From Acidobacteriota bacterium (GTDB taxonomy: Bacteria; Acidobacteriota; UBA6911), in the NCBI GenBank assembly GCA_965249005.1, contig CBDFLD010000011.1, positions 8,303 through 72,302 on the forward strand: 64,000 nt of DNA, read 5' to 3'. The notes beneath the pieces were generated by a model. That model saw nothing but the letters and a program-made list of their open reading frames with translations, was not told where the DNA came from and did not search any database. Both the position numbers and the translations under genes were made by a program. Positions 1 through 64,000 of the stretch are shown here, one piece after another (within the stretch, counting starts at the first letter, position 1; every line of letters begins with the position of its first letter).

Positions 1-689
1 TCGATGAGGTACACCGCCTTCACCCGGCGATCGAGGAGATTCTCTACCCGGCCATGGAAGACTTTTACATCGACATCATGATTGGAGAGGGACCTGCGGC
101 TCGTAGTATCAAGATGCCGCTTCCTCGCTTCACCCTTGTCGGCGCTACCACCCGGGCTGGATTGTTGACGGCGCCTCTGCGTGCCAGATTTGGGATCATC
201 CACCGCCTGGACTTCTACAACGAACGTGAGCTTTCGGTGATCATCCGGCAGTCTGCCTCTATTCTCAGCTCTGACATCGACGAGGAGGGAGCCGTCGAAA
301 TCGCCCGGCGTAGTCGCGGCACACCTAGAATCGCCAACCGCCTCTTGAGACGGGTGCGGGATTTCGCCGACGTGCGCGCCGACGGAAATATCACGCGCCC
401 TGTCGCCTCGGAAGCCTTATCCATGCTCGATGTGGACACCCGTGGTTTTGATGAGGTCGACCGCAAGCTCATGTTGACGATCCTGGAGCAATATCGAGGA
501 GGCCCGGTCGGGGTGGGGGCCCTTGCGGCGGCTATCAACGAGGAAACTGAAGCCATCGAGGATATCTACGAGCCGTACCTCATTCAAATCGGTTTCTTGA
601 ACCGTACCTCGAGAGGACGGGTCGCAACGCGCCTAGCCTTCGATTACTTCAAAATAGAGCCGGGGAAGACTCAAAAGGATTTGTTCTGA
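1..689 (+). CDS. ruvB: Holliday junction DNA helicase RuvB, 3' portion (5' end outside window)
   Basis: Frame is open from nt 3. [65 protein letters not shown]... is the RuvB Walker-B/sensor region, followed by the winged-helix C-terminus. Stop TGA at 687-689. Confidence 0.95.
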
Positions 690-722
690 CCGCTTTGTTG
701 CAACATTGGCAACGAAGCGGTC
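688..722 (+). terminator. Stem-loop directly after the ruvB stop (14-bp stem GACCGCTTTGTTGC / GCAACGAAGCGGTC, 7-nt loop)
   Basis: Inverted repeat read directly, with one G-U pair. No clear T-run follows, so terminator function is uncertain. Confidence 0.35.
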
Positions 723-868
723 GCATGGAGGATGAAGTACCTTTAAAAAAAGATTCTCAATGCGGGCAGGTGGCACGTTCAGTTGAAAATCTAGCAACTC
801 GCAAACGAATCTGATTTTTTCGCCTGTCACACGTCACTGTAATTTGCAGAACGGACTTCTGCACAGGG

Positions 869-3800
869 TTGATAATGAAAATACGACTACTCACGTTAGC
901 TCTCGTTGTTTTGACAACTATAAGTCCGTCCGAGGAATCGAGGTCCAGCTCGAACCAAGGGCGTGGTGTCTCCGGTTGGAAGATTCTTTCCGGTCCGGTG
1001 TCCCCGGTCAACTTGACCGGCCCGAAGAGGTATGCGGCGGTGGTGGATCCATCGCTTCGGCGCGCGATGGAAACGCTGTCGGCCCGCAACGGCCACGCCG
1101 TTCAGTATCGATTTTCCGGAAATCAGAGCCACCCGGTCCAAGTTCGAGGCTTTCGCTCCAGACGTTACAACGGTTCCGCAGAAACCCAGGCCCGTGCCTT
1201 TCTCCGGGAGCACCAAGACTTGGTAGGGACTTCGGGGTCGGAAGGTGAGTTGCTCCTACGCTCGATTCGCGAGAGCGCCACAGGCAACCATGTTCGCTTT
1301 CAGTCCGGTCATGAGGGAATACCGGTACACGGTTCCTTTGTATCCGTGCACCTCAATCACTCGGGTGAGGTCGTTATGGTGAACAATATTTCACCTGCCA
1401 GGCAGCCCGGCGATTTTGCGCGGCGCGTGGAAAGAATGCAAGCGGCGGGGATAACCGACCAGGAAGCAATTTCTCGAGCCATGTCGGCCGTTGGCGTCCG
1501 GAGCCTGCGACTACCACCGGAAGCGGTCCGGGTAGTTGTGGCCGCGCCGGACCAGGCCCGTGCAGACTCTGTGTTTTCAGCAGCCTGGAAGATACAGCTT
1601 GCCGCCGCCGATCCCCTGGGGGATTGGCAGATTGTAGTCGACGGCGAGACTGGTGCGGTAATCGAAGAACAGAACCTGATGCGCTTCGCCAATGGCAGGG
1701 GACGGGTCTTCGAGCCAAACCCGGTTGTATCGAACCGCGATCCTCTCCTGCGCGACAACAACGACAGCGATGCGGCGATTCCCGCCCAGTCGTATTTCAC
1801 GCGTGACTTGCCGGACTTGGATGACTCCGGGACGTTGACCGGGCCGTACGCAAACACGAGCCTCACGGCGAACCGGGCCGTGCAGCCCAACCTGATCTTC
1901 GAATACACGCGCTCGGACCCTCGATTCGAGGAAGTCAACGCCTACTATCACGTCGATTCGATGCAGCGGTACATCCAGTCCTTGGGTTTCTCGAGTTTGG
2001 TCCGACGATCGGTTCCCATGAACGTTCACGCGCAAATGGATGCGGACGATCGATCTCTTGGAGACGCGTCCTACTACTCTCCGTTCGACGGCGGCCTCCA
2101 CTTCAGCGATGGAGGCGTCGACAACGCCGAAGACGGAGAGATTGTGGCGCACGAGTACGCGCACGCCATGATATACGACCAGATCCCCAACGTCGGGACC
2201 GGGGGTGAAACCGCGGCTTTGCTGGAGGGATTCGCGGACTTCTGGGCGGCCTCATATTTCTCTGCTGTCAGTCAGGGTCACCAGGATACGTGCATCGCTG
2301 ACTGGGACGCGGTCGAGTACAGTCCGGAGTTTCCTAATTGCCGGACACGTGTGGATCGGCAACGGCACTATCCCGAGGATCTCGAGAACGAACCTCATCG
2401 CGATGGCGAGATCTGGAGCTCGACTCTGTGGCAGATATACCAGGTACTGGGGAGGGAGTTGACCAACCTCCTTGTGCTCGAGTCCAATTACCTGCTCAGT
2501 CCAGCCGCAGATTTTCGAGAAGCAGCCAACGCAGTCCTCGAGGTGGATACAGCTCTCTACGGAGGGATGCACGTTCCCTTTCTGAGGCAGACCTTTCAGG
2601 GCCGCGGTATCTTGAGCAGTCAAGACAATGCCTCCGTTCCACTATTCTCGGACAGGCCAAAGACCGGGTCCATCGCCAGCGGAGCCGGAACGGGCGGAAC
2701 TTTCGCTCCGGTTCAGTACGCGATAGTGATTTCGTCCTCGGTGGCATCCGTGCGATTCGACCTGGACACAGACGATCCCGTCGACATCGACCTTTTCGTG
2801 AGACGCAATGACGCGGTCGCCGTGGGCGGCGACGGCGTCATCGTCGCCGATGCACGAGCCCAGTCGGCGCTCGGAACGGAAGTGATCGTCCTATCAGACA
2901 AGTCGTCGCCGATCCTGCGTCCAGGAGTCTACTATGTGGCCATAGTGAACTTCTCGACCTCGGCGGCAAGCTATGACATAAGCGCCACCGCCGTCCAGGC
3001 GAATCCCGTGGATGGGGAGTTTCCGCAATCCGGCGAACTGGTGACGCGGACGATTCCGGCCTCGCCCGACGGCTCGCTGCAGTTGGACCCCGTCCAGTTC
3101 GCCTTCGTGACCAGCACCGATTCAGCTCTGCTGCAGGTGGATTTAGTCGCCAGCAGGCCGACGGAGATACAACTCTACGGACGATTCGGCGGCAAGGTGC
3201 TGCAATCAAGTTCGGGTGGCATCGTTGCGGACCTCGTAGGCGAAAGCCTCGGCGGTGAGGAACACTTCTTGATCACGCGAGCCTCCGTGCCGGCGCTTCG
3301 TACGGGAGAGTACTTCTTCGTCGTCGGCAGTTCCGAGCCCGAGCCAGTCGAATTTACTCTGAGGATTACCGCATCCACCACCTCTCTGTCCGACAAGCTT
3401 TATTTCCCGTTCTACATCAACGGAAGAGAACCCTCACTGGGGAGCAGTTCGTTTTTCATCGGGTTGGCGATTCTCAACGATTCGGACGAGATCGCCATCG
3501 CAAACTTCGAGCTTCTCGGCCCCGATGGCAAGAGAATAACGGATCCGGTGCAGCGCCTTCTGCTGGTCGGCGAGCAGATCCCCGTGACGGTGAATCAGCT
3601 CTTCGGCCTGCCGGACGACCACGACCTGAGAGGATGGGTGGAAGTATCGAGTAACGTAGCGCTGAAAGGTTTCTTCTTGCTATTCGACTCTGATTTCTCA
3701 CAGGTGATGGATGGAGCGGACGTCTCCGACAAGACGTCGACAACCCTGGTCTTTCCCCATGTGGAGCGTCACGGAGAAGAATTCAATACGGTCATCTCAC

Positions 3801-4732
3801 TGTGTAATCCTGGGGACGTAGCCGCAACCGCCACCTACCAGGAGTTCAACCCGGCGGGCCAGAAGGTGTTTTCGGAGGTGATTGTAGTACCGGCGAGAGG
3901 GTCATTCATAGGTGGAACGACAGGATTTGACCGCACGTCGGGATTCATCAAGGTCACTTCGGATGCGCCGCTCGCAGGGGTAGAAGTGTTCGGCAACGAC
4001 CAGGAACTGGCCGCACTGAAAGCAGTGCCTCCTGGGACGAGCAACACGTTGTTTTATCCCCATTTCGTCATCAATCGCGGCTACGACACTCTGTTCTCGC
4101 TCTCAAACCCAACGGATCTAGTGGGACAGGTATTTCTCCTGGCATTCCGCGAGGACGGAGACCTGCTCGTCCAGATAACGAAGGACATGGGTCCCAATTC
4201 TCAGGTTGTCGCGCCGATCAACTCCCTCTTTGGTATCGAGCCGGATGACCTGGTTCAAGTAGGGTTTATCAAGATCCAATCGAACATTGTGAAAGAGCTG
4301 GTCGGATTTGCGAAAATCAACTTCACGGAAGGAGACATCACCTCCACGGCCGCAATCCCGGCCTCGAACAGCCCACAAAAGACTTTGACCTTCTCTCACG
4401 TCGCCAATGACGTTCCATCGGGCAGAAGCGGAGAGGGATCGCTGTACACGACCGGCATCACCCTCATGTCGGACGATACGGACGCAAGTTATGATGTGAT
4501 TGTGTTCGACAACAAGGGGAATCGCCTGATACAGAGCAATCCCTTCTTGCTGCCGAAAGGGAAAAAAGTCTCTAAGGTATTGGCAGGCTCGGACTTAACC
4601 CAAGCCTTCATCAGCCAAGCCATCGTGGCCGGATCGGGTTACGTCAAGGTGCGCTCCAACATTCCTATCTATGGATTCGAGCTCTTTTTCACAAGGGACT
4701 TGACCCTGAATTCGGCAGTGCCTCCACAGTAA
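869..4732 (+). CDS. Secreted multidomain zinc metalloprotease, M36 (fungalysin)-like, with propeptide, two PPC-like domains and four C-terminal repeat modules
   Basis: Signal-peptide-like N-terminus MIMKIRLLTLALVVLTTISPS. FTP/PepSY-like propeptide (ARAFLREHQDLVG...HVRFQSGHEGIPVHGSFVSVHL). Zinc site VAHEYAHAM ... LLEGFADFW resembles the M36 HEYTHG...EGWSD. PPC-like segments DIDLFVRRND and EIQLYGRFGG. Four ~100-115-aa modules start at nt 3398, 3746, 4049 and 4385. Confidence 0.85.
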   Translation: MIMKIRLLTLALVVLTTISPSEESRSSSNQGRGVSGWKILSGPVSPVNLTGPKRYAAVVDPSLRRAMETLSARNGHAVQYRFSGNQSHPVQVRGFRSRRYNGSAETQARAFLREHQDLVGTSGSEGELLLRSIRESATGNHVRFQSGHEGIPVHGSFVSVHLNHSGEVVMVNNISPARQPGDFARRVERMQAAGITDQEAISRAMSAVGVRSLRLPPEAVRVVVAAPDQARADSVFSAAWKIQLAAADPLGDWQIVVDGETGAVIEEQNLMRFANGRGRVFEPNPVVSNRDPLLRDNNDSDAAIPAQSYFTRDLPDLDDSGTLTGPYANTSLTANRAVQPNLIFEYTRSDPRFEEVNAYYHVDSMQRYIQSLGFSSLVRRSVPMNVHAQMDADDRSLGDASYYSPFDGGLHFSDGGVDNAEDGEIVAHEYAHAMIYDQIPNVGTGGETAALLEGFADFWAASYFSAVSQGHQDTCIADWDAVEYSPEFPNCRTRVDRQRHYPEDLENEPHRDGEIWSSTLWQIYQVLGRELTNLLVLESNYLLSPAADFREAANAVLEVDTALYGGMHVPFLRQTFQGRGILSSQDNASVPLFSDRPKTGSIASGAGTGGTFAPVQYAIVISSSVASVRFDLDTDDPVDIDLFVRRNDAVAVGGDGVIVADARAQSALGTEVIVLSDKSSPILRPGVYYVAIVNFSTSAASYDISATAVQANPVDGEFPQSGELVTRTIPASPDGSLQLDPVQFAFVTSTDSALLQVDLVASRPTEIQLYGRFGGKVLQSSSGGIVADLVGESLGGEEHFLITRASVPALRTGEYFFVVGSSEPEPVEFTLRITASTTSLSDKLYFPFYINGREPSLGSSSFFIGLAILNDSDEIAIANFELLGPDGKRITDPVQRLLLVGEQIPVTVNQLFGLPDDHDLRGWVEVSSNVALKGFFLLFDSDFSQVMDGADVSDKTSTTLVFPHVERHGEEFNTVISLCNPGDVAATATYQEFNPAGQKVFSEVIVVPARGSFIGGTTGFDRTSGFIKVTSDAPLAGVEVFGNDQELAALKAVPPGTSNTLFYPHFVINRGYDTLFSLSNPTDLVGQVFLLAFREDGDLLVQITKDMGPNSQVVAPINSLFGIEPDDLVQVGFIKIQSNIVKELVGFAKINFTEGDITSTAAIPASNSPQKTLTFSHVANDVPSGRSGEGSLYTTGITLMSDDTDASYDVIVFDNKGNRLIQSNPFLLPKGKKVSKVLAGSDLTQAFISQAIVAGSGYVKVRSNIPIYGFELFFTRDLTLNSAVPPQ

Positions 4733-4988
4733 CGGGCGGTCCCTCCCCACGGACGGCGCCTCCACAGTAACGGGTGCTGCCTCGACGTTAACGGGATATC
4801 TCCCAGCTACCGATGAAGCCCTTGTACCCACAGGATTGAATTTGCCTTTTGGGTCCACAGGGGACCTTGGACTGACGGTTCCCGATCCGACAGGCCGGGT
4901 GCGCCAGCCCGATAGACGCCAGGAGTCTGTGCCGGGATTTGTTCGACGAGCCACCGCTGGAGGAACTTTGGCAACCGAATGCGTGGCT

Positions 4989-5924
4989 ATGGATCGAAAG
5001 ATCCATAGCCTTGAAAAACCGATCGAGGGAATCGTCCTCGGAAAACCCGAGGCTGTGCGTTTCGCTTTGGTGTGTCTGCTGGCCGACGGGCATCTGTTGA
5101 TCGAGGATGTTCCCGGAGTTGGAAAGACAACCCTCGCGCAGGCAATCGCCCGTGCCTTTTCCTGCTCATTCCATCGAATTCAATTCACCAGCGATCTGCT
5201 TCCCTCCGACATACTTGGTGTGTCGATATACAATCATCAGGAGCAGAGATTCGATCACCGCCCCGGACCGATTTTTGCAAATGTCGTCTTGGCGGACGAA
5301 ATCAACCGAACGACGCCCAAGACACAAAGCGCGCTCCTGGAAGTCATGAGTGAGGGCAGCGTCAGTGTCGACAACAGAACTCATGTGTCGCCAAGGCCCT
5401 TCATGGTGATTGCAACACAGAATCCGATTGAGCACCACGGCACCTATCCTTTACCGGAATCACAGCTCGACCGGTTCTTGCTACGTCTGCGCATGGGGTA
5501 TCCGACACTCGATGTCGAAAAGGCAATCCTACGACGACAGCATCACCGCCCAGATCTGGAGAATGTACAAAGCACGCTGACCGCAGAGGATATCGTCGAA
5601 GCGCAAGCCGAAGTCGCAGGGGTTCACGTCGAGGAAGCTCTCATCGATTATCTGATGGCAATCGTGGATGCTACCAGGCAATCCGAGTACCTGGCCCAGG
5701 GAGTCAGCCCGAGGGGCGCCCTAGCTCTGCAGCGAGCCGCGAGAGCGCTCGCCTATTATGAAGGTCGCGACTATTGCATCCCCGATGACATCAAGAGACT
5801 CGCCGTCTCGGTTCTCGCCCATCGGGTGATCGTGAGCTCCAAGTACGCTTCACTCCAGAAACGGAACGAGGAGGCGGAAACAGTTGTTGCTGAAATCGTC
5901 CGCAGCATCAGAATTCCAATTTAG
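4989..5924 (+). CDS. MoxR-family AAA+ ATPase
   Basis: GKPEAVRFALVCLLADGHLLIEDVPGVGKTTLAQAIARAF (Walker A) and VVLADEINRTTPKTQSALLEVM (Walker B) match the MoxR/AAA_3 family. ATG 4989 is chosen because conserved sequence begins there. The ORF-track start at 4836 adds 51 non-conserved residues. Confidence 0.9.
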   Translation: MDRKIHSLEKPIEGIVLGKPEAVRFALVCLLADGHLLIEDVPGVGKTTLAQAIARAFSCSFHRIQFTSDLLPSDILGVSIYNHQEQRFDHRPGPIFANVVLADEINRTTPKTQSALLEVMSEGSVSVDNRTHVSPRPFMVIATQNPIEHHGTYPLPESQLDRFLLRLRMGYPTLDVEKAILRRQHHRPDLENVQSTLTAEDIVEAQAEVAGVHVEEALIDYLMAIVDATRQSEYLAQGVSPRGALALQRAARALAYYEGRDYCIPDDIKRLAVSVLAHRVIVSSKYASLQKRNEEAETVVAEIVRSIRIPI

Positions 5925-7383
5925 CGGGCCTCCGGCGGTTCCTACAAAATCAATCAGACGGCATTGGGGCGTTGCTTTGGCCTACCTTCTCCTTGCCGTC
6001 GGACTCGCAATCGGCTCGCACTTCGCCGTATATCAAGGCCGGCCCCGCGAGGGGATTCTATTCTCGCTGCTGTCACTCGCCGTCGCTGCTGTCGCCGCTT
6101 GGTCCTTGATCCGCACGGCACGAAAAACGCGTCTGCTTCATTCCCTTGGAGCGTATTCCTTCGGCATCACACGACAGGGCTGGGCGTATCTGTTGGGAGT
6201 TCTGCTGCTCGGGCTCGCGGCCTTGAACACGGGGCAGAATCTTTTGTACCTCATCCTCGCTGCGCTCCTAGCGGCAATCATCACGTCCGGTATTGCGTCA
6301 CGGCTGTCCCTGCGCGGTCTCGATCTTTCGCTCCAGGTTCCCGAGTACATCTTCGAAAATGAGCTGATTCCCATAAAAGTGTCTCTTCAAAACGGCAAGG
6401 GGTTCCTGCCCTCATTCTCCCTACTTGTGGAAGACACACAGTCACAGCCGTCCCCCGCACGGTCCGCCCAACAGTTACTGTCCCGTGGGAGTCGCTTCGG
6501 AGGAGGGACTCGCGACCAGAACGGAGAGCCTGGGGAGGGCGGCGGATCCTCGAAAAAGGGGGCCGCACCGCGATCCAACAGAACCGTTTATTTCCCATGG
6601 ATCTCGGCTGGAGAGGTTCGATCGGAGCCGACCAATAGGCGCTTCACTCAAAGAGGCCAGTATCCGTTAAGAGGACTGCGCATCTCGACCTGCTTTCCGT
6701 TCGGGCTCTTTCGTCGCGGGCGCAACATCCCGTCAAATAAAGACGTCATTGTATTTCCACGAATTAGACGAGGGGTGTCCATGTCGGACCTGCTGCAATT
6801 GCTCCCCGGCTTCGCGGAGGGGACGCGCCCAGGGTCCGGCGAGAATCTATATTCACTTCGAAAATACGTCGAAGGCGAGTGTTCCCGTTTCATGGATTGG
6901 AAAGCAACCGCCAAGACGGGGGAATTGATGGTTCGGCAGTACGCGCACAATGACTCGAACAAGCTAGCCTTGATCCTCGATACCTTCCTGCCAGTTGCCG
7001 AATCCGACATTCCGGGAAAATGGGCCGGGAGGTTCGAGGAAGCGGTTTCGGCAACGGCCAGCCTCGCGGTACACTTCGCAGCCCAAGGGGTAAAGCTCGA
7101 GCTACTGTCGCAGCAGGGACATGTTTCGGGTACCGCAGGCGAGGATCCGTTGTTGCAGATCTTGCGCTTTCTCGCGCTCGTGCGATGCCGGGCAAGGTCT
7201 GAAAAAAAAGCGGACCTACGGACAGAGCTGGAGGGAGCCCTGGAAGGCACCATGGACCCATCCGATCTGCTCGAAACCCTCTCGAGCCGGGTCTACAAGA
7301 TCGTCCTCACCTCGAAACACCGCGGCAGCTTCCCTGCCACTACCTGGCGTTCGGCGCACGTTTTGTACTTTGAAGACCTATGA
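5884..7383 (+). CDS. DUF58 domain membrane protein (MoxR partner)
   Basis: FMDWKATAKTGELMVRQYAHND matches the DUF58 signature. Hydrophobic helices near the N-terminus. Position after moxR matches the known MoxR-DUF58 pairing. The TTG start at 5884 overlaps moxR by 41 nt, so the true start may be later (for example TTG 5977). Confidence 0.8.
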   Translation: MLLKSSAASEFQFSGPPAVPTKSIRRHWGVALAYLLLAVGLAIGSHFAVYQGRPREGILFSLLSLAVAAVAAWSLIRTARKTRLLHSLGAYSFGITRQGWAYLLGVLLLGLAALNTGQNLLYLILAALLAAIITSGIASRLSLRGLDLSLQVPEYIFENELIPIKVSLQNGKGFLPSFSLLVEDTQSQPSPARSAQQLLSRGSRFGGGTRDQNGEPGEGGGSSKKGAAPRSNRTVYFPWISAGEVRSEPTNRRFTQRGQYPLRGLRISTCFPFGLFRRGRNIPSNKDVIVFPRIRRGVSMSDLLQLLPGFAEGTRPGSGENLYSLRKYVEGECSRFMDWKATAKTGELMVRQYAHNDSNKLALILDTFLPVAESDIPGKWAGRFEEAVSATASLAVHFAAQGVKLELLSQQGHVSGTAGEDPLLQILRFLALVRCRARSEKKADLRTELEGALEGTMDPSDLLETLSSRVYKIVLTSKHRGSFPATTWRSAHVLYFEDL

Positions 7384-9533
7384 GCTTCGACCGATACTTC
7401 AAACTCTCATCCTATACTCTGATCGCTTCCGGCTATGTGGCCATGGCGGCCACAGGTGTTCTCGACCTATTCTCCGTCGTGGCGTTCGGGCTGGGGTTGG
7501 TCGCAAGTTGGCATCTGGACCCCAAGAAGATCAAACAGCGGCTTCCCGGATGGGCACTGAACGGAATACTCCTGGCGTACGTTCCGCTGTATCTACTGGA
7601 TTACCTCGCGGGCTCTGGGTCGTTCATTCTGGCAACGATCCACCTCACCCTCTTCGTCGCCCTGATCAAGCTTTTCACCGCGACCACCGACAGGGACTAC
7701 CGCTACTTGTACCTGATCAGCTTCGCCGAGTTACTGGCGGCAGCCACTCTCACCATCGATATCACATTCGTTGCATGCGTCATTCTGTTTTTCCTCTCTG
7801 GATCCAGCACACTTGTCCTGTTCGAAATGAAGCAAGCCGACGCCCGGGCTGCCGGGCGATCGGTGAAAGGGCACGCGCCTACGGACTTGCATGATCCCAC
7901 AACAACGCTCATCACCGGCTTCTCGGGACGGCGCTTGTTCTGGACCAGCCTGTTCCTCACGCTTGGAGTGCTACTGATTTCGATTCCGATCTTCTTCCTC
8001 ATACCCCGGGTGGCGTTGGGCGTCTATGGTCGTCCCTCCGGTCAGACTCAACTCCTGAGCGGATTCTCGGAGGAAGTGCACCTCGGCACCATTGGCACCA
8101 TCAAGAAGTCCGATGCTCTCGTGATGCACGTCAAGCTGAGTTCCGTTGTCCAGCAGCGAGCGTCCGAGCTCAAGTGGAGAGGAGTCGCGCTGGATCACTA
8201 TGACGGAAAAAGTTGGTCTAGAAGCGCAAATCCTCTTGCTGTCACCAAGGACGGGCCCTGGTTCAACCTGGGGTTCGAGCAGGCTCCGCCCATTTCAGGC
8301 GCATTCGAGCAGACTTTCTATCTGGAGGCTCTCTCGACAAACGTCGTTTTTGCAGCACCCCACGCGGTCGCCGTTTCGCGTGATTTGAACCTGCTTCGCC
8401 GGGACCTTCTGGGTAATCTGTTCACGGCTCCCCATCCATTTCACAAGATTCGGTACACGGTGCTATCACAAAAGGACGCCCCGAGACAGCCGGAACAGCT
8501 ACGCGGCCGTTATCTTCAGGTTCCCGACCTGGACCCGCGAATTGCACAGCTGGCCAATCGGGTGGTCCAGGATTGCAGAGACGAAGATGAAGTGGCCGGT
8601 TCCCTCGAGTCGTTTCTGAGGAACAACTACCAATATAGCCTGGAGCTGCCAACCGGACGGCCGGGCGCGGATCCGCTCGCGACCTTTCTGTTCGAGGCTC
8701 GCCGGGGACATTGCGAGTACTTTGCGTCGGCCATGGCCGTCATGTCGAGGCTACAAGGGCTGCCGACGCGCCTAGTCAACGGGTTCCGCTCCGGAGAGTA
8801 CAATCCTTTGGGTCAGGTCTGGTCCGTACGCCAGTACGACGCCCACAGCTGGGTCGAGGTGCATCTACCCGATGCTGGATGGGTGGAATTCGATCCGACG
8901 CCTCCGGACCCGCAACAACGAAGATCGGCCATCACCAGGACACTCTCACAGCTATTGGAAGCTCTCGACCTCTGGTGGAGCGAACAGATCATCCACTACT
9001 CCTCGTGGAAGCAGATTCGACTCCTCCGGGGTATTCGAACCGAGATCGCCGCCGGGGTACGATCTCTTCGCAACGCGGTGCACCTTTTCTTCGACCGTGG
9101 ATTCTCCGCGGCCTCCGAATACACTCTTGCCGACTGGCTCTGGAAGGTGGCGGCTCCACTAGCAGCGATCGCCGGCGTCGTGTTTGCAATCGCCTTGCTA
9201 TGGAAGCGGCGCGCTGAGTGGCTCCGTCGTCTCTCCCTCAGAGCAAACCACACGATCTTTCGAAAGGACCAGGGCACGTTGATCTCGAACATATACGAAG
9301 AAGCACTGTCACTCTTGAAGTCCCACGGGCACAATCGGACCGAGGCTCAGACACCGCTGGAGTTCGTGACAGCTCTGGGCGGCCATCCGGTGCGGGCTCC
9401 ACTCTCTGAGCTGACCGATACATACAACCGAATCCGCTTCAGCGCAAAACCAGCGCTCGACGACGTCGGCAGAGCCCGAACCCAGTTGAAGTCCCTGCGG
9501 CAAGCCCTAAGAGAAGGCGTGCGTCCTTCCTGA
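7380..9533 (+). CDS. Transglutaminase-like polytopic membrane protein (TgpA-like: N-terminal TM block + transglutaminase core + C-terminal TM/DUF4129-like tail)
   Basis: RRGHCEYFASAMAVMSRLQGLPTRLVNGF ... DAHSWVEVHLPDAGWVEFDPTP gives the Cys-His-Asp transglutaminase core. Several N-terminal TM helices. ATGA overlap with the DUF58 gene stop. Confidence 0.85.
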   Translation: MSFDRYFKLSSYTLIASGYVAMAATGVLDLFSVVAFGLGLVASWHLDPKKIKQRLPGWALNGILLAYVPLYLLDYLAGSGSFILATIHLTLFVALIKLFTATTDRDYRYLYLISFAELLAAATLTIDITFVACVILFFLSGSSTLVLFEMKQADARAAGRSVKGHAPTDLHDPTTTLITGFSGRRLFWTSLFLTLGVLLISIPIFFLIPRVALGVYGRPSGQTQLLSGFSEEVHLGTIGTIKKSDALVMHVKLSSVVQQRASELKWRGVALDHYDGKSWSRSANPLAVTKDGPWFNLGFEQAPPISGAFEQTFYLEALSTNVVFAAPHAVAVSRDLNLLRRDLLGNLFTAPHPFHKIRYTVLSQKDAPRQPEQLRGRYLQVPDLDPRIAQLANRVVQDCRDEDEVAGSLESFLRNNYQYSLELPTGRPGADPLATFLFEARRGHCEYFASAMAVMSRLQGLPTRLVNGFRSGEYNPLGQVWSVRQYDAHSWVEVHLPDAGWVEFDPTPPDPQQRRSAITRTLSQLLEALDLWWSEQIIHYSSWKQIRLLRGIRTEIAAGVRSLRNAVHLFFDRGFSAASEYTLADWLWKVAAPLAAIAGVVFAIALLWKRRAEWLRRLSLRANHTIFRKDQGTLISNIYEEALSLLKSHGHNRTEAQTPLEFVTALGGHPVRAPLSELTDTYNRIRFSAKPALDDVGRARTQLKSLRQALREGVRPS

Positions 9534-9687
9534 GACAGGCGGACCCGGGATGAATCAGCCCGGCATGAATCCGTGGGTTAGTTTCATCACGCCCCTCCCG
9601 GGCGCGCCTTATTCTCGAAACCTGGCCAATTTGGAGCTTCCGGGCTATCCACGTCTAGGTTACTATTGATGCGGCGTTTCCTTTTTT

Positions 9688-11043
9688 GTGGGGGATTTGT
9701 TGAGCAAGGTTGGGTTTATCAGTCTGGGCTGTCCGAAAAACCGGGTCGACAGCGAGGTGATGCTTGGTCTGCTGAAGCAACAAGGCCATACGGTCACGCC
9801 CAGGCCGGAAGATGCAGAGATTGTAGTAGTAAATACCTGCAGTTTTATCGAGGACTCCAAGCAAGAGTCCATCGATGCGATCCTGGAGGCCGCCGAGCTG
9901 AAGAAATCGGGGCGCTGCAAGAAGCTGGTCGTGACCGGATGCCTGGCAGAACGCTATCCTCGAGACATACAAGAAAATCTCGTTGAGGTCGATGGTATCC
10001 TCGGAACAAACCAGCTCGAGCACATCACGAGCGTTGTCGACGGGCGCTCGATCCCGCCGCCCGTGTCCTTCGGCCGGAGTGACGCGGATCTGTACCTCTA
10101 CGATCACGATACCCCCCGTTTGCTGTCAACGCCTTCTTACTCGGCCTATTTGAAGATTTCAGAAGGATGCAATCACACCTGCGCCTTCTGCATCATTCCA
10201 AAAATCCGCGGCCCCTTTAGAAGCCGCACGATTCATTCCATCGTCGAGGAAGCACGAGCTCTAGGGTCACGCGGTGTCGGCGAGATCACTCTCGTCTCCC
10301 AGGACACAACCAACTACGGAACCGACCTTGGAGCGAAAGACGGGTTGGCCCGCCTGTTAGAGGAGTTGGCGTGCTTGGACTCGATTCACTGGGTAAGGTT
10401 CCTTTATCTATATCCGAACGGGGTACACGACAGACTCCTGGACGTCGTGGCATCGCACGAGAAGATCTGCAGTTATGTGGACATGCCGCTGCAGCACTCC
10501 AGCACCTCGGTTCTCAAGGCTATGCAGCGGGGCGGAAATAGGAAGAGCCTTTCACGCCTCGTCGCACGTATTCGGCGGCGAATTCCTGGAGTTACCCTCA
10601 GAACGACCATGATCGTCGGGTTTCCGGGAGAGACGGAGGAGGATTTCCTGGACTTGCAGGACTTCTGCGAAGAAATGGAATTCGATCGACTGGGCGTTTT
10701 TACATACTCCGACGAAGAAGACACCGCAGCCTACGGCAATGCCGCCAAGGTACCACGCTCCGTAGCAGATGAGCGGAAGGCAGAGCTCATGGCCCAGCAA
10801 GCGCAGATTGCAGCGCGAAAGAACGCCCAGCTCATCAACAAGAAGTTGCCGGTCTTGATCGAGGGTGTCTCGGCAGAGAGTGAGTACCTCTTGGCGGGGC
10901 GGCTGGAATCACAGGCTCCCGAAATTGACGGTGTATGCTTGATCAACGATTCCAAGATCCCGAACATACAGGCGGGCGAATTCAGAATATTCTGCGTCAC
11001 CGATGCACTGGGCCACGATCTTCTTGGAAGCATCGTGGCATGA
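9688..11043 (+). CDS. rimO: Ribosomal protein S12 methylthiotransferase RimO (radical SAM)
   Basis: KVGFISLGCPKNRVDSEVMLGLL N-terminal MTTase domain, EGCNHTCAFCIIPKIRGPFRSR radical SAM CxxxCxxC motif, C-terminal TRAM-like region. GTG start. Confidence 0.9.
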   Translation: MGDLLSKVGFISLGCPKNRVDSEVMLGLLKQQGHTVTPRPEDAEIVVVNTCSFIEDSKQESIDAILEAAELKKSGRCKKLVVTGCLAERYPRDIQENLVEVDGILGTNQLEHITSVVDGRSIPPPVSFGRSDADLYLYDHDTPRLLSTPSYSAYLKISEGCNHTCAFCIIPKIRGPFRSRTIHSIVEEARALGSRGVGEITLVSQDTTNYGTDLGAKDGLARLLEELACLDSIHWVRFLYLYPNGVHDRLLDVVASHEKICSYVDMPLQHSSTSVLKAMQRGGNRKSLSRLVARIRRRIPGVTLRTTMIVGFPGETEEDFLDLQDFCEEMEFDRLGVFTYSDEEDTAAYGNAAKVPRSVADERKAELMAQQAQIAARKNAQLINKKLPVLIEGVSAESEYLLAGRLESQAPEIDGVCLINDSKIPNIQAGEFRIFCVTDALGHDLLGSIVA

Positions 11044-11100
11044 TGCTTGGCGAGTCGCAGCATGTGTCGCCCGTTTTGTGGGCAGCCGACCAAAGGGTTC

Positions 11101-11319
11101 ATGTTCGTTCAATGTCCAAGGTGTAAGAGGAAGATTTCCTACGAGGGAAATCCCTATCGCCCATTCTGCGGCGAACGGTGCAAATCGGTGGACTTGGGAA
11201 ACTGGCTCTCGGAGTCCTATCGTATTCCGACCAGTACTTCTCAGGATGTCGCGGACGAAGTTGCCGAACCGGATGGTGTTCCGCTCGAGGAAACCGAACG
11301 CCGCTTCAATGACTCATGA
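11101..11319 (+). CDS. yacG: DNA gyrase inhibitor YacG (zinc-ribbon protein)
   Basis: [43 protein letters not shown] matches the YacG CxxC...CxxxC zinc ribbon. ATG 11101 is preferred over the ORF-track start at 11047. Confidence 0.85.
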
Positions 11320-11795
11320 AACCGTCTCTTGCTTTATTTCTGGCCACGGGAGGATACATCGGGCTCATTCCGGGGGCCCCCGGAACGTATGCCTCGCTGG
11401 CAACCACGGTGATTTTTTATCTCATCCTCGTCTTGGTCGGTCCCGTCCGGCCAGAGATCCACGTGGTAGCTGCAGTGGTCGTCATCCTGGTGGGAATTCG
11501 CTCCTCGGCGGCGGCCTCCCGGCAACTGCAAAAAGAGGATCCTCGGGAAATCGTCATTGACGAGGTCGCCGGGCAGCTGATTGCACTCTTCATGGTGGTT
11601 CAGGTCTCCAACCTTGTTCTCGGTTTTTTACTTTTTCGTCTCTTCGATATTTGGAAACCGTTCCCTATACGACGACTGGAGCATTTCAAGAATGGATGGG
11701 GCATAATGGCCGACGACGTCCTGGCCGGTGTTTATGCGAGCTTGACCCTCCTGATCCTCTCCGGCCTACTGGGTTACCTTCACAGACTACAATGA
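11316..11795 (+). CDS. pgpA: Phosphatidylglycerophosphatase A
   Basis: [20 protein letters not shown] ... [11 protein letters not shown] ... [16 protein letters not shown] ... [15 protein letters not shown] are PgpA family motifs. Confidence 0.9.
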
Positions 11796-13045
11796 AAGCT
11801 GAAATCATCGCCGTCGGATCTGAATTGCTGACCCCCGATCACGCGGACACCAACTCCCTGTTCTTGACCCAGAAGCTCAACGAGGCAGGCTTTCAGGTCC
11901 ACTTGAAATCCATTGTCGGGGACGATGAGAACGACCTTCGTCAAATCATCCAGGCGGCCCTGGGGCGCTCCGGGCTGATCCTCCTCAGTGGCGGCCTGGG
12001 TCCAACGGAGGATGACAGAACGCGTACCGCGGTCGCCAGCGCGCTCGGACGGAATCTGCGCCTGGATCCAGAGCTTTTGGAAAGGCTCGAGAAGAGGTTC
12101 GCCAAGTACGGATTCCAGATGCCGCTCAACAATCGACGCCAAGCTGAGGTCATTGACGGGGCGGAAATCCTGCCGAATCCGAACGGAACGGCGCCGGGTA
12201 TGTGGCTCGAAATAAAAGAGGCTCGGATGGCTCTTCTTCCGGGTCCTCCCCGTGAGATTCAACCCATGTTCGAGGAGCAAGTGTTGCCCAGGATTTCGCA
12301 CCTGGCCGGATCTCGCCATCAAGAAAGGCGTGCCCTGAACATTATCGGCCTGACGGAATCGGATGTCGACGCCAGGATCGCCCCGATTTACACGACCTAT
12401 CCGGACGTGGAAACCACAATTCTCGCGCAGTCGGGTCACATCGGGTTGAGACTCTACCAATGGGTTCATTCCGGCCGAGAGCCGAAGGAGCTCATCGAGC
12501 TATGCGAGAAGATCAGCCATGAACTGGGCGATGCAATATTCACTCATGACAACGAATCGCTGGAGGAGGTTGTCGGCCGACTGTTCTCGGACGAGAACCA
12601 GACGCTCGCCGTAGCGGAGTCGTGCACATCCGGTGTCCTGGCAGCAAGAATTACAAGTGTCGCGGGAAGCTCGAACTACTTCAAGGGTGGCGTGCTCTGT
12701 TACAGTAACGAGGTCAAGGTGACGCTTTGTGGGGTCGCGGCGGAGACGCTGGGAAGGCACGGCGCCGTCAGCAACGAGGTCGCGCGGGAATTGGCCGAAG
12801 GGGTTCGCAAGAAGTTGGGATCTTCGATCGGCCTCTCCGTGACCGGGATTGCGGGACCAGGCGGAGGGTCCCCCGAGAAGCCGGTCGGTCTTGTCTTCAT
12901 CGGTTTGTCCGATGGAAAGCGCACGCAACTGCTCAACCGGGTACTTCCAGGAAACCGCAACACCATTCGGGAGCGCGCCACCTCTCTGGCATTGAACGGG
13001 CTCCGCACCTTTGTCATGCAAACGTCCACCCCATCGACCCCATGA
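11792..13045 (+). CDS. cinA: CinA-family protein (MoCF-binding domain + nicotinamide-nucleotide amidase domain)
   Basis: [34 protein letters not shown] ... LAVAESCTSGVLAARITSVAGSSNYFKGGVLCYSNEVK. ATG 11792 forms an ATGA overlap with the pgpA stop. The ORF-track start at 11651 lies inside pgpA. Confidence 0.9.
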   Translation: MKAEIIAVGSELLTPDHADTNSLFLTQKLNEAGFQVHLKSIVGDDENDLRQIIQAALGRSGLILLSGGLGPTEDDRTRTAVASALGRNLRLDPELLERLEKRFAKYGFQMPLNNRRQAEVIDGAEILPNPNGTAPGMWLEIKEARMALLPGPPREIQPMFEEQVLPRISHLAGSRHQERRALNIIGLTESDVDARIAPIYTTYPDVETTILAQSGHIGLRLYQWVHSGREPKELIELCEKISHELGDAIFTHDNESLEEVVGRLFSDENQTLAVAESCTSGVLAARITSVAGSSNYFKGGVLCYSNEVKVTLCGVAAETLGRHGAVSNEVARELAEGVRKKLGSSIGLSVTGIAGPGGGSPEKPVGLVFIGLSDGKRTQLLNRVLPGNRNTIRERATSLALNGLRTFVMQTSTPSTP

Positions 13046-13608
13046 GGACCTTTATTGCCATCCCGCTGCCCACGGGAGTTCGTGACAAGCTCGAACCAAT
13101 CCTGGCGGAATTCCGGTCTCTGAGCTCCGCTGTGCGATGGACAAAAACCGAGAACCTTCATCTGACCCTGAAATTCGTGGGCGGAATCAGCCCCGCGCCC
13201 ATGGAGGAGTTGACCCTTCGACTGCACGAGACCCTGGCCCACACGCCGCGCTTCCGTCTCCGGTTGGACGGCTACGGAGCGTTTCCCAATCTCCGCCGTC
13301 CGAGAGTCTTCTGGTCTGCGGTCAGGGGCGCGGTGCGAGAGCTCCAGGTAGCGCAGGGAAGAGTCGAGTTGGCGTGCATCCAGGCAAGGGTTCCGGGGGA
13401 GTTGAAACCGTTTGTCCCACACCTGACCTTGGGGCGAGTGCGGGACAAAAGAAACTTACACCCGGTTTTGGAATATATTAGAATTGCGCCGTGCCCCAAA
13501 GAAGACTTCGACGTGGATCAAATCAACATCTACACGAGCGAGTTGACTCCCCAGGGGCCGATCCATAGCTTGACGAAAGCGATTCGCCTCTTAGCCTTGG
13601 AGTCCTGA
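13042..13608 (+). CDS. thpR: RNA 2',3'-cyclic phosphodiesterase (2H phosphoesterase, LigT/ThpR)
   Basis: MRTFIAIPLP..., with two HxTx motifs (NLHLTLKFVG and PHLTLGRV). ATGA overlap with the cinA stop. Confidence 0.85.
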   Translation: MRTFIAIPLPTGVRDKLEPILAEFRSLSSAVRWTKTENLHLTLKFVGGISPAPMEELTLRLHETLAHTPRFRLRLDGYGAFPNLRRPRVFWSAVRGAVRELQVAQGRVELACIQARVPGELKPFVPHLTLGRVRDKRNLHPVLEYIRIAPCPKEDFDVDQINIYTSELTPQGPIHSLTKAIRLLALES

Positions 13609-14228
13609 TGGCTGTCGACTCTCTGATTCCCGGTTTGCCCATTACGTTGTTCGCCTATCTGATCGGAGCGGTTCCCTTCGGCTACCTGATTGTGAGATCG
13701 ACGCAGGGGAAGGATATTCGAGGCGAAGGAAGTGGAAACATCGGTGCGACGAACGTCTACCGATCCAACCGTTGGGCGGGAGTCTTGACCCTCGTCTGCG
13801 ATAGCCTCAAAGGGTATCTCGCGGTGAGGCTAGCCGGGATCCTTTCTGACGCAGACCTTTTTTGGATGGCCCTATCCGCAGTCGCGGCGATCATGGGACA
13901 TGCCTTTACCGTTTTTTTGCGGTTCAAGGGTGGAAAGGGAGTTGCGACGGGATGTGGGGCGTACTTGGCCCTGGCTCCCTCGGCCGTGATTTTGACTTTG
14001 GGGGTGTTCATCGTCGTCTTATTATTGTCTCGTTACATCTCTCTTTCTTCAATTCTGGCGACAGCGGCTTTTCCACTCTGGGTCTACTGGATGGGCGATC
14101 CGCTGGTGGTCGTGGGAGGCGCGGCGGTTGGTGCCGCCGTCATCGTGGCCAAGCATCATCAGAACGTTGGCCGATTACTCGCGGGAACCGAAAACAAGTT
14201 TGCCTTCGGGGGGCAGCCGCAACCGTGA
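13608..14228 (+). CDS. plsY: Glycerol-3-phosphate acyltransferase PlsY
   Basis: FGYLIVRSTQGKDIRGEGSGNIGATNVYR ... FKGGKGVATG are PlsY motifs. The start overlaps the thpR stop by 1 nt (TGATG). Confidence 0.92.
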   Translation: MAVDSLIPGLPITLFAYLIGAVPFGYLIVRSTQGKDIRGEGSGNIGATNVYRSNRWAGVLTLVCDSLKGYLAVRLAGILSDADLFWMALSAVAAIMGHAFTVFLRFKGGKGVATGCGAYLALAPSAVILTLGVFIVVLLLSRYISLSSILATAAFPLWVYWMGDPLVVVGGAAVGAAVIVAKHHQNVGRLLAGTENKFAFGGQPQP

Positions 14229-14266
14229 TGACCCCCGGATTAACCATGGAGCGATGAGAAGATTCT

Positions 14267-14449
14267 ATGACCATTAGCAAGGAACTGCTCGAGATACTCG
14301 CGTGCCCACTCTGCAAAGAGGAGGTCCAGTTGACACCGGATGAGAAGGGACTAAGGTGTGTCAAGTGTCACCGAGTCTACCCGATCCGCGATGACATTCC
14401 GATCATGCTGATCGATGAAGCGCAAACCGAGGAGGATGGTAAGGCCTGA
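14267..14449 (+). CDS. Trm112/YcaR (UPF0434) family small zinc-ribbon protein
   Basis: LLEILACPLCKEEVQLTPDEKGLRCVKCHRVYPIRDDIPIMLIDEA is the characteristic Trm112-like pattern. Confidence 0.85.
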   Translation: MTISKELLEILACPLCKEEVQLTPDEKGLRCVKCHRVYPIRDDIPIMLIDEAQTEEDGKA

Positions 14450-14499
14450 CATGCCTGTAAGGCACCAGAGCGCAACCTGAACTGAAAGGACAATGCACC

Positions 14500-15609
14500 T
14501 TGTTTGGGCGGCACAAAGACGCGGACCCCCCCGAAGCAGTAAGAGCCGCCCTTGCTCGAGCGTCTCGCATCCTGCTGATTCGGCTACGTTCCTTGGGTGA
14601 CTCCATACTTCTTCTTCCCCTGCTGGAGGCACTCAAGGTATGGCGTCCGACACTCAGCATCGATGTCCTCTGTGAGACCACGTTCTCGGAAGTTTTCGCC
14701 CACCATCCCGCCGTATCGGACCTTGTCACAATCCGACCGCGAAACTCAAGTACCTCTCAGGGCTGGAGCAGGACTCGAGCCACGATTGAGATTCGACGGA
14801 GGCATTACTCAGCGGTCATGAACCTCCACGGTGGCACCACTTCCGCATTCATGACCGCCGCCAGCGGCGCTCGGTGGAGGGTAGGACTTGCGGGCTTTCG
14901 AAACTCCTGGGCCTACAATGCCCTGGTTCCGGACTCCTCAAAAATATGGGGACGGTCTGCCTTGCATACCGTCGAGCATCAGCTAACCCTGTTGCGCTGG
15001 CTCGAAATACCCATTCCGGACCCCGCTCGCGTGTCTATTCACATCAACCCACAGATGCGAAAAAGTGTCGGCTCTCGCTTGGAAGCCGCCGGACTCCGGT
15101 CATCCCGATACGTTCTGATACAACCTACCGCCACGCTCTTTACCAAACAATGGAACGAGCGCCGTTTTGCGCAACTCGCCGATCAGCTTCATCGGCGCTA
15201 TTCGTTTCCTCTGATTTTTACGGCCGCCGCCCCGGAAGAACACATCCTGTCGACAATCAAAACGTATGCCGCGGAACGACACCACTACTGGTCCGACCTC
15301 AGCCTCGGCGAGCTCTTCGCGCTTGTTGATGGGTGCCGATTGTTTGTCGGCAACGACAGCGGTCCGACTCACGCCGCCGCGGCCATGACGAAACCGGTCG
15401 TCGTCGTTTGGGGATCGTCAGATCACGTCGCATGGCACCCATGGCTGACCGACCATGAGCTGATACGTTCCGACCTGCCGTGCATGCCGTGCCCAGGGTA
15501 TAGCTGTGAAGTGTTCGGGGAACCGCGATGCATCATGGAAATCGGGGTTGCCACCGTACTGGAGGCGTGCGAGCGCATCCTGAGGAAAACCAACCAACAG
15601 GAGGTTTAA
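14500..15609 (+). CDS. Glycosyltransferase family 9 (LPS heptosyltransferase-like)
   Basis: RILLIRLRSLGDSILLLPLLEALK N-terminal motif and FVGNDSGPTHAAAAMTKPVVVVWG C-terminal motif of GT9 enzymes. TTG start is uncertain. Confidence 0.85.
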   Translation: MFGRHKDADPPEAVRAALARASRILLIRLRSLGDSILLLPLLEALKVWRPTLSIDVLCETTFSEVFAHHPAVSDLVTIRPRNSSTSQGWSRTRATIEIRRRHYSAVMNLHGGTTSAFMTAASGARWRVGLAGFRNSWAYNALVPDSSKIWGRSALHTVEHQLTLLRWLEIPIPDPARVSIHINPQMRKSVGSRLEAAGLRSSRYVLIQPTATLFTKQWNERRFAQLADQLHRRYSFPLIFTAAAPEEHILSTIKTYAAERHHYWSDLSLGELFALVDGCRLFVGNDSGPTHAAAAMTKPVVVVWGSSDHVAWHPWLTDHELIRSDLPCMPCPGYSCEVFGEPRCIMEIGVATVLEACERILRKTNQQEV

Positions 15610-16607
15610 CGACCGGAAATCCGAGCAAGTAGTTCTTCCGAGCGAATCGACGCGGTTCCGAGCTTAGCCACCACGATCCCGGCCGCAACGTTGGACAACA
15701 CTGCCGCCTCTAGCACGGGGAGGCCCGCGGTAAGGCCCAGGGCCAGTGTGGAGATAACGGTGTCCCCCGCACCGGTTACGTCAAAAACTTCCCGCGCAAC
15801 GGTCGGGATGTGAATCGCTCTGTCCTTTCCTTTGAACAGCGTCATTCCCTCTTCGCCTCGAGTAATCAACAGATTCTGAATCCTGGTTTTTGCCAGTAGC
15901 GTCCGCCCGGCACGAAGCAAGTCGCGCCGGTTCGAAATTGAAATCCCAGTCGCGCGTTCCGCCTCATGGGCATTCGGCGTCATGATCGTGGCCGGTCCGT
16001 AAGGAGCAAACCCGTTGGACCTCGGATCAATACACACAATCACGCCGGACCTTCGAGCGATCGGCAGCATGCTTCGGAGTAGGTTTTTCGTTAACAGCCC
16101 CTTGGCATAATCCGAAATGACGACGGCATCTACTCTCGGCAAAGCAGCGCGGAACCGCTCCAGGACCTTTTGTTGGATCGACTCGGAAAGAGGCTGGCGA
16201 TCTTCTCTATCCGTTCGACAAACCTGTTGATGGTGCGCAATGATGCGGGTCTTGACCGTCGTGTAGCGCTCACGGTCCACCACGAGCCCACGCAATGGCA
16301 GTTCCATCGATCGCAGCTCGTCTTTGAGGCGGCGGCCCTCGAAGTCATCCCCGATGACGCCGAGAGGAATCGATTTCGCACCGAGGCTTCTTATGTTTGC
16401 CGAAACGTTTGCGCCTCCACCAAGGTGAGTAGACTCGGTTTTGACATCCACGACCGGGACCGGCGCTTCGGGACTGATTCGGTTTACAGCACCCCAGATG
16501 AACCGGTCGAGCATCATGTCGCCCACCACCAGAATACGCTTGCGGGCGAATTCCCCGACCGCGCTGACCAAATCTTCAGCATTGCATCGGTTCAGGCCAT
16601 CAACCAT
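15606..16607 (-). CDS. hldA: D-glycero-beta-D-manno-heptose-7-phosphate kinase (RfaE domain I type, PfkB family)
   Basis: RILVVGDMMLDRFIWG...RISPEAPVPVV...HLGGGANVSANIRSLGA ... DVTGAGDTVISTLALGL. ATG 16607 (MVDGLNRC...) is preferred. The ORF track extends to 16724, which overlaps the upstream gene. Confidence 0.85.
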   Translation of the reverse strand: MVDGLNRCNAEDLVSAVGEFARKRILVVGDMMLDRFIWGAVNRISPEAPVPVVDVKTESTHLGGGANVSANIRSLGAKSIPLGVIGDDFEGRRLKDELRSMELPLRGLVVDRERYTTVKTRIIAHHQQVCRTDREDRQPLSESIQQKVLERFRAALPRVDAVVISDYAKGLLTKNLLRSMLPIARRSGVIVCIDPRSNGFAPYGPATIMTPNAHEAERATGISISNRRDLLRAGRTLLAKTRIQNLLITRGEEGMTLFKGKDRAIHIPTVAREVFDVTGAGDTVISTLALGLTAGLPVLEAAVLSNVAAGIVVAKLGTASIRSEELLARISGR

Positions 16608-16707
16608 AGCTCTCAGTACTCCTGCCAAGTAGTGCCGCCGCAGTAAACGGGATGTGGAACCTCCGCCGTTTTCCGCGTATTCATAGCCGCAAACGGCAAA
16701 ACTTGAT

Positions 16708-17373
16708 TCAAGCTCCCGGGACAATAATCGAGGGACCGCCCCTGTTCACTTCCCCCCCACGAGGCATGGAGCGAGCAAGAAAATCGACGTAGCCCGTACC
16801 GCTTTCGGCCTGCGTGAGGTGGCTCTCCACGACCTCGCGAACGAGCTGGAGGCAATCGATGGCATCATCGAGACGAAGCCTGTCATCCACGGCTTCAATT
16901 ACCCTATCCGGTTTCTTAGACGATCCTTTTCTCTTTTCGTCTACCACTTCCTTCAGAGACCGACGCAAGGCCTCCACTCGCAGGTCGTTGCTGGTGCGTT
17001 CGTAAACGATTCCCTTTTGTTCCGTACGGTAGGTCGCCAACAGGTCATCCAGTGCCTGCGCCACATCCCTATCCCTGAGATCTCTGGAGGATCGTCGCTC
17101 CTGGGCCACAACGTATTCGAGATGGGCAATTTCCTGCTCGAACCGCTGCAGCAACCTTGCCCGCGCTCTCTGCTTTACCGGATCCGGACTGCGCAGATGC
17201 CGCACGTGCTCCATGTAGGCTTCGTAGCTGCGGCCCATCTTCAGATACTGGCAATCCTCGGGACAATTGATCTCCAGAATGCGCTTCTCGCCGCAGCACT
17301 TGGCGCAAATCTCGCCGTCCTTGGCCGGGCACTGTCTTTTTCCTTTTCGCTGACCGCATACAATACACTTCAT
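16708..17373 (-). CDS. Hypothetical protein with Cys-rich N-terminus (8 Cys in the first 42 residues)
   Basis: MKCIVCGQRKGKRQCPAKDGEICAKCCGEKRILEINCPEDCQYL, followed by a charged helical region. No family recognised. Confidence 0.55.
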   Translation of the reverse strand: MKCIVCGQRKGKRQCPAKDGEICAKCCGEKRILEINCPEDCQYLKMGRSYEAYMEHVRHLRSPDPVKQRARARLLQRFEQEIAHLEYVVAQERRSSRDLRDRDVAQALDDLLATYRTEQKGIVYERTSNDLRVEALRRSLKEVVDEKRKGSSKKPDRVIEAVDDRLRLDDAIDCLQLVREVVESHLTQAESGTGYVDFLARSMPRGGEVNRGGPSIIVPGA

Positions 17374-17480
17374 CTTTACTCTCCGCTTACCTCAATGTAT
17401 CACAAGGGCTCGTACGATCGGGAGTCTACGGTCACACCCACCCATATCGTCTGGCCGTTTGGCGGAAACGAACGGCAATT

Positions 17481-18200
17481 TCAACTCCTCGCCCGGCATG
17501 CCTCCCGGTCACGGCAGTATTGTTCCAAGAACTTCTTGGCACGCTCGTAGGCGGGATGGGCTCGCTCCGCCTTCCGGAATGCTGGGGAGTGACGACGGGC
17601 CCGAGCAGATCCCTTCCCCTCGAAAAGGACATGAAGCATTTCATGATAGACGACGAATGCCAGAATAGATCGCGGAACCTCCGGGGAATCGAGAACCGGG
17701 CTTACCGAAATGGTTTGATGCACCGGATCGTAGTGAGCGAGCCTCCCCCAGCTGTTCCGTCTTCCCCAGCCAAGCTCGCGTATCTCAATTTGGTCATTGA
17801 AGTAGCGGGCATTTACTTCATCAAACACCTCAGCCAGGGAGTGATGCGAGGAATCGCCGGACCTCAATCGCTTTCGACCACGTGTCCGCCTCCGTTGCTC
17901 AACAGCGGCAACGACGGGAGCGGCGCTCCGGTATGCGTTGTAGAGTCGCTGCATTTCAGGCGGCGGCAATCGACGAAGGATCTTACCGGCAAGTATCCAG
18001 GTAACGGCCTCCAGGAGCGTCCGGGGGGCGTCGCGGCAGTGATCACTCACCCGAACATGCCATCGATCAGCCTTCCGGCGAATTGTGTGGGTCAATCCAA
18101 TATAAGGGTAGAACTCAGCGAGGATCGGGATTGTTCGAAAAAAAGGAGACGCAGTTTGGAGCACAGATTGAACAATTTCTTGCAATTGGTTGTTGTTCAT
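17481..18200 (-). CDS. SprT-like / DUF45-type zinc metallopeptidase-fold protein
   Basis: LGWGRRNSWGRLAHYD..TISVSPVL....FVVYHEMLHVLFEGKG...HSPAFRKAE: HExxH embedded in the pattern typical of SprT/YgjP-like proteins. Confidence 0.6.
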   Translation of the reverse strand: MNNNQLQEIVQSVLQTASPFFRTIPILAEFYPYIGLTHTIRRKADRWHVRVSDHCRDAPRTLLEAVTWILAGKILRRLPPPEMQRLYNAYRSAAPVVAAVEQRRRTRGRKRLRSGDSSHHSLAEVFDEVNARYFNDQIEIRELGWGRRNSWGRLAHYDPVHQTISVSPVLDSPEVPRSILAFVVYHEMLHVLFEGKGSARARRHSPAFRKAERAHPAYERAKKFLEQYCRDREACRARS

Positions 18201-18250
18201 CTACTGGCAATCAGCTGTCAGCTATCAGCCGCACCAACGACGCAGTCAGC

Positions 18251-18282
18251 GTTCCAAGTGACCGGCGCGTCGCGCCGGTCAG
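18251..18282. repeat. REP-like palindromic element, copy 1 (TTCCAAG-TGACCGGCGCG-T-CGCGCCGGTCA-G)
   Basis: Perfect 11-bp inverted repeat at 18259-18281. The flanks resemble copies 2 and 3. Confidence 0.7.
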
Positions 18283-18385
18283 ACCCTGAATGCTCTTAAG
18301 TAACTGCTCGCGGATCTGCTGCTATGCGAGTAACTTAGCAAATCGTCAAAAACCACCCTTTTTCACGGTGCGCTGCGCAGTTACG

Positions 18386-18445
18386 TTCCCAAGCGACTGG
18401 CGCGTTGCGCCAGTCAGAAGCGACTGGCGCGTTGCGCCAGTCAGC
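18386..18445. repeat. REP-like palindromic elements, copies 2 and 3 in tandem (AAGCGACTGGCGCGTTGCGCCAGTCAG x2)
   Basis: Two adjacent units, each containing the hairpin GACTGGCGC-GTT-GCGCCAGTC. They lie between the ABC-2 permease stop (18454) and the SprT-like gene start (18200). Confidence 0.75.
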
Positions 18446-18453
18446 GCTGGAAG

Positions 18454-19254
18454 CTAATTTCCTGTACTCTTGTACTGACGGACACCCTGGTCCCACACCA
18501 GAAGCGCGACACCAGCCACGGACAGCGCGACGACCGGGACCAGGTAGAACTCGGTGGAGAATTCCGTTCGGCCCAGAAAGCGTACCGTCGGGTAGAAGGA
18601 GGCAAATGCAAAGGGTACGACCCAACTCAAGACGAACTGGATGAACGTATTGTAGATCGTGATCGGATATCGGCCGAACGCAATCATGTTGAAAATCGGA
18701 GGACTGATACCGATCCTGTCCTCGAACCAAAAATTGACGCTGCTCAATAGGACGAAAACAAAGACATAGATTGCCGCTCCGCACAGTGCCACTCCTGAAA
18801 ACAGGATCAGGTTCGTCAAACTCCAATGAATGCCCAGCTTGATCGAACAATAGACGACTGCCGCCAGGCCTGTCACGATCTCTTGAAACGATTCCAGCCG
18901 GAAGTTCTCAAAGAGGATCTGGTAAAGGGAGTAAACCGGACGGAGGAGCACTCGGTCAAACTTTCCTTCCACTATGTAAATGTTGCCGAACTCGTACAGA
19001 TTGAGGCTCACGATGTTGAACAGCCCCATGGGAATCAGAGAAAAACCGTAGATGAACAGGACTTCTTCGAAGCTCCAGCCCTTCAAATGAGGAATCCGGG
19101 TGAAGAGGATCAACACAAATCCGTACCCGGCCAAAGTTGCCAGGACGCTGGTGAAGACTGCAACGAAGAAATCTGTCTTGTACGCCAGTCGTGTCTTTGC
19201 GTATTGAGCGAAATAGTGCCCAAGCAAGGTCACGAGTTTGGGTAGCTTCGGCAA
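18454..19254 (-). CDS. ABC-2 family transporter permease (DUF990-like)
   Basis: Polytopic. LLGHYFAQYAKTRLAYKTDFFVAVFTSVLATLAGYGFVLILFTRIPHLKGWSFEEVLFIYGF is typical of this permease family. Same operon as the ATPase at 20237-21235. Confidence 0.75.
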   Translation of the reverse strand: MPKLPKLVTLLGHYFAQYAKTRLAYKTDFFVAVFTSVLATLAGYGFVLILFTRIPHLKGWSFEEVLFIYGFSLIPMGLFNIVSLNLYEFGNIYIVEGKFDRVLLRPVYSLYQILFENFRLESFQEIVTGLAAVVYCSIKLGIHWSLTNLILFSGVALCGAAIYVFVFVLLSSVNFWFEDRIGISPPIFNMIAFGRYPITIYNTFIQFVLSWVVPFAFASFYPTVRFLGRTEFSTEFYLVPVVALSVAGVALLVWDQGVRQYKSTGN

Positions 19255-19305
19255 GTTCTATTCTCCCGGACGCAAAAAATATAGACCATTCGTCAACAGG
19301 CTTGC

Positions 19306-20109
19306 TCAACCTCCCTGGATCGAGAGCCGTCGAATGGAAAATTGCCACCATACTCGACCAAGGACACCGGTGGCCCCGATCCACGCCAGCTGAAGACCGA
19401 TCGCCGATAGTGCTCCCACTCCCTCGATTCGCCCAAGGTAGATCTGAAGCGGCGTGTAGCTGATGTGCGGAAATGGAAGGAACGCAACAACCTTCTGCAA
19501 CGGGACCGGAAAAAAACTGATGGGAATGAGAAGACCAGACAAGAATTCCACAATGAAGTACTTCGCCCGAATCACACCGACGATGGAGTAGAGCTGGAGC
19601 GCCAGGGTGCCCACAAAGAAGTTGATCATGGCAAACAAGACCAGGGCGAGAAAAGAACTCAGCACGAACAACCCCCCCGCCAGGATCGAGGGCGGAGGAA
19701 GGATCCGATACACGCCAAACACGACAATGGCAATCGGCGCGGTGAACATCAAGACCCGAAAACACGATTCTCCGATCGTCTGGGCCAGATACATGAACTG
19801 GCTATCCACGGGCTTGATCAGGTGCATCGCGATTTTCCCCTCCAGGACCTCGGTTGCGATTTCCCGATCAACGTTGTTGAAGTAAAATGAGCGGATAATC
19901 CATCCGATGGCCACGTAAGTCACCATCTGCTGGAGGTTGTACCCCGCAACGTGCGTGCTGTTTTCGAAAATGGCGTTCCAGATGAAGTAATAGACCGAAA
20001 TATTGACGAAATACGTCAGTATTCCCGTGAAATAGCGGAGCCGGTAGGCCAGAATTTTCAGGAAAGCGATTCGGGCGAATTCATAGTAGACTGGAACCGA
20101 CGACATCAC
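19306..20109 (-). CDS. ABC-2 family transporter permease (DUF990-like), second subunit
   Basis: Polytopic paralogue-like protein (YYEFARIAFLKILAYRLRYFTGILTYFVNISVYYFIWNAIF). Confidence 0.75.
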   Translation of the reverse strand: MMSSVPVYYEFARIAFLKILAYRLRYFTGILTYFVNISVYYFIWNAIFENSTHVAGYNLQQMVTYVAIGWIIRSFYFNNVDREIATEVLEGKIAMHLIKPVDSQFMYLAQTIGESCFRVLMFTAPIAIVVFGVYRILPPPSILAGGLFVLSSFLALVLFAMINFFVGTLALQLYSIVGVIRAKYFIVEFLSGLLIPISFFPVPLQKVVAFLPFPHISYTPLQIYLGRIEGVGALSAIGLQLAWIGATGVLGRVWWQFSIRRLSIQGG

Positions 20110-20180
20110 TGCGTCTCTCCCTTGCGCGATTATACGTGAACGCTCTTAAAAGTTGACCGTTGTCACTACAGGGGCGGACA

Positions 20181-20285
20181 GCGGTCAAACCTTTCCCGGT
20201 TGTAAATAGTCTTGATGATAGCCTCGATCGGTGCGGTCAAACCATCCCGCGGTTGTAAATGGTCTTGATGATGGCCTCGATCGGT
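20181..20285. repeat. 52/53-bp tandem direct duplication spanning the stop codon of the ABC ATPase gene
   Basis: 20181-20232 GCGGTCAAACCTTTCCCGGTTGTAAATAGTCTTGATGATAGCCTCGATCGGT versus 20233-20285 GCGGTCAAACCATCCCGCGGTTGTAAATGGTCTTGATGATGGCCTCGATCGGT. Confidence 0.85.
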
Positions 20286-21235
20286 TCGGCTTCGACATAT
20301 ATGTCCCGGACCGACACCTGGTTCACGATTCTCCGAATAATCTCTGCAGAAGAAACTTGTTCTCGGTTGTATCGAATTCGATAAGTCAGGTCATCCACGT
20401 GCTCCCACTGAATGCCGTTCCCGGCTGCCAGTGCCTGATCGAGCTGGCTGCTGTCGTGACGATCCTGCAAATGGATATTGATCTGATTGAAACGGCCCAG
20501 CCGCTCCCTCAGCCCATCCAGGGAGCCATCATAAAGGATCTTGCCGCGGTCGATGATGACGATTCGCCGACACAGCTGCTCTATATCGGATAGATCGTGA
20601 GTCGTCAGCAAGATCGTAGTTCTCAGTTTTCTGTTCATGTCTTTCAGGAACTCTCGAATTCGATCCTTGGCCACGACATCCAAACCGATGGTCGGTTCGT
20701 CCAAGAAGAGTATGCGTGGATTGTGAAGTAAAGCGGCGGCTATGTCGCATCGCACCCGTTGCCCGAGGCTGAGTTTTCGGACGGGGCTATGCAGGAGAGG
20801 CCCCAGATCGAGCAACTCCGTGAAAATGTCGATTCGAGCCCGGAGATCATCGCGTGAAACGTCGAAGATCCGTCCAAGTAACTTGAAGCTTTCGATAACT
20901 GCAATGTCCCACCACAACTGCGTTCGCTGACCAAAAACCACACCGATCGTCTTTGTGTACTTTGTGCGATCGGAGTAGGGGCGGAACCCGTTGGCAATGA
21001 TCTGCCCGGAGGTTGGCACCAATATTCCGGTCAGCATCTTGATCGTGGTGGATTTGCCCGCGCCGTTGGGCCCGATATAGCCGACGAACTCGCCTTCTTC
21101 GATGGAAAGATCGATCCCGTCCACTGCCGCGAGGGTACGATAATCTCTGTGAAAGAGATCCTTTACCGCACCCCGGATGCCTTCTCGACGCTCAAAAACA
21201 CGGAATTCCTTGCGGATGTTTTCTGCCTGAATCAA
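20237..21235 (-). CDS. ABC transporter ATP-binding protein
   Basis: GPNGAGKSTTIKMLTGIL (Walker A), LSLGQRVRCDIAAALL (signature), ILFLDEPTIGLD (Walker B). TTG at 21235 (M-IQAENIRKEF) is preferred. The ORF-track TTG at 21304 would overlap lpxD by 41 nt. Confidence 0.9.
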   Translation of the reverse strand: MIQAENIRKEFRVFERREGIRGAVKDLFHRDYRTLAAVDGIDLSIEEGEFVGYIGPNGAGKSTTIKMLTGILVPTSGQIIANGFRPYSDRTKYTKTIGVVFGQRTQLWWDIAVIESFKLLGRIFDVSRDDLRARIDIFTELLDLGPLLHSPVRKLSLGQRVRCDIAAALLHNPRILFLDEPTIGLDVVAKDRIREFLKDMNRKLRTTILLTTHDLSDIEQLCRRIVIIDRGKILYDGSLDGLRERLGRFNQINIHLQDRHDSSQLDQALAAGNGIQWEHVDDLTYRIRYNREQVSSAEIIRRIVNQVSVRDIYVEAEPIEAIIKTIYNRGMV

Positions 21236-21263
21236 ACGGCACCTTTTTTCTGAAACTCGACGC

Positions 21264-22322
21264 TCACGAATCCGGTGGCTTGGACTTCCGGATCTTTTTT
21301 TCAATATCGGCCAGGGTTCGGCTCATCGAATCAAGTTGCGCTTTGAACTGGGGAAGCCGGCCGAAGAGAGCGTTCAGACGCTTGAATTCCCGAAGCGGTC
21401 TCACCGGCACTCCCCAGTAGACTTCGCCCCCCCTGACGATTTTCCCGGGAAGGACGCCCGCCTTGGAACCGATGACTACACCTTTTTCGACCCGCGCATG
21501 ATCTCCGAAGCCAACCTGACCCCCGATCACCGCACAGTCCTCGATGATGGTGCTTCCGGATATTCCCGTCTGCGCCGCAATAACAACATGCGACCCGATT
21601 CGAACATTGTGGGCGATCTGGACGAGATTGTCGATCTTGCTTCCGCGACCGATTCGGGTCATACCGAGGGAGCCGCGATCAATCGTGGTATTGGCGCCCA
21701 CCTCGACGTCGTCTTCAATGACGACACTCCCGACCTGAGGGAACTTGACCTGCCGGTCGCCGTCGAAGACATATCCAAAACCGTCTCCTCCCACGACCAC
21801 GCCCGCTTGAAGCACCACTCGATCGCCGAGCGTCACCCCCGGGCAAAGCACCACTCGGGGGTGGAGCACGCATCCCTCTCCGAGTACACAGTTGTCTCCA
21901 ATCACGACCCCGGCATGCAGAACGGACCCGGTTCCGATCCGGACTCCATGCGCGACCGAGCACCACGCGCCGATCTCGACCCCGTCGTCTATTTCGGCCC
22001 CCGAAGAAACGTCGGCTGTGGCATGACGCAAGGGCCGCGCGACGGGTTGCGGGTGCACGAGAGCGGCAGCGCGGGCAAAATCGAGTTTTGGAGCCTCCGA
22101 AATGATCGCGTTCCACTCGGCGTGGACCAACTTCGCGGTGGTCACGATACACCCGGCGGTCATGGCGTCGGGGAGGACCACCTTCCGTTCTTCAGCGTCG
22201 AAAAAGACCAGGGACGATCGATCCGAGTCGTCCAGACTCGAAACCCTGGAGATTTCCAACTGACCGTTGCCTTGGTGCGGCAGATCCAACACAGAAGCCA
22301 GTTCCGAAATGGTATAAGACAT
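21264..22322 (-). CDS. lpxD: UDP-3-O-acylglucosamine N-acyltransferase
   Basis: N-terminal LpxD domain ([14 protein letters not shown]...), a long run of hexapeptide repeats, and a C-terminal helical tail. Confidence 0.9.
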
Positions 22323-22704
22323 CGTTTGGTGCGCTCGCGAAAAATTGTCCCGACGCTCGACGCTTCACTGTATCAAATTGGCGACGTTTGCAATAGCGCG
22401 TCTCTGTCAAGTGCCTGGGTTTCCCGTGGACCCCCAAATGGCAAGGAGCCACCCTCTCGAGCTTTTTGGCTGCGCTGTTGGTGAGGCCCGGCTGCATGGG
22501 TGGATGAAAGTGCAGCCGGGATCCAGGGGAGGTGTTCGTAGATCCAGCAATGCCGACGCCATCAACAATCGGAGACCGAGTCACGGAACAGCTGCGACCA
22601 CAGCCGATGCCACGCGTGGACCGCCGCACGATCGCCAAATACTCCGGGGAAAAGTCGGGTGGTTGCGGTCCGTGCCCGGCGACATCCCCCCCGATCGAGC
22701 CGCG

Positions 22705-23046
22705 TTATCCGATTGCCTCCTTTCCCCGCTCGCCCGTCCGGATTCGAACGCAGTCGGGAAGATCCAGGACAAAGATCTTCCCATCTCCGATATTGCCGGT
22801 ACGGGCCCCCGCTATGATCGCATCGATCGTCGGTTCGACGAAGTCGTCATTGACGGCTATTTCGACCCGCACCTTCTTGAGGAGGTTGATCGTGTGGATC
22901 ACACCGCGGTAGGCCTCCGTGTATCCCTTCTGTTCTCCGGCTCCCACGACAGTCGTGACCGTCATCTTGTGAACCTCTGCATCGAAGAGGGCTTGTTTGA
23001 CGTCGGGCAGTTTGTGAGGCTGTATCATAGCCACAATCATTTTCAT
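22705..23046 (-). CDS. glnK: Nitrogen regulatory protein P-II
   Basis: [48 protein letters not shown]...[20 protein letters not shown]. Lies directly downstream of the ammonium transporter gene. Confidence 0.95.
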
Positions 23047-23124
23047 TTCGCTTCCCTTCCGTCCTGGTGCGAAAGCCTACGAGGCTGGCAGCACCACGGC
23101 AGTCTTAGTGGTCTCTGGTCAGAA

Positions 23125-24462
23125 TCAATCAGTGGTAAAGATCTGGAATCCTGAGTATGCCTCCATCGCATGCTCTCCAATGTCCAATCCCTTGTGTTCC
23201 TCATCCTGAGAAACACGAATGCCGACGAGCACTTTGATCACCCCGAATATTAGAAAGGCGGCCGCGAACGTCACGACACCGTATGCGGCAATACCCGTAA
23301 GCTGGTTCATCAGCGTGTGCTCCGCATTGAGACTGAAGATGCCGACCGCCAGCGTGCCCCAAATACCACAAACGAGATGAACGGAGATCGCACCCACGGG
23401 ATCATCTATCTTCAGTTTGGCGTCGATAAAGATCACCGATGCCACGACGAGCACCCCGGCGATGAGTCCAATGACAACCGCGGCCATAACGGAAACGGTA
23501 TCGGCACCTGCCGTGATCCCTACCAGACCGGCGAGGCAGCCGTTTAACGCCATGGAGAGGTCAGGTTTCCTCTGAATCATCTCGGAAGTAAGGTAGGCGG
23601 CGATGATGCCCGCGGCCGCGGCAAGACAGGTAGTTACCAGGGTCCGGGAAACGGCGCCCGGATCGGCCGACAGGACCGAGCCTCCGTTGAAACCAAACCA
23701 CCCCAGCCACAGTAGAAAGACTCCGATCGTGGCCAAAGGCATGTTCGATCCGGGAATGGCATTGACGCTTCCCTGCACGTACTTGCCGATCCTCGGCCCC
23801 AGAAGAATCGCACCAGCCAGAGCGCCCCATCCCCCTACGGAGTGCACTAGAGTCGAACCGGCGAAGTCATAAAACCCCAACTCGTCGAGCCATCCACCAC
23901 CCCACTTCCAGCTTCCGACCAGCGGGTAAACAATTCCAACAAAAAGGGTCGTAAAGACGAGGAAACTCGGAAGCTTGATGCGGCCGGCGACCGCTCCCGA
24001 GACAATCGTGGCGCCAGTGGCGGCAAACATCGCCTGAAAAAGGAAATCAGTCCAGTAAGTGTAGGCGCCATCGGCATACTCGATCAAACCGGCGGCTCCC
24101 TCCGGCGATGAGATCCCGAAGCCGGAAAAACCGAGCCATTTTCCAAGGACCCACGCGTCGCCGGGGTACATCAAGTTGAATCCACACAAGGCGTAGGTCA
24201 GTAGTCCGATGGCCACGATCATCGTGTTCTTGAACAAGATATTGACGGTGTTTTTCGACCTGGTCAGGCCAGCCTCCAATGTGGCGAAGCCCAGGTGCAT
24301 GATAAACACCAAAAACGTCGAAACCATCATCCAGGTGTTGTTGACCATGAACATCGCCTCAGCGGCTGCGTTGGTTTGGGCATAAGCGTACGAGGCCCAA
24401 ACAAGCCCGATGGACAAAAAGGTTGCCAGACGTAACCTCCGCGTTAGACAGACTCCCAGCAT
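23125..24462 (-). CDS. amtB: Ammonium transporter (Amt family)
   Basis: 445-aa polytopic protein with Amt motifs (DFAGSTLVHSVGGWGALAGAILLGPRIGKY, GFNGGS, AISVHLVCGIWGTLAVG). Confidence 0.95.
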   Translation of the reverse strand: MLGVCLTRRLRLATFLSIGLVWASYAYAQTNAAAEAMFMVNNTWMMVSTFLVFIMHLGFATLEAGLTRSKNTVNILFKNTMIVAIGLLTYALCGFNLMYPGDAWVLGKWLGFSGFGISSPEGAAGLIEYADGAYTYWTDFLFQAMFAATGATIVSGAVAGRIKLPSFLVFTTLFVGIVYPLVGSWKWGGGWLDELGFYDFAGSTLVHSVGGWGALAGAILLGPRIGKYVQGSVNAIPGSNMPLATIGVFLLWLGWFGFNGGSVLSADPGAVSRTLVTTCLAAAAGIIAAYLTSEMIQRKPDLSMALNGCLAGLVGITAGADTVSVMAAVVIGLIAGVLVVASVIFIDAKLKIDDPVGAISVHLVCGIWGTLAVGIFSLNAEHTLMNQLTGIAAYGVVTFAAAFLIFGVIKVLVGIRVSQDEEHKGLDIGEHAMEAYSGFQIFTTD

Positions 24463-24582
24463 CCGTTCTCCTTCTCTGTAGGTATTGAGATAGTTTTTAG
24501 AATCGGAATATTCGGCAAACTCGCACCAACTCGGATCGAGCTCGGGGTCCCCCCCGACATGCGCAACAGATGCCCGCTGCGC

Positions 24583-25602
24583 CTAGAAGGCCAGACTGAG
24601 CGTGACCCCACCCCAGACCGTATCGGCAAAGCCGGCCGGAGTTCCCGCAGTCCCCAAATGAACGGCGCGCGGGTCTCGGAGCTGGTGGTTCCGGAATTCG
24701 CCCAGCAACGCACTGTAGGACAAAAACGGGCCCAGCCACCATTGCTCTTTAATCGTCAGCGGAAGGCTGATCGTGAAGTTGAAGTCGTGCGCACCTGACT
24801 CGGGGGCACCGTAGAAGAAATCTCCGAAACCCGAATTTGCAAAAGCTATGTAGCCTGAGAAATCCAGGGATTGGAGAATGCTTTCGCCAAGGGGGATCGA
24901 GTGGCTGGCGCCCAGAGTGAAGTAAACCCCGGTGGTGCCACCATTGTTGCGGCTTTCATCGACGTCGACGTAAAGCGTGGCAGCAGGGGCGAGCGGTACC
25001 GAATCGAGGCTTATCCCCCCGTAAATCTCGGTTGTTGACGGTAGTGAGACCGCACGATCGGGGAAGGCATAAGTGATGGTGCCGACATCGATCGACACAT
25101 TCTCGAAGGAGTGCGCGTAGGAAAAGACATAGTTGAGCTCGGTGAACTTCCCCTTGAGTCCGGAATGATTCCCGGCAGGCGCGCCTGGATTCTCCGGCAA
25201 GAACAGAGAATCCCCTTCATTTGCAGCCGTCAGGTCCACTGTTCCCCACGCGTTGAAGGAGAACCCACCAATTCCAACGGTCGCTGACGGCTGAAGGCTC
25301 CAATCGTTCGTCGCTCTCTGGCCACGCCAGATGTACTTGCTTGCCAGCGCCATATCGCCCGCGAAAGTATAGATCGACGGGGGGCTTGCCACCGGAACTT
25401 TGCCCTGATCTTGCTCTTTGTCTTTGCCGAAGGCCGGCCCGGAAAAGCAGAATAGAGAAATGGACAAGAGAGACAGCACGATTGAGCGGGGCCCTTCACG
25501 GATCCTCCTCCTTGAAAGCGCACGGAACGCGTGCGGGGTTGAAAAGAAGTACTCTTCAGTTAAATGCAATCTCCGTGCCAGTCCCTCTCGATACACGCGC
25601 AA
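24583..25602 (-). CDS. Putative outer-membrane beta-barrel porin (TorF/Gcw_chp-like), first gene of the amt-glnK operon
   Basis: Signal-like SIVLSLLSISLFCFSGPAFG, then alternating beta-strand pattern (ASKYIWRGQRATNDWSLQPSATVGIGGFSFNAWGTVDL), ending ...GGVTLSLAF. The true start must be downstream of the sigma-54 promoter at 25565-25580 (SD AAGGAGGAGG at 25504-25513), so the N-terminal ~33-41 codons of the ORF-track model are probably not translated. Confidence 0.6.
   Translation of the reverse strand: MRVYREGLARRLHLTEEYFFSTPHAFRALSRRRIREGPRSIVLSLLSISLFCFSGPAFGKDKEQDQGKVPVASPPSIYTFAGDMALASKYIWRGQRATNDWSLQPSATVGIGGFSFNAWGTVDLTAANEGDSLFLPENPGAPAGNHSGLKGKFTELNYVFSYAHSFENVSIDVGTITYAFPDRAVSLPSTTEIYGGISLDSVPLAPAATLYVDVDESRNNGGTTGVYFTLGASHSIPLGESILQSLDFSGYIAFANSGFGDFFYGAPESGAHDFNFTISLPLTIKEQWWLGPFLSYSALLGEFRNHQLRDPRAVHLGTAGTPAGFADTVWGGVTLSLAF
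25565..25580 (-). promoter_or_regulatory. Sigma-54 (-24/-12) promoter, perfect consensus TGGCAC-GGAGA-TTGCA on the minus strand
   Basis: The plus strand reads TGCAA TCTCC GTGCCA. Lies ~50 nt upstream of the SD of the porin-amt-glnK operon, whose amt-glnK genes are a classical sigma-54/nitrogen regulon target. Confidence 0.8.
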
Positions 25603-25625
25603 TACGACAGGAATCTATATATATT

Positions 25626-25890
25626 ATTGTATAACAATGACTTATTAGATATCTTGCCCACCGACAAGGGGCACAGCGGCACCGAGTTCTATCTACATTT
25701 ATGTATGATCATGGCAATGATGCATACATTATTGTATTAGGAATGGGCAATAACTCTAGAAGGAAACCAAGATGGGTCCGAGGACGGCCAAACGGGGAAG
25801 GGGAATTGGTTCTTCTCTAAACAATAGAAAAAAACAGACACTAAACTATAAATTCTAAAACGCTTATAGTATATATTACAAATTTGTAAT
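25626..25890 (-). promoter_or_regulatory. AT-rich upstream activating region with several inverted repeats and an IHF-like site
   Basis: ATTGT-ATA-ACAAT (25626-25638); IHF-like TAACAATGACTTA (25632-25644); TACA-TTTA-TGTA (25694-25705); ATCAT-GGCA-ATGAT (25707-25720); ATACA-TTAT-TGTAT (25724-25737); perfect 16-bp palindrome ATTACAAATTTGTAAT (25875-25890). Confidence 0.45.
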
Positions 25891-25984
25891 TTTATTCATC
25901 TTTTAGTACGATATTGTAACTCTGAGCATCCCAGTGCAGTCCCCCGCCTCGAAACCCAATGGGGGGGGCGCAAGCCAATGCGGC

Positions 25985-27556
25985 TCAACCCCGGAATCGG
26001 GAGCAATCGATGCTATATTTATCGACCTTGTACCCGATGACCCGCTCCGTGGTTTCGAGCAGTCTAGCTGCCTTGGCACGATTACCACGGGTCGTTTTCA
26101 AAGCATCCAGGATGAGGTCCTTTTCATAGGTGGCAACCGATTCGGTCAGAGAAATCCGCATGACGGTTCCGGATGCCTCCGCCGTTTGAAGCGTGGGGGG
26201 CAAATGGTACCCGTGGATCACGTGACCATCGCAAACCAGAACTGCTCTTTCAATCGTGTTCTCGAGCTCGCGGACATTGCCGGGCCAGTGATAACTCATC
26301 AACATGTCGATTGCCGGCGTGGAAATGCGCATGATGTTCTTGCGGTGCTCCGACGCGTAACGGTTGAGAAAGTGGTCCGCCAGAAGCAGGATATCCGGCT
26401 TTCGCTCCCTCAGAGGAGGAAGGAAAATGGTAAAAACATTGAGGCGATAGTACAAGTCCTCCCGAAAAGTCCCTTGGCCCATCGCTTCTTCCAGATCCTT
26501 GTTCGTTGCCGCCACAAGTCGAACGTTGACCTTGATCGTTTCCGTGCCGCCGACGCGCTCAAACTCCTGCTCCTGAAGAGCCCGCAATAGCTTGACCTGC
26601 GTCAGAGGCTCCAATTCCCCGATCTCATCAAGGAATAGAGTTCCCCCATCGGCCATGTCGAAACGTCCTGGTTTCCGCGACTGGGCATCGGTGAACGCTC
26701 CTTTCTCATAGCCGAACAACTCTGCCTCGATCAAACTTGCCGGCAGTGCGGCGCAGCTCACCTTGACAAAGGGCTTCTTCGCCCGAAGTGAATTGTAGTG
26801 AAGCGCATGAGCGATCAGTTCCTTCCCGGTTCCGGACTCCCCGCGAATCAGCACGGTGGTGTTCGTCCGGGCCACCCGGGCAACGTGCTCGTAGACCTGA
26901 TTCATGGCACTGCTGGTTCCGATGATATGGGAGAAGTCGTATCGACTCTCGAGTTCCTCCTGTAGGTGAATGTTCTCTTCAAGAAAGCGGTTCCTCTCGG
27001 ACTCTACCAGACGACTGGTCTGAATTGCCTGGGCGATCATCGACGACACGACATTGAGGAATTTGAGCTCTTCCCCGTAATCGCGGGTTTTGACAAAGGA
27101 AAGGTCAATACTCAACGCCCCCGCCTTTTCACCCTTGATCAGGATCGGCACGCATATGAAGGTAAGCTCTTGCTTGGCAAGCTCCTTTCGCTCATCGGCC
27201 CGACTCAGAAAGAGGGGCTCGCGGCTGATCTGCGGAATAACGAGCGGCCTTCCGCTTTCCACCACCATCCCGGTGATTCCTTCCCCCAAATTGTAACGGA
27301 CACGGCGCCCCTTCAGGGTGAGACCGTTCGCTGCTTCGATGTGAAGTTCCCGGGTTTCCGGGTCCAGCAATGTGACGGCGCTCCGAATCGCCCCGTGATA
27401 CCGCTCGAGGACTTCCAAGACGCGATGCAGCGACTCTTTGAGATTCAGTCCGTCCGTCAGAATCTGGCTTACGCGGGCGAGAGCCCCGAGAACGTCTTCC
27501 TGGTGATCAGCTCGCGCCACCGCGTGCTTGCCTGGTCCGACTCGCTTGCTCCGCAT
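25985..27556 (-). CDS. Sigma-54-dependent transcriptional activator, GAF sensor + AAA+ + Fis-type HTH (NifA-like architecture)
   Basis: GAF-like N-terminus, [19 protein letters not shown] (Walker A), GAFTDA loop, [12 protein letters not shown]-terminal [29 protein letters not shown]. Confidence 0.9.
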
Positions 27557-27606
27557 TATCCTTGATTCCCGACAAATTTGTAGCCTATAGAGGCAAATCC
27601 TACCAA

Positions 27607-27612
27607 ATTATA
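27607..27612 (-). promoter_or_regulatory. Possible sigma-70 -10 hexamer (TATAAT on the minus strand) about 50 nt upstream of the activator gene
   Basis: The plus strand reads ATTATA. No convincing -35 element. The palindrome ACAAATTTGT (27572-27581) lies between it and the start codon. Confidence 0.3.
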
Positions 27613-27772
27613 CCGAAAAATGCCGGGCCCGGCGTGAAGGAAATCGCAAAGCCGGAAGTTCCCCGGCCTGCACGATAGTGAGCTTTATAGCGAGAGTGCG
27701 GGGAGACCGCCCCCTCCCATGGAAGCGGAAAATGACTGCAATGCTGAAATCAGGGGTAGCCCCGCAAAGCCG

Positions 27773-29737
27773 TCAAGGGGCTTTGACAGAAGCGATAATC
27801 TCTTTGTCTTCTTCCGACAAGGCCAAGTTGTCGTTGCAGCAGTTCGCCTCCGGTTGGTTCGTCAGGACTGGAAGAAACAACTCATGCTCGTCATTCCCCA
27901 GCCCGACCTCCTTCCCTTTTGCAAATATCTCATGGCGACCCTTTTCACGGTGCCATTCCCCAAGCGTGGCCGTTTGATGCATATTTTCGATGATCTGGCG
28001 CCAGCCGACGCCGGTGTTGTAGGCACAGAAGGATATCTCGCCTTCCTGAGTCCCATATGGAATCACGCACATTTCCGTTCGACGAAAGTCATAGGTCCAA
28101 AGATCTTGAAACCACATTCCCTCCACGCAAAGCACCCGCCATTCGTCCTGTTCCGAACGGGTCTGCATCCGGTCGTTGCGGTCGCTGTCGGACCGATCCG
28201 AGGTCGGTTTGAACAGGTTGAGGATCTGCGATATGGGAAAGTTCTTGGGCGCCTGGTCCGCCTTGTAGTTGCGCATTACCGAAAGGGACAGCTGAAAAGC
28301 GGTAAGCGATCTTCCACGAGCGGTATCCGTGATGATGGCCACGTCTCGAATGAACTGTTCGTAATCGAAGAACTTAAACAGTGGGGTGCATTCGCTGGTG
28401 CTGCGGTTGACAACCAGCAGGCTGAATATGCCGCAGTTTGGGTGGCAGTTGCAGGCGCTCCAACCCCACGGGGCTTCCGGGCCCTGCATGATATCCATGA
28501 CGCTCGTGAAGGCACTGTAGGAAGAAAGCGGAAACCAATCGCGCATTGGCTTCCAATCGACCTCGAGTTGCTGCTGGAGCTCTTGGGTCATCTGAGACAG
28601 GGTGTACCGCTGCGAGGCTCTCGTTTCGTCGTCGATTTCTTCATCCCTTCCTGTAAAGGAGACCGGCTGAAACGCGATCGTCTGCACCTTGTCGATGTTT
28701 TTGGCCGCGAACTCGACAATCGGGCCGATACCGTCGTTGTTGATGCCGTTGACGATCGTCGTGACAAGGGTCGTTTTCATGCCGACTTTCGCCATGTTTT
28801 CGATGGCGCGCAGTTTGACGTCGAGTAAGTTTCCTACCCCGCGGTGTTCATTCTTCTCGTTGGTCACGCCGTCGAACTGAAGGTACGCGCCATGTAGGCC
28901 CGCCTCGTACGCCTCTCGGGTGAACTCTTCGCTTTGCGCAAAGCGTATTCCATTCGTTGCCGCCATGAGCCGGTAGAAACCGATCTTTTTGGCATATGCC
29001 ACGGCTTCCAGAAAAAAAGGCGAGAGCGTGGGCTCCCCGCCCGAGAACAAGATGATGATCTGCCGGCGCGGCTTGAAAGAAATCGCGCGATCCAGGATCG
29101 CTTTGATGTCATCGAATTCTGGTTCGTGGACATAGCCAACTTGATTGGCATCCATGAAACAAGGGTTGCACATCATATTGCAACGGTTGGTCAAATCCAC
29201 TGTCAGAACCGCTCCGCGGCCATACTGGATCGAGGAGGTCCCATGTTTGTGAACCTCTGCATCCTCGGCGCTGCGAAAATCGCGCCCAAAGAAGAGGCCT
29301 TCGATACGTCGGGTGAAATCGGCATCGGTGGAAAGGGTGTCCTGGAATGATCCATGGGTTGGACACTCCTTGCGCATGAGCACCTGACCGTCTTCCTCTA
29401 CGATTTGCGCCTTGATCTCCCCCGGGTGACTGTCGGCAAGCACTGAGAGGTCGACTTCGCCACGAATGATGGAGCTCCGGACCTCGGGTACGCATTTGGG
29501 ACAAAGAGAGTCGGTGACACGAGGAAGGCCAAGCGGTGGTGCCGTTCGTTCATGGCTCTTGAGCATCCTACCGGGCGCCCACTTGGGTGTTGGAAGTTCG
29601 CCTTCTCCGATCCGAGTGTTCAGTGCCTGGAAGAGTTTCCAGGTCAGCCCCGAAAGCTCCGACACGATCGTCGAGCCTGTCCATTTCCGAAGCAGCTTGT
29701 TTGGTCCTTCGTCTCGCACCATGTGATCGGTATACAT
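27773..29737 (-). CDS. Radical SAM enzyme of the tetraether-lipid synthase (Tes / GDGT-MAS, MJ0619-type) family
   Basis: Rubredoxin-like SLCPKCVPEV...MRKECPTHGSF, radical SAM LTNRCNMMCNPCFMD, downstream Cys motifs SACNCHPNCGIF and RTEMCVIPYGTQEGEISFCAYNTGVGWR. I recognise this overall layout from the MJ0619-type family. Confidence 0.7.
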   Translation of the reverse strand: MYTDHMVRDEGPNKLLRKWTGSTIVSELSGLTWKLFQALNTRIGEGELPTPKWAPGRMLKSHERTAPPLGLPRVTDSLCPKCVPEVRSSIIRGEVDLSVLADSHPGEIKAQIVEEDGQVLMRKECPTHGSFQDTLSTDADFTRRIEGLFFGRDFRSAEDAEVHKHGTSSIQYGRGAVLTVDLTNRCNMMCNPCFMDANQVGYVHEPEFDDIKAILDRAISFKPRRQIIILFSGGEPTLSPFFLEAVAYAKKIGFYRLMAATNGIRFAQSEEFTREAYEAGLHGAYLQFDGVTNEKNEHRGVGNLLDVKLRAIENMAKVGMKTTLVTTIVNGINNDGIGPIVEFAAKNIDKVQTIAFQPVSFTGRDEEIDDETRASQRYTLSQMTQELQQQLEVDWKPMRDWFPLSSYSAFTSVMDIMQGPEAPWGWSACNCHPNCGIFSLLVVNRSTSECTPLFKFFDYEQFIRDVAIITDTARGRSLTAFQLSLSVMRNYKADQAPKNFPISQILNLFKPTSDRSDSDRNDRMQTRSEQDEWRVLCVEGMWFQDLWTYDFRRTEMCVIPYGTQEGEISFCAYNTGVGWRQIIENMHQTATLGEWHREKGRHEIFAKGKEVGLGNDEHELFLPVLTNQPEANCCNDNLALSEEDKEIIASVKAP

Positions 29738-29882
29738 TCCTCAACTCCCCGTGATCAGTGACCAAACAGTTCTATCGACCCCAACGTGTGCTGTATTCAC
29801 AATTCCGTCGTCGCTGCACACCCGTAACTGCTAAAACTACCAATATTCGGCCTTGGAATGCAACAAAAACCGAAGGTTGGAA

Positions 29883-30437
29883 TCATGCTAAAGTCTTGAT
29901 TATTAGGAAGGTTTCGATCAACAAGAAACCGATCAGGGTCCTGTGCTCGCCGTTGTGCGTGACTCGTGACCAGCGAAAGATCGATGTCAACCGGGCCTCG
30001 GCCGTGCGGTTGCGGGAAAAACGGGGGAAGAAGATCGGCACCTCCTGTCGGTATTCCATGAACTTCGATCCATATCCAGACAGCAGTTCTGCTTCTTCCG
30101 CCTTCATGACCGGGTAGTAGAAGATTGCAAAAAAGACTCCAAAGGGAACGAGCAGCCAGAAAGCCTGACCGGCTGCTATGACGCCAATGGCCATGAAGAG
30201 CGATCCCAGATAGAGCGGGTTTCGAGAGCAAGCGTAGGGCCCACCCTTGGTCAAGGCCTTTCCCTTGTCGATGTGCCCGGACGCCCACAAGCGCAGGAGC
30301 ACCCCCACAACGGCCACTGCGCCACCGACCGATAGGGAACGCCAGGAGGGTCGCATCAGGATCAAAAACACGATTCCGATCACGGTGCCGACCGGCACCC
30401 GGAGCCTCTGAGCAAGTTTGCCCCAAGACTTCATCAT
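29883..30437 (-). CDS. Membrane methyltransferase, ICMT/PEMT (isoprenylcysteine carboxyl / phospholipid methyltransferase) family
   Basis: Polytopic. The LTKGGPYACSRNPLYLGSLFMAIG motif is typical of the family. ATG 30437 (MMKSWGKL...) is preferred over the ORF-track start at 30545, which would overlap the upstream gene. Confidence 0.75.
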   Translation of the reverse strand: MMKSWGKLAQRLRVPVGTVIGIVFLILMRPSWRSLSVGGAVAVVGVLLRLWASGHIDKGKALTKGGPYACSRNPLYLGSLFMAIGVIAAGQAFWLLVPFGVFFAIFYYPVMKAEEAELLSGYGSKFMEYRQEVPIFFPRFSRNRTAEARLTSIFRWSRVTHNGEHRTLIGFLLIETFLIIKTLA

Positions 30438-30462
30438 CGCGACTCGATTCGATAGAGGCGAA

Positions 30463-32472
30463 TCAACCGCGCGCCGGCTGCATGGTCGTCCGCTCACGTG
30501 TAAAGGGTTGTGCCAGCCACTTTTTAGCTTCTTCCTGGGCCCCAAACGTCTCGTCTTTAGTATTGGCGGCCTTGTTGTACTCGGCCAAGGCGCGCTGACG
30601 CTGTCCCAAGATGTCGTAGACTTTACCGAGATAAATGTACGACCAAACTTCGATCCAAGCTGGTTCCCGGTCTCCGTTCAGAGCGTCCCTGAAAGAGTTG
30701 GCGGCAGCCTGCAGGTTGAATTGTTCCCAAAAGACCTCAGCCAGTCGAAAGTGGGCCAGGGACTTGCGCGCGTTGAGTTGTATGGCCTCCTCATAGGCCC
30801 GAATTGCATCGATGAATTGCTCTTTTTCCTTGTAGTCATCTCCCCGAGAGATCTGGACCGTAGTCTGGAGCTCCCTGGAATCGCGCAAAATCTTGTTGTC
30901 TGGATCGATGGTAACCTTGAGCGGCATCGAGAAGGTGTTCATATCGAAGGCCGCTGATTTTCCCCTCAGCTCGATCTCTGTCTTCTTTGTTCCATCCTTC
31001 GTCTCGACTTCGATTTCAATCGGCATGCGGAACAGATCTCGGTCCTGGGAGACGCTCCCGGAAATGCGAAACCCATCCACAGTTTTGAAAACGATATACT
31101 CCGTATCCAATTCCGGAACCCCGATTGTGTCCACCCACTCGGCCACGAACCACGCCAAACTTTCACCGTGAATCTCCTCGGCAAGCTGGCGAAAGTCCGC
31201 CGTTGACCCTCCCGACTCGGCGAAGCGGGCGATGTATTCTCGCTGCAACTGGTTGAAATTGTCCTCCCCGAGAATGGGCCGGAGCATATTGAGAATCCAG
31301 GCCCCCTTGCCGGCAACGACCGATTCGTAGTCCTCGGTGCGGTAGCCAAGCCCGACGCCCACGCGGACGGCGCTCTTGCTCTCGGATTTTAGCCCCAGCA
31401 CAGCAAGCTGGCTGACCTCGTCTGCAAAAGCCTCTTCTCCCCCAACCGAGCCAAGATAGAGCGCAGCCGAAAAATAAGACATCCCATCGACGAGCCAGAG
31501 ATCATCCGGACTCCTGGGGGTAACGGTTTCTCCCCACCATTGATACGCCGCCCGGCGGGCCAACCAACGTGAGTCCGGCTCCGTTGCGGATAGCTCCTTG
31601 TTGGTGACAAATACGGTTCCCAGAGTGCCGGGGTGCATCCGCACACGATCATCGACTTCTACCAGACGAAACGACTTTCCCGCCGCCGCGGGTCCGAATG
31701 ATTCGGTGTAGAATTGCAAGATCTCCGCCAGAACTTCTGCCGACTGCTCGATCGCATCCAGGTGCCGCTCCTCGGCCAGGCAGGTAATCGTGACGTCTCC
31801 GAGTTGGACCTCCTTCTCGAAGTATCGGCCGGCAACCACGGATCCGCTCAGAATCGGCTTTCCGGAGCCCCAGCTAAAACTCTCCGTGATTCCCTTGGTC
31901 ACGACGTTCAGCTGGTTGCCCGGACCCACGACGGTCATGCCAAGCGGGACTGTAATCTCGAAATCAACCACTACCCGATCAGCCAGGAAACCACTTACCG
32001 GGAACCATTTGGCCAGAAAAAGCAGGTACGTTCCCTCCATTCCGATATACGCACTCGATTCATCCCTCGCGTAGAGGCGGCTGAATTGGTCCCTGTCGAA
32101 GCCCCCTTCGTATTCCATCTTTATCGTCTTGGCAATCCCGGGATCGAGCGGCGCGCCGAAGCGGAGCGCGAGAAGGCCAGGACCCGAATCACCCTGCCCG
32201 AATTCGATTTCCACCCCCTCGCTGTCCAGGATTCGCCTCACCGAGAGATTCTCGCTTATCTCGAACACTACTGTTTCCGTGGCCTCGAGCGGTGTGAACA
32301 CGACCTCGGCAACCGCTTCCAGTTCGTGGTCCTCGGGCATGAGCTCAGCCTGAACCTTGAGCTGGTCCACCCGAATCATCGGCCTGGATTGAGAATAGGA
32401 ATGATGGCCGACGGAAAGCAAGAGAGCTAGCAAGAGCAGCGGTCTCATACTCGACATTTTCCCCGACTCCAT
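30463..32472 (-). CDS. Secreted M1-aminopeptidase-like protein with degenerate active site and C-terminal TPR repeats
   Basis: Signal peptide MSSMRPLLLLALLLSVGHHSYSQ. M1 homology HPGTLGTVFV...LARRAAYQWWGETVTPRSPDDLWLVDGMSYFSA, where GAMEN has become GTLGT and HExxH has become RRAAY. TPR-like C-terminus (AIRAYEEAIQLNARKSLAHFRLAEVFWEQ..., YIYLGKVYDILGQRQRALAEYNKA). Confidence 0.75.
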   Translation of the reverse strand: MESGKMSSMRPLLLLALLLSVGHHSYSQSRPMIRVDQLKVQAELMPEDHELEAVAEVVFTPLEATETVVFEISENLSVRRILDSEGVEIEFGQGDSGPGLLALRFGAPLDPGIAKTIKMEYEGGFDRDQFSRLYARDESSAYIGMEGTYLLFLAKWFPVSGFLADRVVVDFEITVPLGMTVVGPGNQLNVVTKGITESFSWGSGKPILSGSVVAGRYFEKEVQLGDVTITCLAEERHLDAIEQSAEVLAEILQFYTESFGPAAAGKSFRLVEVDDRVRMHPGTLGTVFVTNKELSATEPDSRWLARRAAYQWWGETVTPRSPDDLWLVDGMSYFSAALYLGSVGGEEAFADEVSQLAVLGLKSESKSAVRVGVGLGYRTEDYESVVAGKGAWILNMLRPILGEDNFNQLQREYIARFAESGGSTADFRQLAEEIHGESLAWFVAEWVDTIGVPELDTEYIVFKTVDGFRISGSVSQDRDLFRMPIEIEVETKDGTKKTEIELRGKSAAFDMNTFSMPLKVTIDPDNKILRDSRELQTTVQISRGDDYKEKEQFIDAIRAYEEAIQLNARKSLAHFRLAEVFWEQFNLQAAANSFRDALNGDREPAWIEVWSYIYLGKVYDILGQRQRALAEYNKAANTKDETFGAQEEAKKWLAQPFTRERTTMQPARG

Positions 32473-32481
32473 GGACTCAAC

Positions 32482-33633
32482 TCACAGATAACTCGCTACC
32501 ATTCTAGCAGCTGTTTCTGTTGCGGGCTGACGCCCGAGCGTCTCCCGAACGATCGCCAGATCGGAACAGAGCTGCGCGGCTCTCTGCGCATCCGAGAGTA
32601 TCTCCACGGAAACACGGCTCAGCGACTCGGCCGTTGCGTCCCCCTGCATGAACTCTGGCACGATTTCCTTTCCCGCGATCAAGTTTACCAGCCCTTTGAA
32701 AGGGCTACGAATGAGAATGTTACCGATGAACCAGCTCAAAGACGAAATCTTATACACGATGATGAAAGGGATCCCGACCAATGCGGCTTCCACGGTACTG
32801 GTTCCGCTCTTGACGATGGCAAAATCCGAGTTGCCCAGTACCACCTTGGTGTCCGTGCTTACGATCTTGAAGTATAGCGAGTTTGGATTCCCACCCAGTA
32901 TCTCGTTTGCCATCCCGCGGATCTGTCCCAGATCCAGCGACGGAGCCGCGGAGATCAAGAACTGGCAGGGAGTCACACGGAGGATCTCGAGCGATGCCCG
33001 CAGCAGGGTAGGCAAGATATACTCTACCTCTCGGCTCCGACTGCCCGGGAGAAGCGCTATCGTTTTGCGGCTGGGATCCAGATTCAGGTTTTGTAGAAAT
33101 TTCTTTCTGTCCAGCGTGCCGCCAAAGTCCTCCTCGAGAAGTGGATGACCGACGAACTCCACGTCGATTCCGCAGCGCTTGTAGAAATCGACCTCGAAAG
33201 GAAGAATGACCAGCATCTTGTCCACGTAGTCTCGAATAATCTTCACTCGCCCTCTGCGCCAAGCCCAAATCTGCGGGCTAATGTAGTAGATCACTTTCAC
33301 GCCCATGCGTTTCAGTTTTTTGGCCAGCCGGAGGTTGAACTCAGGGAAATCGAGCAATACCGCCAAGTCAGGAGGCTCCTCGACGGCCTTGCTCAAGATG
33401 GCGTGAAACACTTCGAGGTAGGTGCCGAAGTGGCGGAGGGCTTCGCGGGGCCCAATACTTGCGAGCTTCGAGATATGGCACAGGAGATGGACGCCGGCGG
33501 CCTCCATCTCACCGCCGCCGGTACCAAAAAACTCCAACGGCTCCGCGCAATAGACCGATTTCAGCCTGTGGACCAGGCGAGCCCCGTAACGGTCTGCTGA
33601 AGCCTCTCCTACGACAATCAGGACTCGTTTCAT
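32482..33633 (-). CDS. lpxB: Lipid-A-disaccharide synthase
   Basis: MKRVLIVVGEASADRYGARLVHRLK ... YYISPQIWAWRRGRVKII ... are LpxB motifs. ATG 33633 abuts the mnmA stop. The ORF track starts at 33654. Confidence 0.9.
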   Translation of the reverse strand: MKRVLIVVGEASADRYGARLVHRLKSVYCAEPLEFFGTGGGEMEAAGVHLLCHISKLASIGPREALRHFGTYLEVFHAILSKAVEEPPDLAVLLDFPEFNLRLAKKLKRMGVKVIYYISPQIWAWRRGRVKIIRDYVDKMLVILPFEVDFYKRCGIDVEFVGHPLLEEDFGGTLDRKKFLQNLNLDPSRKTIALLPGSRSREVEYILPTLLRASLEILRVTPCQFLISAAPSLDLGQIRGMANEILGGNPNSLYFKIVSTDTKVVLGNSDFAIVKSGTSTVEAALVGIPFIIVYKISSLSWFIGNILIRSPFKGLVNLIAGKEIVPEFMQGDATAESLSRVSVEILSDAQRAAQLCSDLAIVRETLGRQPATETAARMVASYL

Positions 33634-34760
33634 AGATCGTGGCGCGCGATCCACCCGCCACCCACCACCGTCTCCTCTTGATAGAAGACGATCGCCTGAC
33701 CAGGAGACACGCCGTGCTGGGGTGTATCGAACACTACCTCCAAGCTTCCGTCGCCGCAGGGGGTAATGACAGCCGGCGACTCCTGGTGACGGGAACGAAT
33801 CTTGGCGTGGGCCTCAAACGGCCCTTGGGGTGGGGAAATCGCAATCCAGTTTGGGTCAATCACCCGGCAATCCAAACGGCTTACGCCCGGCCGCTCATCG
33901 ACGACGACCCGGTTTGCCTCGGGCTGAATCTCGACCACGTAGAGAGGTGCGGAATGAGCGATACCCAGCCCTCGTCGCTGGCCGACGGTGTAGCGATGGA
34001 TGCCTTGATGTTTTCCCAGCACCCGGCCCGATCTGTTCACGATTGGCCCTGGCGGAAACGGATCGTTCCCGGTGTCGCTGGAAACATCCCGATAGTGGCG
34101 CTCGATGAAATCGGCGTACTTGCCGTCCGGAACAAAACAAATCTCCTGGCTTTCGGGCTTGTCGGCGACCTCGAGCCCTTGTTGTCGGGCGATGCCTCGG
34201 ACCTGCTGCTTCTTCATCCCGCCCAACGGGAATACAGCCTTGGACAGCTGTTGTTGGGTCAGCCCAAACAGAAAATAGGATTGATCCTTTTCCGTGAACA
34301 CCGCCTTCTGGAGCAGATACCGTCCCGTGCCCCGATCCAAGGCAACCTGGGCGTAATGCCCTGTCGCCACCCGTTGGGCATCCACTTCATCGGCAATCTT
34401 CATCAGATGGTCGAACTTCATGCGCGAGTTGCAGAGCACGCACGGAGAAGGAGTCCGACCGGAGCGATAGTTCTCGATAAAGTCTCGTACCACTGTCTGG
34501 GCAAACTGTTTCTGAAAGTTCACCACGTAGTAAGGAAACCCCAGATGAGAGGCGACGGCGCGGGCGTCGTAGAGATCGTCGAGCGAGCAACACTTCCCAG
34601 CAACCGGTTCGTTCCCTGAAGAGACCTGGGCCGTTTGGTCCCACAACTGCATAGAAAAGCCAACCAAGTCGTAACCCTGCTCCTTGAGGATAGCCGCGGC
34701 GACGGAGCTATCCACACCACCACTCATTGCCACTGCGATGCGAGTGGACTCCCCAGTCAT
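33630..34760 (-). CDS. mnmA: tRNA 2-thiouridine(34) synthase
   Basis: IAVAMSGGVDSSVAAAILKEQGYDLVGFSMQLW (PP-loop) ... CCSLDDLYDARAVASHLGFPYYVVNF ... ATGHYA. Confidence 0.95.
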   Translation of the reverse strand: MTGESTRIAVAMSGGVDSSVAAAILKEQGYDLVGFSMQLWDQTAQVSSGNEPVAGKCCSLDDLYDARAVASHLGFPYYVVNFQKQFAQTVVRDFIENYRSGRTPSPCVLCNSRMKFDHLMKIADEVDAQRVATGHYAQVALDRGTGRYLLQKAVFTEKDQSYFLFGLTQQQLSKAVFPLGGMKKQQVRGIARQQGLEVADKPESQEICFVPDGKYADFIERHYRDVSSDTGNDPFPPGPIVNRSGRVLGKHQGIHRYTVGQRRGLGIAHSAPLYVVEIQPEANRVVVDERPGVSRLDCRVIDPNWIAISPPQGPFEAHAKIRSRHQESPAVITPCGDGSLEVVFDTPQHGVSPGQAIVFYQEETVVGGGWIARHDL

Positions 34761-35641
34761 GCAACCTCCTCCACCGGAATCCAGAGAATGCCGCTTCGGC
34801 CCACATGAACATCTTTGAAATTGGGCCGAATGTAGTATTCATCGACGTTCGAAAGATCCTGTAGGTACTTCTGGTGAAGTCTGGAAATCTCTTTGCGCGT
34901 TTCCATCTCCAGTGAAAGCAAGGGCTCTTCGGTCACCTCCTGGAGACGCACGGGATAATCCGGAACCGATGGAATGTTTGGGTCGCCCAATTCCGTCTCC
35001 AGAAATAGGTTCGTGAGTCTTTCAGAGACCTGATGCATACGACTCTTCCAATGAGAGCTTGACTTGACGGCTCCGAAATCCTCCGCTGGCCCCTTCTGGT
35101 AACATTCCCTCAACCGCTCCATCCTTCGAAGGACCACTTCCCGAATGGAGTCCATCTCCTTTTTGAAAGAATCGGCAAGTAGCTCTACACAACGAGAACC
35201 GAATTCATCCTGAGACTCCCCGGTGTGGGAATAGGTGTTCAGTGTAAAGTTGCGATAAATGCGCACGTGGTGGTGCCGCATGAGGTAGGTAAGGAACAGG
35301 GTTTCCATTCTCGCTATCGTATCCACGCTCAGAAACTCCGGGAGTGGAGTCCTCGTCGCGGTATCCGGGACTCCCTGGACGATGCCCAAGGGCTCTTCGT
35401 CGGAGACCATATCGGGCGTCCACAACAGATCCGTCTCGAGGGGGAGAAGCTCGACAGACTTGCAGATACTGACGGTCCCGCGAAACCCCGATCTCACGTC
35501 GGCAAAGTCGATCTTCGTTTCGAAGTATACGCGCGGGCTGTAGTGATCTGCCCGCTCGCCCGGACGGGGCTGCCGATGAAACTGTTCAACCGAATCTATG
35601 TCTCGTTGAAAATATGCCTTGGAAACAAAGGGCATGCACAC
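34757..35641 (-). CDS. Hypothetical protein (no family recognised), translationally coupled to mnmA
   Basis: 294-aa ORF with coding-like composition. Its stop overlaps the mnmA start by 4 nt. No TM segment or signal peptide noticed. Confidence 0.55.
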   Translation of the reverse strand: MCMPFVSKAYFQRDIDSVEQFHRQPRPGERADHYSPRVYFETKIDFADVRSGFRGTVSICKSVELLPLETDLLWTPDMVSDEEPLGIVQGVPDTATRTPLPEFLSVDTIARMETLFLTYLMRHHHVRIYRNFTLNTYSHTGESQDEFGSRCVELLADSFKKEMDSIREVVLRRMERLRECYQKGPAEDFGAVKSSSHWKSRMHQVSERLTNLFLETELGDPNIPSVPDYPVRLQEVTEEPLLSLEMETRKEISRLHQKYLQDLSNVDEYYIRPNFKDVHVGRSGILWIPVEEVA

Positions 35642-35870
35642 CCCTAGCGGACGGGGGATTGTAGCACGCCAGGAGACGTCCGTGAAGCGAATCTGCGCCG
35701 GGTCTTCGACCCGGCACGCTTTCCGCTAAGCGTCATCCGCTTGGCGCCATGATGGCTAGGCGTTCCTAGGCATCCCTCGGACGCACGAAGGGATGGGAAC
35801 GTTCGGGCATATGAACTCGAAACGGATGGGGATGAGCGGGAAACGGGGTGAGCGGGAAACGGATAGTGTG

Positions 35871-35891
35871 CTGGGCGCACGAAGCGCCCAG
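35871..35891 (-). terminator. Hairpin CTGGGCGC-ACGAA-GCGCCCAG immediately downstream of the ECF sigma stop
   Basis: 8-bp GC-rich stem located 4 nt after the stop codon (35895-35897). No strong U-run. Confidence 0.4.
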
Positions 35892-35894
35892 TAC

Positions 35895-36542
35895 CTAATG
35901 CACCGTGACGGGACAGCTCTTTTCCGTCATGGCGTTGAAGATCTCCTTGAATTCCTGCCGCCCGTAAAAAAGCCGGGACTTGACCGTTCCCAGCGGCACA
36001 TCCAGGATCTGAGAAATCTCTTGAATCGTATTCCCTTCCAGATCGTGGAGCCGCACGACAACCCCTTGCTTACGGGACATGCGCAGAAAGGCCCGTTCGA
36101 TGAGCTCGCGTAGCTCCCCGAGCGTGGCATACTCGAGCGGATCGTTGTCCGGGTTCTTGTCCACGGGAATCTGCCGGGCCGACTCCTCTTCCAGCTCGAC
36201 GAACAACTTTTGCTTCCCCCGGCGCAGGATCCCCAAACACACGTTGACGGTGATTCTACTGATCCAGGTTGATATTTTCGACTCGCCTCGGAAACGCGGA
36301 AGTCCCCGGTAAATGTTGAGCAAGGTTTCCTGGAGTGCATCCTCTGCCGAGGCATGCTCCCCCAAGATTCGAAAGGCCGTGTTGAAGATTTTCCGGTAGT
36401 ATTTGGCAACCAGCTCATCGTAGGTGTCAACGCCGCGAACCGTGCCCTCTACGTTGGTACCGGCAGGCCTGGCTAGGATACATGCGTTCGGGCTTGCAGT
36501 GTGGCTTGTGATCATGCTCTCCCCAGGAAACGCCATCGCCAA
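35895..36542 (-). CDS. ECF-type RNA polymerase sigma factor (sigma-70 family, regions 2 and 4)
   Basis: YYRKIFNTAFRILGEHASAEDALQETLLNIYRGLPRFRGESKISTWISRITVNVCL (region 2) ... LEGNTIQEISQILDVPLGTVKSRLFYGRQEF (region 4). The start codon is uncertain. Confidence 0.85.
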   Translation of the reverse strand: MAMAFPGESMITSHTASPNACILARPAGTNVEGTVRGVDTYDELVAKYYRKIFNTAFRILGEHASAEDALQETLLNIYRGLPRFRGESKISTWISRITVNVCLGILRRGKQKLFVELEEESARQIPVDKNPDNDPLEYATLGELRELIERAFLRMSRKQGVVVRLHDLEGNTIQEISQILDVPLGTVKSRLFYGRQEFKEIFNAMTEKSCPVTVH

Positions 36543-37016
36543 TCCGATGGGCTTTTCGTCATTGTTCGCCTACGGACCAGCAACGATCCCTTGCAAGTGC
36601 TGCCCGTGGGCGCCCCTTCCCCTTCTTACACGTCTTGTTACACTGCAAACGGCGTGCCAGATATTAGCTTCGGAACGTTATGATCTGCAAATTATTGATT
36701 ATATTGTAGTTATAATGTTGCCGGGAATAAATGCAGAACACGATTCTGCTGAGTCGGCAGATCCGAACTGTCCAACAATTGGACAATCCCCAATGATTCT
36801 TTCTAAAGGACTGAAGAAGCGGTGTTTAGAAGTGTAAAGACCCAGGATAGTGGGATGCCAGCATTTCCTACAGTGATTGCCCAGAAGGGACAGTTGAAAA
36901 GTTCGGGACTGAACAAAAAGAGGACTGAACAAAAAGGGACATCTCCTCCAAGTTTCCAAGCTTCCTGGAATGGATCCCGCGAAAAACCGTGGCGGGGGGA
37001 GAGGGACGTCCCCGAT

Positions 37017-38428
37017 TCAGCGCTGGGACATCCGTTTTAGCTTTTCGATCAACGCCTGCCGGCTGATCCCCAAATTTCGCGCCATCCGGGACTTGTTGTT
37101 TTTGAACTGGCGCATGGCGTTGCCGATCATTTCCTCTTCCAATCGTTGGATTGCAACTTTCATGTTACCGTCCGGCCCCCTCGGCGACCCGGCAAGCTGG
37201 CGAATGTGGTCCGAAAGCAATTCTGGTCCGAGGGGCTTTCCCGGTTCGGCCAGCAGGACCATGCGCTCGATCTCGTTTTGCAGCTCTCGCACGTTGCCAG
37301 GCCAGGCGTAGGATTCCATAAAGCCTTGGGTCTTCTCTAGTAAGGGACCAACTCTTCGGTTCAACTTCGAACAAAACTGTGAGAGAAAGAACTCGGCCAG
37401 CGGAGCAATATCTCCTGTACGCTCGCGCAGCGGGGGAATCGTGAGTGAAAAGACATTGATGCGAAAAAAGAGATCTTGTCGAAAGCGTCCGGCTTCAACT
37501 TCGGCTTTCAGGTCCCGGTTCGTTGAGGCGAGAATCCGCACGTCGACCTGCCTGGGTTGATGATAGCCGAGCGGCATGATTTCACTTTCCTGAATCACCC
37601 GCAAGAGCTTGACCTGAAGCTCGGCCGGCGCCTCTCCGATCTCATCCAGGAATATCGTGCCCCCATGTGCCATTTCGAAAAATCCCTTTTTTCCTGCATG
37701 GCGCCCGTGAACGCACCCTTCGCGTGTCCGAAGAACTCACTTTCAACAAGGTCGCGGGGAATGGCTCCGCAGTTCACCGGGATGAAGATCTGACCTGGAC
37801 GATTGCTATCATCGTGGATATAGCGGGCGATCAGTTCCTTTCCCGTTCCGGTCTCCCCTTGAATGAGGACGGTGGTCTCAGTCGCCTTGACCCGGTCCAA
37901 GAGCCGCAAGATGTTCTCCATCTCCGGGCTGCCGTAGACGATGTTTCTGGGCCGGACTTCCTTTTCGACTTCCCGCCGCAGAATGATATTCTCGGTCAGC
38001 AGGCGGTCATGCGCCTGCTTTAGCTCCGCGGCCAACCGCTCGTTCTCGCGCTGCAGTTCCTTCTTCTCGAGGGCCTCCCGCACCGCCATCCGCAGATCCT
38101 CGGGCTCCCACGGCTTGGTGATGTACTTGTGCACCTTGCCCATATTGATTGCAGCAATCAGGTCGTCGACCTCCGTAAATCCTGTGAGCACGATCCGGAC
38201 CAGATTGGGATACTCCCTCTGCGACAGCTCCAGGAACTCGATCCCGGTCATATTGGGCATCTTCTGATCCGTGATGATGACATCAACGGTGGTGCGCTTC
38301 AGGATATCGAGCGCTTCCTCGCCCGATTGAGCCGTAGACACTTCGTAGTGGTCCACGAAAGTCCTCTGTAGCTTCTGCAGGTTAGCCATCTCATCGTCGA
38401 CCAGCAGGAGTTGGTATTGCTTCGTCAT
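37017..38428 (-). pseudogene. Sigma-54-dependent response regulator (REC + AAA+ + HTH) interrupted by a 1-nt frameshift in an A6 run
   Basis: ORF 37595-38428 carries REC and AAA+ up to [14 protein letters not shown]. ORF 37017-37673 continues [16 protein letters not shown]...HTH in another frame. One extra A in the run at 37687-37692 (T6 on plus) restores [29 protein letters not shown]. Confidence 0.85.
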
Positions 38429-40566
38429 TTGCCGGGTCCTTCCTGGACGACGGGTAGCCGAACCGTGAAGACACTCCCTTTCTCGGCTGTGCTGTTCACA
38501 TGAATCTTACCCTGATGCTGCTCGATGATCCCGTAGCTGATACTCAATCCGAGCCCGGTCCCGTGTCCTACAGGCTTGGTGGTAAAGAAGGGCTCGAAGA
38601 TACGCCTGAGGCTCTCCTTCTGAATTCCGCTGCCACTGTCTTCGATTTCAATCTCTACCGTGCCGTTCGCCGATCGAGTTCGAATCCAGACTTCGCCGTT
38701 TCCCTCGATCGCTTGAAAAGCGTTCAAGAGCAGATTCATGAACACTTGGCCCAGCTTTCCCGAATATCCTTGAATCGGGGGAATGGCCCCATAGTTCCGA
38801 TGAACCTCAATACGATTCTTGTATTGATTCCGCAGCAAGTTGAGGGACATGTCCAGGGATGCGTGCAGATCTATATCCGTCAGAGCATCAGCATCCATTC
38901 GAGAAAAAGTCCGCAGATCGGACACGATCGTGTTGATGCGTTCCGCACCTTCCGTAAAGTTGTCGATCAAGGTTGCGAGGTCTTCGCGAATGAAATCATA
39001 GTTCGCCCGTTCCTTCATCCCATCCAGCCGAGCTTTGTCTTCCGCCGATAGGCTGGGCAAAGAGTCAAACGCCTCGACCAGCGACTGCAGCTTCTGGCTG
39101 TAGTCGGCCAAGAAACCAGTATTCCCATAGATGAAGTTCAGGGGGTTCTTTATTTCGTGCGCAATTCCGGCTACCAACTGCCCCAGAGAAGCCATCTTTT
39201 CCGACTGCACCAACTGATCCTGCGTACTTTGAAGTTCGAGATATGCTTTCTTGAGCGCATCGTGGGATTCTTCCAGCTCCCGGGTGCGTACGCCCACCAT
39301 TTGTTCCAGGTTCTTGTTCAGCACCTGGAGCTGCTGCTCCCGTTCAGACAGAGACCGCGCCATGTCGTTGAAGGTGGATCCCAGAATCCCTACTTCATCG
39401 GAAGTGCTGATTCGAACTCGCTCCCGGAGATTCCCCTGGGCAATTGTACGGGCCGTTCGAATGAGATTGTTCAGCGGCACCGTGATTCCTTGTGCAATCG
39501 CGTAAGTGAACACGCTCACCAGACAGGCGGTCAACAAGGTTACGGCGATGAGCCACCATTTCATGTTCTCGATCGGCTTGAAAATATCTTCCGCATCGAT
39601 TCCAACCCCTACAATCCAGCCGAAACTGTCTTCGATAGGATGCAACCCGGACATTTTCGCGTTCCCCGCCGGAAAGTCATAGGCAAGGCTCGATTCACCG
39701 GCCAGAATCGCGTTGTGCAGACTTGTCAGACCGTGATCTTCGACGAGTTTACTTTGGTAGAGGTCCTGCCCGTCGTCTTCCAAAAAGGGGACATCCCCCG
39801 GGTAGCCGCGATTGGCTCGATACTTATGGGCGATGATTGTATTGGCATCTTTGCCAAACATGAAAGCGTACCCCGTGCGGAGGTCGAGCTCCCGCAAATC
39901 GGCTTCCACGCGGTCCAGGATATTCTGGAAATAGACCCAATTGACAACGGAGATCCAGACCCCCACGATTTCCATTGTTTCCGGGTTCCTCACCGGCTCC
40001 GAATAGGCTACATTGAATTGGTGACTGCGATCCTGCTGCTCGTAGTCGTAGAGAGTTGCAACGATGCTCGACTGGTACCAGTCGCTTTGAGAAGAGTGGC
40101 CTTTGATGGAATGATCAAACAGGCTGCGTTCCACACCGAATTCGGAGAGATCCGCGCCGAGCGTTGCGGATATGGTCTCCGCTGAAAACGGCGCGCCCAA
40201 GCGATCCATGTTGTTGATCGCAACGATCCTCCCCTTGGGGTCTCCGATGAGCAGCACGTCGTAGACTTCGTGGTCAAAACAATAGTTATTCAGCAGTCGG
40301 GTCATTCCCTGGCGGTTCCGCTCGGAAACAACCGGGTAGAAGAGCGAGAAAGTCGTGGCCATGGAATGAACCTCTTCTCTCTGCTCTCCCAGGACAAGAT
40401 CGATCTTGTCGGAGGTATCCTGCGCCATCTTCTCGAGCGACAGCTTGATCCGGTCTTCGGTAATCTGCTTACTCCCAATAAAATAGGAGAAAACGGAGAT
40501 CCCCACCAGCGGAATCAAGGAAAGGCTCATGGTCAAGGCGAACAGCTTCTCTTTCAGACTTCTCAT
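38425..40566 (-). CDS. Sensor histidine kinase (periplasmic Cache-like domain, HAMP, HisKA, HATPase_c)
   Basis: N-terminal TM, ~300-aa extracytoplasmic domain, second TM, HAMP, H-box AHEIKNPLNFIYGNTGFL, and G-box GHGTGLGLSISYGII. Its stop overlaps the RR start (ATGA). Confidence 0.9.
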   Translation of the reverse strand: MRSLKEKLFALTMSLSLIPLVGISVFSYFIGSKQITEDRIKLSLEKMAQDTSDKIDLVLGEQREEVHSMATTFSLFYPVVSERNRQGMTRLLNNYCFDHEVYDVLLIGDPKGRIVAINNMDRLGAPFSAETISATLGADLSEFGVERSLFDHSIKGHSSQSDWYQSSIVATLYDYEQQDRSHQFNVAYSEPVRNPETMEIVGVWISVVNWVYFQNILDRVEADLRELDLRTGYAFMFGKDANTIIAHKYRANRGYPGDVPFLEDDGQDLYQSKLVEDHGLTSLHNAILAGESSLAYDFPAGNAKMSGLHPIEDSFGWIVGVGIDAEDIFKPIENMKWWLIAVTLLTACLVSVFTYAIAQGITVPLNNLIRTARTIAQGNLRERVRISTSDEVGILGSTFNDMARSLSEREQQLQVLNKNLEQMVGVRTRELEESHDALKKAYLELQSTQDQLVQSEKMASLGQLVAGIAHEIKNPLNFIYGNTGFLADYSQKLQSLVEAFDSLPSLSAEDKARLDGMKERANYDFIREDLATLIDNFTEGAERINTIVSDLRTFSRMDADALTDIDLHASLDMSLNLLRNQYKNRIEVHRNYGAIPPIQGYSGKLGQVFMNLLLNAFQAIEGNGEVWIRTRSANGTVEIEIEDSGSGIQKESLRRIFEPFFTTKPVGHGTGLGLSISYGIIEQHQGKIHVNSTAEKGSVFTVRLPVVQEGPGK

Positions 40567-41008
40567 CTGAACTCGCCTCGCTGGACTGCAATGGGCTTCT
40601 CCCCGATCAGCAAGCGACCACCACCGTGGTTGCAGACCGGACCAGGCTGAGCTCGACCCTGTTTTGATGGTTTCTTGGACATTTGCACTCTTTGACTGTC
40701 AAATCGCTTTACATTCTTGTTCATCCAATTGGTTGTCGCAAGAACAACTTTCGTGACGAACCACCCCACCCCAATCCCTAGGGACCCTATAGGCTAGCCC
40801 TCCTTTCTCCCCAGTTTAGGCAAGAGGGAAAAATTTAATTAAGCGCGCAATCGAGCGGCGTCGATAAATTAGATGCATATAGCCCAAACGATGTGTCTGA
40901 GAGACTTCTCGAAGAAACGAAAAAAAGAGGTGCTTGCCTATCTTTAGAACGCGTCCCCTCCCTCGCTAAACAGCGCTTCTCTACGAAAGAAGAAAGGTTG
41001 AATCCCAA

Positions 41009-41707
41009 ATGAAAAGAATCGTCCATTTTGTCTTACCGCTAGCTATCGTGATGTTTTTTGCAATCCCCGCGACCGCCCAGCACCAGTACCGGTTGGAGTT
41101 CTTTGGCGCAGGCAATTTTGCCATGGACAAGGACTTCGAGATCACTTTTCCGCAGTCCACCGTGGCCATGACGGGAAACCACGACTTTCTACCCGGAGCG
41201 GCGGGCGGCGTCCGATTGGGAGTCGACGGAACCGGGCACTGGGGCCAGGACCTCAGTTACAGCTTCGGAAACAACGCCAGCCGGATCATCAACGAGACCA
41301 ACGGCGCGACCTTCGCGTTTACCAATCGAATCCATCAAATCTCCTATAACGCGCTCTGGTATCCGACGGGGCTAGGGGATCGAAAGTGGACACCATTTCT
41401 GACCGCCGGCTTTGGCGCCACGCTGTACCGTCTAGGCCCACAAGCAATCAATGAGGCGTTGGATCCCAATCAGGCAGGGCTCGGCCGAGTACAAAGCGAC
41501 AACATATTCGCTTTCAACGCTGGTGCGGGCGTTCAATTCCGGATCAACAAGGTCTATGGGTTTCGAGTCGATTTTCGCGACTTTATGACGCGAGCCGTTC
41601 GATACGGGCTGCCCAATCAATCAGAGGACCCCAACGCTACGGTGTTCCCGGTATCGGGAATCTTTCATCAATTTCAGATCTCTTTCGCCTTTGTCTATTA
41701 TTTCTGA
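41009..41707 (+). CDS. Outer-membrane beta-barrel protein (OMP_b-brl-like)
   Basis: Signal peptide MKRIVHFVLPLAIVMFFAIPATAQ, alternating beta-strand pattern, C-terminus ...FQISFAFVYYF ending in an aromatic residue. Confidence 0.75.
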   Translation: MKRIVHFVLPLAIVMFFAIPATAQHQYRLEFFGAGNFAMDKDFEITFPQSTVAMTGNHDFLPGAAGGVRLGVDGTGHWGQDLSYSFGNNASRIINETNGATFAFTNRIHQISYNALWYPTGLGDRKWTPFLTAGFGATLYRLGPQAINEALDPNQAGLGRVQSDNIFAFNAGAGVQFRINKVYGFRVDFRDFMTRAVRYGLPNQSEDPNATVFPVSGIFHQFQISFAFVYYF

Positions 41708-41791
41708 CACCGGCAGAAAGAATCTCCCGGGTTGTGATCTCGGACACTGTCCGCTCGCCACCTATGCTTTAGGATTTTGCAGAGGCAACGC

Positions 41792-44700
41792 ATGGCCACC
41801 AATCGACTAAATGGAAAGCGCGTGTTCGCTTCCCTGTTCTATTCCGTGTTTGTTCGGGTCTCGGCAACCGTGTCGGCAACATCGACGACTCCGATCGCTG
41901 CCGTAATCGCTTGCATCCTGCTCGGTCCCCTCATGGGAGTGGGGGGAGCGGGTTTGGCGCAATCGGGAGACCCGGATGGGACGGAGCTTCACTTTCCCCG
42001 TTTCGTCTCGGCCTCCGTGGAAAACACCAGTGGCGTTGCGATCTTCAATCCGAATTTCTCGCCAGCGATCGCGGACCTCTTCTTGGTCGATACGGCTGGA
42101 AACCTGGTGGCGGACGTGTTTCCGAATCCGCTCACACTCACGGTTCCGGGGCGTGGGCAGATCGCGCGGACAGCGTCGGATCTGTATAGTTTTCCGACCT
42201 TCGACGCGTCTCTGCTGATTATCAGCGCCACGCCCGGCTTGGTTGCCTACTATCAGACCTTTGATCAGCAGGGAACGTTCATGGACGGAGCTGAGCCTCC
42301 CCGAGCAGGGATGGAGATAATCTTTCCCGTCGTTCCCGGGTTTGAGCAAGGCGTCTCGGAAATCAACGTACTCAATCCCAGCCCGCGTTCCACCGGGGTG
42401 GAGTTGAGTCTTTGGGGTTTGGACGGTCAACGACGGGCGCAGTCGAACATCAGCGTGCAGGCTTACGGCAACTATCGAAGCCTCGCCCACGACGCGTTTC
42501 CCGGGGTGGAGGACTTTACCGGAATATCGCACATCACGGCAAAGGGCAAGTCGGCGAATCTCTTCGCACAGGCGCAGCAAATCTCCGGCACAAGTTTGTT
42601 TCTCGGCTTTTCGTCACTGGCGCCGCCGGGCGGATTCGTCGACCTTGCAGCACTCAACGCTGTCAGTCTGACCGAACTATCCAACGGGGGTGTCCTACCC
42701 TACTTTCGAACCGGAGCGACGGATACGTCCTTTGTTTCCGTCGCCAATTCCGACTCTTCCTCCGGTGACGTGACCGTCACCTTCATTGGAAACGATGGCG
42801 CCAACCTGGGTGCGAGCCAGTTTAGTGTTCCGGCAAACGGAGGTTATCGGGCTTCGATCGAATCCTCGCTTGGCGCCCCGGCCAACGGGAGCGACGTCGA
42901 AGGGTGGATTCTCGTACAGGCGTCGGGCCGGATCGCGGCGGCCGTGATCTATGGCAATCGAGAGGCAGCCTCACTGGCCGCTCTGCTAATGCAGCCAGCG
43001 CCGCAGTTTGCCTTTCTCTTCTCTCAGGCTGTCCAAAGTGCAGGAATGTTCACGGAAATTTCGCTGGCAAACCCCAATCCACAAGACGCTTACGTCACCG
43101 TGTACGTCGTCGATCCCCTGGCAGTCACACAGGCGATCGGCCAGGTGATCGTGGGTCCCAACCGGCGGGTTTCGAAAACGCTAATCGAGTTTTTGCCAGA
43201 AGTGTCCTCCCTGAGCGGAGGATACGTCTACCTCAATTCGACGCTGCCCCTATTTGCAACCGCGACACTCGGAACCTCCAGCGGGATGACCCTGGCAAAC
43301 TTCTCTCCGAGCCGTGTGAGTGAGTCCTTCGTACCCGCTTCGCTGGAGACTTTCGCGGTGACGGGAACGATCTTTGTCAACGGTAAGCCGGCGGAGGGAT
43401 TCCAGATTGCTCTCTCGGGACCGACCGCAAGCACTACCAGCAGCCGGGCCGACGGAACCTATGCCTTCAGCGGCTTGGCGTCGGGAAGATACTCGATGGC
43501 GGTGGACCAGTTCGGGTTTCAGTTTGCGCCCAGCGAGGTCAACTTCGACATAAGATTCGCCAGCAGAAGGCAGGATTTCCAGGGATTCACCTCCGATGAC
43601 GCCATCGTGGTGGCTCCCGCATCCATTGCCGTCAACAGCGCCGATACGAAGGTGAGCGTTCACGGCCGGGACTTCAACCAATCGTCGGAAGTGTTTTTGG
43701 GGACGATCCGGCTGGCGACAACTTTCATCGATTCGAACCAGCTCGAGGCAACGGTTCCAGGGTTTGCGCTCTCCTCGCCGGTCCAGTTCGATGTGCGAGT
43801 CGTCACCAACCCTAACGGACCCGATCGCCGGGTCAGCGGTTCGTATGCAGTGGTCGTCTTTAGCGATCGACCTCTGCTATCCGGGGTGATCACGCCCGGC
43901 GACATCGTGCAGGGAAGCGCCGGCGCAACCCTGACGATAAGGGGCATCGGTTTCCTTCAGGGAGCCAGGGTGAAAATCAACGGAAGCTCCGACGGCATCA
44001 ACGTCACTCTGGTGGACGACAGTCAGCTCACGGTCTCCGTCCCGGCAATCTACTTTGTAGAAGGTGGAATCTTCCCGGTAACGGTGGAGAACCCCTGGCC
44101 CGCGAACGTGGAGTCAAACATCCAACTGTTGACCGTCTTCTATCCAGCGCCGGGAATCGAACAGATTTCTCCCGCGTCGGTTCCGGCCAAGCTGGAGCCG
44201 GGCGCAGGTCCACTGTCGGTCGATGTCTTCGGATATGGGTTTCGTCGCGGTGCGGTCGTGTTGTTCAATGGCCAGCCGGTCCCGACCACTTACTGCGAAG
44301 TCGATTCGTTTTGTCTCACGGTCCACCTTACCGCACAGATCCCTGCCGATTCGCTGCGCCAGTCCGGGTTCGGACAGATCAGCGTCAGAAACCCAAATCC
44401 TTCGCTCGCGGCATCCGAGGTGGCGAACCTGCTCATTCAAGGTCTTCAACCGACTATCACATCCGTGCTACCTGGTTCGGCGACCCTGCTGGACAACCCC
44501 TCGCTCTATAGCATGCCAATCATAATCAACGGAACCAACCTAGGTTCTCAGACGGGGGTGAAAGTATACGAGTCCGGGACTCCGCCGCCGACCGGTTTCA
44601 CCCGCGCTGGTGTCTCCGATATCAGCAGCACCCAACTCGTGGTGTCCCTGACGGTCGAATTCCCTGATGATATCGGTGAGTGGATCGTCGAAATCTCGAA

Positions 44701-45031
44701 CCCCCAGCCCGGGGGCGGTCGATCCCAGCCAGTCAGTTTTTTTATCACGCAGGGGAGTTTTGTCGCCAATCCGTTCCTGGTCTCCCTGAGTCCGCAGACT
44801 GTCGCGGCAGCAGGCCCAGCTTTCACCTTGATAGTCAACGGGACGAACTTCAAGGGCGGCGCTCAAATCAATTTCAATACGGCGGCTCTTGCTACGAGCT
44901 TCATCAGCGACCGGCAATTGAGAGCCGAGGTGCCGGCCTCGATGATCCAATCGGTAGGCAGAATCCCGATTAGCGTGACAAACCCCGACAATGGCGGGAC
45001 TTCCAACCGAATCTTTCTGGATATCCGGTGA
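41792..45031 (+). CDS. Giant secreted/surface protein: four N-terminal repeat modules + CarboxypepD_reg-like domain + multiple IPT/TIG-like Ig repeats
   Basis: Hydrophobic signal/anchor PIAAVIACILLGPLMGVGGAGLA. Modules begin at LHFPRFVSAS (nt 41987). VTGTIFVNGKPAEGFQIALSG...DGTYAFSGLASGRYSMAV. Repeated ~85-aa units with ...V.G.GF..G..V.FNG. ATG 41792 is preferred; the ORF track uses TTG 41777. Confidence 0.8.
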   Translation: MATNRLNGKRVFASLFYSVFVRVSATVSATSTTPIAAVIACILLGPLMGVGGAGLAQSGDPDGTELHFPRFVSASVENTSGVAIFNPNFSPAIADLFLVDTAGNLVADVFPNPLTLTVPGRGQIARTASDLYSFPTFDASLLIISATPGLVAYYQTFDQQGTFMDGAEPPRAGMEIIFPVVPGFEQGVSEINVLNPSPRSTGVELSLWGLDGQRRAQSNISVQAYGNYRSLAHDAFPGVEDFTGISHITAKGKSANLFAQAQQISGTSLFLGFSSLAPPGGFVDLAALNAVSLTELSNGGVLPYFRTGATDTSFVSVANSDSSSGDVTVTFIGNDGANLGASQFSVPANGGYRASIESSLGAPANGSDVEGWILVQASGRIAAAVIYGNREAASLAALLMQPAPQFAFLFSQAVQSAGMFTEISLANPNPQDAYVTVYVVDPLAVTQAIGQVIVGPNRRVSKTLIEFLPEVSSLSGGYVYLNSTLPLFATATLGTSSGMTLANFSPSRVSESFVPASLETFAVTGTIFVNGKPAEGFQIALSGPTASTTSSRADGTYAFSGLASGRYSMAVDQFGFQFAPSEVNFDIRFASRRQDFQGFTSDDAIVVAPASIAVNSADTKVSVHGRDFNQSSEVFLGTIRLATTFIDSNQLEATVPGFALSSPVQFDVRVVTNPNGPDRRVSGSYAVVVFSDRPLLSGVITPGDIVQGSAGATLTIRGIGFLQGARVKINGSSDGINVTLVDDSQLTVSVPAIYFVEGGIFPVTVENPWPANVESNIQLLTVFYPAPGIEQISPASVPAKLEPGAGPLSVDVFGYGFRRGAVVLFNGQPVPTTYCEVDSFCLTVHLTAQIPADSLRQSGFGQISVRNPNPSLAASEVANLLIQGLQPTITSVLPGSATLLDNPSLYSMPIIINGTNLGSQTGVKVYESGTPPPTGFTRAGVSDISSTQLVVSLTVEFPDDIGEWIVEISNPQPGGGRSQPVSFFITQGSFVANPFLVSLSPQTVAAAGPAFTLIVNGTNFKGGAQINFNTAALATSFISDRQLRAEVPASMIQSVGRIPISVTNPDNGGTSNRIFLDIR

Positions 45032-47343
45032 AGCGGAGTATTGCTGTGATGTGTAACAGGTTAGTCAGGAGACCGGGGAAGCATAGCCTCTGGTTTGTCG
45101 CGGTCTGGTTGCTCGTACCGTTCACGAGCGCCTATGCCCAGGACGACGAGATCGAACCCAACAACTCCATGGCCCAGGCAAACGGGATTTCGGCGCCCTT
45201 CACGCTTGTTCGAGCCGAAATCGACACGACTTCAGACGTAGATTTTTACCGATTCTCCGTCACAACAGGACAGAAGGTCACCATATGGGTGCAGGCCCGA
45301 TCTATCGACTCGGGTCTCACTCCTCGCTTGTCTTTGTACAACGACAGTGGAGACCTCATTGGTTACAACGATACCGAAATAAACCTGTCCACGCCGGCGT
45401 TGACCCGGGACGAACCGATTCTCTATCTGAAGTTTCCCGTCGGAGGCAACTACTTTGTCTCCGTCTCCAGTCTATCGGCGACGGGAGACTACTCGCTGCT
45501 GCTCGTTCCTCAATTCGACGGTTCCTTTGTGGGGGACGCCAACGAACCCAACGACAGTCAGGCCGCCGCTACTCCCATCTCTCTGCCGCATCAAAGCTAC
45601 GGCGCGAACTTGATCCACTTGGGAGACCTGGACTGGTATGCGTTCCAGGCTGAACAGGGCCAATCGATCAGCATTGACGTGGACGCTTTGCAGAATACGG
45701 CAAATGCTGCCTTCCCGATGATCCTCAGCGCTCGGGTAGGTTTGTTCGACGAGGCCCGGAGTCTCATTCAGTCTGCCGATATCGGACCAGATCCCGACGA
45801 CGGCTTCAGTGATGACCCCGTCTTGACCTTCGAGGTCCCTCGATCCGCCACTTACTTCATTGCGGTGACCACGAATATCGACAGCGACTTCGTCACCGCC
45901 TTCAACAACACCATCTTTCTCCAAGATCCGCTCGTCGGCAGCCGGGAAAACCTCATCGGCTACTACAAGCTGCAGGTTCGTGTTCTTCGGCGCATGCACT
46001 TTGCCCACATCGCCAACGGAGTCTATGGAGACGTTCGCTTCGCAACGAGCCTGATTCTATTGAACTTCAACAACGCCGAAGCCACGGGGTTCATCCGCTT
46101 GGTCAAACAGAACGGCACCCCAATGACGAGTTCGGCTTCGAAGGCCTGCGCTCCAGGACGCGATTGCTACTTCAGTATCCCAGCCAAGGGAGTCTTGATG
46201 GTGGAGACCAATGGCCTTGGCCCCGGGGAATCGGGATACGGAACGATCGTCACGACGAGCCCCCTGGGCGGGAGCGCGGTATTCTCCGAGTATGATGCCG
46301 CCGGAGTCCTGATCACAGAGGCAGGCGTTTCGGCCTCGACGGCCGTGGAGTTTTTTGTTGTTCCTGTGGACGTGACAGGGGACTTCAATACTGCATTGGC
46401 GATTGCCAACGCTCTGCACGACTTTCCGGCGAATCTGTTCATCAAGCTCGTGGACGGCTCGGGCGCCACCGTCGATACCCGAGATGTCATTCTGCAAGGT
46501 GGAGAGCAGACTTCCCTCTTTGTCAGCGGTCCAGGCCAGTTGTTCCCAAACATTCAGAACTTTAGAGGCAGCCTTCAGGTCTATTCGGATGTGCCCGTCG
46601 CCTCGATTGCCTTGCGCAGTTCAAACCGAACCCTGACAACTCTGGCTCCTTCCACGATCAACCTCTCCCCCGAGCCGACACAGCTTTACTTCCCTCATGT
46701 GGTCGTCGGAGGAGACACGAACTTTTATCGCTCTACCATTATCCTGACCAATCCCGGATTCTTTCCTGCGTCCGGAACGATTCGCTTCGTCCGCTCTGAC
46801 GGAACACCGATGATCGTCAACTTCGGATCGAACGCTTTGTCTGTCCACAGCTTCTCGATTACTCCGCAAGGGGTCCTATTCTTGGAATCCCTTTCCACGG
46901 GTTCGCTGGAAAGCGGTTACGCCATCGTAGAATCAGATCGAGGCCTGGGAGGCGTGATTATCTTCTCCCAGTATGACACCGTCACCGGTGCCTTGCTCAC
47001 CGAAGCGGCCGTGCCTCCGTCTCCGAAGTACGACAACTTCTGCATATTCGTACAGTCGCAAGGCGATTACTCGACGGGAATCGCGTTGGCGAACACGAGT
47101 GAGGATAGCACCGACATAGACCTGACTCTACGCTCCTCGAGCGATCCCCTGCCGATCGAGCTCGCCGATCCCTTGGAAGGCGGGGCCCACCGGGCCAAAT
47201 TGATTTCGGGCGAAGGTCAGCTCTTTCCGGAGTTTACCGGTCTGGGCACGCTCGAGATCTCATCCAGTCAGGGGATCCCCGCCGCAACGCTCCGCATCAC
47301 GGCGAAAACGATGACGGTCTTGCCGGTGGTACCCGTGCCGTAG
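45028..47343 (+). CDS. Secreted protein: two PPC (pre-peptidase C-terminal-like) domains + four repeat modules
   Basis: Signal peptide ...LWFVAVWLLVPFTSAYAQ. EPNNSMAQANGI...DVDFYRFSV and EPNDSQAAATPI...DLDWYAFQA. Modules begin at MHFAHIANG (nt 45995) and LYFPHVVVGG (nt 46684). The GTG start overlaps the preceding stop (GTGA). Confidence 0.8.
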   Translation: MKRSIAVMCNRLVRRPGKHSLWFVAVWLLVPFTSAYAQDDEIEPNNSMAQANGISAPFTLVRAEIDTTSDVDFYRFSVTTGQKVTIWVQARSIDSGLTPRLSLYNDSGDLIGYNDTEINLSTPALTRDEPILYLKFPVGGNYFVSVSSLSATGDYSLLLVPQFDGSFVGDANEPNDSQAAATPISLPHQSYGANLIHLGDLDWYAFQAEQGQSISIDVDALQNTANAAFPMILSARVGLFDEARSLIQSADIGPDPDDGFSDDPVLTFEVPRSATYFIAVTTNIDSDFVTAFNNTIFLQDPLVGSRENLIGYYKLQVRVLRRMHFAHIANGVYGDVRFATSLILLNFNNAEATGFIRLVKQNGTPMTSSASKACAPGRDCYFSIPAKGVLMVETNGLGPGESGYGTIVTTSPLGGSAVFSEYDAAGVLITEAGVSASTAVEFFVVPVDVTGDFNTALAIANALHDFPANLFIKLVDGSGATVDTRDVILQGGEQTSLFVSGPGQLFPNIQNFRGSLQVYSDVPVASIALRSSNRTLTTLAPSTINLSPEPTQLYFPHVVVGGDTNFYRSTIILTNPGFFPASGTIRFVRSDGTPMIVNFGSNALSVHSFSITPQGVLFLESLSTGSLESGYAIVESDRGLGGVIIFSQYDTVTGALLTEAAVPPSPKYDNFCIFVQSQGDYSTGIALANTSEDSTDIDLTLRSSSDPLPIELADPLEGGAHRAKLISGEGQLFPEFTGLGTLEISSSQGIPAATLRITAKTMTVLPVVPVP

Positions 47344-47510
47344 GCACGGCCTGCGGGTCGTGCGCTCACCGCTGTCCGCTTCAGGTAGTTTGCCATCCTC
47401 TAAGTGGTACCCACTATCCACCTTCCCAAAGGTGTGATCCCTGGACTGATTCTGGAGACACCACAAGCACTTCTCTGGTGAACCGGAATCGTGCAACTCG
47501 GGGTAACAGG

Positions 47511-47580
47511 AACAAGAAATGGAAAACGGGGCGAGCGGATGGCGGTACGCGCGCCGGCCGGCGCATTTCTTGTTGATTTT
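47511..47580 (+). terminator. Long composite hairpin (AACAAGAAATG ... CATTTCTTGTT enclosing GCGCCGGCCGGCGC) followed by a T-rich tract
   Basis: 11-bp outer arms at 47511-47521 and 47564-47574, an inner GC palindrome, then GATTTTG. Lies 170 nt after the stop of the 45028-47343 gene. Confidence 0.5.
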
Positions 47581-47613
47581 GTCCCAGATTTCCCGTTTAA
47601 TTAATTAGTTCAA

Positions 47614-47713
47614 CTTATCCAGAGTGGTGGAGGGACTGGCCCTGAGAAGCCACGGCAACCAGCCCACTGAGGCAAGGTGCTAATTCCTGCAGAAAGAATT
47701 TCTGGACGATGAG
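47614..47713 (+). promoter_or_regulatory. SAM-I (S-box) riboswitch aptamer
   Basis: CTTATCCAGAGTGGTGGAGGGACTGGCCCTGAGAAGCCACGGCAACCAGCCCACTGAGGCAAGGTGCTAATTCCTGCAGAAAGAATTTCTGGACGATGAG matches the S-box core (AGAG.GG.GGAGGGACTGGCCC..GAA.CC.GGCAACC...AAGGTGCTAATTCC.GCAG...GATGAG) with P1 CTTATC/GATGAG. Confidence 0.9.
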
Positions 47714-47736
47714 TTGGAGAGCCGAGCGGATCATCC

Positions 47737-47767
47737 AACCCTTTCTTTCCGGAAAGGGTTTTTTTTT
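47737..47767 (+). terminator. Intrinsic terminator of the riboswitch expression platform
   Basis: AACCCTTTC-TTTCCG-GAAAGGGTT followed by a run of T. Lies 33 nt upstream of the ATG at 47800. Confidence 0.85.
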
Positions 47768-47799
47768 GCGCGCGGCTAGCCACGCAGAGGGAAACGCTG

Positions 47800-49071
47800 A
47801 TGAACTATATGAAGAACCTGATTTGTAAAGAGTGTGGAGAGGCTTTCGAGGCCGAGAAACAGTTCGTGTGTAGCTCTTGCTTCGGTCCATTGGAGGTGTC
47901 CTATGACTATGCTGCTCTGTCGCGTGCAATGGGACCCGAAGACATCACAAACCGTCCGTACAATCTCTGGAGGTACAAGGAGCTTCTCCCGGTAACCGGC
48001 CCCCCGGCCACCGGGTTCCAGTCCGGATGGACCCCGCTGGTAAGGGCAGATCGCCTAGCGAAGACATGGGGGCTGGAGCAGCTCTATCTCAAGGACGATT
48101 CGGTCAACCACCCGACCCTATCCTACAAGGAGCGAGTCGTTTCAGTGGCGGTCACGCGAGCCCGGGAGCTGGGTTTCAAGACCATCGCGTGTGCGTCGAC
48201 TGGCAACCTTGCCAACTCGGTTTCGGCACACTGCGCGAGGCTCGGATTGCCTTGCTTTGTCTTCATACCCGACACGGTCGAACCGGCCAAGATCGTCGGT
48301 TCGGGAATTTACCAACCGCAAATCGTGCGTATTCGAGGAAATTATGACGACGTGAATCGGTTGTGCAGCGAGATCGGGAACGAATATGGGTGGGGATTCG
48401 TCAACGTAAATCTCCGTCCCTACTATACCGAAGGGGCCAAGACCTTTGGTTACGAAGTGGTCGAGCAGCTGAATTGGCGACTTCCCGATCATACGGTTCT
48501 GCCGACCGCGGGCGGCACCTTGCTGCCGAAGGTATCCAAGGCATACCGTGAGCTCACGGACTTGGGGTGGGCCGAGGGCAAGTCCAAGATTCATGCCGCG
48601 CAGGCAGCCGGATGTGCGCCCGTCATCCATGCATTGCACTCCGGAGCCAGTGAGATTCGACCGGTCAAGCCGGACACGATTGCCCATTCGATCGCGATCG
48701 GGAATCCTACAGATGGTCCTTACGTGCTCGATTGCGTACGAGAGAGCAATGGTTGGGGCGAAACGGCCTCGGATGAGGAAATACTTCAAGCAATCCACCT
48801 TCTGGCAGAAACCGAAGGCATTTTCGCCGAGCCTGCGGCAGGCACAACCCTGGCTGTCTGCAAAAAACTCGTCGACCAGGGACGTATAGGTCCTTCCGAG
48901 ACCGTGGTAGTCGGAATTACCGGAAACGGCTACAAAGCAACAGAGGCTGTGGCTTCCCGTCTCAATTGCTCAGTCCAGCTGTCTTCTTCCTTGAAGGATT
49001 TTCAATCCTGGCACCAGTCCCAGAGCCAAGGATCGGCGAAGCCATCAACGTTTTCTGGAGCGATACCATGA
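47800..49071 (+). CDS. Threonine-synthase-family PLP enzyme with N-terminal zinc ribbon (candidate homocysteine-forming enzyme rather than ThrC)
   Basis: CKECGEAFEAEKQFVCSSCFGPLEV zinc ribbon. PLP-lysine motif HPTLSYKERVVSV. GNLANSVSAHCARLG. Overall ThrC-like fold-type II pattern. Preceded by the SAM-I riboswitch. Confidence 0.8.
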   Translation: MNYMKNLICKECGEAFEAEKQFVCSSCFGPLEVSYDYAALSRAMGPEDITNRPYNLWRYKELLPVTGPPATGFQSGWTPLVRADRLAKTWGLEQLYLKDDSVNHPTLSYKERVVSVAVTRARELGFKTIACASTGNLANSVSAHCARLGLPCFVFIPDTVEPAKIVGSGIYQPQIVRIRGNYDDVNRLCSEIGNEYGWGFVNVNLRPYYTEGAKTFGYEVVEQLNWRLPDHTVLPTAGGTLLPKVSKAYRELTDLGWAEGKSKIHAAQAAGCAPVIHALHSGASEIRPVKPDTIAHSIAIGNPTDGPYVLDCVRESNGWGETASDEEILQAIHLLAETEGIFAEPAAGTTLAVCKKLVDQGRIGPSETVVVGITGNGYKATEAVASRLNCSVQLSSSLKDFQSWHQSQSQGSAKPSTFSGAIP

Positions 49072-49358
49072 GCATCACAGTTCGAATTCCCACGCCGCTG
49101 CGACAATATACCGAGCAGGAATCCGAGGTTCAGCTCGAGGGCGCAACGGTCGGCGAAATTCTCGAAGGATTCAAGACTCGGTTTCCGGATGCAGGGTCCC
49201 GGTTCTTCTCCGCGGAGAGCAAAACGTCTCGCTTCGTCAATCTCTATCTCAACGACGAGGACATCCGGTTTCTCGGAGATCTCGACACACCGGTCAAGGA
49301 CGAGGATACGGTTTCTATCGTCCTTGCGGTCGCCGGCGGCTGCCACTCCTGCTCGTAA
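49068..49358 (+). CDS. MoaD/ThiS-family sulfur-carrier protein with C-terminal GG followed by a 5-residue extension
   Basis: MSITVRIPTPLRQYTEQESEVQLEGATVGEILEGFKTRFPD...DEDTVSIVLAVAGG-CHSCS. The ATG overlaps the upstream stop (ATGA). Confidence 0.75.
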   Translation: MSITVRIPTPLRQYTEQESEVQLEGATVGEILEGFKTRFPDAGSRFFSAESKTSRFVNLYLNDEDIRFLGDLDTPVKDEDTVSIVLAVAGGCHSCS

Positions 49359-50551
49359 AAACCGCTGCGCGCGCAAGCGCAAAGAGGCAGAGTCGAAACA
49401 AGCAAAACAGCCATGCCGTCAGCCCCCCCATTCCCGTTCACAGAAAGGGTCCATACAGGCCCGGGCGGCGCCGCGCGAATGTGGTCCCAGTCGAGATCGA
49501 AACCGATTCCCGGGCCGTCCGGAACACGAATCGTCCCCTGGGGGCTAACCGTGACCGGAGGTGAGATCGTGTCTCTCGCGTAGTACCTTTGGCTGGCGGA
49601 GACATCTCCCGGCAAACAGAATGTCGAAAGGCTGGACCGTGCGATATTGTGCGCACGCCCGATGCCTGTTTCCAGCATTCCGCCACACCAGAGGGGAATC
49701 TGGTGCAGGCCACAGTATTCGTGGATTCGCAGCGCTTCCCGATAGCCTCCGACACGGCCGAGCTTGACGTTTACGATGCGGCAGCTGCCCAGCTCTATGG
49801 CTTTGCGAACATCGTCCAGATGATGAATCGATTCATCGAGGCAGATAGGGGTTCGAAGCTCACCCTGAAGGCGCGCGTGATCGATGAGATCATCGTGAGC
49901 CAGCGGCTGCTCGATCATCATCAGATCGAAATCATCTAGCCTTTTCAGCAAGGGCAGGTCATCGAGGGTAAACGCGGCGTTTGCGTCGACCATCAACGGT
50001 ACCCGTGGGAACTCTCGCCGGACCTCCGTCAAGGGCTCGACCTCCCAGCCCGGTTTGATCTTGATCTTGACCCGTTGATAGCCTGCCGAGATTTCTCTGC
50101 GGACATGGTGCAGTAATTCCCGAACTGACTCTTGAATCCCGATCGACACCCCGCAGTCTATTTCCGCGCGCATGCCTCCCAGGAATCGGCTCAACGGTTT
50201 GCCTTCCTGTCGACTTTGCAGATCCCAGAGCGCCATCTCCATCGCTGCGATCGCGAGCCGATTCCCGCGAATGTGTCTGACCCTAGCTGCGGCATCGCGG
50301 GCGGGCCGGAGCCTTGACCCAACAAAAGCAGGCGCAACGAACTCCGATAGGATATGCCACGCGGTTTCCGTGGTCTCGCTGTTGTAGAGTGGAGCTTCCG
50401 GCGCGGCACACTCTCCGTACCCCTCCCCTTCACTGGAGCGGACCGTAACGAGGATGATGCGCCGTTCATAGGTGCGCCCGAAGCTGGTTTCGAAGAAGTG
50501 CACCAAGGGCATTCGAATTTCTCGGAGCTCCACAGAATCGATCTCGATCAA
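49244..50551 (-). CDS. menC: Enolase-superfamily enzyme, o-succinylbenzoate synthase / N-acylamino-acid racemase type
   Basis: MIEIDSVELREIRMPLVHFFETSFGRTYERRIILVTVRSSEGEGYGECAAPEAPLYNSETTETAWHIL ... KIKIKPGWEVEPL ... MMIEQPLAHDD ... ICLDESI. The last ~75 codons are non-conserved and overlap the sulfur-carrier gene antisense. Confidence 0.75.
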   Translation of the reverse strand: MIEIDSVELREIRMPLVHFFETSFGRTYERRIILVTVRSSEGEGYGECAAPEAPLYNSETTETAWHILSEFVAPAFVGSRLRPARDAAARVRHIRGNRLAIAAMEMALWDLQSRQEGKPLSRFLGGMRAEIDCGVSIGIQESVRELLHHVRREISAGYQRVKIKIKPGWEVEPLTEVRREFPRVPLMVDANAAFTLDDLPLLKRLDDFDLMMIEQPLAHDDLIDHARLQGELRTPICLDESIHHLDDVRKAIELGSCRIVNVKLGRVGGYREALRIHEYCGLHQIPLWCGGMLETGIGRAHNIARSSLSTFCLPGDVSASQRYYARDTISPPVTVSPQGTIRVPDGPGIGFDLDWDHIRAAPPGPVWTLSVNGNGGADGMAVLLVSTLPLCACARSGFYEQEWQPPATARTIETVSSSLTGVSRSPRNRMSSSLR

Positions 50552-50592
50552 TGCCCCTCCTCCCCCACGGGCCCGGAAGCGCCGGCGCGGCG

Positions 50593-50633
50593 CGCGGGTT
50601 GAGCGGCCGCGGGTTGAGCGGCCGCGGGTTGAT
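50593..50633. repeat. 15-bp tandem repeat, about 2.7 copies ((G/C)CGCGGGTTGAGCGG)
   Basis: Read directly in the menC/ubiA divergent intergenic region. It produces the RPRVE / PLNPR repeats seen in spurious ORFs. Confidence 0.8.
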
Positions 50634-51064
50634 TGGAATAGATTTGCACACCGGCGTCACCAGAAGATGACAGTGGTAATCTTGCCACACTAGGGGGTAA
50701 AAGGGCATGTCGGCGGTTGGGAATCCACCCCTCGGTGTGGCTATACAATCGGATTTGCTAGGGTGCTGAAGGGGACAGCTGGTGTTCCACAAAAAGCTTG
50801 CATCAGAAGCGTGGGTGATCCATTTAAACAGTAAGGGAGGCTCATGTGCGGCCTGCGATCCTCCGCTGCCCATCGAATTGCGATTGCAGCGGCAGGGGCA
50901 TTTGTTATTCTTTTTGTTTCGTTACACTTGCAGCGTTATCAAGGTAATTTCTCTTAGGACTTCCATTCAGTTGCCGATATGACCATTTGAGCCCAAACTC
51001 GGCAACGGTCCATCATTTCTCAACCCCTCGAGGGGTAGTGAACTCGAGGATAAACCGGAGTCGA

Positions 51065-51919
51065 ATGCTCAAAAAACTGAAAACCACGCTGGAAATGATA
51101 AAGATCGAGCACACGATCTTTGCACTTCCATTCGCTTTTGTAGGTGCCTTCATGGCCGCAAAGGGAATACCGGAGGCACATCACGCGGGCTGGATCATGG
51201 TGGCGATGGTCGGAGCTCGAAGTTCGGCGATGGCATTCAATCGTCTGGTAGACTCGAGATTTGACGCGCTCAATCCTCGCACATCGACGAGGGCAATCCC
51301 TCAGGGACAATTGAGCCGGTCCTTCGTTTGGGCCTTCGTGGTATCCTCCGCGTTACTGCTAGTCTTAGCGGCCTACCAGCTGAACCCCCTGGCGCTAAAA
51401 CTGAGTCCGGTAGCCCTGGGGCTCGTTTTCTTTTATTCGTTTACTAAACGGTTTACCTGGTTCTCCCACCTATTTCTTGGAACTGCTCTTTCGTGCGCCC
51501 CGATCGGCGCTTGGATCGCTATCCGCGGAGAACTAGGTTGGGAGCCGTTACTGCTTGGATTGGCCGTGGTGCTCTGGGTAGCTGGCCTGGATATCATCTA
51601 TGCCTGTCAAGACACCGAATTCGACCGGGGGGTGACTTTGCATTCGATCCCGAGCCGGTTTGGAATTCGAGTCGCACTATGGGTTTCCGGAGCCTTGCAC
51701 GCGGTGATGATAGTGCTTCTGGCTTGTCTGTTCTGGAGCAAAGGACTTTTCTTGAGCCTCGCGGGGCTGGCTCTCGTCGGGCTACTGCTGGCCTACGAAC
51801 ACACCCTCGTCAAGCCATCGGACTTGAGCCGGGTCAACCTCGCCTTCTTTACCATCAACGGTTGGATCAGCGTCCTGTTGTTCGTCTTTACCAGCATCGA
51901 CATCTTGAGGTCTAGCTGA
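51065..51919 (+). CDS. UbiA-family aromatic prenyltransferase (4-hydroxybenzoate polyprenyltransferase-related / menaquinone-type)
   Basis: [30 protein letters not shown] ... [21 protein letters not shown] (Asp-rich motif) ... YACQDTEFD. About 8-9 TM helices. ATG 51065 is preferred over the ORF-track start at 50987. Confidence 0.8.
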
Positions 51920-51921
51920 CC

Positions 51922-53658
51922 ATGGCTTCCCAAATCGGCGAACTCCTAATAAGGGAAGACTTCATCAGCCAGGAACAGCTCGATGCAGCCCTGAAGCAGC
52001 AGCGCGAGCACGGAGGCCGTCTGGGCTCCATTCTCATCAACCTCGGCTACGTCGAAGATGACAACATCACCTCTGTGCTCAGCCGCCAGTACGGCGTCCC
52101 TTCCATCAACCTCACGTACTTCGAAGTAGACGCAGAGGCCATAAAGCTGATACCGATCGAGGTCGCTCAAAAATACATGTTGGTTCCCTTGAGTCGAATC
52201 GGTAACACGCTCACGGTTGCGACCGCCGATCCGACCAATGTCTTTGCCATGGACGACATCAAGTTCATGACGGGTTTCAACGTCGAGCCGGTGGTGGCGT
52301 CAGAGAGCTCCATCCAGGAAGCGTTGGAAAAGTACTACGGGACCGCGCACTCGATCGAGCTGAAGAGGGTCTACGCGCAGTTCGCGCAGGTGGAGAAAGA
52401 TGGAAGCATCGATCTGGATCTGGACACGGAGTTCGAGACGGAAGAGGAACTCTCGGCCGACCAGCTACAGCGATCGAGCGAAGAGGCGCCTATCATCAAG
52501 CTGGTGAACCTCATCCTATCCGATTCCATCAAACGGGGTGCCAGCGATATCCATGTCGAGCCGTATGAGCGGGATCTTCGGGTCCGGTTTCGAATTGACG
52601 GGGTTCTCTACAACATGATGAATCTACCGCTGCGTCTCAAAGACGCCATGACCTCCCGCATCAAGATCATGGCAAAAATGGATATTTCGGAGAAGAGACT
52701 TCCTCAGGATGGACGCATCAAGATCCGAACAAGCTACGATTCCAGAAAGAAGGAAATCGATTGCCGTGTTTCCACGCTGCCTACCCTGTTTGGGGAGAAG
52801 GTGGTGATGCGTATCTTGGACCGGGACATCTTGCCGTTGGATATGGCCAAGCTGGGTTTCGAGGAGGAATCCTTGAAGCGTGTGGAGGAGGCCATCCTGA
52901 AGCCTTACGGAATGGTTCTGGTGACCGGACCGACGGGAAGCGGGAAGACATCCACCCTTTATGCATCACTCAACCGGCTCAACACGCCCGAGACCAATAT
53001 CATGACCGCGGAAGATCCCGTCGAGTACAATTTCCGAGGCATCAATCAGGTCCAGATCCGAGAGCAAATCGGTCTCACGTTCGCTTCCGCCCTCCGTTCT
53101 TTTCTCCGTCAGGATCCCAACATCATTCTGGTTGGAGAAATCCGGGACTTCGAGACCACCGAAATTGCGATCAAGGCCGCTCTTACAGGACACCTCGTGC
53201 TTTCTAGCGTTCATACCAACGATGCCCCATCGACCATCTCTCGTCTGCTGAACATGGGGATCGAGCCATTTCTGGTTGCCACTTCCGTGCACCTTATCTG
53301 CGCCCAGCATCTCGTGCGTACGATTTGTAACGAGTGCAAAACCGAAATAAAAACCCCGATACAAACACTTATCGATATTGGCTTTTCTCCCGATGAAGCT
53401 AAAGAGGCCCAGACATACAAGGGAGAAGGATGCCGTAACTGCAATGGGACGGGTTACAAGGGCCGTCTGGGTCTGTATGAGGTGATCGACGTTTCCGAGG
53501 AAATCCAGGAATTGATCCTTGTCGGCGCTTCTGCAAGAGAGATCAAGCGCAAGTCCGTGGAAGAGGGCATGTTGACGCTGCGCCACAGCGGACTGACAAA
53601 GATAAAAAAGGGTGTCACCACGATCGAAGAGGTCTTGCGAGAGACCGTCAAGAACTAG
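51922..53658 (+). CDS. pilB: Type IV pilus assembly ATPase PilB (GspE family with N-terminal MshEN-type domain)
   Basis: T2SSE_N-type N-terminus, GPTGSGKTSTLYA Walker A, ILVGEIRD, tetracysteine CNECK...CRNCNGTGY. Confidence 0.9.
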   Translation: MASQIGELLIREDFISQEQLDAALKQQREHGGRLGSILINLGYVEDDNITSVLSRQYGVPSINLTYFEVDAEAIKLIPIEVAQKYMLVPLSRIGNTLTVATADPTNVFAMDDIKFMTGFNVEPVVASESSIQEALEKYYGTAHSIELKRVYAQFAQVEKDGSIDLDLDTEFETEEELSADQLQRSSEEAPIIKLVNLILSDSIKRGASDIHVEPYERDLRVRFRIDGVLYNMMNLPLRLKDAMTSRIKIMAKMDISEKRLPQDGRIKIRTSYDSRKKEIDCRVSTLPTLFGEKVVMRILDRDILPLDMAKLGFEEESLKRVEEAILKPYGMVLVTGPTGSGKTSTLYASLNRLNTPETNIMTAEDPVEYNFRGINQVQIREQIGLTFASALRSFLRQDPNIILVGEIRDFETTEIAIKAALTGHLVLSSVHTNDAPSTISRLLNMGIEPFLVATSVHLICAQHLVRTICNECKTEIKTPIQTLIDIGFSPDEAKEAQTYKGEGCRNCNGTGYKGRLGLYEVIDVSEEIQELILVGASAREIKRKSVEEGMLTLRHSGLTKIKKGVTTIEEVLRETVKN

Positions 53659-53676
53659 GCGGACACAGGGTTTGCA

Positions 53677-54810
53677 ATGCTGACTTTATCCGAAATGCTA
53701 CAAACGGTGATCGACGCCGGCGCTTCCGATCTCCACCTGACAAATGGGTCGCCGCCCCAGATGCGCGTGGACGGCCGGCTCCGCTGCCTCGACCAACCGT
53801 CACTGAACCCGGCGGAGACGAAGAGGCTCGCCTATAGCGTCATGACGGACTCTCAGAAGCATGCCTTCGAAGAAAATTGGGAGATCGATTTTTCTTTCGG
53901 TGTCAAAGATCTGTCCAGATTCCGCGCCAATGTCTTCACGCAACAAGGTTGTGTGGCCGCGGTCTTTCGCGCCATTCCCTTCGAGATCCGTAGTTTCGAG
54001 GCCTTGGGTCTCCCGGCTGTAGTCGAGAAAATGTGTGGCAAGCCCCGCGGGCTGGTTCTGGTCACCGGACCTACCGGAAGTGGCAAATCGACGACGCTTG
54101 CGTCGATGATGGACAAGATTAACCGGGAACGTTTCGAGCACATCCTGACGATCGAAGATCCCATCGAGTTCATTCACGAGCACAAGAGTTGCCTGGTGAA
54201 CCAGCGCGAAGTGGGTAGCGATACGCATTCATTCGGCGAGGCGCTCCGGGTGGCCCTCCGCGAGGATCCTGACATCGTGCTCATTGGTGAAATGCGCGAC
54301 ATGGAAACAGTCGAATCGGCGTTGCGGATCGCCGAAACCGGTCACCTCACGCTGGCAACACTTCACACCAACAGTACAGTCACGACAATCAACCGAATCG
54401 TGGACATCTTTCCCGCCAACCAGCAGGACCATATCCGGGTCCAGCTTAGCATGGTGTTGGAAGGGATCCTCTGTCAGTCCCTGATTCCTCGTGCCAGTGG
54501 TGTCGGCCGCTGCATGGCGCTGGAGATCATGATTCCAAACGCTGCCATCCGGAATCTGATCCGAGAAGACAAGATCCATCAGATCTATAGCTCGATGCAG
54601 ACGGGTCAGGAAAAGTACGGGATGCAGACTTTCAACCAGTCACTGGCCCATTTGGTCCTGACGCGCCAGATTCGACTGGCGGACGCTATCTCCAAGTCGT
54701 CCAACAGCAATGAATTGCAGGATTTGATCAATCGGGGAGTGGGCGTCAACCCAGCCGCGGGGATGGCGCGACAGCAACGCCCCGAAACCGTGGGACAGCC
54801 GGTTGGTTAG
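53677..54810 (+). CDS. pilT: Type IV pilus retraction ATPase PilT
   Basis: ASDLHLTNGSPPQMRVDGRL, GPTGSGKSTTLASM, ILIGEMRD, TGHLTLATLHTNS, AIRNLIRE motif. Confidence 0.9.
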   Translation: MLTLSEMLQTVIDAGASDLHLTNGSPPQMRVDGRLRCLDQPSLNPAETKRLAYSVMTDSQKHAFEENWEIDFSFGVKDLSRFRANVFTQQGCVAAVFRAIPFEIRSFEALGLPAVVEKMCGKPRGLVLVTGPTGSGKSTTLASMMDKINRERFEHILTIEDPIEFIHEHKSCLVNQREVGSDTHSFGEALRVALREDPDIVLIGEMRDMETVESALRIAETGHLTLATLHTNSTVTTINRIVDIFPANQQDHIRVQLSMVLEGILCQSLIPRASGVGRCMALEIMIPNAAIRNLIREDKIHQIYSSMQTGQEKYGMQTFNQSLAHLVLTRQIRLADAISKSSNSNELQDLINRGVGVNPAAGMARQQRPETVGQPVG

Positions 54811-54841
54811 AGGCGTTTAAGTACAAGGAAGGGAAGAAAAA

Positions 54842-56053
54842 GTGCCAGTATACAAGTTTCGCGGAAAGAACATTCGAACGAACAAAACTATAAGCGGGGA
54901 GCGCTTTTCCAATAGTCCTCAGGGGCTAGCGGCTATCTTGAGGCGCGAGCAGGTCGCGCCCATCTCCATTCAGGAAAAGCGTACCAGGTCATGGAACGTC
55001 CTCTTCCTCAAACGGGTCTCCGCACAGGAGGTCGCAGTCTTTACACGCCAGTTCTCCGTAATGCTGGACGCGGGACTTCCACTGGTCCAGTGCCTCGAGG
55101 CCATCGGCTCGCAACACAGCAACCCCACATTCAAAAGCGTACTCGAGCAGGTAAGAACCGACGTCGAGGGAGGGTCGACCCTGGCCGACGCCCTTGCAAA
55201 GCATCCCAGGGTCTTTGACCCTCTGTATTCGAACATGGTCGCCGCCGGGGAGACAGGGGGCATCCTCGACACCATTCTGAAACGCCTGGCCATTTTCATT
55301 GAAAAAATCGTCAAGCTTCGCCGCGCGTTGAAGTCCGCGGCGATCTACCCCTCCATCATTCTGTCGGTGGCCGTGGGGGCAGTCGGCATCATCTTGTGGA
55401 AGGTGATTCCCGTTTTTCGCACGCTGTTTGAAGGCTTCAATGTCCAGCTGCCGCTGCTGACGCGCATGGTGATCTCACTCTCGAGTTTCGTAGAGACCTA
55501 TCTTGTTGTCATTGCGGTTTTTGTCGGCTTGCTTGCTTTCGGCATCCGAAGCTATTACCAGACTTCGAACGGGCGCTATACCATCGACAGACTTATTCTG
55601 GCTACGCCGGTTATGGGTGACATTTTTCGAAAGATCGCTATTGCGCGCTTTACCCGCACCCTGGCAACCTTGATTGCGAGCGGCGTGCCCATTCTCGAAG
55701 GATTGGATATTACCGCAAAGACGGCAGGGAATGCCATTCTCGAGGAGGTCGTCCTCAAAGTAAGGAAGAACATCGAGGAAGGAAAGACCATGTCGGATCC
55801 GATGCGCGAGTCGAAGTTCTTTCCGCCGATGGTGACTCAGATGGTCTCGGTCGGGGAATCAACCGGAGAGCTGGACAACATGCTGGTGAGGGTTGCCGAC
55901 TACTTCGAAGAAGAGGTGGATACCATTGTGGCGAACCTCTTGACGATTCTGGAACCCGTGCTCCTGGTGTTTTTGGGCATCATCGTCGGCGGCATCGTCA
56001 TTGCGATGTACCTGCCCTTGTTCAAACTCATTTCCGTACTGTCCGGTGGTTGA
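54842..56053 (+). CDS. pilC: Type IV pilus platform protein PilC (GspF family)
   Basis: Two GspF repeats (FTRQFSVMLDAGLPLVQCLE; FTRTLATLIASGVPILEGLD) and three TM segments. GTG start. Confidence 0.9.
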   Translation: MPVYKFRGKNIRTNKTISGERFSNSPQGLAAILRREQVAPISIQEKRTRSWNVLFLKRVSAQEVAVFTRQFSVMLDAGLPLVQCLEAIGSQHSNPTFKSVLEQVRTDVEGGSTLADALAKHPRVFDPLYSNMVAAGETGGILDTILKRLAIFIEKIVKLRRALKSAAIYPSIILSVAVGAVGIILWKVIPVFRTLFEGFNVQLPLLTRMVISLSSFVETYLVVIAVFVGLLAFGIRSYYQTSNGRYTIDRLILATPVMGDIFRKIAIARFTRTLATLIASGVPILEGLDITAKTAGNAILEEVVLKVRKNIEEGKTMSDPMRESKFFPPMVTQMVSVGESTGELDNMLVRVADYFEEEVDTIVANLLTILEPVLLVFLGIIVGGIVIAMYLPLFKLISVLSGG

Positions 56054-56069
56054 TAGAGCGCCCTACAGC

Positions 56070-57842
56070 GTGGTTTCTTCATCTGGAACATCTGTTTTCG
56101 GGGGGCCGCAGCACACGCCCCTCGCAGCCGTCCAGGCGGAGGAAATTCGACGCCAAATTCTCTGGGTGATTGCAGGCCGCGTCATCATCATCTTCCTGGG
56201 ACTGAACCTCGCCGAGAGCGCGGGTGTTCTATCCCCCTTCTGGCAAAGGCTGTCATTCACGCCGATCTTGAACCTGGCTGTTCTTGTCTGCACGGGTCTT
56301 TACCTTACCCTGTGGTGGACCCGCTGGAGGCTGCCCTTCCAGCTATACTTCCAGATGGCTGTGGATCTGGCCATCGCGACGCTCCTGGTAGCCCACACGC
56401 ATGGCACCGAGAGCGTTTTTGTGTCCTTCTATTTGTTGATCATCATCTACTCGGCCTTGATTCAGGGCAAAGAGGGTGGATGGCTGAGCGCGGCACTGAG
56501 CGGTATCCTGTACTCCTCCCTTATCAGCGCAGGACACTTGGAGCTACTGGAGCTTGGGACGAGCGACGAGATGACCCAGAGCCTCGCGGTAAGAATCTCG
56601 TTCCACGCTCTGGGGTTCTTTTCCGTGGCCTTTCTTGGCACGTTCTTGTGCCGTCGCCTGAACACGGTTCAAGCGGAGCTAGAAGAAAAGATCGCCTCGA
56701 TTCAAGCACTCCAGAAGCTGAATGAGCTGATCATCAAGAACATTCGAAGTGGCTTGATCACAACGGATCCGGAAGGCAGAATCACGCTGTTCAATTCCAC
56801 AGCCCGTGAGATCACCGAGAGCTCGCCTGGGATGGGTGCCCCTGTGCAGCCGTTGATCGGGGAGGAACTGTGGGACCGAATACGCGAGGAGGATTTTCTG
56901 AAGAATCTCCGGCCGCTGCGACACGAGGCTTGGATCCTCCTGGCAGATTCGAAGCCCCGCTTCCTGGGTTTCAGTGTGTCTCCGCTCATGAGCCCAGAGT
57001 CGAGCTCACACCCGGGCGCTTCCAGCATCATGGGCTATATCCTCTCCTTCCAGGATTTGACCGAAATCAAGCGACTGGAAGAGGAAGTCCGCTTGGGCGA
57101 CCGGATGGCTACCATCGGGAAGATGGCCGCCGGGGTAGCCCACGAGATACGGAATCCACTCACCTCCATGCGTGGCTCTGCCGAGATTCTACGCTCTCGA
57201 CTGTCGCTTGCCGAAGAAGACGCCCGCTTGATGGGTATTCTGATCCGCCAGAGTGACCGATTGAACAAATTCGTCGAGGACTTCATGGACATTGCCAGGC
57301 CCGGGAACTATCCGAAGAAAGCGATCGATCTGAGCCCGATTCTCCAGGATACCATCACGCTACTCGAGAACCACCCCGAGGTGGCCGCACGCCACCGGAT
57401 CAACCTGACTCTCGATTCCACCCCGATCGTCGTCGATGGAAACCCGGACAAGATCCAGCAAGTTTTTTGGAATCTTGCGCAAAACGCCTTGCGGGCAATG
57501 CCCGACGGGGGAGAGCTCTCGGTCGAAGGAAGCCGGAAAGAGGACGGTGCAATCGTGTTGTTTTCCGACACCGGGGTCGGGATGACCCAGCAGGAGCAGG
57601 AGGACTTGTTCCAACCCTTCCAGTCAGGCTTCCAAGGCGGACTGGGCCTGGGACTCAGCATCGTTTTTCAGATCATGAAGGATCATGAGGGACGAATTGT
57701 CTTCGAGAGCCAGAAGGGGCGTGGAACCTGTGTCACCCTTCACTTTCCGCGGACGTCCACACCCGATCGTGTCGTTTCTGAGCGAGTCGTTTGTGACGCC
57801 ATCGTCCGAGAAGAAGCGTATGTCATCGATTCTACTCGTTGA
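56070..57842 (+). CDS. pilS: PilS-like sensor histidine kinase (multi-TM + PAS + HisKA + HATPase_c)
   Basis: Six-TM-like N-terminus, PAS region, H-box AHEIRNPLTSMRGSAEIL, G-box GGLGLGLSIVFQIM. The start is uncertain: GTG 56070 is just after the pilC stop, and the ORF track uses 56001. Confidence 0.8.
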   Translation: MVSSSGTSVFGGPQHTPLAAVQAEEIRRQILWVIAGRVIIIFLGLNLAESAGVLSPFWQRLSFTPILNLAVLVCTGLYLTLWWTRWRLPFQLYFQMAVDLAIATLLVAHTHGTESVFVSFYLLIIIYSALIQGKEGGWLSAALSGILYSSLISAGHLELLELGTSDEMTQSLAVRISFHALGFFSVAFLGTFLCRRLNTVQAELEEKIASIQALQKLNELIIKNIRSGLITTDPEGRITLFNSTAREITESSPGMGAPVQPLIGEELWDRIREEDFLKNLRPLRHEAWILLADSKPRFLGFSVSPLMSPESSSHPGASSIMGYILSFQDLTEIKRLEEEVRLGDRMATIGKMAAGVAHEIRNPLTSMRGSAEILRSRLSLAEEDARLMGILIRQSDRLNKFVEDFMDIARPGNYPKKAIDLSPILQDTITLLENHPEVAARHRINLTLDSTPIVVDGNPDKIQQVFWNLAQNALRAMPDGGELSVEGSRKEDGAIVLFSDTGVGMTQQEQEDLFQPFQSGFQGGLGLGLSIVFQIMKDHEGRIVFESQKGRGTCVTLHFPRTSTPDRVVSERVVCDAIVREEAYVIDSTR

Positions 57843-59283
57843 TAACGAACCCGACATCCTCGAGGTACTGGAGGTTTTCGTCCAGGGAGAAGCAGCTCGG
57901 GTCTTCAAGGCTACCTCGGCCGCGGAAGCCCTGTCCCTGTTGGATCAAAATAAGATCGACGTGGTAATCTCCGATATCCATATGCCCGACATGTCCGGCC
58001 TGGAGCTGCTTCGGAAAGCCAAGGGTCTGTCGCCGGAACTGGCATTTGTGATGATTACCGGAAACGCTCAAAAGGAAACGGTCTTCGATGCCTTGCAGCA
58101 CGGAGCATATGATTATCTCAACAAACCCCTCAAGATGGAAGACGTCCAGAAAATTGTTCGGCGGGCATTGAGCGAAGAAAAGCCCGCCAAGAGAACATCC
58201 TCTCCCACGGATGGTCGACATTTGAACCAGAGTTTGTTTCAGGCCTTGAAGCGCAACAAGATTGTATGGAAAAGCCAGAAGATGAGGGAAGTCTTCGACA
58301 CCATCGGGACCATCGCCATTCGAGATACGACCCTGCTGATCATGGGAGAGACCGGAACCGGCAAGGAGTTGGCTGCCCGGGCCGTCCACGAGGCCTCTTT
58401 TAGGAAGGATCACCCGTTCATCTCGATCAACTGCGGGGCCTTTCCCGAAACCCTCCTGGAAAGCGAGCTCTTTGGATACATGAAGGGAGCCTTTACCGGT
58501 GCCACCCAGAGCAAGGACGGACTGCTGGAGCTGGCTGGAGAAGGGACAATCTTCCTCGATGAAATAGGTGAGATGACCCCTGCCATGCAGGTCAAGCTCC
58601 TTCGAGTTCTTCAGGACAGAAAGCTCCGTCGCCTCGGGGGAGCCTCCGAGCTGACCATCCGGGCCCGCCTGATCGCAGCCACCAATCGCGATTTGAAATC
58701 CGCGATAAGCGAGAACCTGTTCCGAGAGGACCTCTACTACCGCATCGCTGTCATCTCCATCGTCTTGCCGCCCTTGAGAGAGCGCCCCGAGGATATCGAG
58801 TTGCTTGCCCACCACTTCATCGCGGAGAAGAGACTCCACGGCACCGATGAGGTCCAGTCCATCTCGGCGGCAGCACTCGGAGCCTTGATGAGCTACTCCT
58901 GGCCGGGAAATATTCGAGAGCTGGAAAATACGATCGAGCGTGCCATGGCGCTCGAATCGAGTGCAACGATCCAGCTGGATCAGCTGCCGGACGCAATTCG
59001 GAACCAAGGCGAAGCGAGCCATTACAATCCAGCTCCCAGCCCCGACAATCCTGCCGAGCACTCCAGAACGTATAGGCTCCCCCCCGGCCCTGTAGATCTA
59101 CAACGGTTTCTCTCGGAAATGGAGAGCTCCGTTATTTGCGATGCACTAGACCGCTGTGGCGGGAACCAGACGATGGCCGCCAGCCAGCTCAGCATTACAC
59201 TTCCATCGCTGCGTCACAAAATCCAGACCCTGGGAATCAGCGCGGCCTCCTTCCGCAGGCAAGGGACCCCCGTGGGAGCGTAG
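57820..59283 (+). CDS. pilR: Sigma-54-dependent response regulator PilR
   Basis: MSSILLVDNEPDILEVL receiver, GETGTGKELAARAVH, GAFTGA, GTIFLDEIGE, C-terminal HTH GGNQTMAASQLSITLPSLRHKI. Position between pilS and pilA. Confidence 0.88.
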   Translation: MSSILLVDNEPDILEVLEVFVQGEAARVFKATSAAEALSLLDQNKIDVVISDIHMPDMSGLELLRKAKGLSPELAFVMITGNAQKETVFDALQHGAYDYLNKPLKMEDVQKIVRRALSEEKPAKRTSSPTDGRHLNQSLFQALKRNKIVWKSQKMREVFDTIGTIAIRDTTLLIMGETGTGKELAARAVHEASFRKDHPFISINCGAFPETLLESELFGYMKGAFTGATQSKDGLLELAGEGTIFLDEIGEMTPAMQVKLLRVLQDRKLRRLGGASELTIRARLIAATNRDLKSAISENLFREDLYYRIAVISIVLPPLRERPEDIELLAHHFIAEKRLHGTDEVQSISAAALGALMSYSWPGNIRELENTIERAMALESSATIQLDQLPDAIRNQGEASHYNPAPSPDNPAEHSRTYRLPPGPVDLQRFLSEMESSVICDALDRCGGNQTMAASQLSITLPSLRHKIQTLGISAASFRRQGTPVGA

Positions 59284-59302
59284 CAACGCAGCCCAGCCCA
59301 AC

Positions 59303-59335
59303 TGATGAAACTCATCAAGTTCACGGTTTTCATCA
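59303..59335 (+). promoter_or_regulatory. Candidate PilR upstream activating sites (three TGATGA/TCATCA half-sites)
   Basis: TGATGA-AAC-TCATCA at 59303-59317 and TTTCATCA at 59328-59335, 120-150 nt upstream of the pilA sigma-54 promoter. Could alternatively be a small pilR terminator hairpin. Confidence 0.3.
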
Positions 59336-59455
59336 CGAAAAAGCCGACCGCCAACCTCAGGGCGAGCATCTGGATCCGTCGAGGCGAAAGCCACAAAAAC
59401 TATATCCTATTCACACACAGTATTTTACAAGAAAATCCCGAGATCAAACCATGTC

Positions 59456-59471
59456 TGGCACGGCTATTGCA
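59456..59471 (+). promoter_or_regulatory. Sigma-54 (-24/-12) promoter of pilA, perfect consensus TGGCAC-GGCTA-TTGCA
   Basis: Read directly. Lies 75 nt upstream of the pilA ATG and immediately downstream of pilR. Confidence 0.85.
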
Positions 59472-59545
59472 TTAGTCAAGGCGTCTGACATCCCCCGCCA
59501 TTGCAAAACAACAGCTCTCTTGGGAGCAGGAGATATAGGACGTTT

Positions 59546-60022
59546 ATGAAGAATGAACATGGTTTTTCACTTGTCGAGCTATTGATCGTTGTAGCGATTA
59601 TCGCGATCGTTGCTGCCATCGCTATTCCGAGTCTTTTGACTTCAAAGCAAGCAGCCAACGAAGCCGGCGCCACGCAGGGGTGCCGGACGGTTGGCTCTGC
59701 TGAAATCGCATTTGCGGCGACCAACAACCAGCAATACACCAACGTTGCGAGTCTGGTGGCCGGAAACTTCTTGGATTCCAGATTCAGCACAACTGGTAAT
59801 ATCAACGGCTACTCTTATGCCTCCGGTGCCGTGACGGGTACAACGATAGATGGTGCCGTTCCAACCTCTTTTGGGTTCACAGCCACACCGGGCGCCGCAG
59901 GTCTGGGTCGATTTGTGTTCTCCATCGCTCCGGATCAGGTCGTAAGGTACGAGGCAGCCTACAGTGGTTCCACTCTACCTTCCGGCGTTGTCGCGGGCGA
60001 TCCTCTTGGAAAGACCCCGTAA
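59546..60022 (+). CDS. pilA: Type IVa major pilin PilA
   Basis: Prepilin leader MKNEHG / FSLVELLIVVAIIAIVAAIAIPSLL (G-1, F+1, E+5). ATG 59546 is preferred over the ORF-track start at 59501. Confidence 0.92.
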   Translation: MKNEHGFSLVELLIVVAIIAIVAAIAIPSLLTSKQAANEAGATQGCRTVGSAEIAFAATNNQQYTNVASLVAGNFLDSRFSTTGNINGYSYASGAVTGTTIDGAVPTSFGFTATPGAAGLGRFVFSIAPDQVVRYEAAYSGSTLPSGVVAGDPLGKTP

Positions 60023-60049
60023 CCATTGCCGGGATTTCTTCGGTTCACA

Positions 60050-60088
60050 GGCGGTCTCACTCTCGCGGGTGAGACCGCCTTTTCGTTT
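60050..60088 (+). terminator. Intrinsic terminator after pilA
   Basis: GGCGGTCTCAC-TCTCGCGG-GTGAGACCGCC followed by TTTTCGTTT. Confidence 0.85.
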
Positions 60089-60107
60089 GAATCCGTTGAC
60101 CGTTCGG

Positions 60108-62240
60108 ATGCGCAAGAAGCGATATTTCTACACCATCTATCCTATTCAAGCGGCCGCGCTTCTTGCGGTCCTGTTCCCTTTTCTCCGCCATAACAATCTC
60201 CTCGAGTGGGACTTTCCCGGCCACGCGCTAGCGGTATGGCACCTCCAGAACAACCTGCTGCCCTGGGCAACCGGATGGAACCCGTTCTTTTACTGCGGCT
60301 ATCCCCAAGGGATCTTCTACCCTCCGGCGGGGCATTATCTTGCTGCGCTGCTCAGTTTCCCGCTCGGCATTCCTCTGGCGATCAAAAGCCTGGTTGCACT
60401 CAGTTTTTTAGCTCTACCGATCACATTCTATTTCTTTTCCAGACGCTGGGGTTTGGATGAGCTGCAGTCGGGGATCAGTTCGTTGTGGCTGACCGCGTTG
60501 CTGTTTCTAAGCGGAGATTTATTCGGAACCTGGACACTGGGCTCCGATTTGCGTTCCTCGTTGAACGTGGGTCTGTTTGCGAACAGCCTGAGTCTTCCCG
60601 TGCTGTTTGCCTTCATGGCTACCTTCGCGCGAGGTCCGGGACGGTGGAAGACTGCCGGGCTCCTTCTCGGATTGCTCATCCTGCTGCATCCCCTCTCGAC
60701 TTTGATAGGCGGACTGTTCATTGGCGCCACTATCCTGTGTTTCGCCTGGCAGCGAAAGAAATTGCAAGAGTGGAAACCGCTCATCTTTTCGCTGGTTCTC
60801 GGCCTGGGGCTTGGTGCCTGCTGGATTCTTCCATTCCTCGCTTACCGGAGCTACATGAACCCGGAGTTCGCCGTGGCACCGTGGTCTGCCTCACTCCTGC
60901 TGCTGGTGTTCAACGGGCTCGGCCTCTCCGTGGCGGCACTGAGGGGAGGAAAAAGCGTCCGCATCCTTTCGGTGGCGTACCTGCTTCTGATCAACTTCAT
61001 CTTTATCGGGATTCTCTGGAAGATAGACCTACAATTCTCCCGGCTCATGACATACCTGCTCTTCTTTATCCCCGTCTTCATACTCGTATGGGTCCGATCC
61101 CGTCCCGTCTTGTTGACGCTGGGCGTTCTCTCGGGCGCGCTCGGCCTGTTCGGCTATCGCTTCGGCGGGATCCGCCCGGAAGGTGTCCACGAGTTCCCCA
61201 TGCCGGATTTCGGCCGTGTTGAAGGCCGGATTCTCGCGGTCTCCCCACCGACTCATCTCCCCGGGCATCACGTCCACCACGAACTCATCCCGATGAGAAC
61301 TGGAAACGCCTCCGTCATGGGACTCTTCATCGAATCGAGCTTGAACGGACGGTTCCTGGGCAACTTGATGCGCTCCCTCGATCCTGACTCGCATGTTTGG
61401 GGCACCCCCACCGAATCGGTAACGCCCGAAGTGATGGGAGAGGATTACGCGGAGTACATCCTTGAGCGGTTACGGCTCTTCGACATTCGATACATATACA
61501 CCGATCTCAAGCTCGAGCATACCTTGGATCCGGGACTTGCGGAAACGAAGCGGTTCATGCATCGTTACCCGATGCCGGAATCCATCTCCGCGAAACAGGC
61601 GGAGGACTTGCGAGATCGCTACAATACCAGTGGACGGTTCTTTGATTTCTATTTGTACCCGGTCAGTCCAGGCTCGCTAGCCGAGCCTCTGCCGTACGTT
61701 CCGACCGAACCTGGTTCAGACTGGAAGCTCACCAATCAACAATGGTTTCTTCAAATGAAAGGGGTGCCCATCTTCACGGACGAGCCCGTGCCTGAAACGG
61801 CCCAGCCGGCATCACCCGGCGATTGGGTTGCGGTCCGAGAGGTCTCCTCAAACATGGATCGAATCGTGCTCGACATTCAATCCGAAAAGGAAATCCCCGT
61901 CCTGGTAAAGGTCGGGTACTTTCCGAGCTGGAACTTGACGCTAAATGGGCATTCAGCCCCTCTCTACCGGGCATCACCGAACTTGATGCTCCTGTTTGGA
62001 AAGGGAGAGGCGGTCCTGGAATATGGCCGCTCCTGGGAGGAGTACGCTGGTTTGTTTCTATCCGGTCTGGCGCTGACGTTTCTGATCGGGGCCTCTACGC
62101 ACCCCTTCTGGAGACCAGCGCCAAACTCAAGATGGTCGCAAATCCTGCAAGGAGGGTTACGCCCAGCCCTGCAAAGAAACTCCAGGGGAAATAGCGGAAC
62201 TCAATCTGATGGGTCCCCTCGGGCACTTCGATGGCTCTGA
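60108..62240 (+). CDS. Large polytopic GT-C-like membrane protein (YfhO / PTPS-related membrane protein-like)
   Basis: About 12 N-terminal TM helices beginning LEWDFPGHALAVWHLQNNLLPWATGWNPFFYCGYPQGIFYPPAGHYL. Soluble C-terminal domain ending ...GEAVLEYGRSWEEYAGLFLSGLALTFLIGA (C-terminal TM anchor). ATG 60108 lies just after the pilA terminator. Confidence 0.7.
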   Translation: MRKKRYFYTIYPIQAAALLAVLFPFLRHNNLLEWDFPGHALAVWHLQNNLLPWATGWNPFFYCGYPQGIFYPPAGHYLAALLSFPLGIPLAIKSLVALSFLALPITFYFFSRRWGLDELQSGISSLWLTALLFLSGDLFGTWTLGSDLRSSLNVGLFANSLSLPVLFAFMATFARGPGRWKTAGLLLGLLILLHPLSTLIGGLFIGATILCFAWQRKKLQEWKPLIFSLVLGLGLGACWILPFLAYRSYMNPEFAVAPWSASLLLLVFNGLGLSVAALRGGKSVRILSVAYLLLINFIFIGILWKIDLQFSRLMTYLLFFIPVFILVWVRSRPVLLTLGVLSGALGLFGYRFGGIRPEGVHEFPMPDFGRVEGRILAVSPPTHLPGHHVHHELIPMRTGNASVMGLFIESSLNGRFLGNLMRSLDPDSHVWGTPTESVTPEVMGEDYAEYILERLRLFDIRYIYTDLKLEHTLDPGLAETKRFMHRYPMPESISAKQAEDLRDRYNTSGRFFDFYLYPVSPGSLAEPLPYVPTEPGSDWKLTNQQWFLQMKGVPIFTDEPVPETAQPASPGDWVAVREVSSNMDRIVLDIQSEKEIPVLVKVGYFPSWNLTLNGHSAPLYRASPNLMLLFGKGEAVLEYGRSWEEYAGLFLSGLALTFLIGASTHPFWRPAPNSRWSQILQGGLRPALQRNSRGNSGTQSDGSPRALRWL

Positions 62241-64000
62241 ACGCAAAGTTCGCCCGCAGCATCGGCACCGGACGACCATCGAGATACGCCGTCCATCCTG
62301 GGTAGTAAGTGTCAAGCAGGACCACGAACCCGGGTACGGCAGCAGATACCTCGCAACGAACCCGTTCGTTCGTGTAGTCTACGATCCTCGCTTCTCCAGC
62401 CCCGGGGCGGCTTCGAACGGACACGCCGGCACCCTGCAGGATTACCTCTCGATCGTGCGCAAACTCGCCGTCCTTCAAGACGTCCAGAGCATCACCCGCG
62501 GAGGAGGCATAGCGAGCTCCCGACACGAAATAAAGACGTGGAAGCACACCCTCGAGCTGATACACGTGGAGCTCCAAATCGGAGTGAGTGTCGAAAGATG
62601 CGATCTTTTCCACCCTAGGGTCGGTCGGTTCTCCCATGGTGAGCAAGTACTGGGAGTTCAATCTCTGCAAAAAGGTCGGGATCATCCGCTCGTCGAGCTG
62701 CAGGAACGCTTTGTGCAGCATCGCCGATTCCACGGTGTTGAGATCATCTACGGACGGATAGAGTGAGTATTGAATCCCCTGCGCAATCCCATACAGTGGC
62801 TGCCCGCTCCGCCGATAGAAGAGCGAGTACCAGGCCGCGGAGCGATTGGGGGCGCGCAACTCATGAATGGGTAAGGAAGCAGGAGAATCCAGTGGGATGA
62901 CCCGATGCAGAGTGCCCGTTCTCTGCTGCAGGAAGCGATTCACTTCTGAGACATACTGGAAATCCTCACCTGAAATGAGCGGGGTCAGACCAATATTGAC
63001 CGGTATCAATTCCGCCGCGAGAAGCAAAATCGCCAGACACCCCACCCAAGCACCCCGACGCCAGAACGGAGCACTCAAAACTACGATTGCCGACAGGGAA
63101 AGAAACAGCCCCGTCGATCTGAAGGATTCGATCAAATGATTCATGATCGTGTCCAGATCCTTCTTGTGTATCAACTGGGAACCCAAAGACGACTGGATCC
63201 ACCCCCTCACTCCGTCCGGAGCGTGATCCACAACCACCCAGGCGCCAAGGACCACCGCACCCAGGACCAGTCCGACCAAGCCTATGATGGAGGTCGCCTT
63301 CCGGTAGCGTAGAATTCGCTGAGGTTTTCGAAGGAGAACCTCGAGGCCCAAAGAGGCCATCACGCTCAGGCAAAGAGTTGAGAGCAAGAAATACTTGGAC
63401 GGGTACCGCCCCAACCCACTCCCGACATGCTCATAGAGCCATGTCACAAACGGGTTGTACTTGCCGGAGGCAAAAAGAATTCCGACAGCAGATAGAGTGG
63501 AGAAAAGTATAGTTAGATTTCGGCGGTGGGACCAGAGTGACAAAAGCACCAGAAGAAGAGTCCCCGATCCGAGGAAAAACGATACCAGGTATCCTTCCCG
63601 GTTCTCGTGAAACGCTTCTCCCCAATAGATCGAGCGATTGAGGGTGTAGGGCGATCCGAAAAAGTTCGGGAGCAAGATATTGATGAAGTCCATCGGATGC
63701 ATAGACCAGCGGACGATCTCGCTCGGATCATAACCCATTCCGCGGCTCGAATGCCCCAGTAGCTCCAAAGTAGGCAGAATCTGAACCGCAGTGAGGAGCA
63801 TCGCCAGCGAGACACCTGCAACCAGCACAATTCCGATATGCTTCAAAGCCCTCCGACGATCTGGCGATTCTCGCCAATGGTGTATCGAAAGGCCTATCAG
63901 GAGCCACAGGCCACATTGCATGACCAACGGTTCCATCGCGACGACCTGGACGGCCAGGATCCCGGCGAATAGGGATATCCTGCGCAACCGGCGCCGACCG
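62095..64000 (-). CDS. YfhO-family membrane protein, 5' end outside window
   Basis: ILLPNFFGSPYTLNRSIYWGEAFHENREGYLVSFFLGSGTLLLVLL ... YYPGWTAYLDGRPVPMLRANFAFRAIEVPEGTHQIEFRYFPWSFFAGLGVTLLAGF matches the YfhO pattern. The frame stays open to nt 64000. Confidence 0.75.
   Translation of the reverse strand, partial: GRRRLRRISLFAGILAVQVVAMEPLVMQCGLWLLIGLSIHHWRESPDRRRALKHIGIVLVAGVSLAMLLTAVQILPTLELLGHSSRGMGYDPSEIVRWSMHPMDFINILLPNFFGSPYTLNRSIYWGEAFHENREGYLVSFFLGSGTLLLVLLSLWSHRRNLTILFSTLSAVGILFASGKYNPFVTWLYEHVGSGLGRYPSKYFLLSTLCLSVMASLGLEVLLRKPQRILRYRKATSIIGLVGLVLGAVVLGAWVVVDHAPDGVRGWIQSSLGSQLIHKKDLDTIMNHLIESFRSTGLFLSLSAIVVLSAPFWRRGAWVGCLAILLLAAELIPVNIGLTPLISGEDFQYVSEVNRFLQQRTGTLHRVIPLDSPASLPIHELRAPNRSAAWYSLFYRRSGQPLYGIAQGIQYSLYPSVDDLNTVESAMLHKAFLQLDERMIPTFLQRLNSQYLLTMGEPTDPRVEKIASFDTHSDLELHVYQLEGVLPRLYFVSGARYASSAGDALDVLKDGEFAHDREVILQGAGVSVRSRPGAGEARIVDYTNERVRCEVSAAVPGFVVLLDTYYPGWTAYLDGRPVPMLRANFAFRAIEVPEGTHQIEFRYFPWSFFAGLGVTLLAGFATILSLALVSRRGA

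Follow-up and report, generated by a model that had tools for sequence, protein, structure and literature searches.

Branched GDGTs (brGDGTs) are among the most used terrestrial proxies of temperature and pH, and to our knowledge the enzyme that joins the chains in aerobic Acidobacteria is still undemonstrated. The closest described system is Tes, or GDGT-MAS, of M. jannaschii (MJ0619), in which three Cys and one Met form the ligand set of the C-terminal cluster (PMC9433317, PMC13459092) and whose active site also binds ester-linked bacterial phospholipids (PMC9433317). Bacterial homologues, notably those of Acidobacteria, have been proposed for brGDGT synthesis (PMC8941075), as a sequence-only reading of the DNA studied here had rightly stated; iso-diabolic acid is made by Acidobacteria of subdivisions 1, 3, 4 and 6 (PMC13159169). 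According to Chen et al. 2025, as cited in PMC13023045, Koribacter, with a Tes homologue only, makes iso-diabolic tetraesters and Solibacter, with Tes plus Ger, makes brGDGTs; these correlations probably concern canonical-type homologues, 40-42% identical to MA_1486, and not the 31%-identity clade described below. None of the bacterial homologues has been assayed, and their role was still called unconfirmed in papers of 2025 and 2026 (PMC11868695, PMC13459092).

Here, we describe a Tes-like gene in a 64,000-nucleotide (64-kb) stretch of Acidobacteriota DNA, hereafter the window (Table 1). The sequence-only reading had suggested a brGDGT or membrane-spanning-lipid synthase; its Tes-type family assignment stands, the function is argued conditionally below, and the tail-coupling idea itself is not new for bacterial Tes homologues (Zeng et al. 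2022). What is new is the definition of a subfamily and its linkage to lipid A genes.

Table 1. Features of the Tes-like gene and its surroundings, in positions of the window
Feature	Position	Strand	Basis or remark
Tes/GDGT-MAS-like radical SAM enzyme gene	27773..29737	-	654-aa ORF and translation, Pfam, NCBIfam, PDB 7TOL, AF2/Foldseek
Rubredoxin-like mononuclear Fe site, C79-x2-C82 ... C125-x2-H128	29354..29503	-	Alignment with GDGT-MAS; 4 ligands 80/80
Former [4Fe-4S]N site, 'AEDAEVHKHGTSSIQYG', no Cys, ~10 residues shorter	29219..29269	-	Aligned with MJ0619 and with 22 canonical representatives
Radical SAM cluster motif C186-NMM-C190-NP-C193 (CX3CX2C)	29159..29182	-	PF04055; invariant in superfamily alignment
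C429-N-C431-H432-P-N-C435-G	28430..28453	-	C435 counterpart of first Cys ligand of [4Fe-4S]C; C429, C431 extra
C537, M541, C557, C571	28025..28129	-	M541 corresponds to labile Met439; C557 and C571 to Cys ligands two and three of [4Fe-4S]C
Membrane PEMT/ICMT-type methyltransferase	29883..30545, probable start ATG 30437	-	Pfam PF04191, E 7e-7
Secreted M1-family peptidase with TPR repeats	30463..32472	-	Equivalent position in L001, L010
lpxB, lipid A disaccharide synthase	32482..33654	-	TIGR00215, 257.7 bits, above cut-off
lpxD	21264..22322	-	TIGR01853, 308.9 bits, above cut-off; synteny
Inserted nitrogen-control module, outside the Tes-like unit	22323..27772	-	Absence from relatives
NifA-like GAF sigma-54 activator	25985-27556	-	Annotation of window
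Sigma-54 promoter, perfect, TGGCACGGAGATTGCA	25565-25580	-	Promoter search; precedes porin/Amt pair
Porin-like gene	24583-25602	-	Inserted module
Ammonium transporter (Amt)	23125-24462	-	Inserted module
UbiA-family gene	50987-51919		Quinone-type, MqnP/UbiA-like
plsY	13608-14228		

Family and predicted fold

The ORF has the length that the sequence-only reading had given, on the minus strand, which that reading had omitted; it starts with ATG, with GGAG about 9 nt 5' of the start. Pfam recognizes in its product a Radical_SAM domain (PF04055, E 3.3e-19, residues 182-344) and a Zn_ribbon_HMPTM domain (PF23545, E 2.1e-13), and the best family match in NCBIfam is Tes (NF045702, E 2.7e-91), which is covered at model positions 2-483 of 486. 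The profile comparison proposed earlier was thus positive for the family and negative for the curated threshold, the score being 306.6 bits against an equivalog cut-off of 450. In sequence, PDB entry 7TOL (GDGT-MAS) matches residues 108-597 with an E-value of 1.7e-65 and 31% identity, and in fold the AF2 model (pLDDT 83.7, pTM 0.85) retrieves 7TOM in Foldseek with an E-value of 1.8e-41 and a TM-score (target) of 0.89 to 7TOM and 7TOL, the remaining PDB matches covering the radical SAM core alone at E-values of about 1e-9. GDGT-MAS is in both respects the sole full-length relative solved in the PDB, and the predicted structure superposes on it along the whole chain, the lipid-binding C-terminal domain included. 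The product is therefore a full-length Tes/GDGT-MAS homologue, not an equivalog. Placement in another radical SAM subfamily without the Tes C-terminal domain, which the sequence-only reading had named as the finding that would count against it, fails because this domain is part of the Tes/GDGT-MAS matches, Tes being best by profile, sequence and fold.

The same matches bear on a non-lipid substrate, which we hold to be very improbable. The product would then be a pterin C-methyltransferase, as Pfam (Zn_ribbon_HMPTM) and the JGI product labels ('7,8-dihydro-6-hydroxymethylpterin dimethyltransferase') would have it, or else a radical SAM enzyme that is TrsS-like or modifies peptides, TrsS (NF045646) being the second-best NCBIfam match at 207.8 bits. 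The Pfam and JGI names derive from the original annotation of MJ0619; the pterin methylase activity of MJ0619, however, could not be corroborated, and a long, hydrophobic channel for lipids forms its active site (PMC9433317). With HMPTM the protein shares only the domain name PF23545, and the TrsS match is limited to residues 107-392, far under its cut-off of 490. No methanopterin, pterin, selenoprotein or precursor-peptide genes were found near the Tes-like gene in the 64-kb window.

Metal sites and clade

Every motif named in the sequence-only reading (CPKC...CPTH, CNMMCNPC, CNCHPNCG and a C-terminal Cys cluster) is present in the translation. The rubredoxin-like motifs, C79-P-K-C82 and C125-P-T-H128, align with C9X2C12X20C33X2H36 of GDGT-MAS (PMC9433317), the spacer being 42 residues long against 20 through an insertion of about 22 residues relative to MJ0619, and the C-terminal motif reads M556-C557-VIPYGTQEGEISF-C571-AYNTGVGWR. 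The conserved Tes positions HxxCG, M439, RC and FC are matched in the alignment by C435, M541, C557 and C571; the resulting assignment of [4Fe-4S]C ligands draws on aligned and conserved residues and not on coordinates. The structure prediction, suggested earlier as a check on these ligands, delivered the GDGT-MAS fold, and the ligands were assigned by alignment instead. Across 80 orthologues taken from the genomes of other species, C79, C82, C125, H128, C186, C190, C193, C429, C431, H432, C435, M541, C557 and C571 are invariant (80/80), and the motif cysteines are therefore not a product of chance; C537 occurs in 76 of the 80, and C186/C190/C193, C435, M541, C557 and C571 reach 90% conservation or more in the alignment of the superfamily. 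Judged by these motifs, the protein keeps all three metal elements of the published mechanism, namely the SAM-cleaving [4Fe-4S] cluster, [4Fe-4S]C and the rubredoxin-like Fe.

The element that it lacks is the surface N-terminal [4Fe-4S] cluster. Its CX3CX2C and His motif (C73/C77/C80 in GDGT-MAS, PMC9433317) is deleted in the alignment, where 'EVHKHGTSS' takes the position of the canonical Tes motif CPxxCGxCxxH, and it was found in none of the 80 aligned orthologues, nor anywhere in the whole sister clade. The earlier description of the arrangement as that of MJ0619 has to be withdrawn on this account, and two of the three Cys of CNCHPNCG, read as an MJ0619-type feature, have no counterpart in MJ0619. 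A role for C429, C431 and C537 as a substitute for the lost cluster is unsupported, CxCHxxC also occurring in some canonical proteins that still bear the [4Fe-4S]N motif (P0160, P0170).

The orthologue group extends to more than 575 species genomes, the best 80 of which are all from Acidobacteriota, in the classes Terriglobia and Blastocatellia; between the classes, identity is 68-80%, indicative of strong purifying selection. Sequence comparison places the protein in a separate sister clade, mostly of Acidobacteriota, apart from canonical Tes, and members of this clade score 239-414 bits against NF045702, compared with 474-645 bits for canonical representatives. The chemistry varies within the clade, since the C-terminal cluster ligands are lost or replaced in three of its sub-branches (P0124, P0128, P0140). 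The best 120 matches of the protein searches are all MAG or unnamed sequences, and none ties the subfamily to a named strain in culture whose lipids are known. A homologue was found in just one such named strain, Terriglobus roseus; it is without the C-terminal cluster cysteines and is located in a mobile element. One protein (P0002), on a 2.2-Mb contig, is 99% identical to that of the window.

A Tes fold put to another chain chemistry, such as an intramolecular cross-link, ring formation or some other C-H functionalisation, with the membrane-spanning lipids coming from another enzyme, is conceivable but in our view unlikely. All ligands for the Tes coupling mechanism are kept and invariant in the window's protein group, the predicted fold follows GDGT-MAS through the lipid-binding domain, and the evidence points to no specific alternative reaction, whereas what speaks for such a change is the separateness of the clade and its altered cofactors (no [4Fe-4S]N; extra C429, C431 and H432, all invariant, and C537), the score under the equivalog cut-off, the sub-branches with lost or replaced ligands and a second, small radical SAM gene at Blastocatellia loci. 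The presence of two Tes homologues in S. usitatus (PMC10087280) likewise leaves room for divergent roles.

Gene neighbourhood and lipid A genes

The sequence-only reading had correctly placed the methyltransferase immediately upstream and lpxB in the same strand block. The sole NCBIfam match of the methyltransferase is LmtA (TIGR04571, lipid A 1-phosphate O-methyltransferase; 47.6 bits, cut-off 325); it recurs at the equivalent position in three other loci (L001, L002, L010), and such a neighbour is present in 4 of 80 loci overall. Tes-like orthologues repeatedly adjoin lpxD, lpxA, lpxB and lptD: lpxD follows 3' on the same strand with a gap of 74-280 bp in 8 Terriglobia species genomes, and in 42 Blastocatellia genomes the Tes-like gene and lpxA-lpxD diverge, and lpxB and lptD lie beside them. 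Within 8 kb, lpxD is missing at 26 of the 77 loci with enough flank. The small radical SAM gene mentioned above also lies near the Blastocatellia loci. Ether-lipid genes, which the earlier reading had proposed to look for, were not found in the 64-kb window, in which the sole UbiA-family gene is quinone-type and plsY is ordinary; around the distant clade members P0121, P0126 and P0140 and canonical P0160, no lipid genes were seen.

In the closest relatives lpxD lies directly 3' of the Tes-like gene, at the distance given above, and in the window it is displaced by 5.4 kb. The GAF/sigma-54 activator that the sequence-only reading had reported beside the gene does exist, but is incidental, being part of an inserted porin/Amt module; in the closest relatives (L001, L002, L009-L012, L034) this whole module is missing from the interval that separates lpxD from the Tes-like gene. 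No sigma-54 promoter was found 5' of the Tes-like gene, and control by the adjacent activator is rejected on the position of the promoter at the porin/Amt pair and on the absence of the module from these relatives. The gene probably shares a transcript with lpxB, the M1 peptidase and the PEMT/LmtA-like methyltransferase upstream of it, and is probably not under the sigma-54 activator.

The linkage suggests a further substrate, lipid A or its precursors in place of glycerophospholipids, such that acyl chains of LPS would be coupled or macrocyclised, or lipid A tied to an inner-leaflet lipid, giving an outer-membrane-spanning or non-extractable lipid. GDGT-MAS, which makes macrocyclic archaeol within one lipid, offers a model, and the Tes-like group, for all the rearrangement of its loci, adjoins lipid A genes in both classes, with the same-strand lpxD of Terriglobia, the divergent lpxA-lpxD with lpxB and lptD of Blastocatellia and, in the window and closest relatives, a preceding methyltransferase with LmtA as its only match. 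Sinninghe Damsté and colleagues are said to have found in 2011 that the iso-diabolic acid of subdivisions 1 and 3 is freed only by whole-cell hydrolysis and goes unseen in Bligh-Dyer extracts, a behaviour that LPS-bound acids would show. We nevertheless regard lipid A as quite an unlikely substrate: the lpx linkage would suit every envelope-lipid function just as well, lpx genes being commonly clustered with genes of membrane biogenesis at large, about a third of the loci with enough flank lack a close lpxD, the LmtA match is weak and the neighbour that carries it rare, no dimeric or dicarboxylic chains in an acidobacterial lipid A turned up in searches of the literature, and glycerol esters and ethers of iso-diabolic acid are documented in Acidobacteria (PMC13274423, PMC10087280). 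The most extended form of the idea, in which the Acidobacteriota-wide subfamily would be a lipid A or outer-membrane lipid tail-coupling enzyme, co-inherited with lpxD, lpxA, lpxB and lptD and yielding cross-linked or membrane-spanning LPS-anchored chains, has a slim chance of being right; it would explain the non-extractable iso-diabolic acid pool in Acidobacteria and place part of brGDGT-precursor biosynthesis in the outer membrane pathway.

Proposed lipid-tail coupling and the known systems

On balance, we favour the view that the gene encodes a radical SAM enzyme of Tes/GDGT-MAS type that couples lipid tails and is adapted to the lipids of bacteria. Its most likely function would be to join bacterial lipid chains tail to tail by radical C-C bond formation, to give iso-diabolic-acid-type membrane-spanning lipids. 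For this speak the full-length homology, the invariant catalytic residues, the binding of bacterial phospholipids by GDGT-MAS, the distribution of the orthologues, the envelope-lipid neighbourhood and the Koribacter and Solibacter correlations; against it count the score under the Tes cut-off, the separate clade, the probable canonical type of the Koribacter and Solibacter homologues, the altered homologue of T. roseus, the window's lack of ether-lipid genes and the low count of Tes homologues among iso-diabolic-acid producers. In such a reaction a sulfide of the C-terminal cluster would hold the parked substrate radical while a second SAM led to activation of the second chain, and the two chain carbons would then be joined. 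This would yield a C30 chain of iso-diabolic-acid type, and with it a tetraester that spans the membrane or, once the esters are reduced, a brGDGT core.

With strict criteria (E <= 1e-50 and >= 30% identity), Tes homologues were counted in 3 of 14 iso-diabolic-acid-producing acidobacteria (PMC13159169). The present clade lies near this cut-off, at the identity and E-value to MJ0619 given above, and such surveys can therefore miss it; this could be part of the reason why so few were counted. The missing [4Fe-4S]N motif, with the catalytic cluster intact, is a marker of the clade by which candidates could be chosen for testing, and together with the lipid A linkage it makes the gene a concrete candidate with two distinguishable substrate hypotheses. 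The clade is also a natural 'minus N-cluster' variant for probing the role of [4Fe-4S]N in Tes.

Among known systems, TrsS shares the zinc-ribbon and radical SAM core, but its match spans model positions 13-296 of 441 and leaves the C-terminal domain unmatched. Mss of Thermotoga maritima and Thermoanaerobacter ethanolicus is likewise a radical SAM enzyme, joining two fatty-acid tails into diabolic or iso-diabolic acids, and cluster-assisted coupling has been proposed for it as well (PMC13159169, PMC13459092); on published descriptions it is set apart as remote from Tes, found in anaerobes and without a homologue in Acidobacteria (PMC13159169). The canonical-type bacterial Tes proteins of Ca. 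Koribacter versatilis and Ca. Solibacter usitatus belong to the same superfamily and phylum and have a proposed iso-diabolic-acid/brGDGT role (Zeng et al. 2022; PMC8941075, PMC10087280, PMC13023045), but appear, from their reported identities and E-values, to fall in the clade that keeps the [4Fe-4S]N motif and passes the NCBIfam cut-off. MJ0619 itself (PDB 7TOL, 7TOM) has the same four-part fold, the CX2C...CX2H rubredoxin-like Fe site, the CX3CX2C cluster and the [4Fe-4S]C ligands, three Cys and one Met. The Tes-like protein differs from it in being without the N-terminal auxiliary cluster's motif, in extensions of about 72 residues at the N-terminus and 55 at the C-terminus, in the insertion in the rubredoxin knuckle and in the extra conserved C429, C431 and C537, and its host is a bacterium whose fatty-acid lipids are ester-linked and which has an outer membrane.

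Family assignment and clade structure

The reading frame first picked out from sequence alone is present (see the table), with GGAG about 9 nt 5' of its ATG, and the motifs quoted for it all occur in the translated protein, namely C79PKC82 with C125PTH128, C186NMMC190NPC193, C429NC431HPNC435G and MC557VIPYGTQEGEISFC571AYNTGVGWR. Pfam places a zinc ribbon at residues 73-136, a domain name that derives from the old MJ0619 annotation, and Radical_SAM at residues 182-344. The profile comparison proposed for this protein returned Tes (NF045702, E 2.7e-91) as the top NCBIfam model, matched over nearly its full length (positions 2-483/486) but at 306.6 bits, under the curated equivalog cut-off of 450 bits; the second match, TrsS, covers the N-terminal half only. 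Among solved structures, the archaeal tetraether synthase GDGT-MAS (7TOL/7TOM) is the sole whole-chain match (E 1.7e-65, query 108-597 against chain 36-513). Structure prediction, the other check proposed, gave a whole-chain GDGT-MAS fold: the AlphaFold2 model, built from an alignment of 39 sequences (mean pLDDT 83.7, pTM 0.85), matches 7TOM/7TOL in Foldseek (E ~1e-41; TM-score 0.89, normalised to the target), the next matches (SkfB, MoaA and viperin, E ~1e-9) being confined to the radical SAM core. These whole-chain profile and structure matches make homology to Tes secure, the C-terminal lipid-binding/cluster domain included.

An exhaustive HMMER search over 1.84 billion cluster representatives yielded 468 clusters at E <= 1e-30, and a neighbour-joining tree of full-length representatives resolved two clades. 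The canonical clade includes MJ0619 and retains the N-terminal motif, with three sporadic losses, while its sister clade, comprising the window protein, its orthologues and the homologues P0121, P0123, P0124, P0126, P0128, P0132 and P0140, lacks it throughout; we found no description of this clade in the literature. As the NCBIfam cut-off falls between the two clades (474-645 bits for canonical representatives, 239-414 for sister-clade members), the window protein classes by sequence as a Tes homologue and not a Tes equivalog, so that the Tes-type identity originally proposed stands for full-length homology but not for equivalence.

Two sister-clade members are unusual. P0123 (561 aa, a 50% cluster representative, 53% identity) has 'NKQPDLV...' in place of the CX3CX2C radical SAM motif and retains the C-terminal Cys pattern: a degenerate enzyme or pseudo-enzyme, unless the sequence is an assembly artefact. 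The Terriglobus roseus DSM 18391 member (WP_014786616, or P0124; locus L084, 9001-10875) lacks all three C-terminal catalytic cluster Cys and is unlikely to be the iso-diabolic acid synthase of that organism; its neighbours, a TrwC relaxase, two integrases and a TraG/TrwB coupling protein, indicate carriage on an integrative or conjugative element.

Distribution and gene neighbourhood

In GTDB contigs, with one genome per species, relatives are encoded on at least 575 stretches, the top 80 of which, at 68-78% identity, come exclusively from Acidobacteriota: Terriglobia (Ca. Acidiferrales, Ca. Versatilivoraceae and unnamed lineages) and Blastocatellia (Pyrinomonadaceae, Blastocatellaceae and Chloracidobacterium), conservation being high over the two classes. 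One relative-bearing contig carries an Acidimicrobiia label. Among the matches listed, the nearest species genome shows 78% identity and no cultured strain was found; a 99%-identical protein is known from an ENA assembly. P0429, 92% identical to a Blastocatellia orthologue, was deposited as 'Leptolyngbya sp. 7M' (6.99-Mb contig) and probably stems from an acidobacterial genome out of a non-axenic cyanobacterial culture, which, if true, would provide a culturable carrier of the gene.

Features of the window
Feature	Position	Strand	Remarks
plsY	13608-14228		envelope gene
GT9 heptosyltransferase	14500-15609		envelope gene
Nitrogen-control module	22323-27772		NifA-like activator, Gcw_chp/TorF-type porin, ammonium transporter
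Perfect sigma-54 site	25565-25580	minus	just 5' of porin/ammonium transporter pair
Tes-like ORF	27773-29737	minus	654 codons, ATG start
PEMT/ICMT-type membrane methyltransferase	29883-30545	minus	probable start 30437; PF04191, E 7e-7
Perfect sigma-54 site	36644-36659	minus	just 5' of ECF sigma factor
Sigma-54 response regulator	37017-38428	minus	receiver, AAA+, HTH_8; ORFs 37595-38428 and 37017-37673
HAMP histidine kinase	38425-40566
Type IV pilus cluster	51.9-60 kb (51922-62240 region)		PilB/PilT/PilC, PilS/PilR-like regulators, pilin
Perfect sigma-54 site	59456-59471	plus	just 5' of type IV pilin

The neighbours named in the sequence-only reading were likewise found, with the methyltransferase 5' of the Tes-like gene, lpxB two genes beyond it and, on the downstream side, a GAF/AAA+/HTH sigma-54 activator, the full minus-strand order being ECF sigma, hypothetical, mnmA, lpxB, M1 peptidase/TPR, methyltransferase, Tes-like gene, NifA-like activator, porin-like gene, ammonium transporter and lpxD. 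The methyltransferase gene, whose sole NCBIfam match is LmtA (lipid A 1-phosphate methyltransferase), far under cut-off, occurs in just 4 of 80 loci. Ether-lipid genes, also to be checked, did not appear: the 64-kb window holds no elb, agps, plsA/ger or mss-like gene.

Linkage to lpx genes recurs across relatives, and we found no description of it in the literature. In eight Terriglobia species genomes same-strand lpxD follows the Tes-like gene after 74-280 bp, and an lpxA-lpxD pair, adjoined by lpxB and lptD, is oriented divergently from it in 42 Blastocatellia genomes; these counts come from phylogenetically clustered species and represent perhaps three independent arrangements rather than 50 independent events. 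Overall, a close lpxD lies within 8 kb in 51 of 77 loci whose flanks were long enough; the 26 without one include Versatilivoraceae, where a more distant lpxD-murJ pair sits ~4.5 kb upstream, beyond mobile and toxin-antitoxin genes. This conserved neighbourhood suggests that Tes-type coupling chemistry might be aimed at lipid A, a reading we consider quite improbable; around more distant clade members no lpx-type context was seen.

Other genes accompany particular lineages. In Blastocatellia (e.g. L054 10680-11642, L041 10105-10893) a conserved 262-aa protein, for which no family match was found, is encoded downstream at 34 loci, followed at 15 by a second small radical SAM protein (~320 aa, SPASM/NirJ-like). 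In Ca. Versatilivoraceae (L003 10058-10870; L081-L083) a PhyH-family (phytanoyl-CoA dioxygenase-like) gene directly follows the Tes-like gene and a divergent class I SAM methyltransferase gene precedes it; either product could modify branched lipid chains.

The closest relatives, loci L001 and L010, share the window's gene order except that lpxD directly follows the Tes-like gene, and the activator/porin/Amt block is thus an insertion relative to them, with no anomaly in GC content. A scan of the window for the sigma-54 consensus TGGCAC-N5-TTGCA gave three perfect matches, one in front of the inserted porin/Amt pair and none before the Tes-like gene. The window encodes three or four sigma-54 activators. 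The sigma-54 response regulator downstream of the HAMP kinase is split into two overlapping ORFs by a frameshift, which marks a pseudogene if it is not a sequencing error.

Proposed chemistry and cofactor sites

The brGDGT reading originally offered for this gene restates a published hypothesis, since Zeng et al. 2022 reported 456 bacterial Tes homologues, acidobacterial ones included (Koribacter 42%, Solibacter 40% and Edaphobacter aggregans 32% identical to MA_1486), and put them forward for brGDGT synthesis (PMC8941075), and Halamka et al. built an S. usitatus pathway on its two Tes homologues (PMC10087280). Sahonero-Canavesi et al. identified the unrelated Mss and Ger in anaerobes, did not find mss in Acidobacteria and, under strict thresholds, detected Tes homologues in just 3 of 14 iso-diabolic-acid producers (PMC13159169). 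Chen et al. 2025, as relayed in PMC13023045, correlate iso-diabolic tetraesters with Koribacter (Tes homologue only) and brGDGTs with Solibacter (Tes and Ger); papers of 2025 and 2026 still term the bacterial homologues unconfirmed (PMC11868695, PMC13459092).

GDGT-MAS carries four metal sites: a rubredoxin-like Fe site (C9X2C12X20C33X2H36), an N-terminal [4Fe-4S] cluster (C73, C77, C80 and a His), the radical SAM cluster, and a C-terminal [4Fe-4S] cluster, held by three Cys and the labile Met439, which makes the carbon-sulfur intermediate with substrate (PMC9433317; PMC13459092). Alignment of the window protein with MJ0619, 80 orthologues and 28 diverse representatives shows C435, M541, C557 and C571, superfamily-conserved positions invariant in 80/80 orthologues, as the predicted C-terminal ligand set. 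From fold and ligand set we lean slightly towards a Tes mechanism acting on bacterial chains, in which the radical SAM cluster would cleave SAM, a hydrogen would be abstracted from a terminal carbon, the radical would be caught on a C-terminal cluster sulfide and, after a second activation, the C-C bond would form, giving iso-diabolic-acid-type membrane-spanning lipids. The same fold might instead serve some other chemistry on lipid chains, which is unlikely, and a substrate other than a lipid is very improbable.

The orthologues also conserve C429, C431 and H432 (80/80) and C537 (76/80); we rejected these as a simple substitute for the lost N-terminal cluster because a few canonical members have CxCHxxC too. 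Compared with GDGT-MAS, the window protein keeps the radical SAM cysteines and, with a ~22-residue insertion, the rubredoxin ligands, whereas the CPxxCGxCxxH motif of canonical Tes is lost from it and all its orthologues, where the site reads (E/H/Q)VH(K/R)HG(T/S/N)S and is ~10 residues shorter.

Follow-up and report, generated by a model that had tools for sequence, protein, structure and literature searches.

In a 64-kb stretch of DNA from an uncultured soil lineage of Acidobacteriota (hereafter the window), a conserved core consisting of a promoter-like motif, a gene for a small outer-membrane β-barrel (OMP) and a gene for a large rod-like protein (P2) was recognised, which probably builds a non-enzymatic envelope structure. 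A third gene (P3) and a divergent two-component system, adjacent here, belong to a single syntenic neighbourhood. Open reading frames and profile scans confirmed the three genes of the window and their domain content (Table 1) much as a preliminary description, made from the sequence alone, had given them; its count of TIG repeats, its start for P3, its intact regulator gene and its list of nearby regulators had to be amended. That description could name no known system of this composition, and searches of Pfam, NCBIfam, PDB sequences and folds and the literature likewise returned nothing specific, supporting the view that the genes are uncharacterised.

Table 1. Features of the locus and its neighbours (window coordinates).
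Feature	Position	Strand	Basis or remark
Promoter-like bipartite motif	40827..40866	+	Sequence conservation
OMP, small outer-membrane β-barrel, 232 aa	41009..41707	+	Pfam OMP_b-brl
P2, 1079 aa	41792..45031	+	ATG 41792; ORF opens with TTG 41777
P3, 764 aa (771 aa if GTG 45028)	45049..47343	+	ATG 45049
Hairpin, possible operon terminator	47511..47580	+	Stem pairing
Sensor histidine kinase, neighbour	38425..40566	-	HAMP, HisKA, HATPase_c
Sigma-54 enhancer-binding response regulator, neighbour, disrupted	37017..38428	-	Two overlapping ORFs
Perfect sigma-54 promoter, TGGCACGCCGTTTGCA	36644..36659	-	Upstream of ECF sigma gene
Palindrome TGTCCAATTGTTGGACA	36769-36785		Upstream of ECF sigma gene
ECF sigma gene, neighbour	35895-36542	-	Behind perfect sigma-54 promoter

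The link between the OMP and P2 genes is clear: the two lie side by side, 17-107 nt apart, in 15 distinct loci (of 16 fetched, L001 and L003 are one contig), all from uncultured metagenome-assembled genomes and spread over at least five genomic contexts. In at least four of these contexts (L032/L033, L034, L035 and the P0038 contig) the flanking genes are wholly different; the kinase/regulator pair is absent from all four and P3 from the three that include downstream sequence, among them L032/L033 and L034. The three-gene unit proposed at the outset therefore stands for the OMP-P2 pair, and P3 is not obligatory. Where P3 is present it follows P2 after 9-17 nt, and the kinase/regulator pair is divergent to OMP-P2-P3 in all P3-bearing loci whose fetched sequence reaches it (the window, L001-L008, L031 and the P0011 contig). 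In these loci the synteny also takes in MenC (~65% identity), UbiA (~67%) and PilB (~82%), so that the shared kinase and regulator reflect one conserved neighbourhood of one lineage. About half of the loci have, immediately upstream and co-oriented, a cassette encoding an ECF sigma factor, a zf-HC2 anti-sigma factor and an LTXXQ (CpxP/Spy-like) protein, which is absent from the window, L032, L034 and L035. The nearby ECF sigma factors fall into at least three non-orthologous groups (~25-33% identity).

The motif upstream of the OMP gene comprises an A-rich run, TAAGCGC (40840-40846), 13 nt and GTCGATA (40860-40866), and ends 143 nt before the start codon. Its consensus, TAAGCNN-N13-GYCGATA, occurs a single time in the window at zero mismatches; L001-L006, L008, L009 and L031 have one copy each, in every case upstream of the OMP gene. 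L007 carries one mismatch in the -35 element (TAACCGC), and the motif can be seen by eye in the unrelated genomic contexts of L032, L034 and L035. The DNA around it is otherwise not conserved in the intergenic region. The motif thus accompanies OMP-P2 in every context with DNA at hand, even those with no two-component system nearby. At the other end of the operon, the reported long hairpin with a T-tract does have an outer stem of 11 bp (AACAAGAAATG / CATTTCTTGTT) and an inner one rich in GC, spanning 47511-47575 and followed by GATTTTGT; its folding energy does not surpass that of shuffles (z = -0.82) and its T-tract is a weak one, which makes it weak evidence for a terminator.

What, then, does the adjacent two-component system control? 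The preliminary description had placed the operon under this system. However, no sigma-54 promoter (TGGCAC-N5-TTGCW) was found at up to two mismatches upstream of the OMP gene (40567-41008), where the operon has its own motif. Perfect sigma-54 sites occur elsewhere in the window, at 36644, 25565 and 59456, and the first faces a gene for an ECF sigma factor, so that the kinase and regulator are not, as had been supposed, the only regulators nearby. Sigma-54 promoters between the regulator and the ECF gene recur in L004, L006 and L008, accompanied in L004 and L006 by TGTCCA/TGGACA-type sites, and in L007 a sigma-54 site closely follows the regulator gene. Judged from these sequences, the conserved sigma-54 promoter and palindromic sites of the two-component system point at the ECF gene as its likely target and not at the OMP operon.

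The kinase is probably a separate unit from the operon. It has the expected histidine kinase domains, and the Cache domain ascribed to it has no counterpart among family matches to residues 1-350, even at E<=5, though the 65% identical ortholog in L001 does match dCache_1 (PF02743). On NF038348 (T2SS_HK) the kinase scores 292 bits, below the cutoff of 450. The regulator is of the sigma-54 enhancer-binding kind, as described, but in the window the loss of 1 nt from a homopolymer, with A6 where A7 is expected at 37687-37692, splits its gene into two overlapping ORFs (37595-38428 and 37017-37673); it is intact, at 470-473 aa, in L001, L031 and the P0011 contig.

The OMP has a signal peptide cleaved between ATA and QH and the C-terminal end ...FAFVYYF, and the earlier reading of both is borne out by the ORF and by the score for Pfam OMP_b-brl (PF13505; 38.9 bits, cutoff 28.7). 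Two more specific identities were discarded, T9SS PorG (NF052316; 20.9 bits, threshold 130) and OMP_myx_plus (TIGR04565; 30.1 bits, threshold 60), and a PDB sequence search returned no relative. Manual reading of the ortholog alignment predicts about eight strands in a mature protein of ~209 residues, consistent with an 8-stranded barrel of OmpA/OmpX size. In size, OMP_b-brl match and C-terminal aromatic signal the OMP resembles small 8-stranded barrels such as the OmpA N-domain, OmpX, Opa and PorG. It differs from them in its strict pairing with P2 and in its long loops, which are unusually conserved rather than variable: among 11 orthologs (46-60% identical) the invariant residues cluster in the presumed loops, as DKDF..PQ..PP..G and R.G.P..S.DP...VFP..G. 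Export of P2 and P3 through the OMP, one of the two roles first suggested for it, is implausible for a barrel of this size, and an anchoring or docking role, the other, is possible.

P2 agrees in length and position with the earlier account of a ~1080-aa protein some 85 nt behind the OMP gene (the gap is 84 nt from the ATG used by the database copy). A signal peptide is followed by four β-sandwich modules (~41987-43330), a CarboxypepD_reg domain (aa 528-584, ~43358-43528), both as predicted, and TIG / 'choice-of-anchor Z' repeats (~43595-45028). These repeats, which carry a PGGG/NGGT motif, number five and not about six: NF058597 matches the C-terminal 480 residues in five stretches (237.5 bits, threshold 30), and Pfam TIG matches at E=1.6e-19. 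The module region is confidently modelled by AF2 as a compact, all-beta unit (pLDDT 82.5, pTM 0.81). P2 as a whole appears as an acidic, non-enzymatic protein (mature pI 4.5, few cysteines, ~107 kDa) with a four-module head and a rod of CarboxypepD_reg and TIG domains. A pair of cysteines in TIG repeat 3 is invariant. Proteins with choice-of-anchor domains presumably, to go by the family name, bear alternative C-terminal anchors; P2, in contrast, ends ...NRIFLDIR inside its last repeat with no anchor signal there, leaving the separately encoded OMP as the only anchor candidate. Among PDB sequences, the rod region matches NOMO2 most closely, a protein of Ig repeats that acts as a spacer in the ER lumen.

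For P3, the preliminary description proposed a start overlapping the P2 stop. The GTGA is indeed present at 45028-45031, opening an ORF of 45028-47343, but an ATG at 45049 is the more likely start: it has GGAG 10 nt upstream and gives the 764 aa of the database copy (P0001). Since it leaves a gap of 17 nt, much like the 9-16 nt of the orthologous loci, coupling by overlap is not established. Behind the signal peptide, P3 contains two PPC domains (~45139-45987), recognised earlier and matched by Pfam PF04151 in two stretches (48 bits, above threshold), and then a four-module block in an (A-B)x2 arrangement (45991-47340). The AF2 model is confident and all-beta (pLDDT 83.8, pTM 0.75) and the mature protein is acidic (pI 4.3) with few cysteines. 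Residues ~38-320 form two tandem PPC jelly-rolls that superpose on the s3a-s3b collagen-binding domains of ColG (Foldseek E=2.5e-13 for the tandem; TM 0.76-0.86 for single ColG/ColH domains), and the N-terminal motifs are kept, ExEPN(N/D) and sDxDFY aligning with ColH and ColG; in ColG these ExEPN(D/N) and DxD motifs bind Ca. Unlike the collagenases, P3 has no peptidase family match in Pfam or NCBIfam, hence no 'pre-peptidase' context for the PPC domains, which stand at the N-terminus before a 450-aa β-sandwich block. Collagen is an unlikely ligand, the organism being a soil Acidobacterium.

Signal peptides in all three proteins, the acidic, cysteine-poor composition of P2 and P3 and the invariant cysteine pair of P2 support an extracytoplasmic location. 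Earlier statements that P2 and P3 have neither a catalytic motif nor a known sorting signal agree with the Pfam and NCBIfam scans, which gave no catalytic family and, at E<=0.01, no match to PEP-CTERM, the T9SS C-terminal domain, LPXTG or autotransporters; nor was a 12-16-strand translocator barrel of type V secretion (Autotransporter, ShlB/POTRA, IAT_beta) detected in OMP, P2 or P3. A match to Slr4 is weak (E=0.034), and with it the low pI of 4.3-4.5 and the few cysteines are compositional hints only of an S-layer protein.

The modules shared by P2 and P3, correctly placed in the preliminary description, are β-sandwiches of ~110 aa weakly related to DUF5719. Plain BLASTP between them detects almost nothing; profile-profile comparison relates them and reveals the alternation in P3 (M1 to M3, E=6e-33; M2 to M4, E=3e-25), with the P2 modules (E=1e-7 to 1e-11 among themselves, ~1e-9 against M2/M4 of P3) as a divergent, B-like version of the block. 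DUF5719 (PF18986) exceeds its gathering threshold of 26.2 on P2 (31.4 bits for the whole protein, 38.5 for the module region) in three stretches, each of those shown spanning only ~55-110 of the 319 profile positions. It does not match the P3 block or most of the block's paralogs, a few of which match weakly, and no mention of it was found in the literature searched. Structural modelling and Foldseek searches, as the preliminary description had suggested, yielded for the modules generic β-sandwich matches (macroglobulin, transglutaminase and GH2 Ig-like domains; probability 0.1-0.5, whole-chain TM ~0.1). Strings of β-sandwiches such as the MG-domain proteins of the alpha-2-macroglobulin/complement family and the NOMO rods head the Foldseek and PDB-sequence matches of the modules and the CarboxypepD_reg region, a likeness of P2 and P3 at the fold level only (probability 0.1-0.8, whole-chain TM ~0.1). 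Membership of the alpha-2-macroglobulin family was rejected, Pfam giving no A2M, thioester, bait or receptor-binding domain.

The (A-B)x2 block, ~450 aa long, forms a very large family of 14,558 clusters (50% identity) for which there is no curated model. Its fusion partners include M36, M28 and C10 peptidases that are secreted, purple-acid phosphatases and BNR, Kelch and NHL propellers, and a Ser/Thr kinase bears it in its C-terminal part, which presumably lies outside the cytoplasm. Many secreted enzymes of the same genomes carry it, and an M36 peptidase that does so lies within the window (869-4732). This fusion pattern, that of a promiscuous accessory block, fits a role in binding or retention; the conserved polar residues (TEAGV, PVDxTGxFNTG, H and LRQ) could be structural or mark the site of some activity.

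How might these parts work together? The reading we prefer, as a tentative one held at somewhat below even confidence, is a putative outer-membrane-anchored, Ca-dependent, non-catalytic assembly for binding or scaffolding. OMP and P2 would be its functional core, transcribed by some sigma factor from the dedicated TAAGCNN-N13-GYCGATA element, and P3 would be a later addition directly behind P2 in this sub-lineage. Sec would export all three proteins, the barrel would insert in the outer membrane, and P2 may dock on the barrel's conserved loops. P2, with P3 where present, would then form an assembly in the envelope whose binding partner is a polymer or a surface. It might serve as adhesin, as matrix scaffold or as a structure of the surface-layer type, the PPC pair contributing Ca-dependent binding and the module blocks association with the envelope or a ligand. 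The kinase/regulator pair would drive the ECF sigma gene and affect the operon at most indirectly. Having no known secretion or sorting signal, P2 and P3 could alternatively be periplasmic, held to the inner face of the outer membrane by the periplasmic turns of the barrel as a spacer, scaffold or part of an envelope-stress module. The missing translocation signal (Pfam, NCBIfam), the ECF/zf-HC2/LTXXQ cassette upstream of about half of the loci, the match to NOMO2 and the Ser/Thr kinase, which at the inner membrane has its block on the extracytoplasmic side, all speak for such a location. It is nevertheless rather unlikely: by the manually assigned standard 8-strand topology the conserved OMP residues lie in extracellular loops, PPC/collagen-binding-type domains and block fusions with proteases and phosphatases are what secreted proteins typically have, and the cassette is missing from the window, L032, L034 and L035, the nearby ECF sigma factors belonging to at least three non-orthologous groups.

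The first proposal, a three-gene module with P2 and P3 exported or anchored by the OMP under the control of the divergent kinase and regulator, draws on the constant presence of that pair beside P3 and on TGGACA and TTGTCAA-like half-sites seen by eye between the kinase and OMP genes in the window and L004. It appears improbable as a whole, given a synteny that extends to MenC, UbiA and PilB, OMP-P2 pairs that do without both the two-component system and P3, a sigma-54 promoter that faces the ECF gene instead of the OMP gene, a frameshifted regulator and a folded 100-kDa protein that could hardly pass an 8-strand barrel. About as improbable is a display of exoenzymes, in which OMP-anchored P2 would be a cellulosome-like scaffold where block-bearing enzymes dock by block-block contacts and P3 would be a client or adaptor. 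The sharing of the block by P2, P3 and secreted enzymes such as the M36 peptidase, the compactness of the P2 modules (pTM 0.81) and their divergent, B-like character are in keeping with it; the block's presence in a membrane kinase and the hypothetical nature of any block-block contact count against it. In its widest form, a long shot, the (A-B)n block would be a domain, so far unrecognised, by which Acidobacteriota exoproteins are retained or docked, and OMP-P2(-P3) the outer-membrane-anchored scaffold that displays block-tagged proteases, phosphatases and glycan-active propellers. If true, cohesin-dockerin display would have in it a diderm counterpart that is non-cellulosomal.

Acidobacteriota rank with the most abundant bacteria of soils, and the majority of them are uncultured; to our knowledge, little is known of how they retain proteins at their surface. 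What has been obtained at present is a gene cluster, solid but uncharacterised, rather than a new mechanism. A real conserved unit of promoter, small barrel and Ig-rod protein has been set apart from incidental neighbours, which makes its architecture testable, and a very large β-sandwich block family without a curated model, which adorns many secreted enzymes, has been brought to light. Should the block turn out to serve in retention or ligand binding, thousands of soil exoproteins would be better annotated, and a route by which the phylum displays its exoenzymes might emerge.

Three open reading frames on the same strand, spanning 41009-47343, encode a small outer-membrane barrel protein (OMP) and two large repeat proteins, P2 and P3. 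OMP carries a signal peptide, ends in FAFVYYF and scores above threshold with the Pfam family OMP_b-brl (38.9 bits against a cutoff of 28.7), in agreement with its preliminary description as a 232-aa OMP-type protein. Its scores with T9SS PorG (20.9 bits, cutoff 130) and TIGR04565 (30.1 bits, cutoff 60) fall far short. The start of P2 lies 84 nt past the OMP stop, where about 85 had been estimated; its frame opens at TTG 41777, and the identical database protein P0015 (1079 aa) starts at ATG 41792. A P3 start at GTG 45028 would share the GTGA with the stop of P2. This overlap, previously taken as the P3 start, is present in the sequence but is not needed: ATG 45049 is preceded by GGAG 10 nt upstream, leaves a gap of 17 nt and is where the database entry P0001 (764 aa, 99% identity) begins. 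Similarly, the long hairpin read as the end of the unit does have an 11-bp outer stem, but its T-tract is weak and it folds no better than shuffled sequence (z = -0.82). A SAM-I riboswitch (RF00162, 89 bits), followed by an intrinsic terminator hairpin, forms the 3' boundary of the P3 transcription unit. The threonine-synthase-like PLP enzyme encoded downstream (NF006050, 307 bits) lies directly behind this riboswitch, which suggests that it acts in methionine/SAM metabolism and is not plain ThrC.

Features of the OMP-P2-P3 region and its surroundings (window positions unless marked aa)
Feature	Position	Strand	Details
M36 (fungalysin-type) metallopeptidase	869-4732	+	1287 aa, secreted, FTP propeptide, C-terminal A-B block aa 970-1240
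Sigma-54 -24/-12 site, perfect	25565-25580	-	TGGCAC-N5-TTGCA
Gene next after ECF sigma	34757-35641		294 aa
ECF sigma gene	35895-36542	-	behind perfect sigma-54 promoter
Sigma-54 promoter, perfect	36644-36659	-	just downstream of regulator gene, upstream of ECF sigma gene
Palindrome	36769-36785		TGTCCAATTGTTGGACA, upstream of ECF sigma gene
Sigma-54 response regulator	37017-38428	-	two overlapping ORFs
1-nt deletion in regulator	37687-37692		A6 instead of A7
Promoter-like element	40827-40866		A-rich run + TAAGCGC-N13-GTCGATA, ~145 nt upstream of OMP start
Leader	40867-41008
OMP	41009-41707	+	232 aa
CarboxypepD_reg domain	P2 aa 528-584		Pfam
Hairpin after P3	47511-47575	+
SAM-I riboswitch	47612-47715	+	RF00162
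Intrinsic terminator hairpin	47737-47760
PLP enzyme	47800-49071		threonine-synthase-like
Pilus-type gene neighbourhood	50987-57842	+
Sigma-54 -24/-12 site, perfect	59456-59471	+	TGGCAC-N5-TTGCA

The related loci, all from uncultured Acidobacteriota MAGs, separate these genes into a core and an addition. OMP lies next to P2 in 15 distinct loci (16 retrieved, one contig being represented twice), and P3 is present in 11, absent from three and not callable in two. The proposal of a three-gene unit holds for OMP and P2, with P3 not an obligatory part. Wherever P3 occurs (orthologs 35-48% identical), the arrangement is that of the window: regulator and histidine kinase are read from the minus strand and are followed by OMP, P2 and P3, read from the plus strand. 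Since conservation extends to the MenC-like, UbiA and PilB genes at the flanks (65-83% identity), this synteny represents a single neighbourhood in a single lineage and carries little weight alone. The neighbourhood includes genes for a UbiA prenyltransferase, a PilB-like ATPase with MshEN, a PilT-like ATPase, PilC (T2SSF) and a PilS-like kinase, kept in all P3-bearing loci whose fetched sequence reaches them; no evidence was found that these pilus-type genes serve P2/P3 export. Distant P2 homologs (37-44% identity) lie among unrelated flanking genes in the loci L032/L033, L034 and L035 and on the contig of protein P0038, where the kinase/regulator pair is absent around OMP-P2. Each has a 230-235-aa gene directly upstream of P2. 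This gene is an OMP ortholog (46-52% identity) in L032/L033, L034 and L035; on the P0038 contig it has no family match on record. P3 is absent downstream of P2 in L032/L033 and L034, the contexts with downstream sequence. These comparisons support a two-gene core, OMP and P2, that has its own promoter and to which P3 was added in one sub-lineage.

The promoter-like element upstream of OMP is the sole perfect match to its motif within the window. Each of L001-L006, L008, L009 and L031 has a single copy, and L007 has a copy with one mismatch in the first box. Variants are found in unrelated contexts (TAAGAGC in L032, TAAGCCT...GCCGATA in L034, TAAGCAC in L035), and the DNA around the motif is otherwise unconserved. 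The leader and its orthologs keep a C-rich box (CAYCCCCC), TGAAC..GCA and the Shine-Dalgarno GGAAAGGTGA across contexts. The CACC of the leader may pair with the GGTG of the Shine-Dalgarno; RNAalifold gives no consensus structure, predicting no pairs in the ~145-nt leader RNA, and Rfam has no match there.

What does the adjacent two-component system control? The preliminary description suggested that it possibly controls the operon. No sigma-54 promoter was found upstream of OMP, allowing up to two mismatches, and elsewhere the operon has its own motif without the pair. The ECF sigma gene is instead likely to be the direct target, because a perfect sigma-54 promoter and a palindrome face it and the same regulator/sigma-54 promoter/ECF arrangement recurs in L004, L006 and L008; in L007 a sigma-54 site follows closely on the regulator gene. 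The layout points to a cascade from the two-component system through sigma-54 to the ECF sigma. The product of the gene next after the ECF sigma has neither an assigned family nor a transmembrane segment, and the window holds two further perfect sigma-54 sites. In about half of the loci, a cassette of ECF sigma, zf-HC2 anti-sigma and LTXXQ is inserted between kinase and OMP. One ECF sigma as the dedicated OMP-P2 regulator was rejected: those near OMP-P2 form at least three non-orthologous groups, only ~25-33% identical, some contexts have none, and none can therefore be named as the operon's sigma. The window's regulator gene is itself split by a 1-nt deletion in an A-run (the ortholog reads QEKKGFFEM), which may be a sequencing error in the homopolymer or the mark of a true pseudogene. 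ECF sigma, regulator, P2, P3 and PilB lie in frame-shifted pieces in L008 (1105-2806, 6805-12292) and L004 (16347-17632), likely through the frequent indel errors of long-read assemblies, a pattern relevant to the window's frameshift.

Pairwise BLASTP, with three proteins compared, sees almost none of the module homology (P2 against P3, E only ~0.006-0.1), so profile-profile comparison of ortholog alignments was required. It bore out four modules in P2 and four in P3, each a beta-sandwich of ~110 aa. Those of P2 are mutually related (E 1e-7 to 1e-11) and match the B modules of P3 at E ~1e-9; the P3 modules M1-M4 form an (A-B)x2 block (M1 with M3, E=6e-33; M2 with M4, E=3e-25). DUF5719 matches the P2 module region weakly (31-38 bits). 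The last 480 aa of P2 consist of five repeats, not the about six IPT/TIG-like ones first counted. They match Pfam TIG and, with a strong score of 237 bits in five stretches, NCBIfam NF058597 'choice-of-anchor Z repeat'. For P3, Pfam and NCBIfam return two PPC domains only, as had been described. AF2 models are confident and all-beta for P2 residues 55-525 (pLDDT 82.5, pTM 0.81) and for P3 (pLDDT 83.8, pTM 0.75).

Foldseek comparison of these models, a check of the kind initially envisaged, placed the PPC pair but matched the modules to nothing more specific than generic sandwiches: macroglobulin MG domains, transglutaminase barrels, GH2 Ig-like domains, RbmA and TM1070. The PPC pair resembles the collagen-binding domains of ColG and ColH (against the PDB, tandem E=2.5e-13, single domains TM ~0.8), whose ExEPN(N/D) and DxD motifs align with those of P3; P3 would contribute a Ca-binding PPC pair. 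PDB sequence searches with the P2, P3 and OMP profiles matched only PPC, NOMO and CarboxypepD_reg, with nothing for the modules or OMP. Pfam and NCBIfam scans found no catalytic family or known sorting signal in P2 or P3, as first noted. The acidic pI of the mature proteins (4.5 for P2, 4.3 for P3), their few cysteines and an invariant Cys pair within one P2 TIG repeat are compatible with proteins that lie outside the cytoplasm. Type V secretion, a T9SS component and alpha-2-macroglobulin were considered as identities and rejected, as was lipoprotein anchoring of P2 (the VIAC of the signal-peptide region is not kept among orthologs). P2 looks like a head-and-rod structural protein.

The block extends well beyond P3. 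Other proteins of the same Acidobacteriota genomes have a signal peptide, directly followed by the (A-B)x2 block and then by purple-acid-phosphatase/metallophosphatase and PKD, fn3 and Kelch, CarboxypepD_reg or unknown domains. In an exhaustive profile search the block fell into at least 14,558 clusters at 50% identity (E<=1e-3), with 3,410 at E<=1e-30. It mostly sits at the very C-terminus of proteins 600-1650 aa long, and recognisable partners occur in seven of the eight top matches scanned: Sortilin/BNR propellers, GH71/WbsX, a Ser/Thr kinase with TPR, NHL/TIG, Peptidase_C10 and a Vgb-lyase-type propeller. A word-indexed search added fusions to FGE-sulfatase, RHS, PPIase, esterase, LRR, Calx-beta and plastocyanin. 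Cluster names of the top matches derive from the N-terminal domains only, the block lies outside every Pfam and NCBIfam model, and 17 block sequences scanned against Pfam (E<=1) had no family consistently in common. The ~450-aa block is a candidate new domain family, and its wide fusion pattern argues for a binding or retention function, against catalysis. Polar positions conserved in both halves (TEAGV, PVDxTGxFNTG, H, LRQ) would be either structural or part of a site. The window's M36 metallopeptidase is a further block-bearing protein. A subgroup of 681-908 aa ending in ...LFFEP, with a C-terminal domain of no assigned family, adjoins its own orthologous ECF sigma and LTXXQ/Metal_resist pair in three different genomes (L011 5318-14287, L017 9887-14279, L028 8094-11926). 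Block paralogs in L011 and L028 do not share the OMP promoter-like motif in their upstream DNA, the resemblance being limited to a loosely similar TCGAATAG box.

How might these proteins work together? Invariant residues of the OMP orthologs fall in long segments between predicted strands, which by manual assignment would be extracellular loops if the barrel has the standard 8-strand topology. Such conserved loops would be unusual among small barrels and fit a specific partner. Since a barrel of this size could not export folded proteins, docking or anchoring is the economical reading of its role. Direct control by the kinase/regulator pair combined with export through OMP, as originally proposed, is the least supported explanation and improbable, given both that size and a sigma-54 promoter that faces the ECF gene. 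We tentatively read OMP-P2(-P3) as an outer-membrane-anchored, non-enzymatic binding or scaffold assembly, at somewhat less than an even chance: the barrel would dock or anchor, P2 would form head and rod, P3 would bring the Ca-binding PPC pair, and the block would bind or retain. P2 and P3 have no outer-membrane translocation signal, which leaves room for a periplasmic location, in our view unlikely. That the assembly is a display scaffold for block-tagged exoenzymes is a slim possibility.

No relevant paper emerged from literature searches on DUF5719, choice-of-anchor and the surface or secretome proteins of Acidobacteria, in keeping with the earlier statement that no described system of this composition can be named. 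The parts of OMP-P2-P3 are known domain types together with one unmodelled beta-sandwich family, and the assembly would be kin to the surface and envelope Ig-repeat proteins, here with a separate small-barrel partner.

Follow-up and report, generated by a model that had tools for sequence, protein, structure and literature searches.

A SAM-I riboswitch upstream of a metM-metO-like operon in an acidobacterium, a probable MetM/MetO homocysteine system

The window analysed here, a stretch of 64,000 nucleotides from a member of the Acidobacteriota, harbored a short operon on its forward strand, to which all window features described below belong. A SAM-I (S-box) riboswitch aptamer (47612-47715) was followed by an intrinsic terminator (47737-47767), a Shine-Dalgarno-like AGAGGGA (47786-47792, read from the sequence, seven nt 5' of the start codon) and two genes. 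The first (47800-49071) encoded P0001, a PLP enzyme of 423 aa paralogous to threonine synthase (ThrC), and was considered metM-like on account of its family matches, its clade, its residue replacements and its riboswitch and carrier context. The second (49068-49358) was metO-like and encoded P0002, a sulfur-carrier pro-protein of the ThiS/MoaD family with 96 aa. The start of metO overlapped the stop of metM in an ATGA (49068-49071), and the translational coupling proposed in the first-pass annotation was thus confirmed.

The aptamer matched the full four-helix RF00162 covariance model (positions 1-108, not truncated) with 89.1 bits, the gathering score being 44.4 (E 7e-20), in agreement with the S-box first recognized by reading the sequence. 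It was the single match of this model in a search of the whole 8.2 Mb genome. A terminator of its own, previously placed at 47737-47767, was also found there by terminator scan and in the sequence: its 10-bp stem (AACCCTTTCT/GGAAAGGGTT, 47737-47760) enclosed a 4-nt loop and preceded a T-run reaching 47767, and the helix also formed when the leader was folded to its minimum free energy. Folding of 47700-47750 yielded -12.2 kcal/mol, with 47704-47720 paired with 47731-47750, and this alternative helix excluded P1 and the terminator alike. In the candidate anti-terminator (47704-47750), the 5' terminator arm would be paired with the 3' P1 strand (47708-47715) and the residues flanking it. As far as RNA folding indicates, the leader carries an expression platform composed of the terminator and this predicted helix. 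With SAM plentiful, its binding to the aptamer would stabilize P1, the terminator would form and transcription would halt before metM; with SAM scarce, the 3' strand of P1 would pair with the terminator arm and the operon would be read through. No sigma-70 promoter site was found in a scan upstream of the riboswitch.

Profile searches with P0001 yielded 237 bits for PALP, 250 for TIGR00260 and 307 for NF006050, as expected from the ThrC-family PLP enzyme initially recognized. The last two are NCBIfam thrC equivalog models whose cut-offs (167 and 303, respectively) were exceeded, and P0001 would consequently be mis-annotated as threonine synthase as a matter of routine. Among the homologs retrieved, all those bearing a name were indeed annotated "threonine synthase". 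The earlier prediction of mis-annotation as thrC was therefore accurate, but such misannotation is already recognized: GapMind 2026 includes the MetM pathway, and PMC13759103 notes that MetM often bears the label of threonine synthase in error.

Two motifs highlighted in the first-pass annotation were present but proved less telling than anticipated. The N-terminal cysteine ribbon (C9-x2-C12...C24-x2-C27) was invariant across the family alignment, yet a Cys-ribbon N-terminus was also encountered in P0122, the bona fide ThrC paralog of this genome, and is no distinguishing mark. Similarly, P0001 displayed HPTLSYKER within N-H-P-T-L-S-Y-K110-E-R, where K110 aligned with the PLP lysine K61 of Thermus thermophilus ThrC; most clade members, however, displayed S[FY]KDRV in place of SYKER, and the motif is not a hallmark of the family.

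The phylogeny separated P0001 from functional threonine synthases. P0001 fell into a clade of 55 rows (SH-aLRT 96) with proteins from Micromonosporaceae and Actinoplanes, to which it was 47 % identical, and with cyanobacterial proteins. The five reference ThrCs of known structure (T. thermophilus 1UIM, A. aeolicus 2ZSJ, B. subtilis 6CGQ, M. tuberculosis 2D1F and A. thaliana 1E5X) formed a separate clade with P0122 in the same tree (SH-aLRT 98). P0001 scored 116-171 bits against any solved ThrC and was 28 % identical to P0122. It belonged to the same fold family as bona fide ThrCs, is predicted to share their substrate O-phosphohomoserine, and conserved the PLP lysine, the A-S-T-G loop, N154 and E162-G163-x-K165-T166 (T. 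thermophilus numbering); PLP-site residues were retained. In contrast, the ThrC-invariant residues T88, S155, N157 and R160 were replaced clade-wide, P0001 displaying T88L, S155N, N157R, R160Y, G187A and N191L. T88, S155 and R160 correspond to L137, N204 and Y209 of P0001 and were replaced in 84 %, 80 % and 100 % of the rows of the clade, respectively. In ThrC, we take these three residues to border the phosphate site that product-assisted addition of water requires. In addition, a one-residue insertion in the clade of P0001 yielded an LRPYYxEG motif, and the KDRG of ThrC became K[DE]RV.

As the search for a second thrC revealed, a better candidate for threonine synthesis was located on another contig (C18). 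P0122 scored 222 bits with TIGR00260 and 548 bits against Arabidopsis TS1, with homology covering the N-terminal region too, and judging from these matches it is a separate, canonical plant-type threonine synthase. Could P0001 nevertheless be a second, SAM-repressed threonine synthase (or synthase/deaminase), the carrier serving for example molybdopterin or cysteine synthesis? With respect to threonine synthase (EC 4.2.3.1), P0001 agreed with the NCBIfam thrC models (250 vs 167 and 307 vs 303) and its named homologs carry that designation; moreover, a cyanobacterial family member is described in PMC12172450 as mainly a threonine synthase/deaminase in vitro, with no clear MetM function in vivo. 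However, P0001 neither clustered with characterized ThrCs nor displayed T88, S155 and R160; unlike these enzymes, it is associated with a SAM riboswitch and a sulfur carrier, and SAM control would be senseless for threonine synthesis. The carrier was translationally coupled to metM here and a ThiS-like gene lay downstream of metM in 62 of the 80 best loci, a plant-type ThrC was already present, and the genome would be left without an evident homocysteine route if MetM were removed. A threonine synthase isozyme is thus very improbable.

The carrier itself was assigned to its family with 53.8 bits (PF02597) and 44.7 bits (TIGR01687). The first-pass annotation was correct as to the MoaD/ThiS-like family, but not as to an end in GG: the C-terminus reads ...LAVAGG-CHSCS, with five residues beyond the diglycine. 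Since the carrier ends in AGG-CHSCS rather than GG, P0002 must be trimmed. This tail was not conserved in relatives of the same family, which ended in GG or in variable tails.

Candidate maturation genes were found unlinked to the operon, on contig C15, in a cluster composed of a CysM-like cysteine synthase, a JAMM (Mec-like) protein and a ThiS-ThiF-rhodanese (MoeZ-like) protein. Profile scores were 99.7 bits for Prok-JAB, 278 bits for ThiF and 69 bits for Rhodanese. Against the MoeZ model NF005902, the MoeZ-like protein reached 525 bits, which is under the cut-off of 647. It adjoined the CysM-like gene and was fused to a second, CysO-like carrier, whose ThiS domain was 43 % identical to P0002. 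The JAMM and MoeZ-like enzymes of this cluster would mature MetO and load it with sulfur.

The separation of these genes from the operon would also suit an enzyme to which free sulfide or some different donor supplies the sulfur, O-phosphohomoserine still being converted to homocysteine or a related thioether and MetO being dispensable, regulatory or protective. So would the riboswitch-controlled metM genes without adjacent carrier found at several close Terriglobia/Acidobacteriota loci (L032-L035, L040, L043, L045 and L046) and in Actinoplanes. Carriers may, however, be encoded elsewhere where the locus has none. The ATGA coupling and the frequent adjacency of the carrier (62/80) argue for its participation, as do the ThiF E1 genes found in the same riboswitch-controlled operon in some other lineages and the MetO-ThiF fusions at loci L055 and L104. 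The published Streptomyces system, moreover, requires MetO, Mec and MoeZ according to PMC13759103. Synthesis independent of the carrier is accordingly judged unlikely, to a considerable degree.

The inventory of methionine genes was established on the genome, which is 98.5 % complete. MetA/HTS, MetX, a MetY-type sulfhydrylase and HcyBio were sought and none was found in it, whereas ThrB (homoserine kinase) was present on contig C21 and MetH on C15. The search for a NIL-domain companion with a four-sequence profile gave no match in the genome, a weak negative given that the profile missed even MetN-type NIL domains. A single intact Cys/Met-PLP enzyme was located on contig C22, with 526 bits against NF005871 "cystathionine gamma-synthase" (cut-off 513). 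Together with the O-phosphohomoserine available from ThrB, this score would allow a plant-like main route to homocysteine: the C22 enzyme would be a cystathionine gamma-synthase that depends on O-phosphohomoserine, a beta-lyase would act next, and MetM/MetO would be auxiliary or conditional. Yet the gene adjoined a CBS-domain cystathionine beta-synthase, which is the arrangement of reverse transsulfuration (homocysteine to cysteine), and had no SAM riboswitch, the only one in the genome being that of metM. No second intact Cys/Met-PLP enzyme was available as beta-lyase, the other copy being a C-terminal remnant of 205 aa. Such a route is hence hardly to be expected, and MetM/MetO is likely the sole homocysteine route here, the MetA and MetX routes being apparently absent.

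The riboswitch was conserved among relatives. With RF00162, an upstream match was obtained for 17 of the 20 nearest loci from genomes of other species, for six of the next 20 and for all five class relatives tested. Among 61 relatives, MetM and MetX were anticorrelated by genome (p = 4e-4), but significance was lost when genomes were collapsed by genus (p = 0.44), and phyletic complementarity was dropped as strong evidence. No Streptomyces occurred among the best 80 loci of the genome-contig scan, and a search seeded with a Micromonosporaceae member returned Micromonosporaceae only, with no Streptomyces sequence. P0001 would thus be linked to the characterized MetM of Streptomyces albulus (A0A059WBP2) through actinomycete and cyanobacterial members of its clade, one cyanobacterial clade protein being 51.6 % identical to MetM as given in PMC12172450.

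The MetM/MetO homocysteine route that the first-pass annotation named for Streptomyces has indeed been described in S. albulus (Hasebe, Adachi, Maruyama and Hamano 2024, Appl Environ Microbiol 90:e0124724; cited in both PMC12172450 and PMC13759103). The pathway is presented in PMC13759103 as MetO, Mec, MoeZ and MetM, and a SAM riboswitch upstream of S. albulus metM is reported in PMC12172450. Observation here covered the RNA elements, the families of the genes, the position in the tree, the gene content of the genome and the conservation of context, and it is very probable that the operon makes homocysteine by the MetM/MetO route under a SAM OFF switch. The MetM/MetO-like system proposed in the first place was supported by the riboswitch, the separate clade, the second thrC and the absence of MetA, MetX, MetY and HcyBio.

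For the chemistry, and for the protease and the E1 acting on MetO, we infer the following course. ThrB would make O-phosphohomoserine, which would be taken by MetM, a PLP enzyme with threonine synthase ancestry. MetM would eliminate phosphate and, with the thiocarboxylate at the C-terminus of MetO as its source, add sulfur to the gamma carbon. Homocysteine would result directly or via a MetO-homocysteine adduct, and MetH would methylate it to methionine. Removal of the CHSCS tail behind Gly-Gly would most likely fall to the JAMM/Mec-like protease of C15, and the exposed glycine would be adenylated and thiocarboxylated by the adjoining MoeZ-like ThiF-rhodanese enzyme.

Like S. albulus, the present host combined a ThrC-homologous PLP enzyme distinct from the housekeeping ThrC with a ThiS/MoaD-type carrier that has to be matured at its C-terminus, and its genome also encoded a ThiF-rhodanese sulfur ligase, a JAMM hydrolase and a ThrB to supply O-phosphohomoserine. 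The SAM riboswitch 5' of metM is likewise shared, here and in Actinoplanes. In contrast to S. albulus, the host belongs to the Acidobacteriota, MoeZ is fused to the second, CysO-like carrier and the classical MetA and MetX routes are apparently absent. The MetO tail is CHSCS, whereas a single cysteine is suggested for Streptomyces by the GapMind name of Mec, "[MetO]-L-cysteine hydrolase". Furthermore, translational coupling joins metM and metO in this operon, whereas no carrier adjoined metM at the Actinoplanes locus, which displayed the riboswitch.

The cysteine pathway of M. tuberculosis (CysO/CysM/Mec+/MoeZ) is similar in that a fold-type II PLP enzyme whose substrate is an O-phospho amino acid receives its sulfur from a protein thiocarboxylate, that of CysO in M. 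tuberculosis, with JAMM and MoeZ partners; it is the C15 cluster that resembles this CysO/CysM system. The enzyme described here is, however, derived from ThrC and not from CysM and is regulated by SAM, and it is predicted to perform a gamma-replacement on O-phosphohomoserine rather than a beta-replacement on O-phosphoserine.

Plants offer a further parallel. Plant cystathionine gamma-synthase (CGS) uses O-phosphohomoserine, and Arabidopsis TS1 is activated by SAM. As threonine would here be made by the separate plant-type ThrC of C18, O-phosphohomoserine would be the branch point between threonine and methionine, as in plants, with SAM governing the partition. The methionine branch would nonetheless be MetM/MetO instead of CGS, and the target of SAM would, as far as could be established, be an RNA switch and not the enzyme. 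In a tentative extension, for which we would claim only a small chance, both arms would answer to SAM: the riboswitch would shut off MetM/MetO, and P0122 would be allosterically activated. If this were true, the plant mechanism would have a bacterial precedent, here joined to an RNA switch. The literature searched yielded no usable list of the residues that bind SAM in Arabidopsis TS. In a lesser variant of this proposal, one Mec/MoeZ pair may mature and load both the tailed MetO and the MoeZ-fused CysO, linking the sulfur supplies of cysteine and methionine.

The MetM/MetO/Mec/MoeZ pathway is already published and encoded in GapMind; the present operon adds a member and not a novel pathway, and no new question is opened by it. 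It does correct a systematic annotation error, given that named homologs are called threonine synthase and that the NCBIfam thrC models pass P0001. Read as MetM/MetO, this acidobacterium would not be missing methionine biosynthesis despite the absence of MetA, MetX and MetY. This bears on metabolic reconstruction and on the prediction of auxotrophy in soil Acidobacteriota and in the many other phyla sharing the architecture. Among the details added are the variable tail of the carrier, the CysO-MoeZ fusion beside Mec and CysM, and the presence in the riboswitch-controlled operons of some lineages of an E1 or of a homoserine-dehydrogenase-like gene, the latter named from its N-terminal sequence alone.

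The SAM-I riboswitch of the window very probably controls, by transcription termination, a metM-metO operon. Its ThrC-family enzyme (P0001) would, together with the carrier MetO (P0002), convert O-phosphohomoserine into homocysteine, taking sulfur from a MetO thiocarboxylate. Maturation and sulfur loading of MetO would fall to Mec-like and MoeZ-like proteins encoded elsewhere in the genome. A MetM/MetO-like system had been proposed in the first-pass annotation and found support in the clade of the enzyme, in the inventory of the genome and in the conserved gene context. This identification is useful to annotation and metabolic reconstruction; it is unlikely to surprise specialists, the pathway being already published.

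The aptamer and its terminator (47737-47767), both noticed earlier from the sequence, were recovered by dedicated searches. RF00162 was matched over its full model at 47612-47715 (forward strand; 89.1 bits, gathering threshold 44.4), which was the sole above-threshold match in a covariance search of the entire window and the only RF00162 match in all 8.18 Mb of the assembly (98.5% complete). Beginning 22 bases 3' of the aptamer, the terminator scan detected a G+C-rich hairpin of 10 bp on the same strand (47737-47760), followed by a T-run extending to 47767; this structure also formed in the minimum-free-energy fold. When the 5' strand of P1 was omitted, segment 47704-47720, which holds the P1 3' strand, was predicted to pair with segment 47731-47750, which holds the 5' arm of the terminator (-12.2 kcal/mol); this predicted pairing would match the usual anti-terminator topology. 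The promoter scan displayed no sigma-70-like promoter upstream of the riboswitch.

Gene P0001 (47800-49071, forward strand) comprises 423 codons from ATG to TGA and is preceded by a Shine-Dalgarno-like AGAGGGA. Its stop codon overlaps the ATG of P0002 (49068-49358, forward strand, 96 codons) as ATGA, in agreement with the coupling first reported. Also as first described, P0001 is a ThrC-family fold-type II PLP enzyme (PALP, 237 bits) and it passed two NCBIfam "threonine synthase" equivalogs (TIGR00260, 250 bits; NF006050, 307 bits). Two further features of the first description were present. The N-terminal ribbon CxxC...CxxC (C9, C12, C24 and C27) is invariant across the family, but it is not diagnostic, since P0122, the genuine threonine synthase of the genome, also displays a Cys-ribbon. 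Lysine K110 of the SYKER motif aligned with the PLP lysine of Thermus thermophilus ThrC, while most relatives displayed S[FY]KDRV instead. P0002 belongs to the ThiS/MoaD family as claimed (PF02597, 53.8 bits; moaD_arch, 44.7 bits, slightly under the cut-off of that model), but it does not end in GG: its C-terminus reads LAVAGG-CHSCS. The last 115 nt of metO (49244-49358) are shared with a convergent menC-like ORF on the minus strand (o-succinylbenzoate synthase; TIGR01928, 331 bits). This ORF extends about 100 codons past the end of its family model, and the extension is probably non-functional read-through.

P0122, the second, canonical ThrC-family protein, was found on contig C18 (139034-139990, minus strand; locus L003:1351-2745; ~459 aa). 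It scored 222 bits with TIGR00260, 548 bits over 451 residues with Arabidopsis threonine synthase 1 (1E5X), N-terminal region included, and 163 to 174 bits with four bacterial ThrC structures. P0001 reached 116 bits with 1E5X and 167 to 171 bits with the bacterial structures; the two proteins share 28% identity. A maximum-likelihood tree was built from 103 sequences, comprising 50%-identity representatives from an exhaustive profile search, named homologs from acidobacteria and actinomycetes, the five ThrCs with crystal structures and, as outgroup, CysM. P0001 fell into a clade of 55 rows with proteins from Micromonosporaceae and Actinoplanes (SH-aLRT 96). It stood outside the separate clade of seven rows (SH-aLRT 98), located within the sister group, that gathered P0122 and all five characterised ThrCs.

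Column-by-column comparison of both clades (T. thermophilus numbering) indicated that the PLP-site residues K61, S84-T85-G86, N154, E162-G163 and K165-T166 were common to both. Six ThrC-invariant positions were changed in the P0001 clade, namely T88L (84% of rows), S155N, N157R, R160Y (100%), G187A and N191L, and a one-residue insertion yielded the family motif LRPYYxEG. In T. thermophilus ThrC, residues T88, S155 and R160 presumably hold the substrate/product phosphate needed to direct water to C-beta. If these roles are right, it is the specificity-determining region of the active site that has been reshaped in the P0001 clade. P0122 is of plant type, with a CxxxC...CxxC ribbon that the plant enzyme lacks. 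Plant threonine synthase is allosterically activated by SAM; similar activation of P0122, which would place the branch point under dual SAM control, seems improbable.

When one genome of each prokaryotic species was scanned with a pattern, the best 80 loci encoded P0001 relatives at 48 to 75% identity in Acidobacteriota, Binatia, "Deltaproteobacteria", Planctomycetota, Elusimicrobiota, Nitrospirota, Aquificota, Cyanobacteria and Actinomycetota. A ThiS-like gene came next on the same strand in 62 of these 80 loci. Most of the carriers ended exactly in GG and some were one to eight residues longer; four were fused to NIL-like domains (L054, L057, L058, L060) and two to ThiF (L055, L104). In these carriers from other phyla, the NIL-like domain (~80 aa) or the ThiF E1 follows the Gly-Gly, both domains being named by sequence inspection, and their release would require a JAMM cut. 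A stand-alone NIL-like gene was found at L038:5543-5833. In the genome of the window no such domain was detected, a weak negative given the small profile.

Of the 20 closest loci, 17 were preceded by RF00162, as were six of the next 20 and each of five class-level relatives retrieved on their own; it preceded none of the cyanobacterial loci among the 40 closest. Riboswitch-controlled operons were ordered ThiF-E1, metM, metO and CysK/M-like gene in Binatia and "deltas" (L036, L038, L039, L041), and homoserine-dehydrogenase-like gene (so named from its N-terminal sequence alone) then metM in Terriglobia (L040, L043, L046). The operon of the window is a minimal two-gene version. The metM-like gene of Actinoplanes derwentensis has a riboswitch directly upstream (72.7 bits) and no adjacent carrier. 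Such carrier, riboswitch and operon associations tie the P0001 family to methionine/sulfur metabolism rather than to threonine. In one acidobacterial relative, the metM-like gene is followed after ~2 kb by an Acido-Lenti-1 sRNA (RF01687, 52.8 bits; L035:6147-6192).

The Streptomyces pathway named in the first-pass annotation does exist: the revised GapMind paper (PMC13759103) lists MetO, Mec, MoeZ and MetM as experimentally supported, citing Hasebe et al. 2024, and remarks that MetM frequently goes misannotated as threonine synthase. According to a cyanobacterial study (PMC12172450), metM of S. albulus also has a SAM riboswitch upstream. The same study describes a family member from Microcystis that shares 51.6% identity with MetM and is encoded beside a metO-like gene; it acted mainly as a threonine synthase/deaminase under the conditions used there. 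This is the main caution against assuming MetM function family-wide; shared clade, context and regulation suggest the link between P0001 and S. albulus MetM.

Whole-assembly searches detected no MetX, MetA/HTS or HcyBio/COG1900, as regards the classical met genes whose presence had been in question. They revealed a single intact Cys/Met-metabolism PLP enzyme, whose gene directly adjoins a CBS-domain cystathionine beta-synthase, an arrangement expected of reverse transsulfuration (homocysteine to cysteine). A second copy on contig C13 (259150-259793, minus strand; L029:2716-3333) is a 205-residue ORF matching the C-terminal half of the family alone (model ~165-365; CGS or methionine gamma-lyase type). 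The region upstream is too short to hold the N-terminal half, and the ORF resembles the remains of a gene, perhaps one from a classical route since lost. Since ThrB (homoserine kinase, 262 bits) and cobalamin-dependent MetH (1688 bits) are present, O-phosphohomoserine is made and homocysteine consumed with no classical enzyme joining them. The metM-metO pair is probably the organism's sole route to homocysteine, and O-phosphohomoserine is probably the threonine/methionine branch point, as in plants. Among 61 relatives, a MetM ortholog was found in 17, true MetX in 30 and both in two; this anticorrelation (p = 4e-4 by genome) vanished when collapsed to genera (p = 0.44) and is suggestive only. 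Two C14 segments ~63 kb apart (295679-296350 and 358950-359621) matched the MetH cobalamin-binding region with identical scores (136.5 bits), each with one in-frame TGA, and further MetH-fragment-like genes lie nearby (C14:299962-301890). This could reflect duplication of a corrinoid-protein locus, TGA serving as a selenocysteine codon, or a repeat in the assembly.

Three adjacent genes on the minus strand of contig C15 (5223-8044; L028:2724-5545), adjoined by glnB and glnA, encode a CysM-like cysteine synthase of 317 aa, a 141-aa JAMM/Prok-JAB protease (99.7 bits) and a 475-aa fusion of ThiS (PSIAGG|ATTSV), ThiF (278 bits) and rhodanese (69 bits), whose top NCBIfam matches were MoeB/MoeZ-type models. 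The cluster is similar to the CysO/CysM/Mec/MoeZ system of mycobacteria and supplies both activities required, besides MetM and MetO, for the MetM pathway as published. By phmmer, P0002 and the fusion's ThiS domain, 43% identical, were the only CysO/MetO-type carriers of the genome; the latter would have to be released from the very E1 that activates it. Among same-family relatives with closely similar MetO bodies, the five-residue tail of P0002 varies, AGG being followed by T, APCARIHR or a 77-residue extension, which fits a disposable pro-sequence cut off by the JAMM protease. We infer that the C15 protease and E1 are the ones that act on P0002. A third ThiF-family gene and a second, weak JAB-domain match are found less than 4 kb apart (C4:16282-16971 and C4:20283-20543); they may form a further module, of the ubiquitin-like conjugation or defence type, separate from the methionine system.
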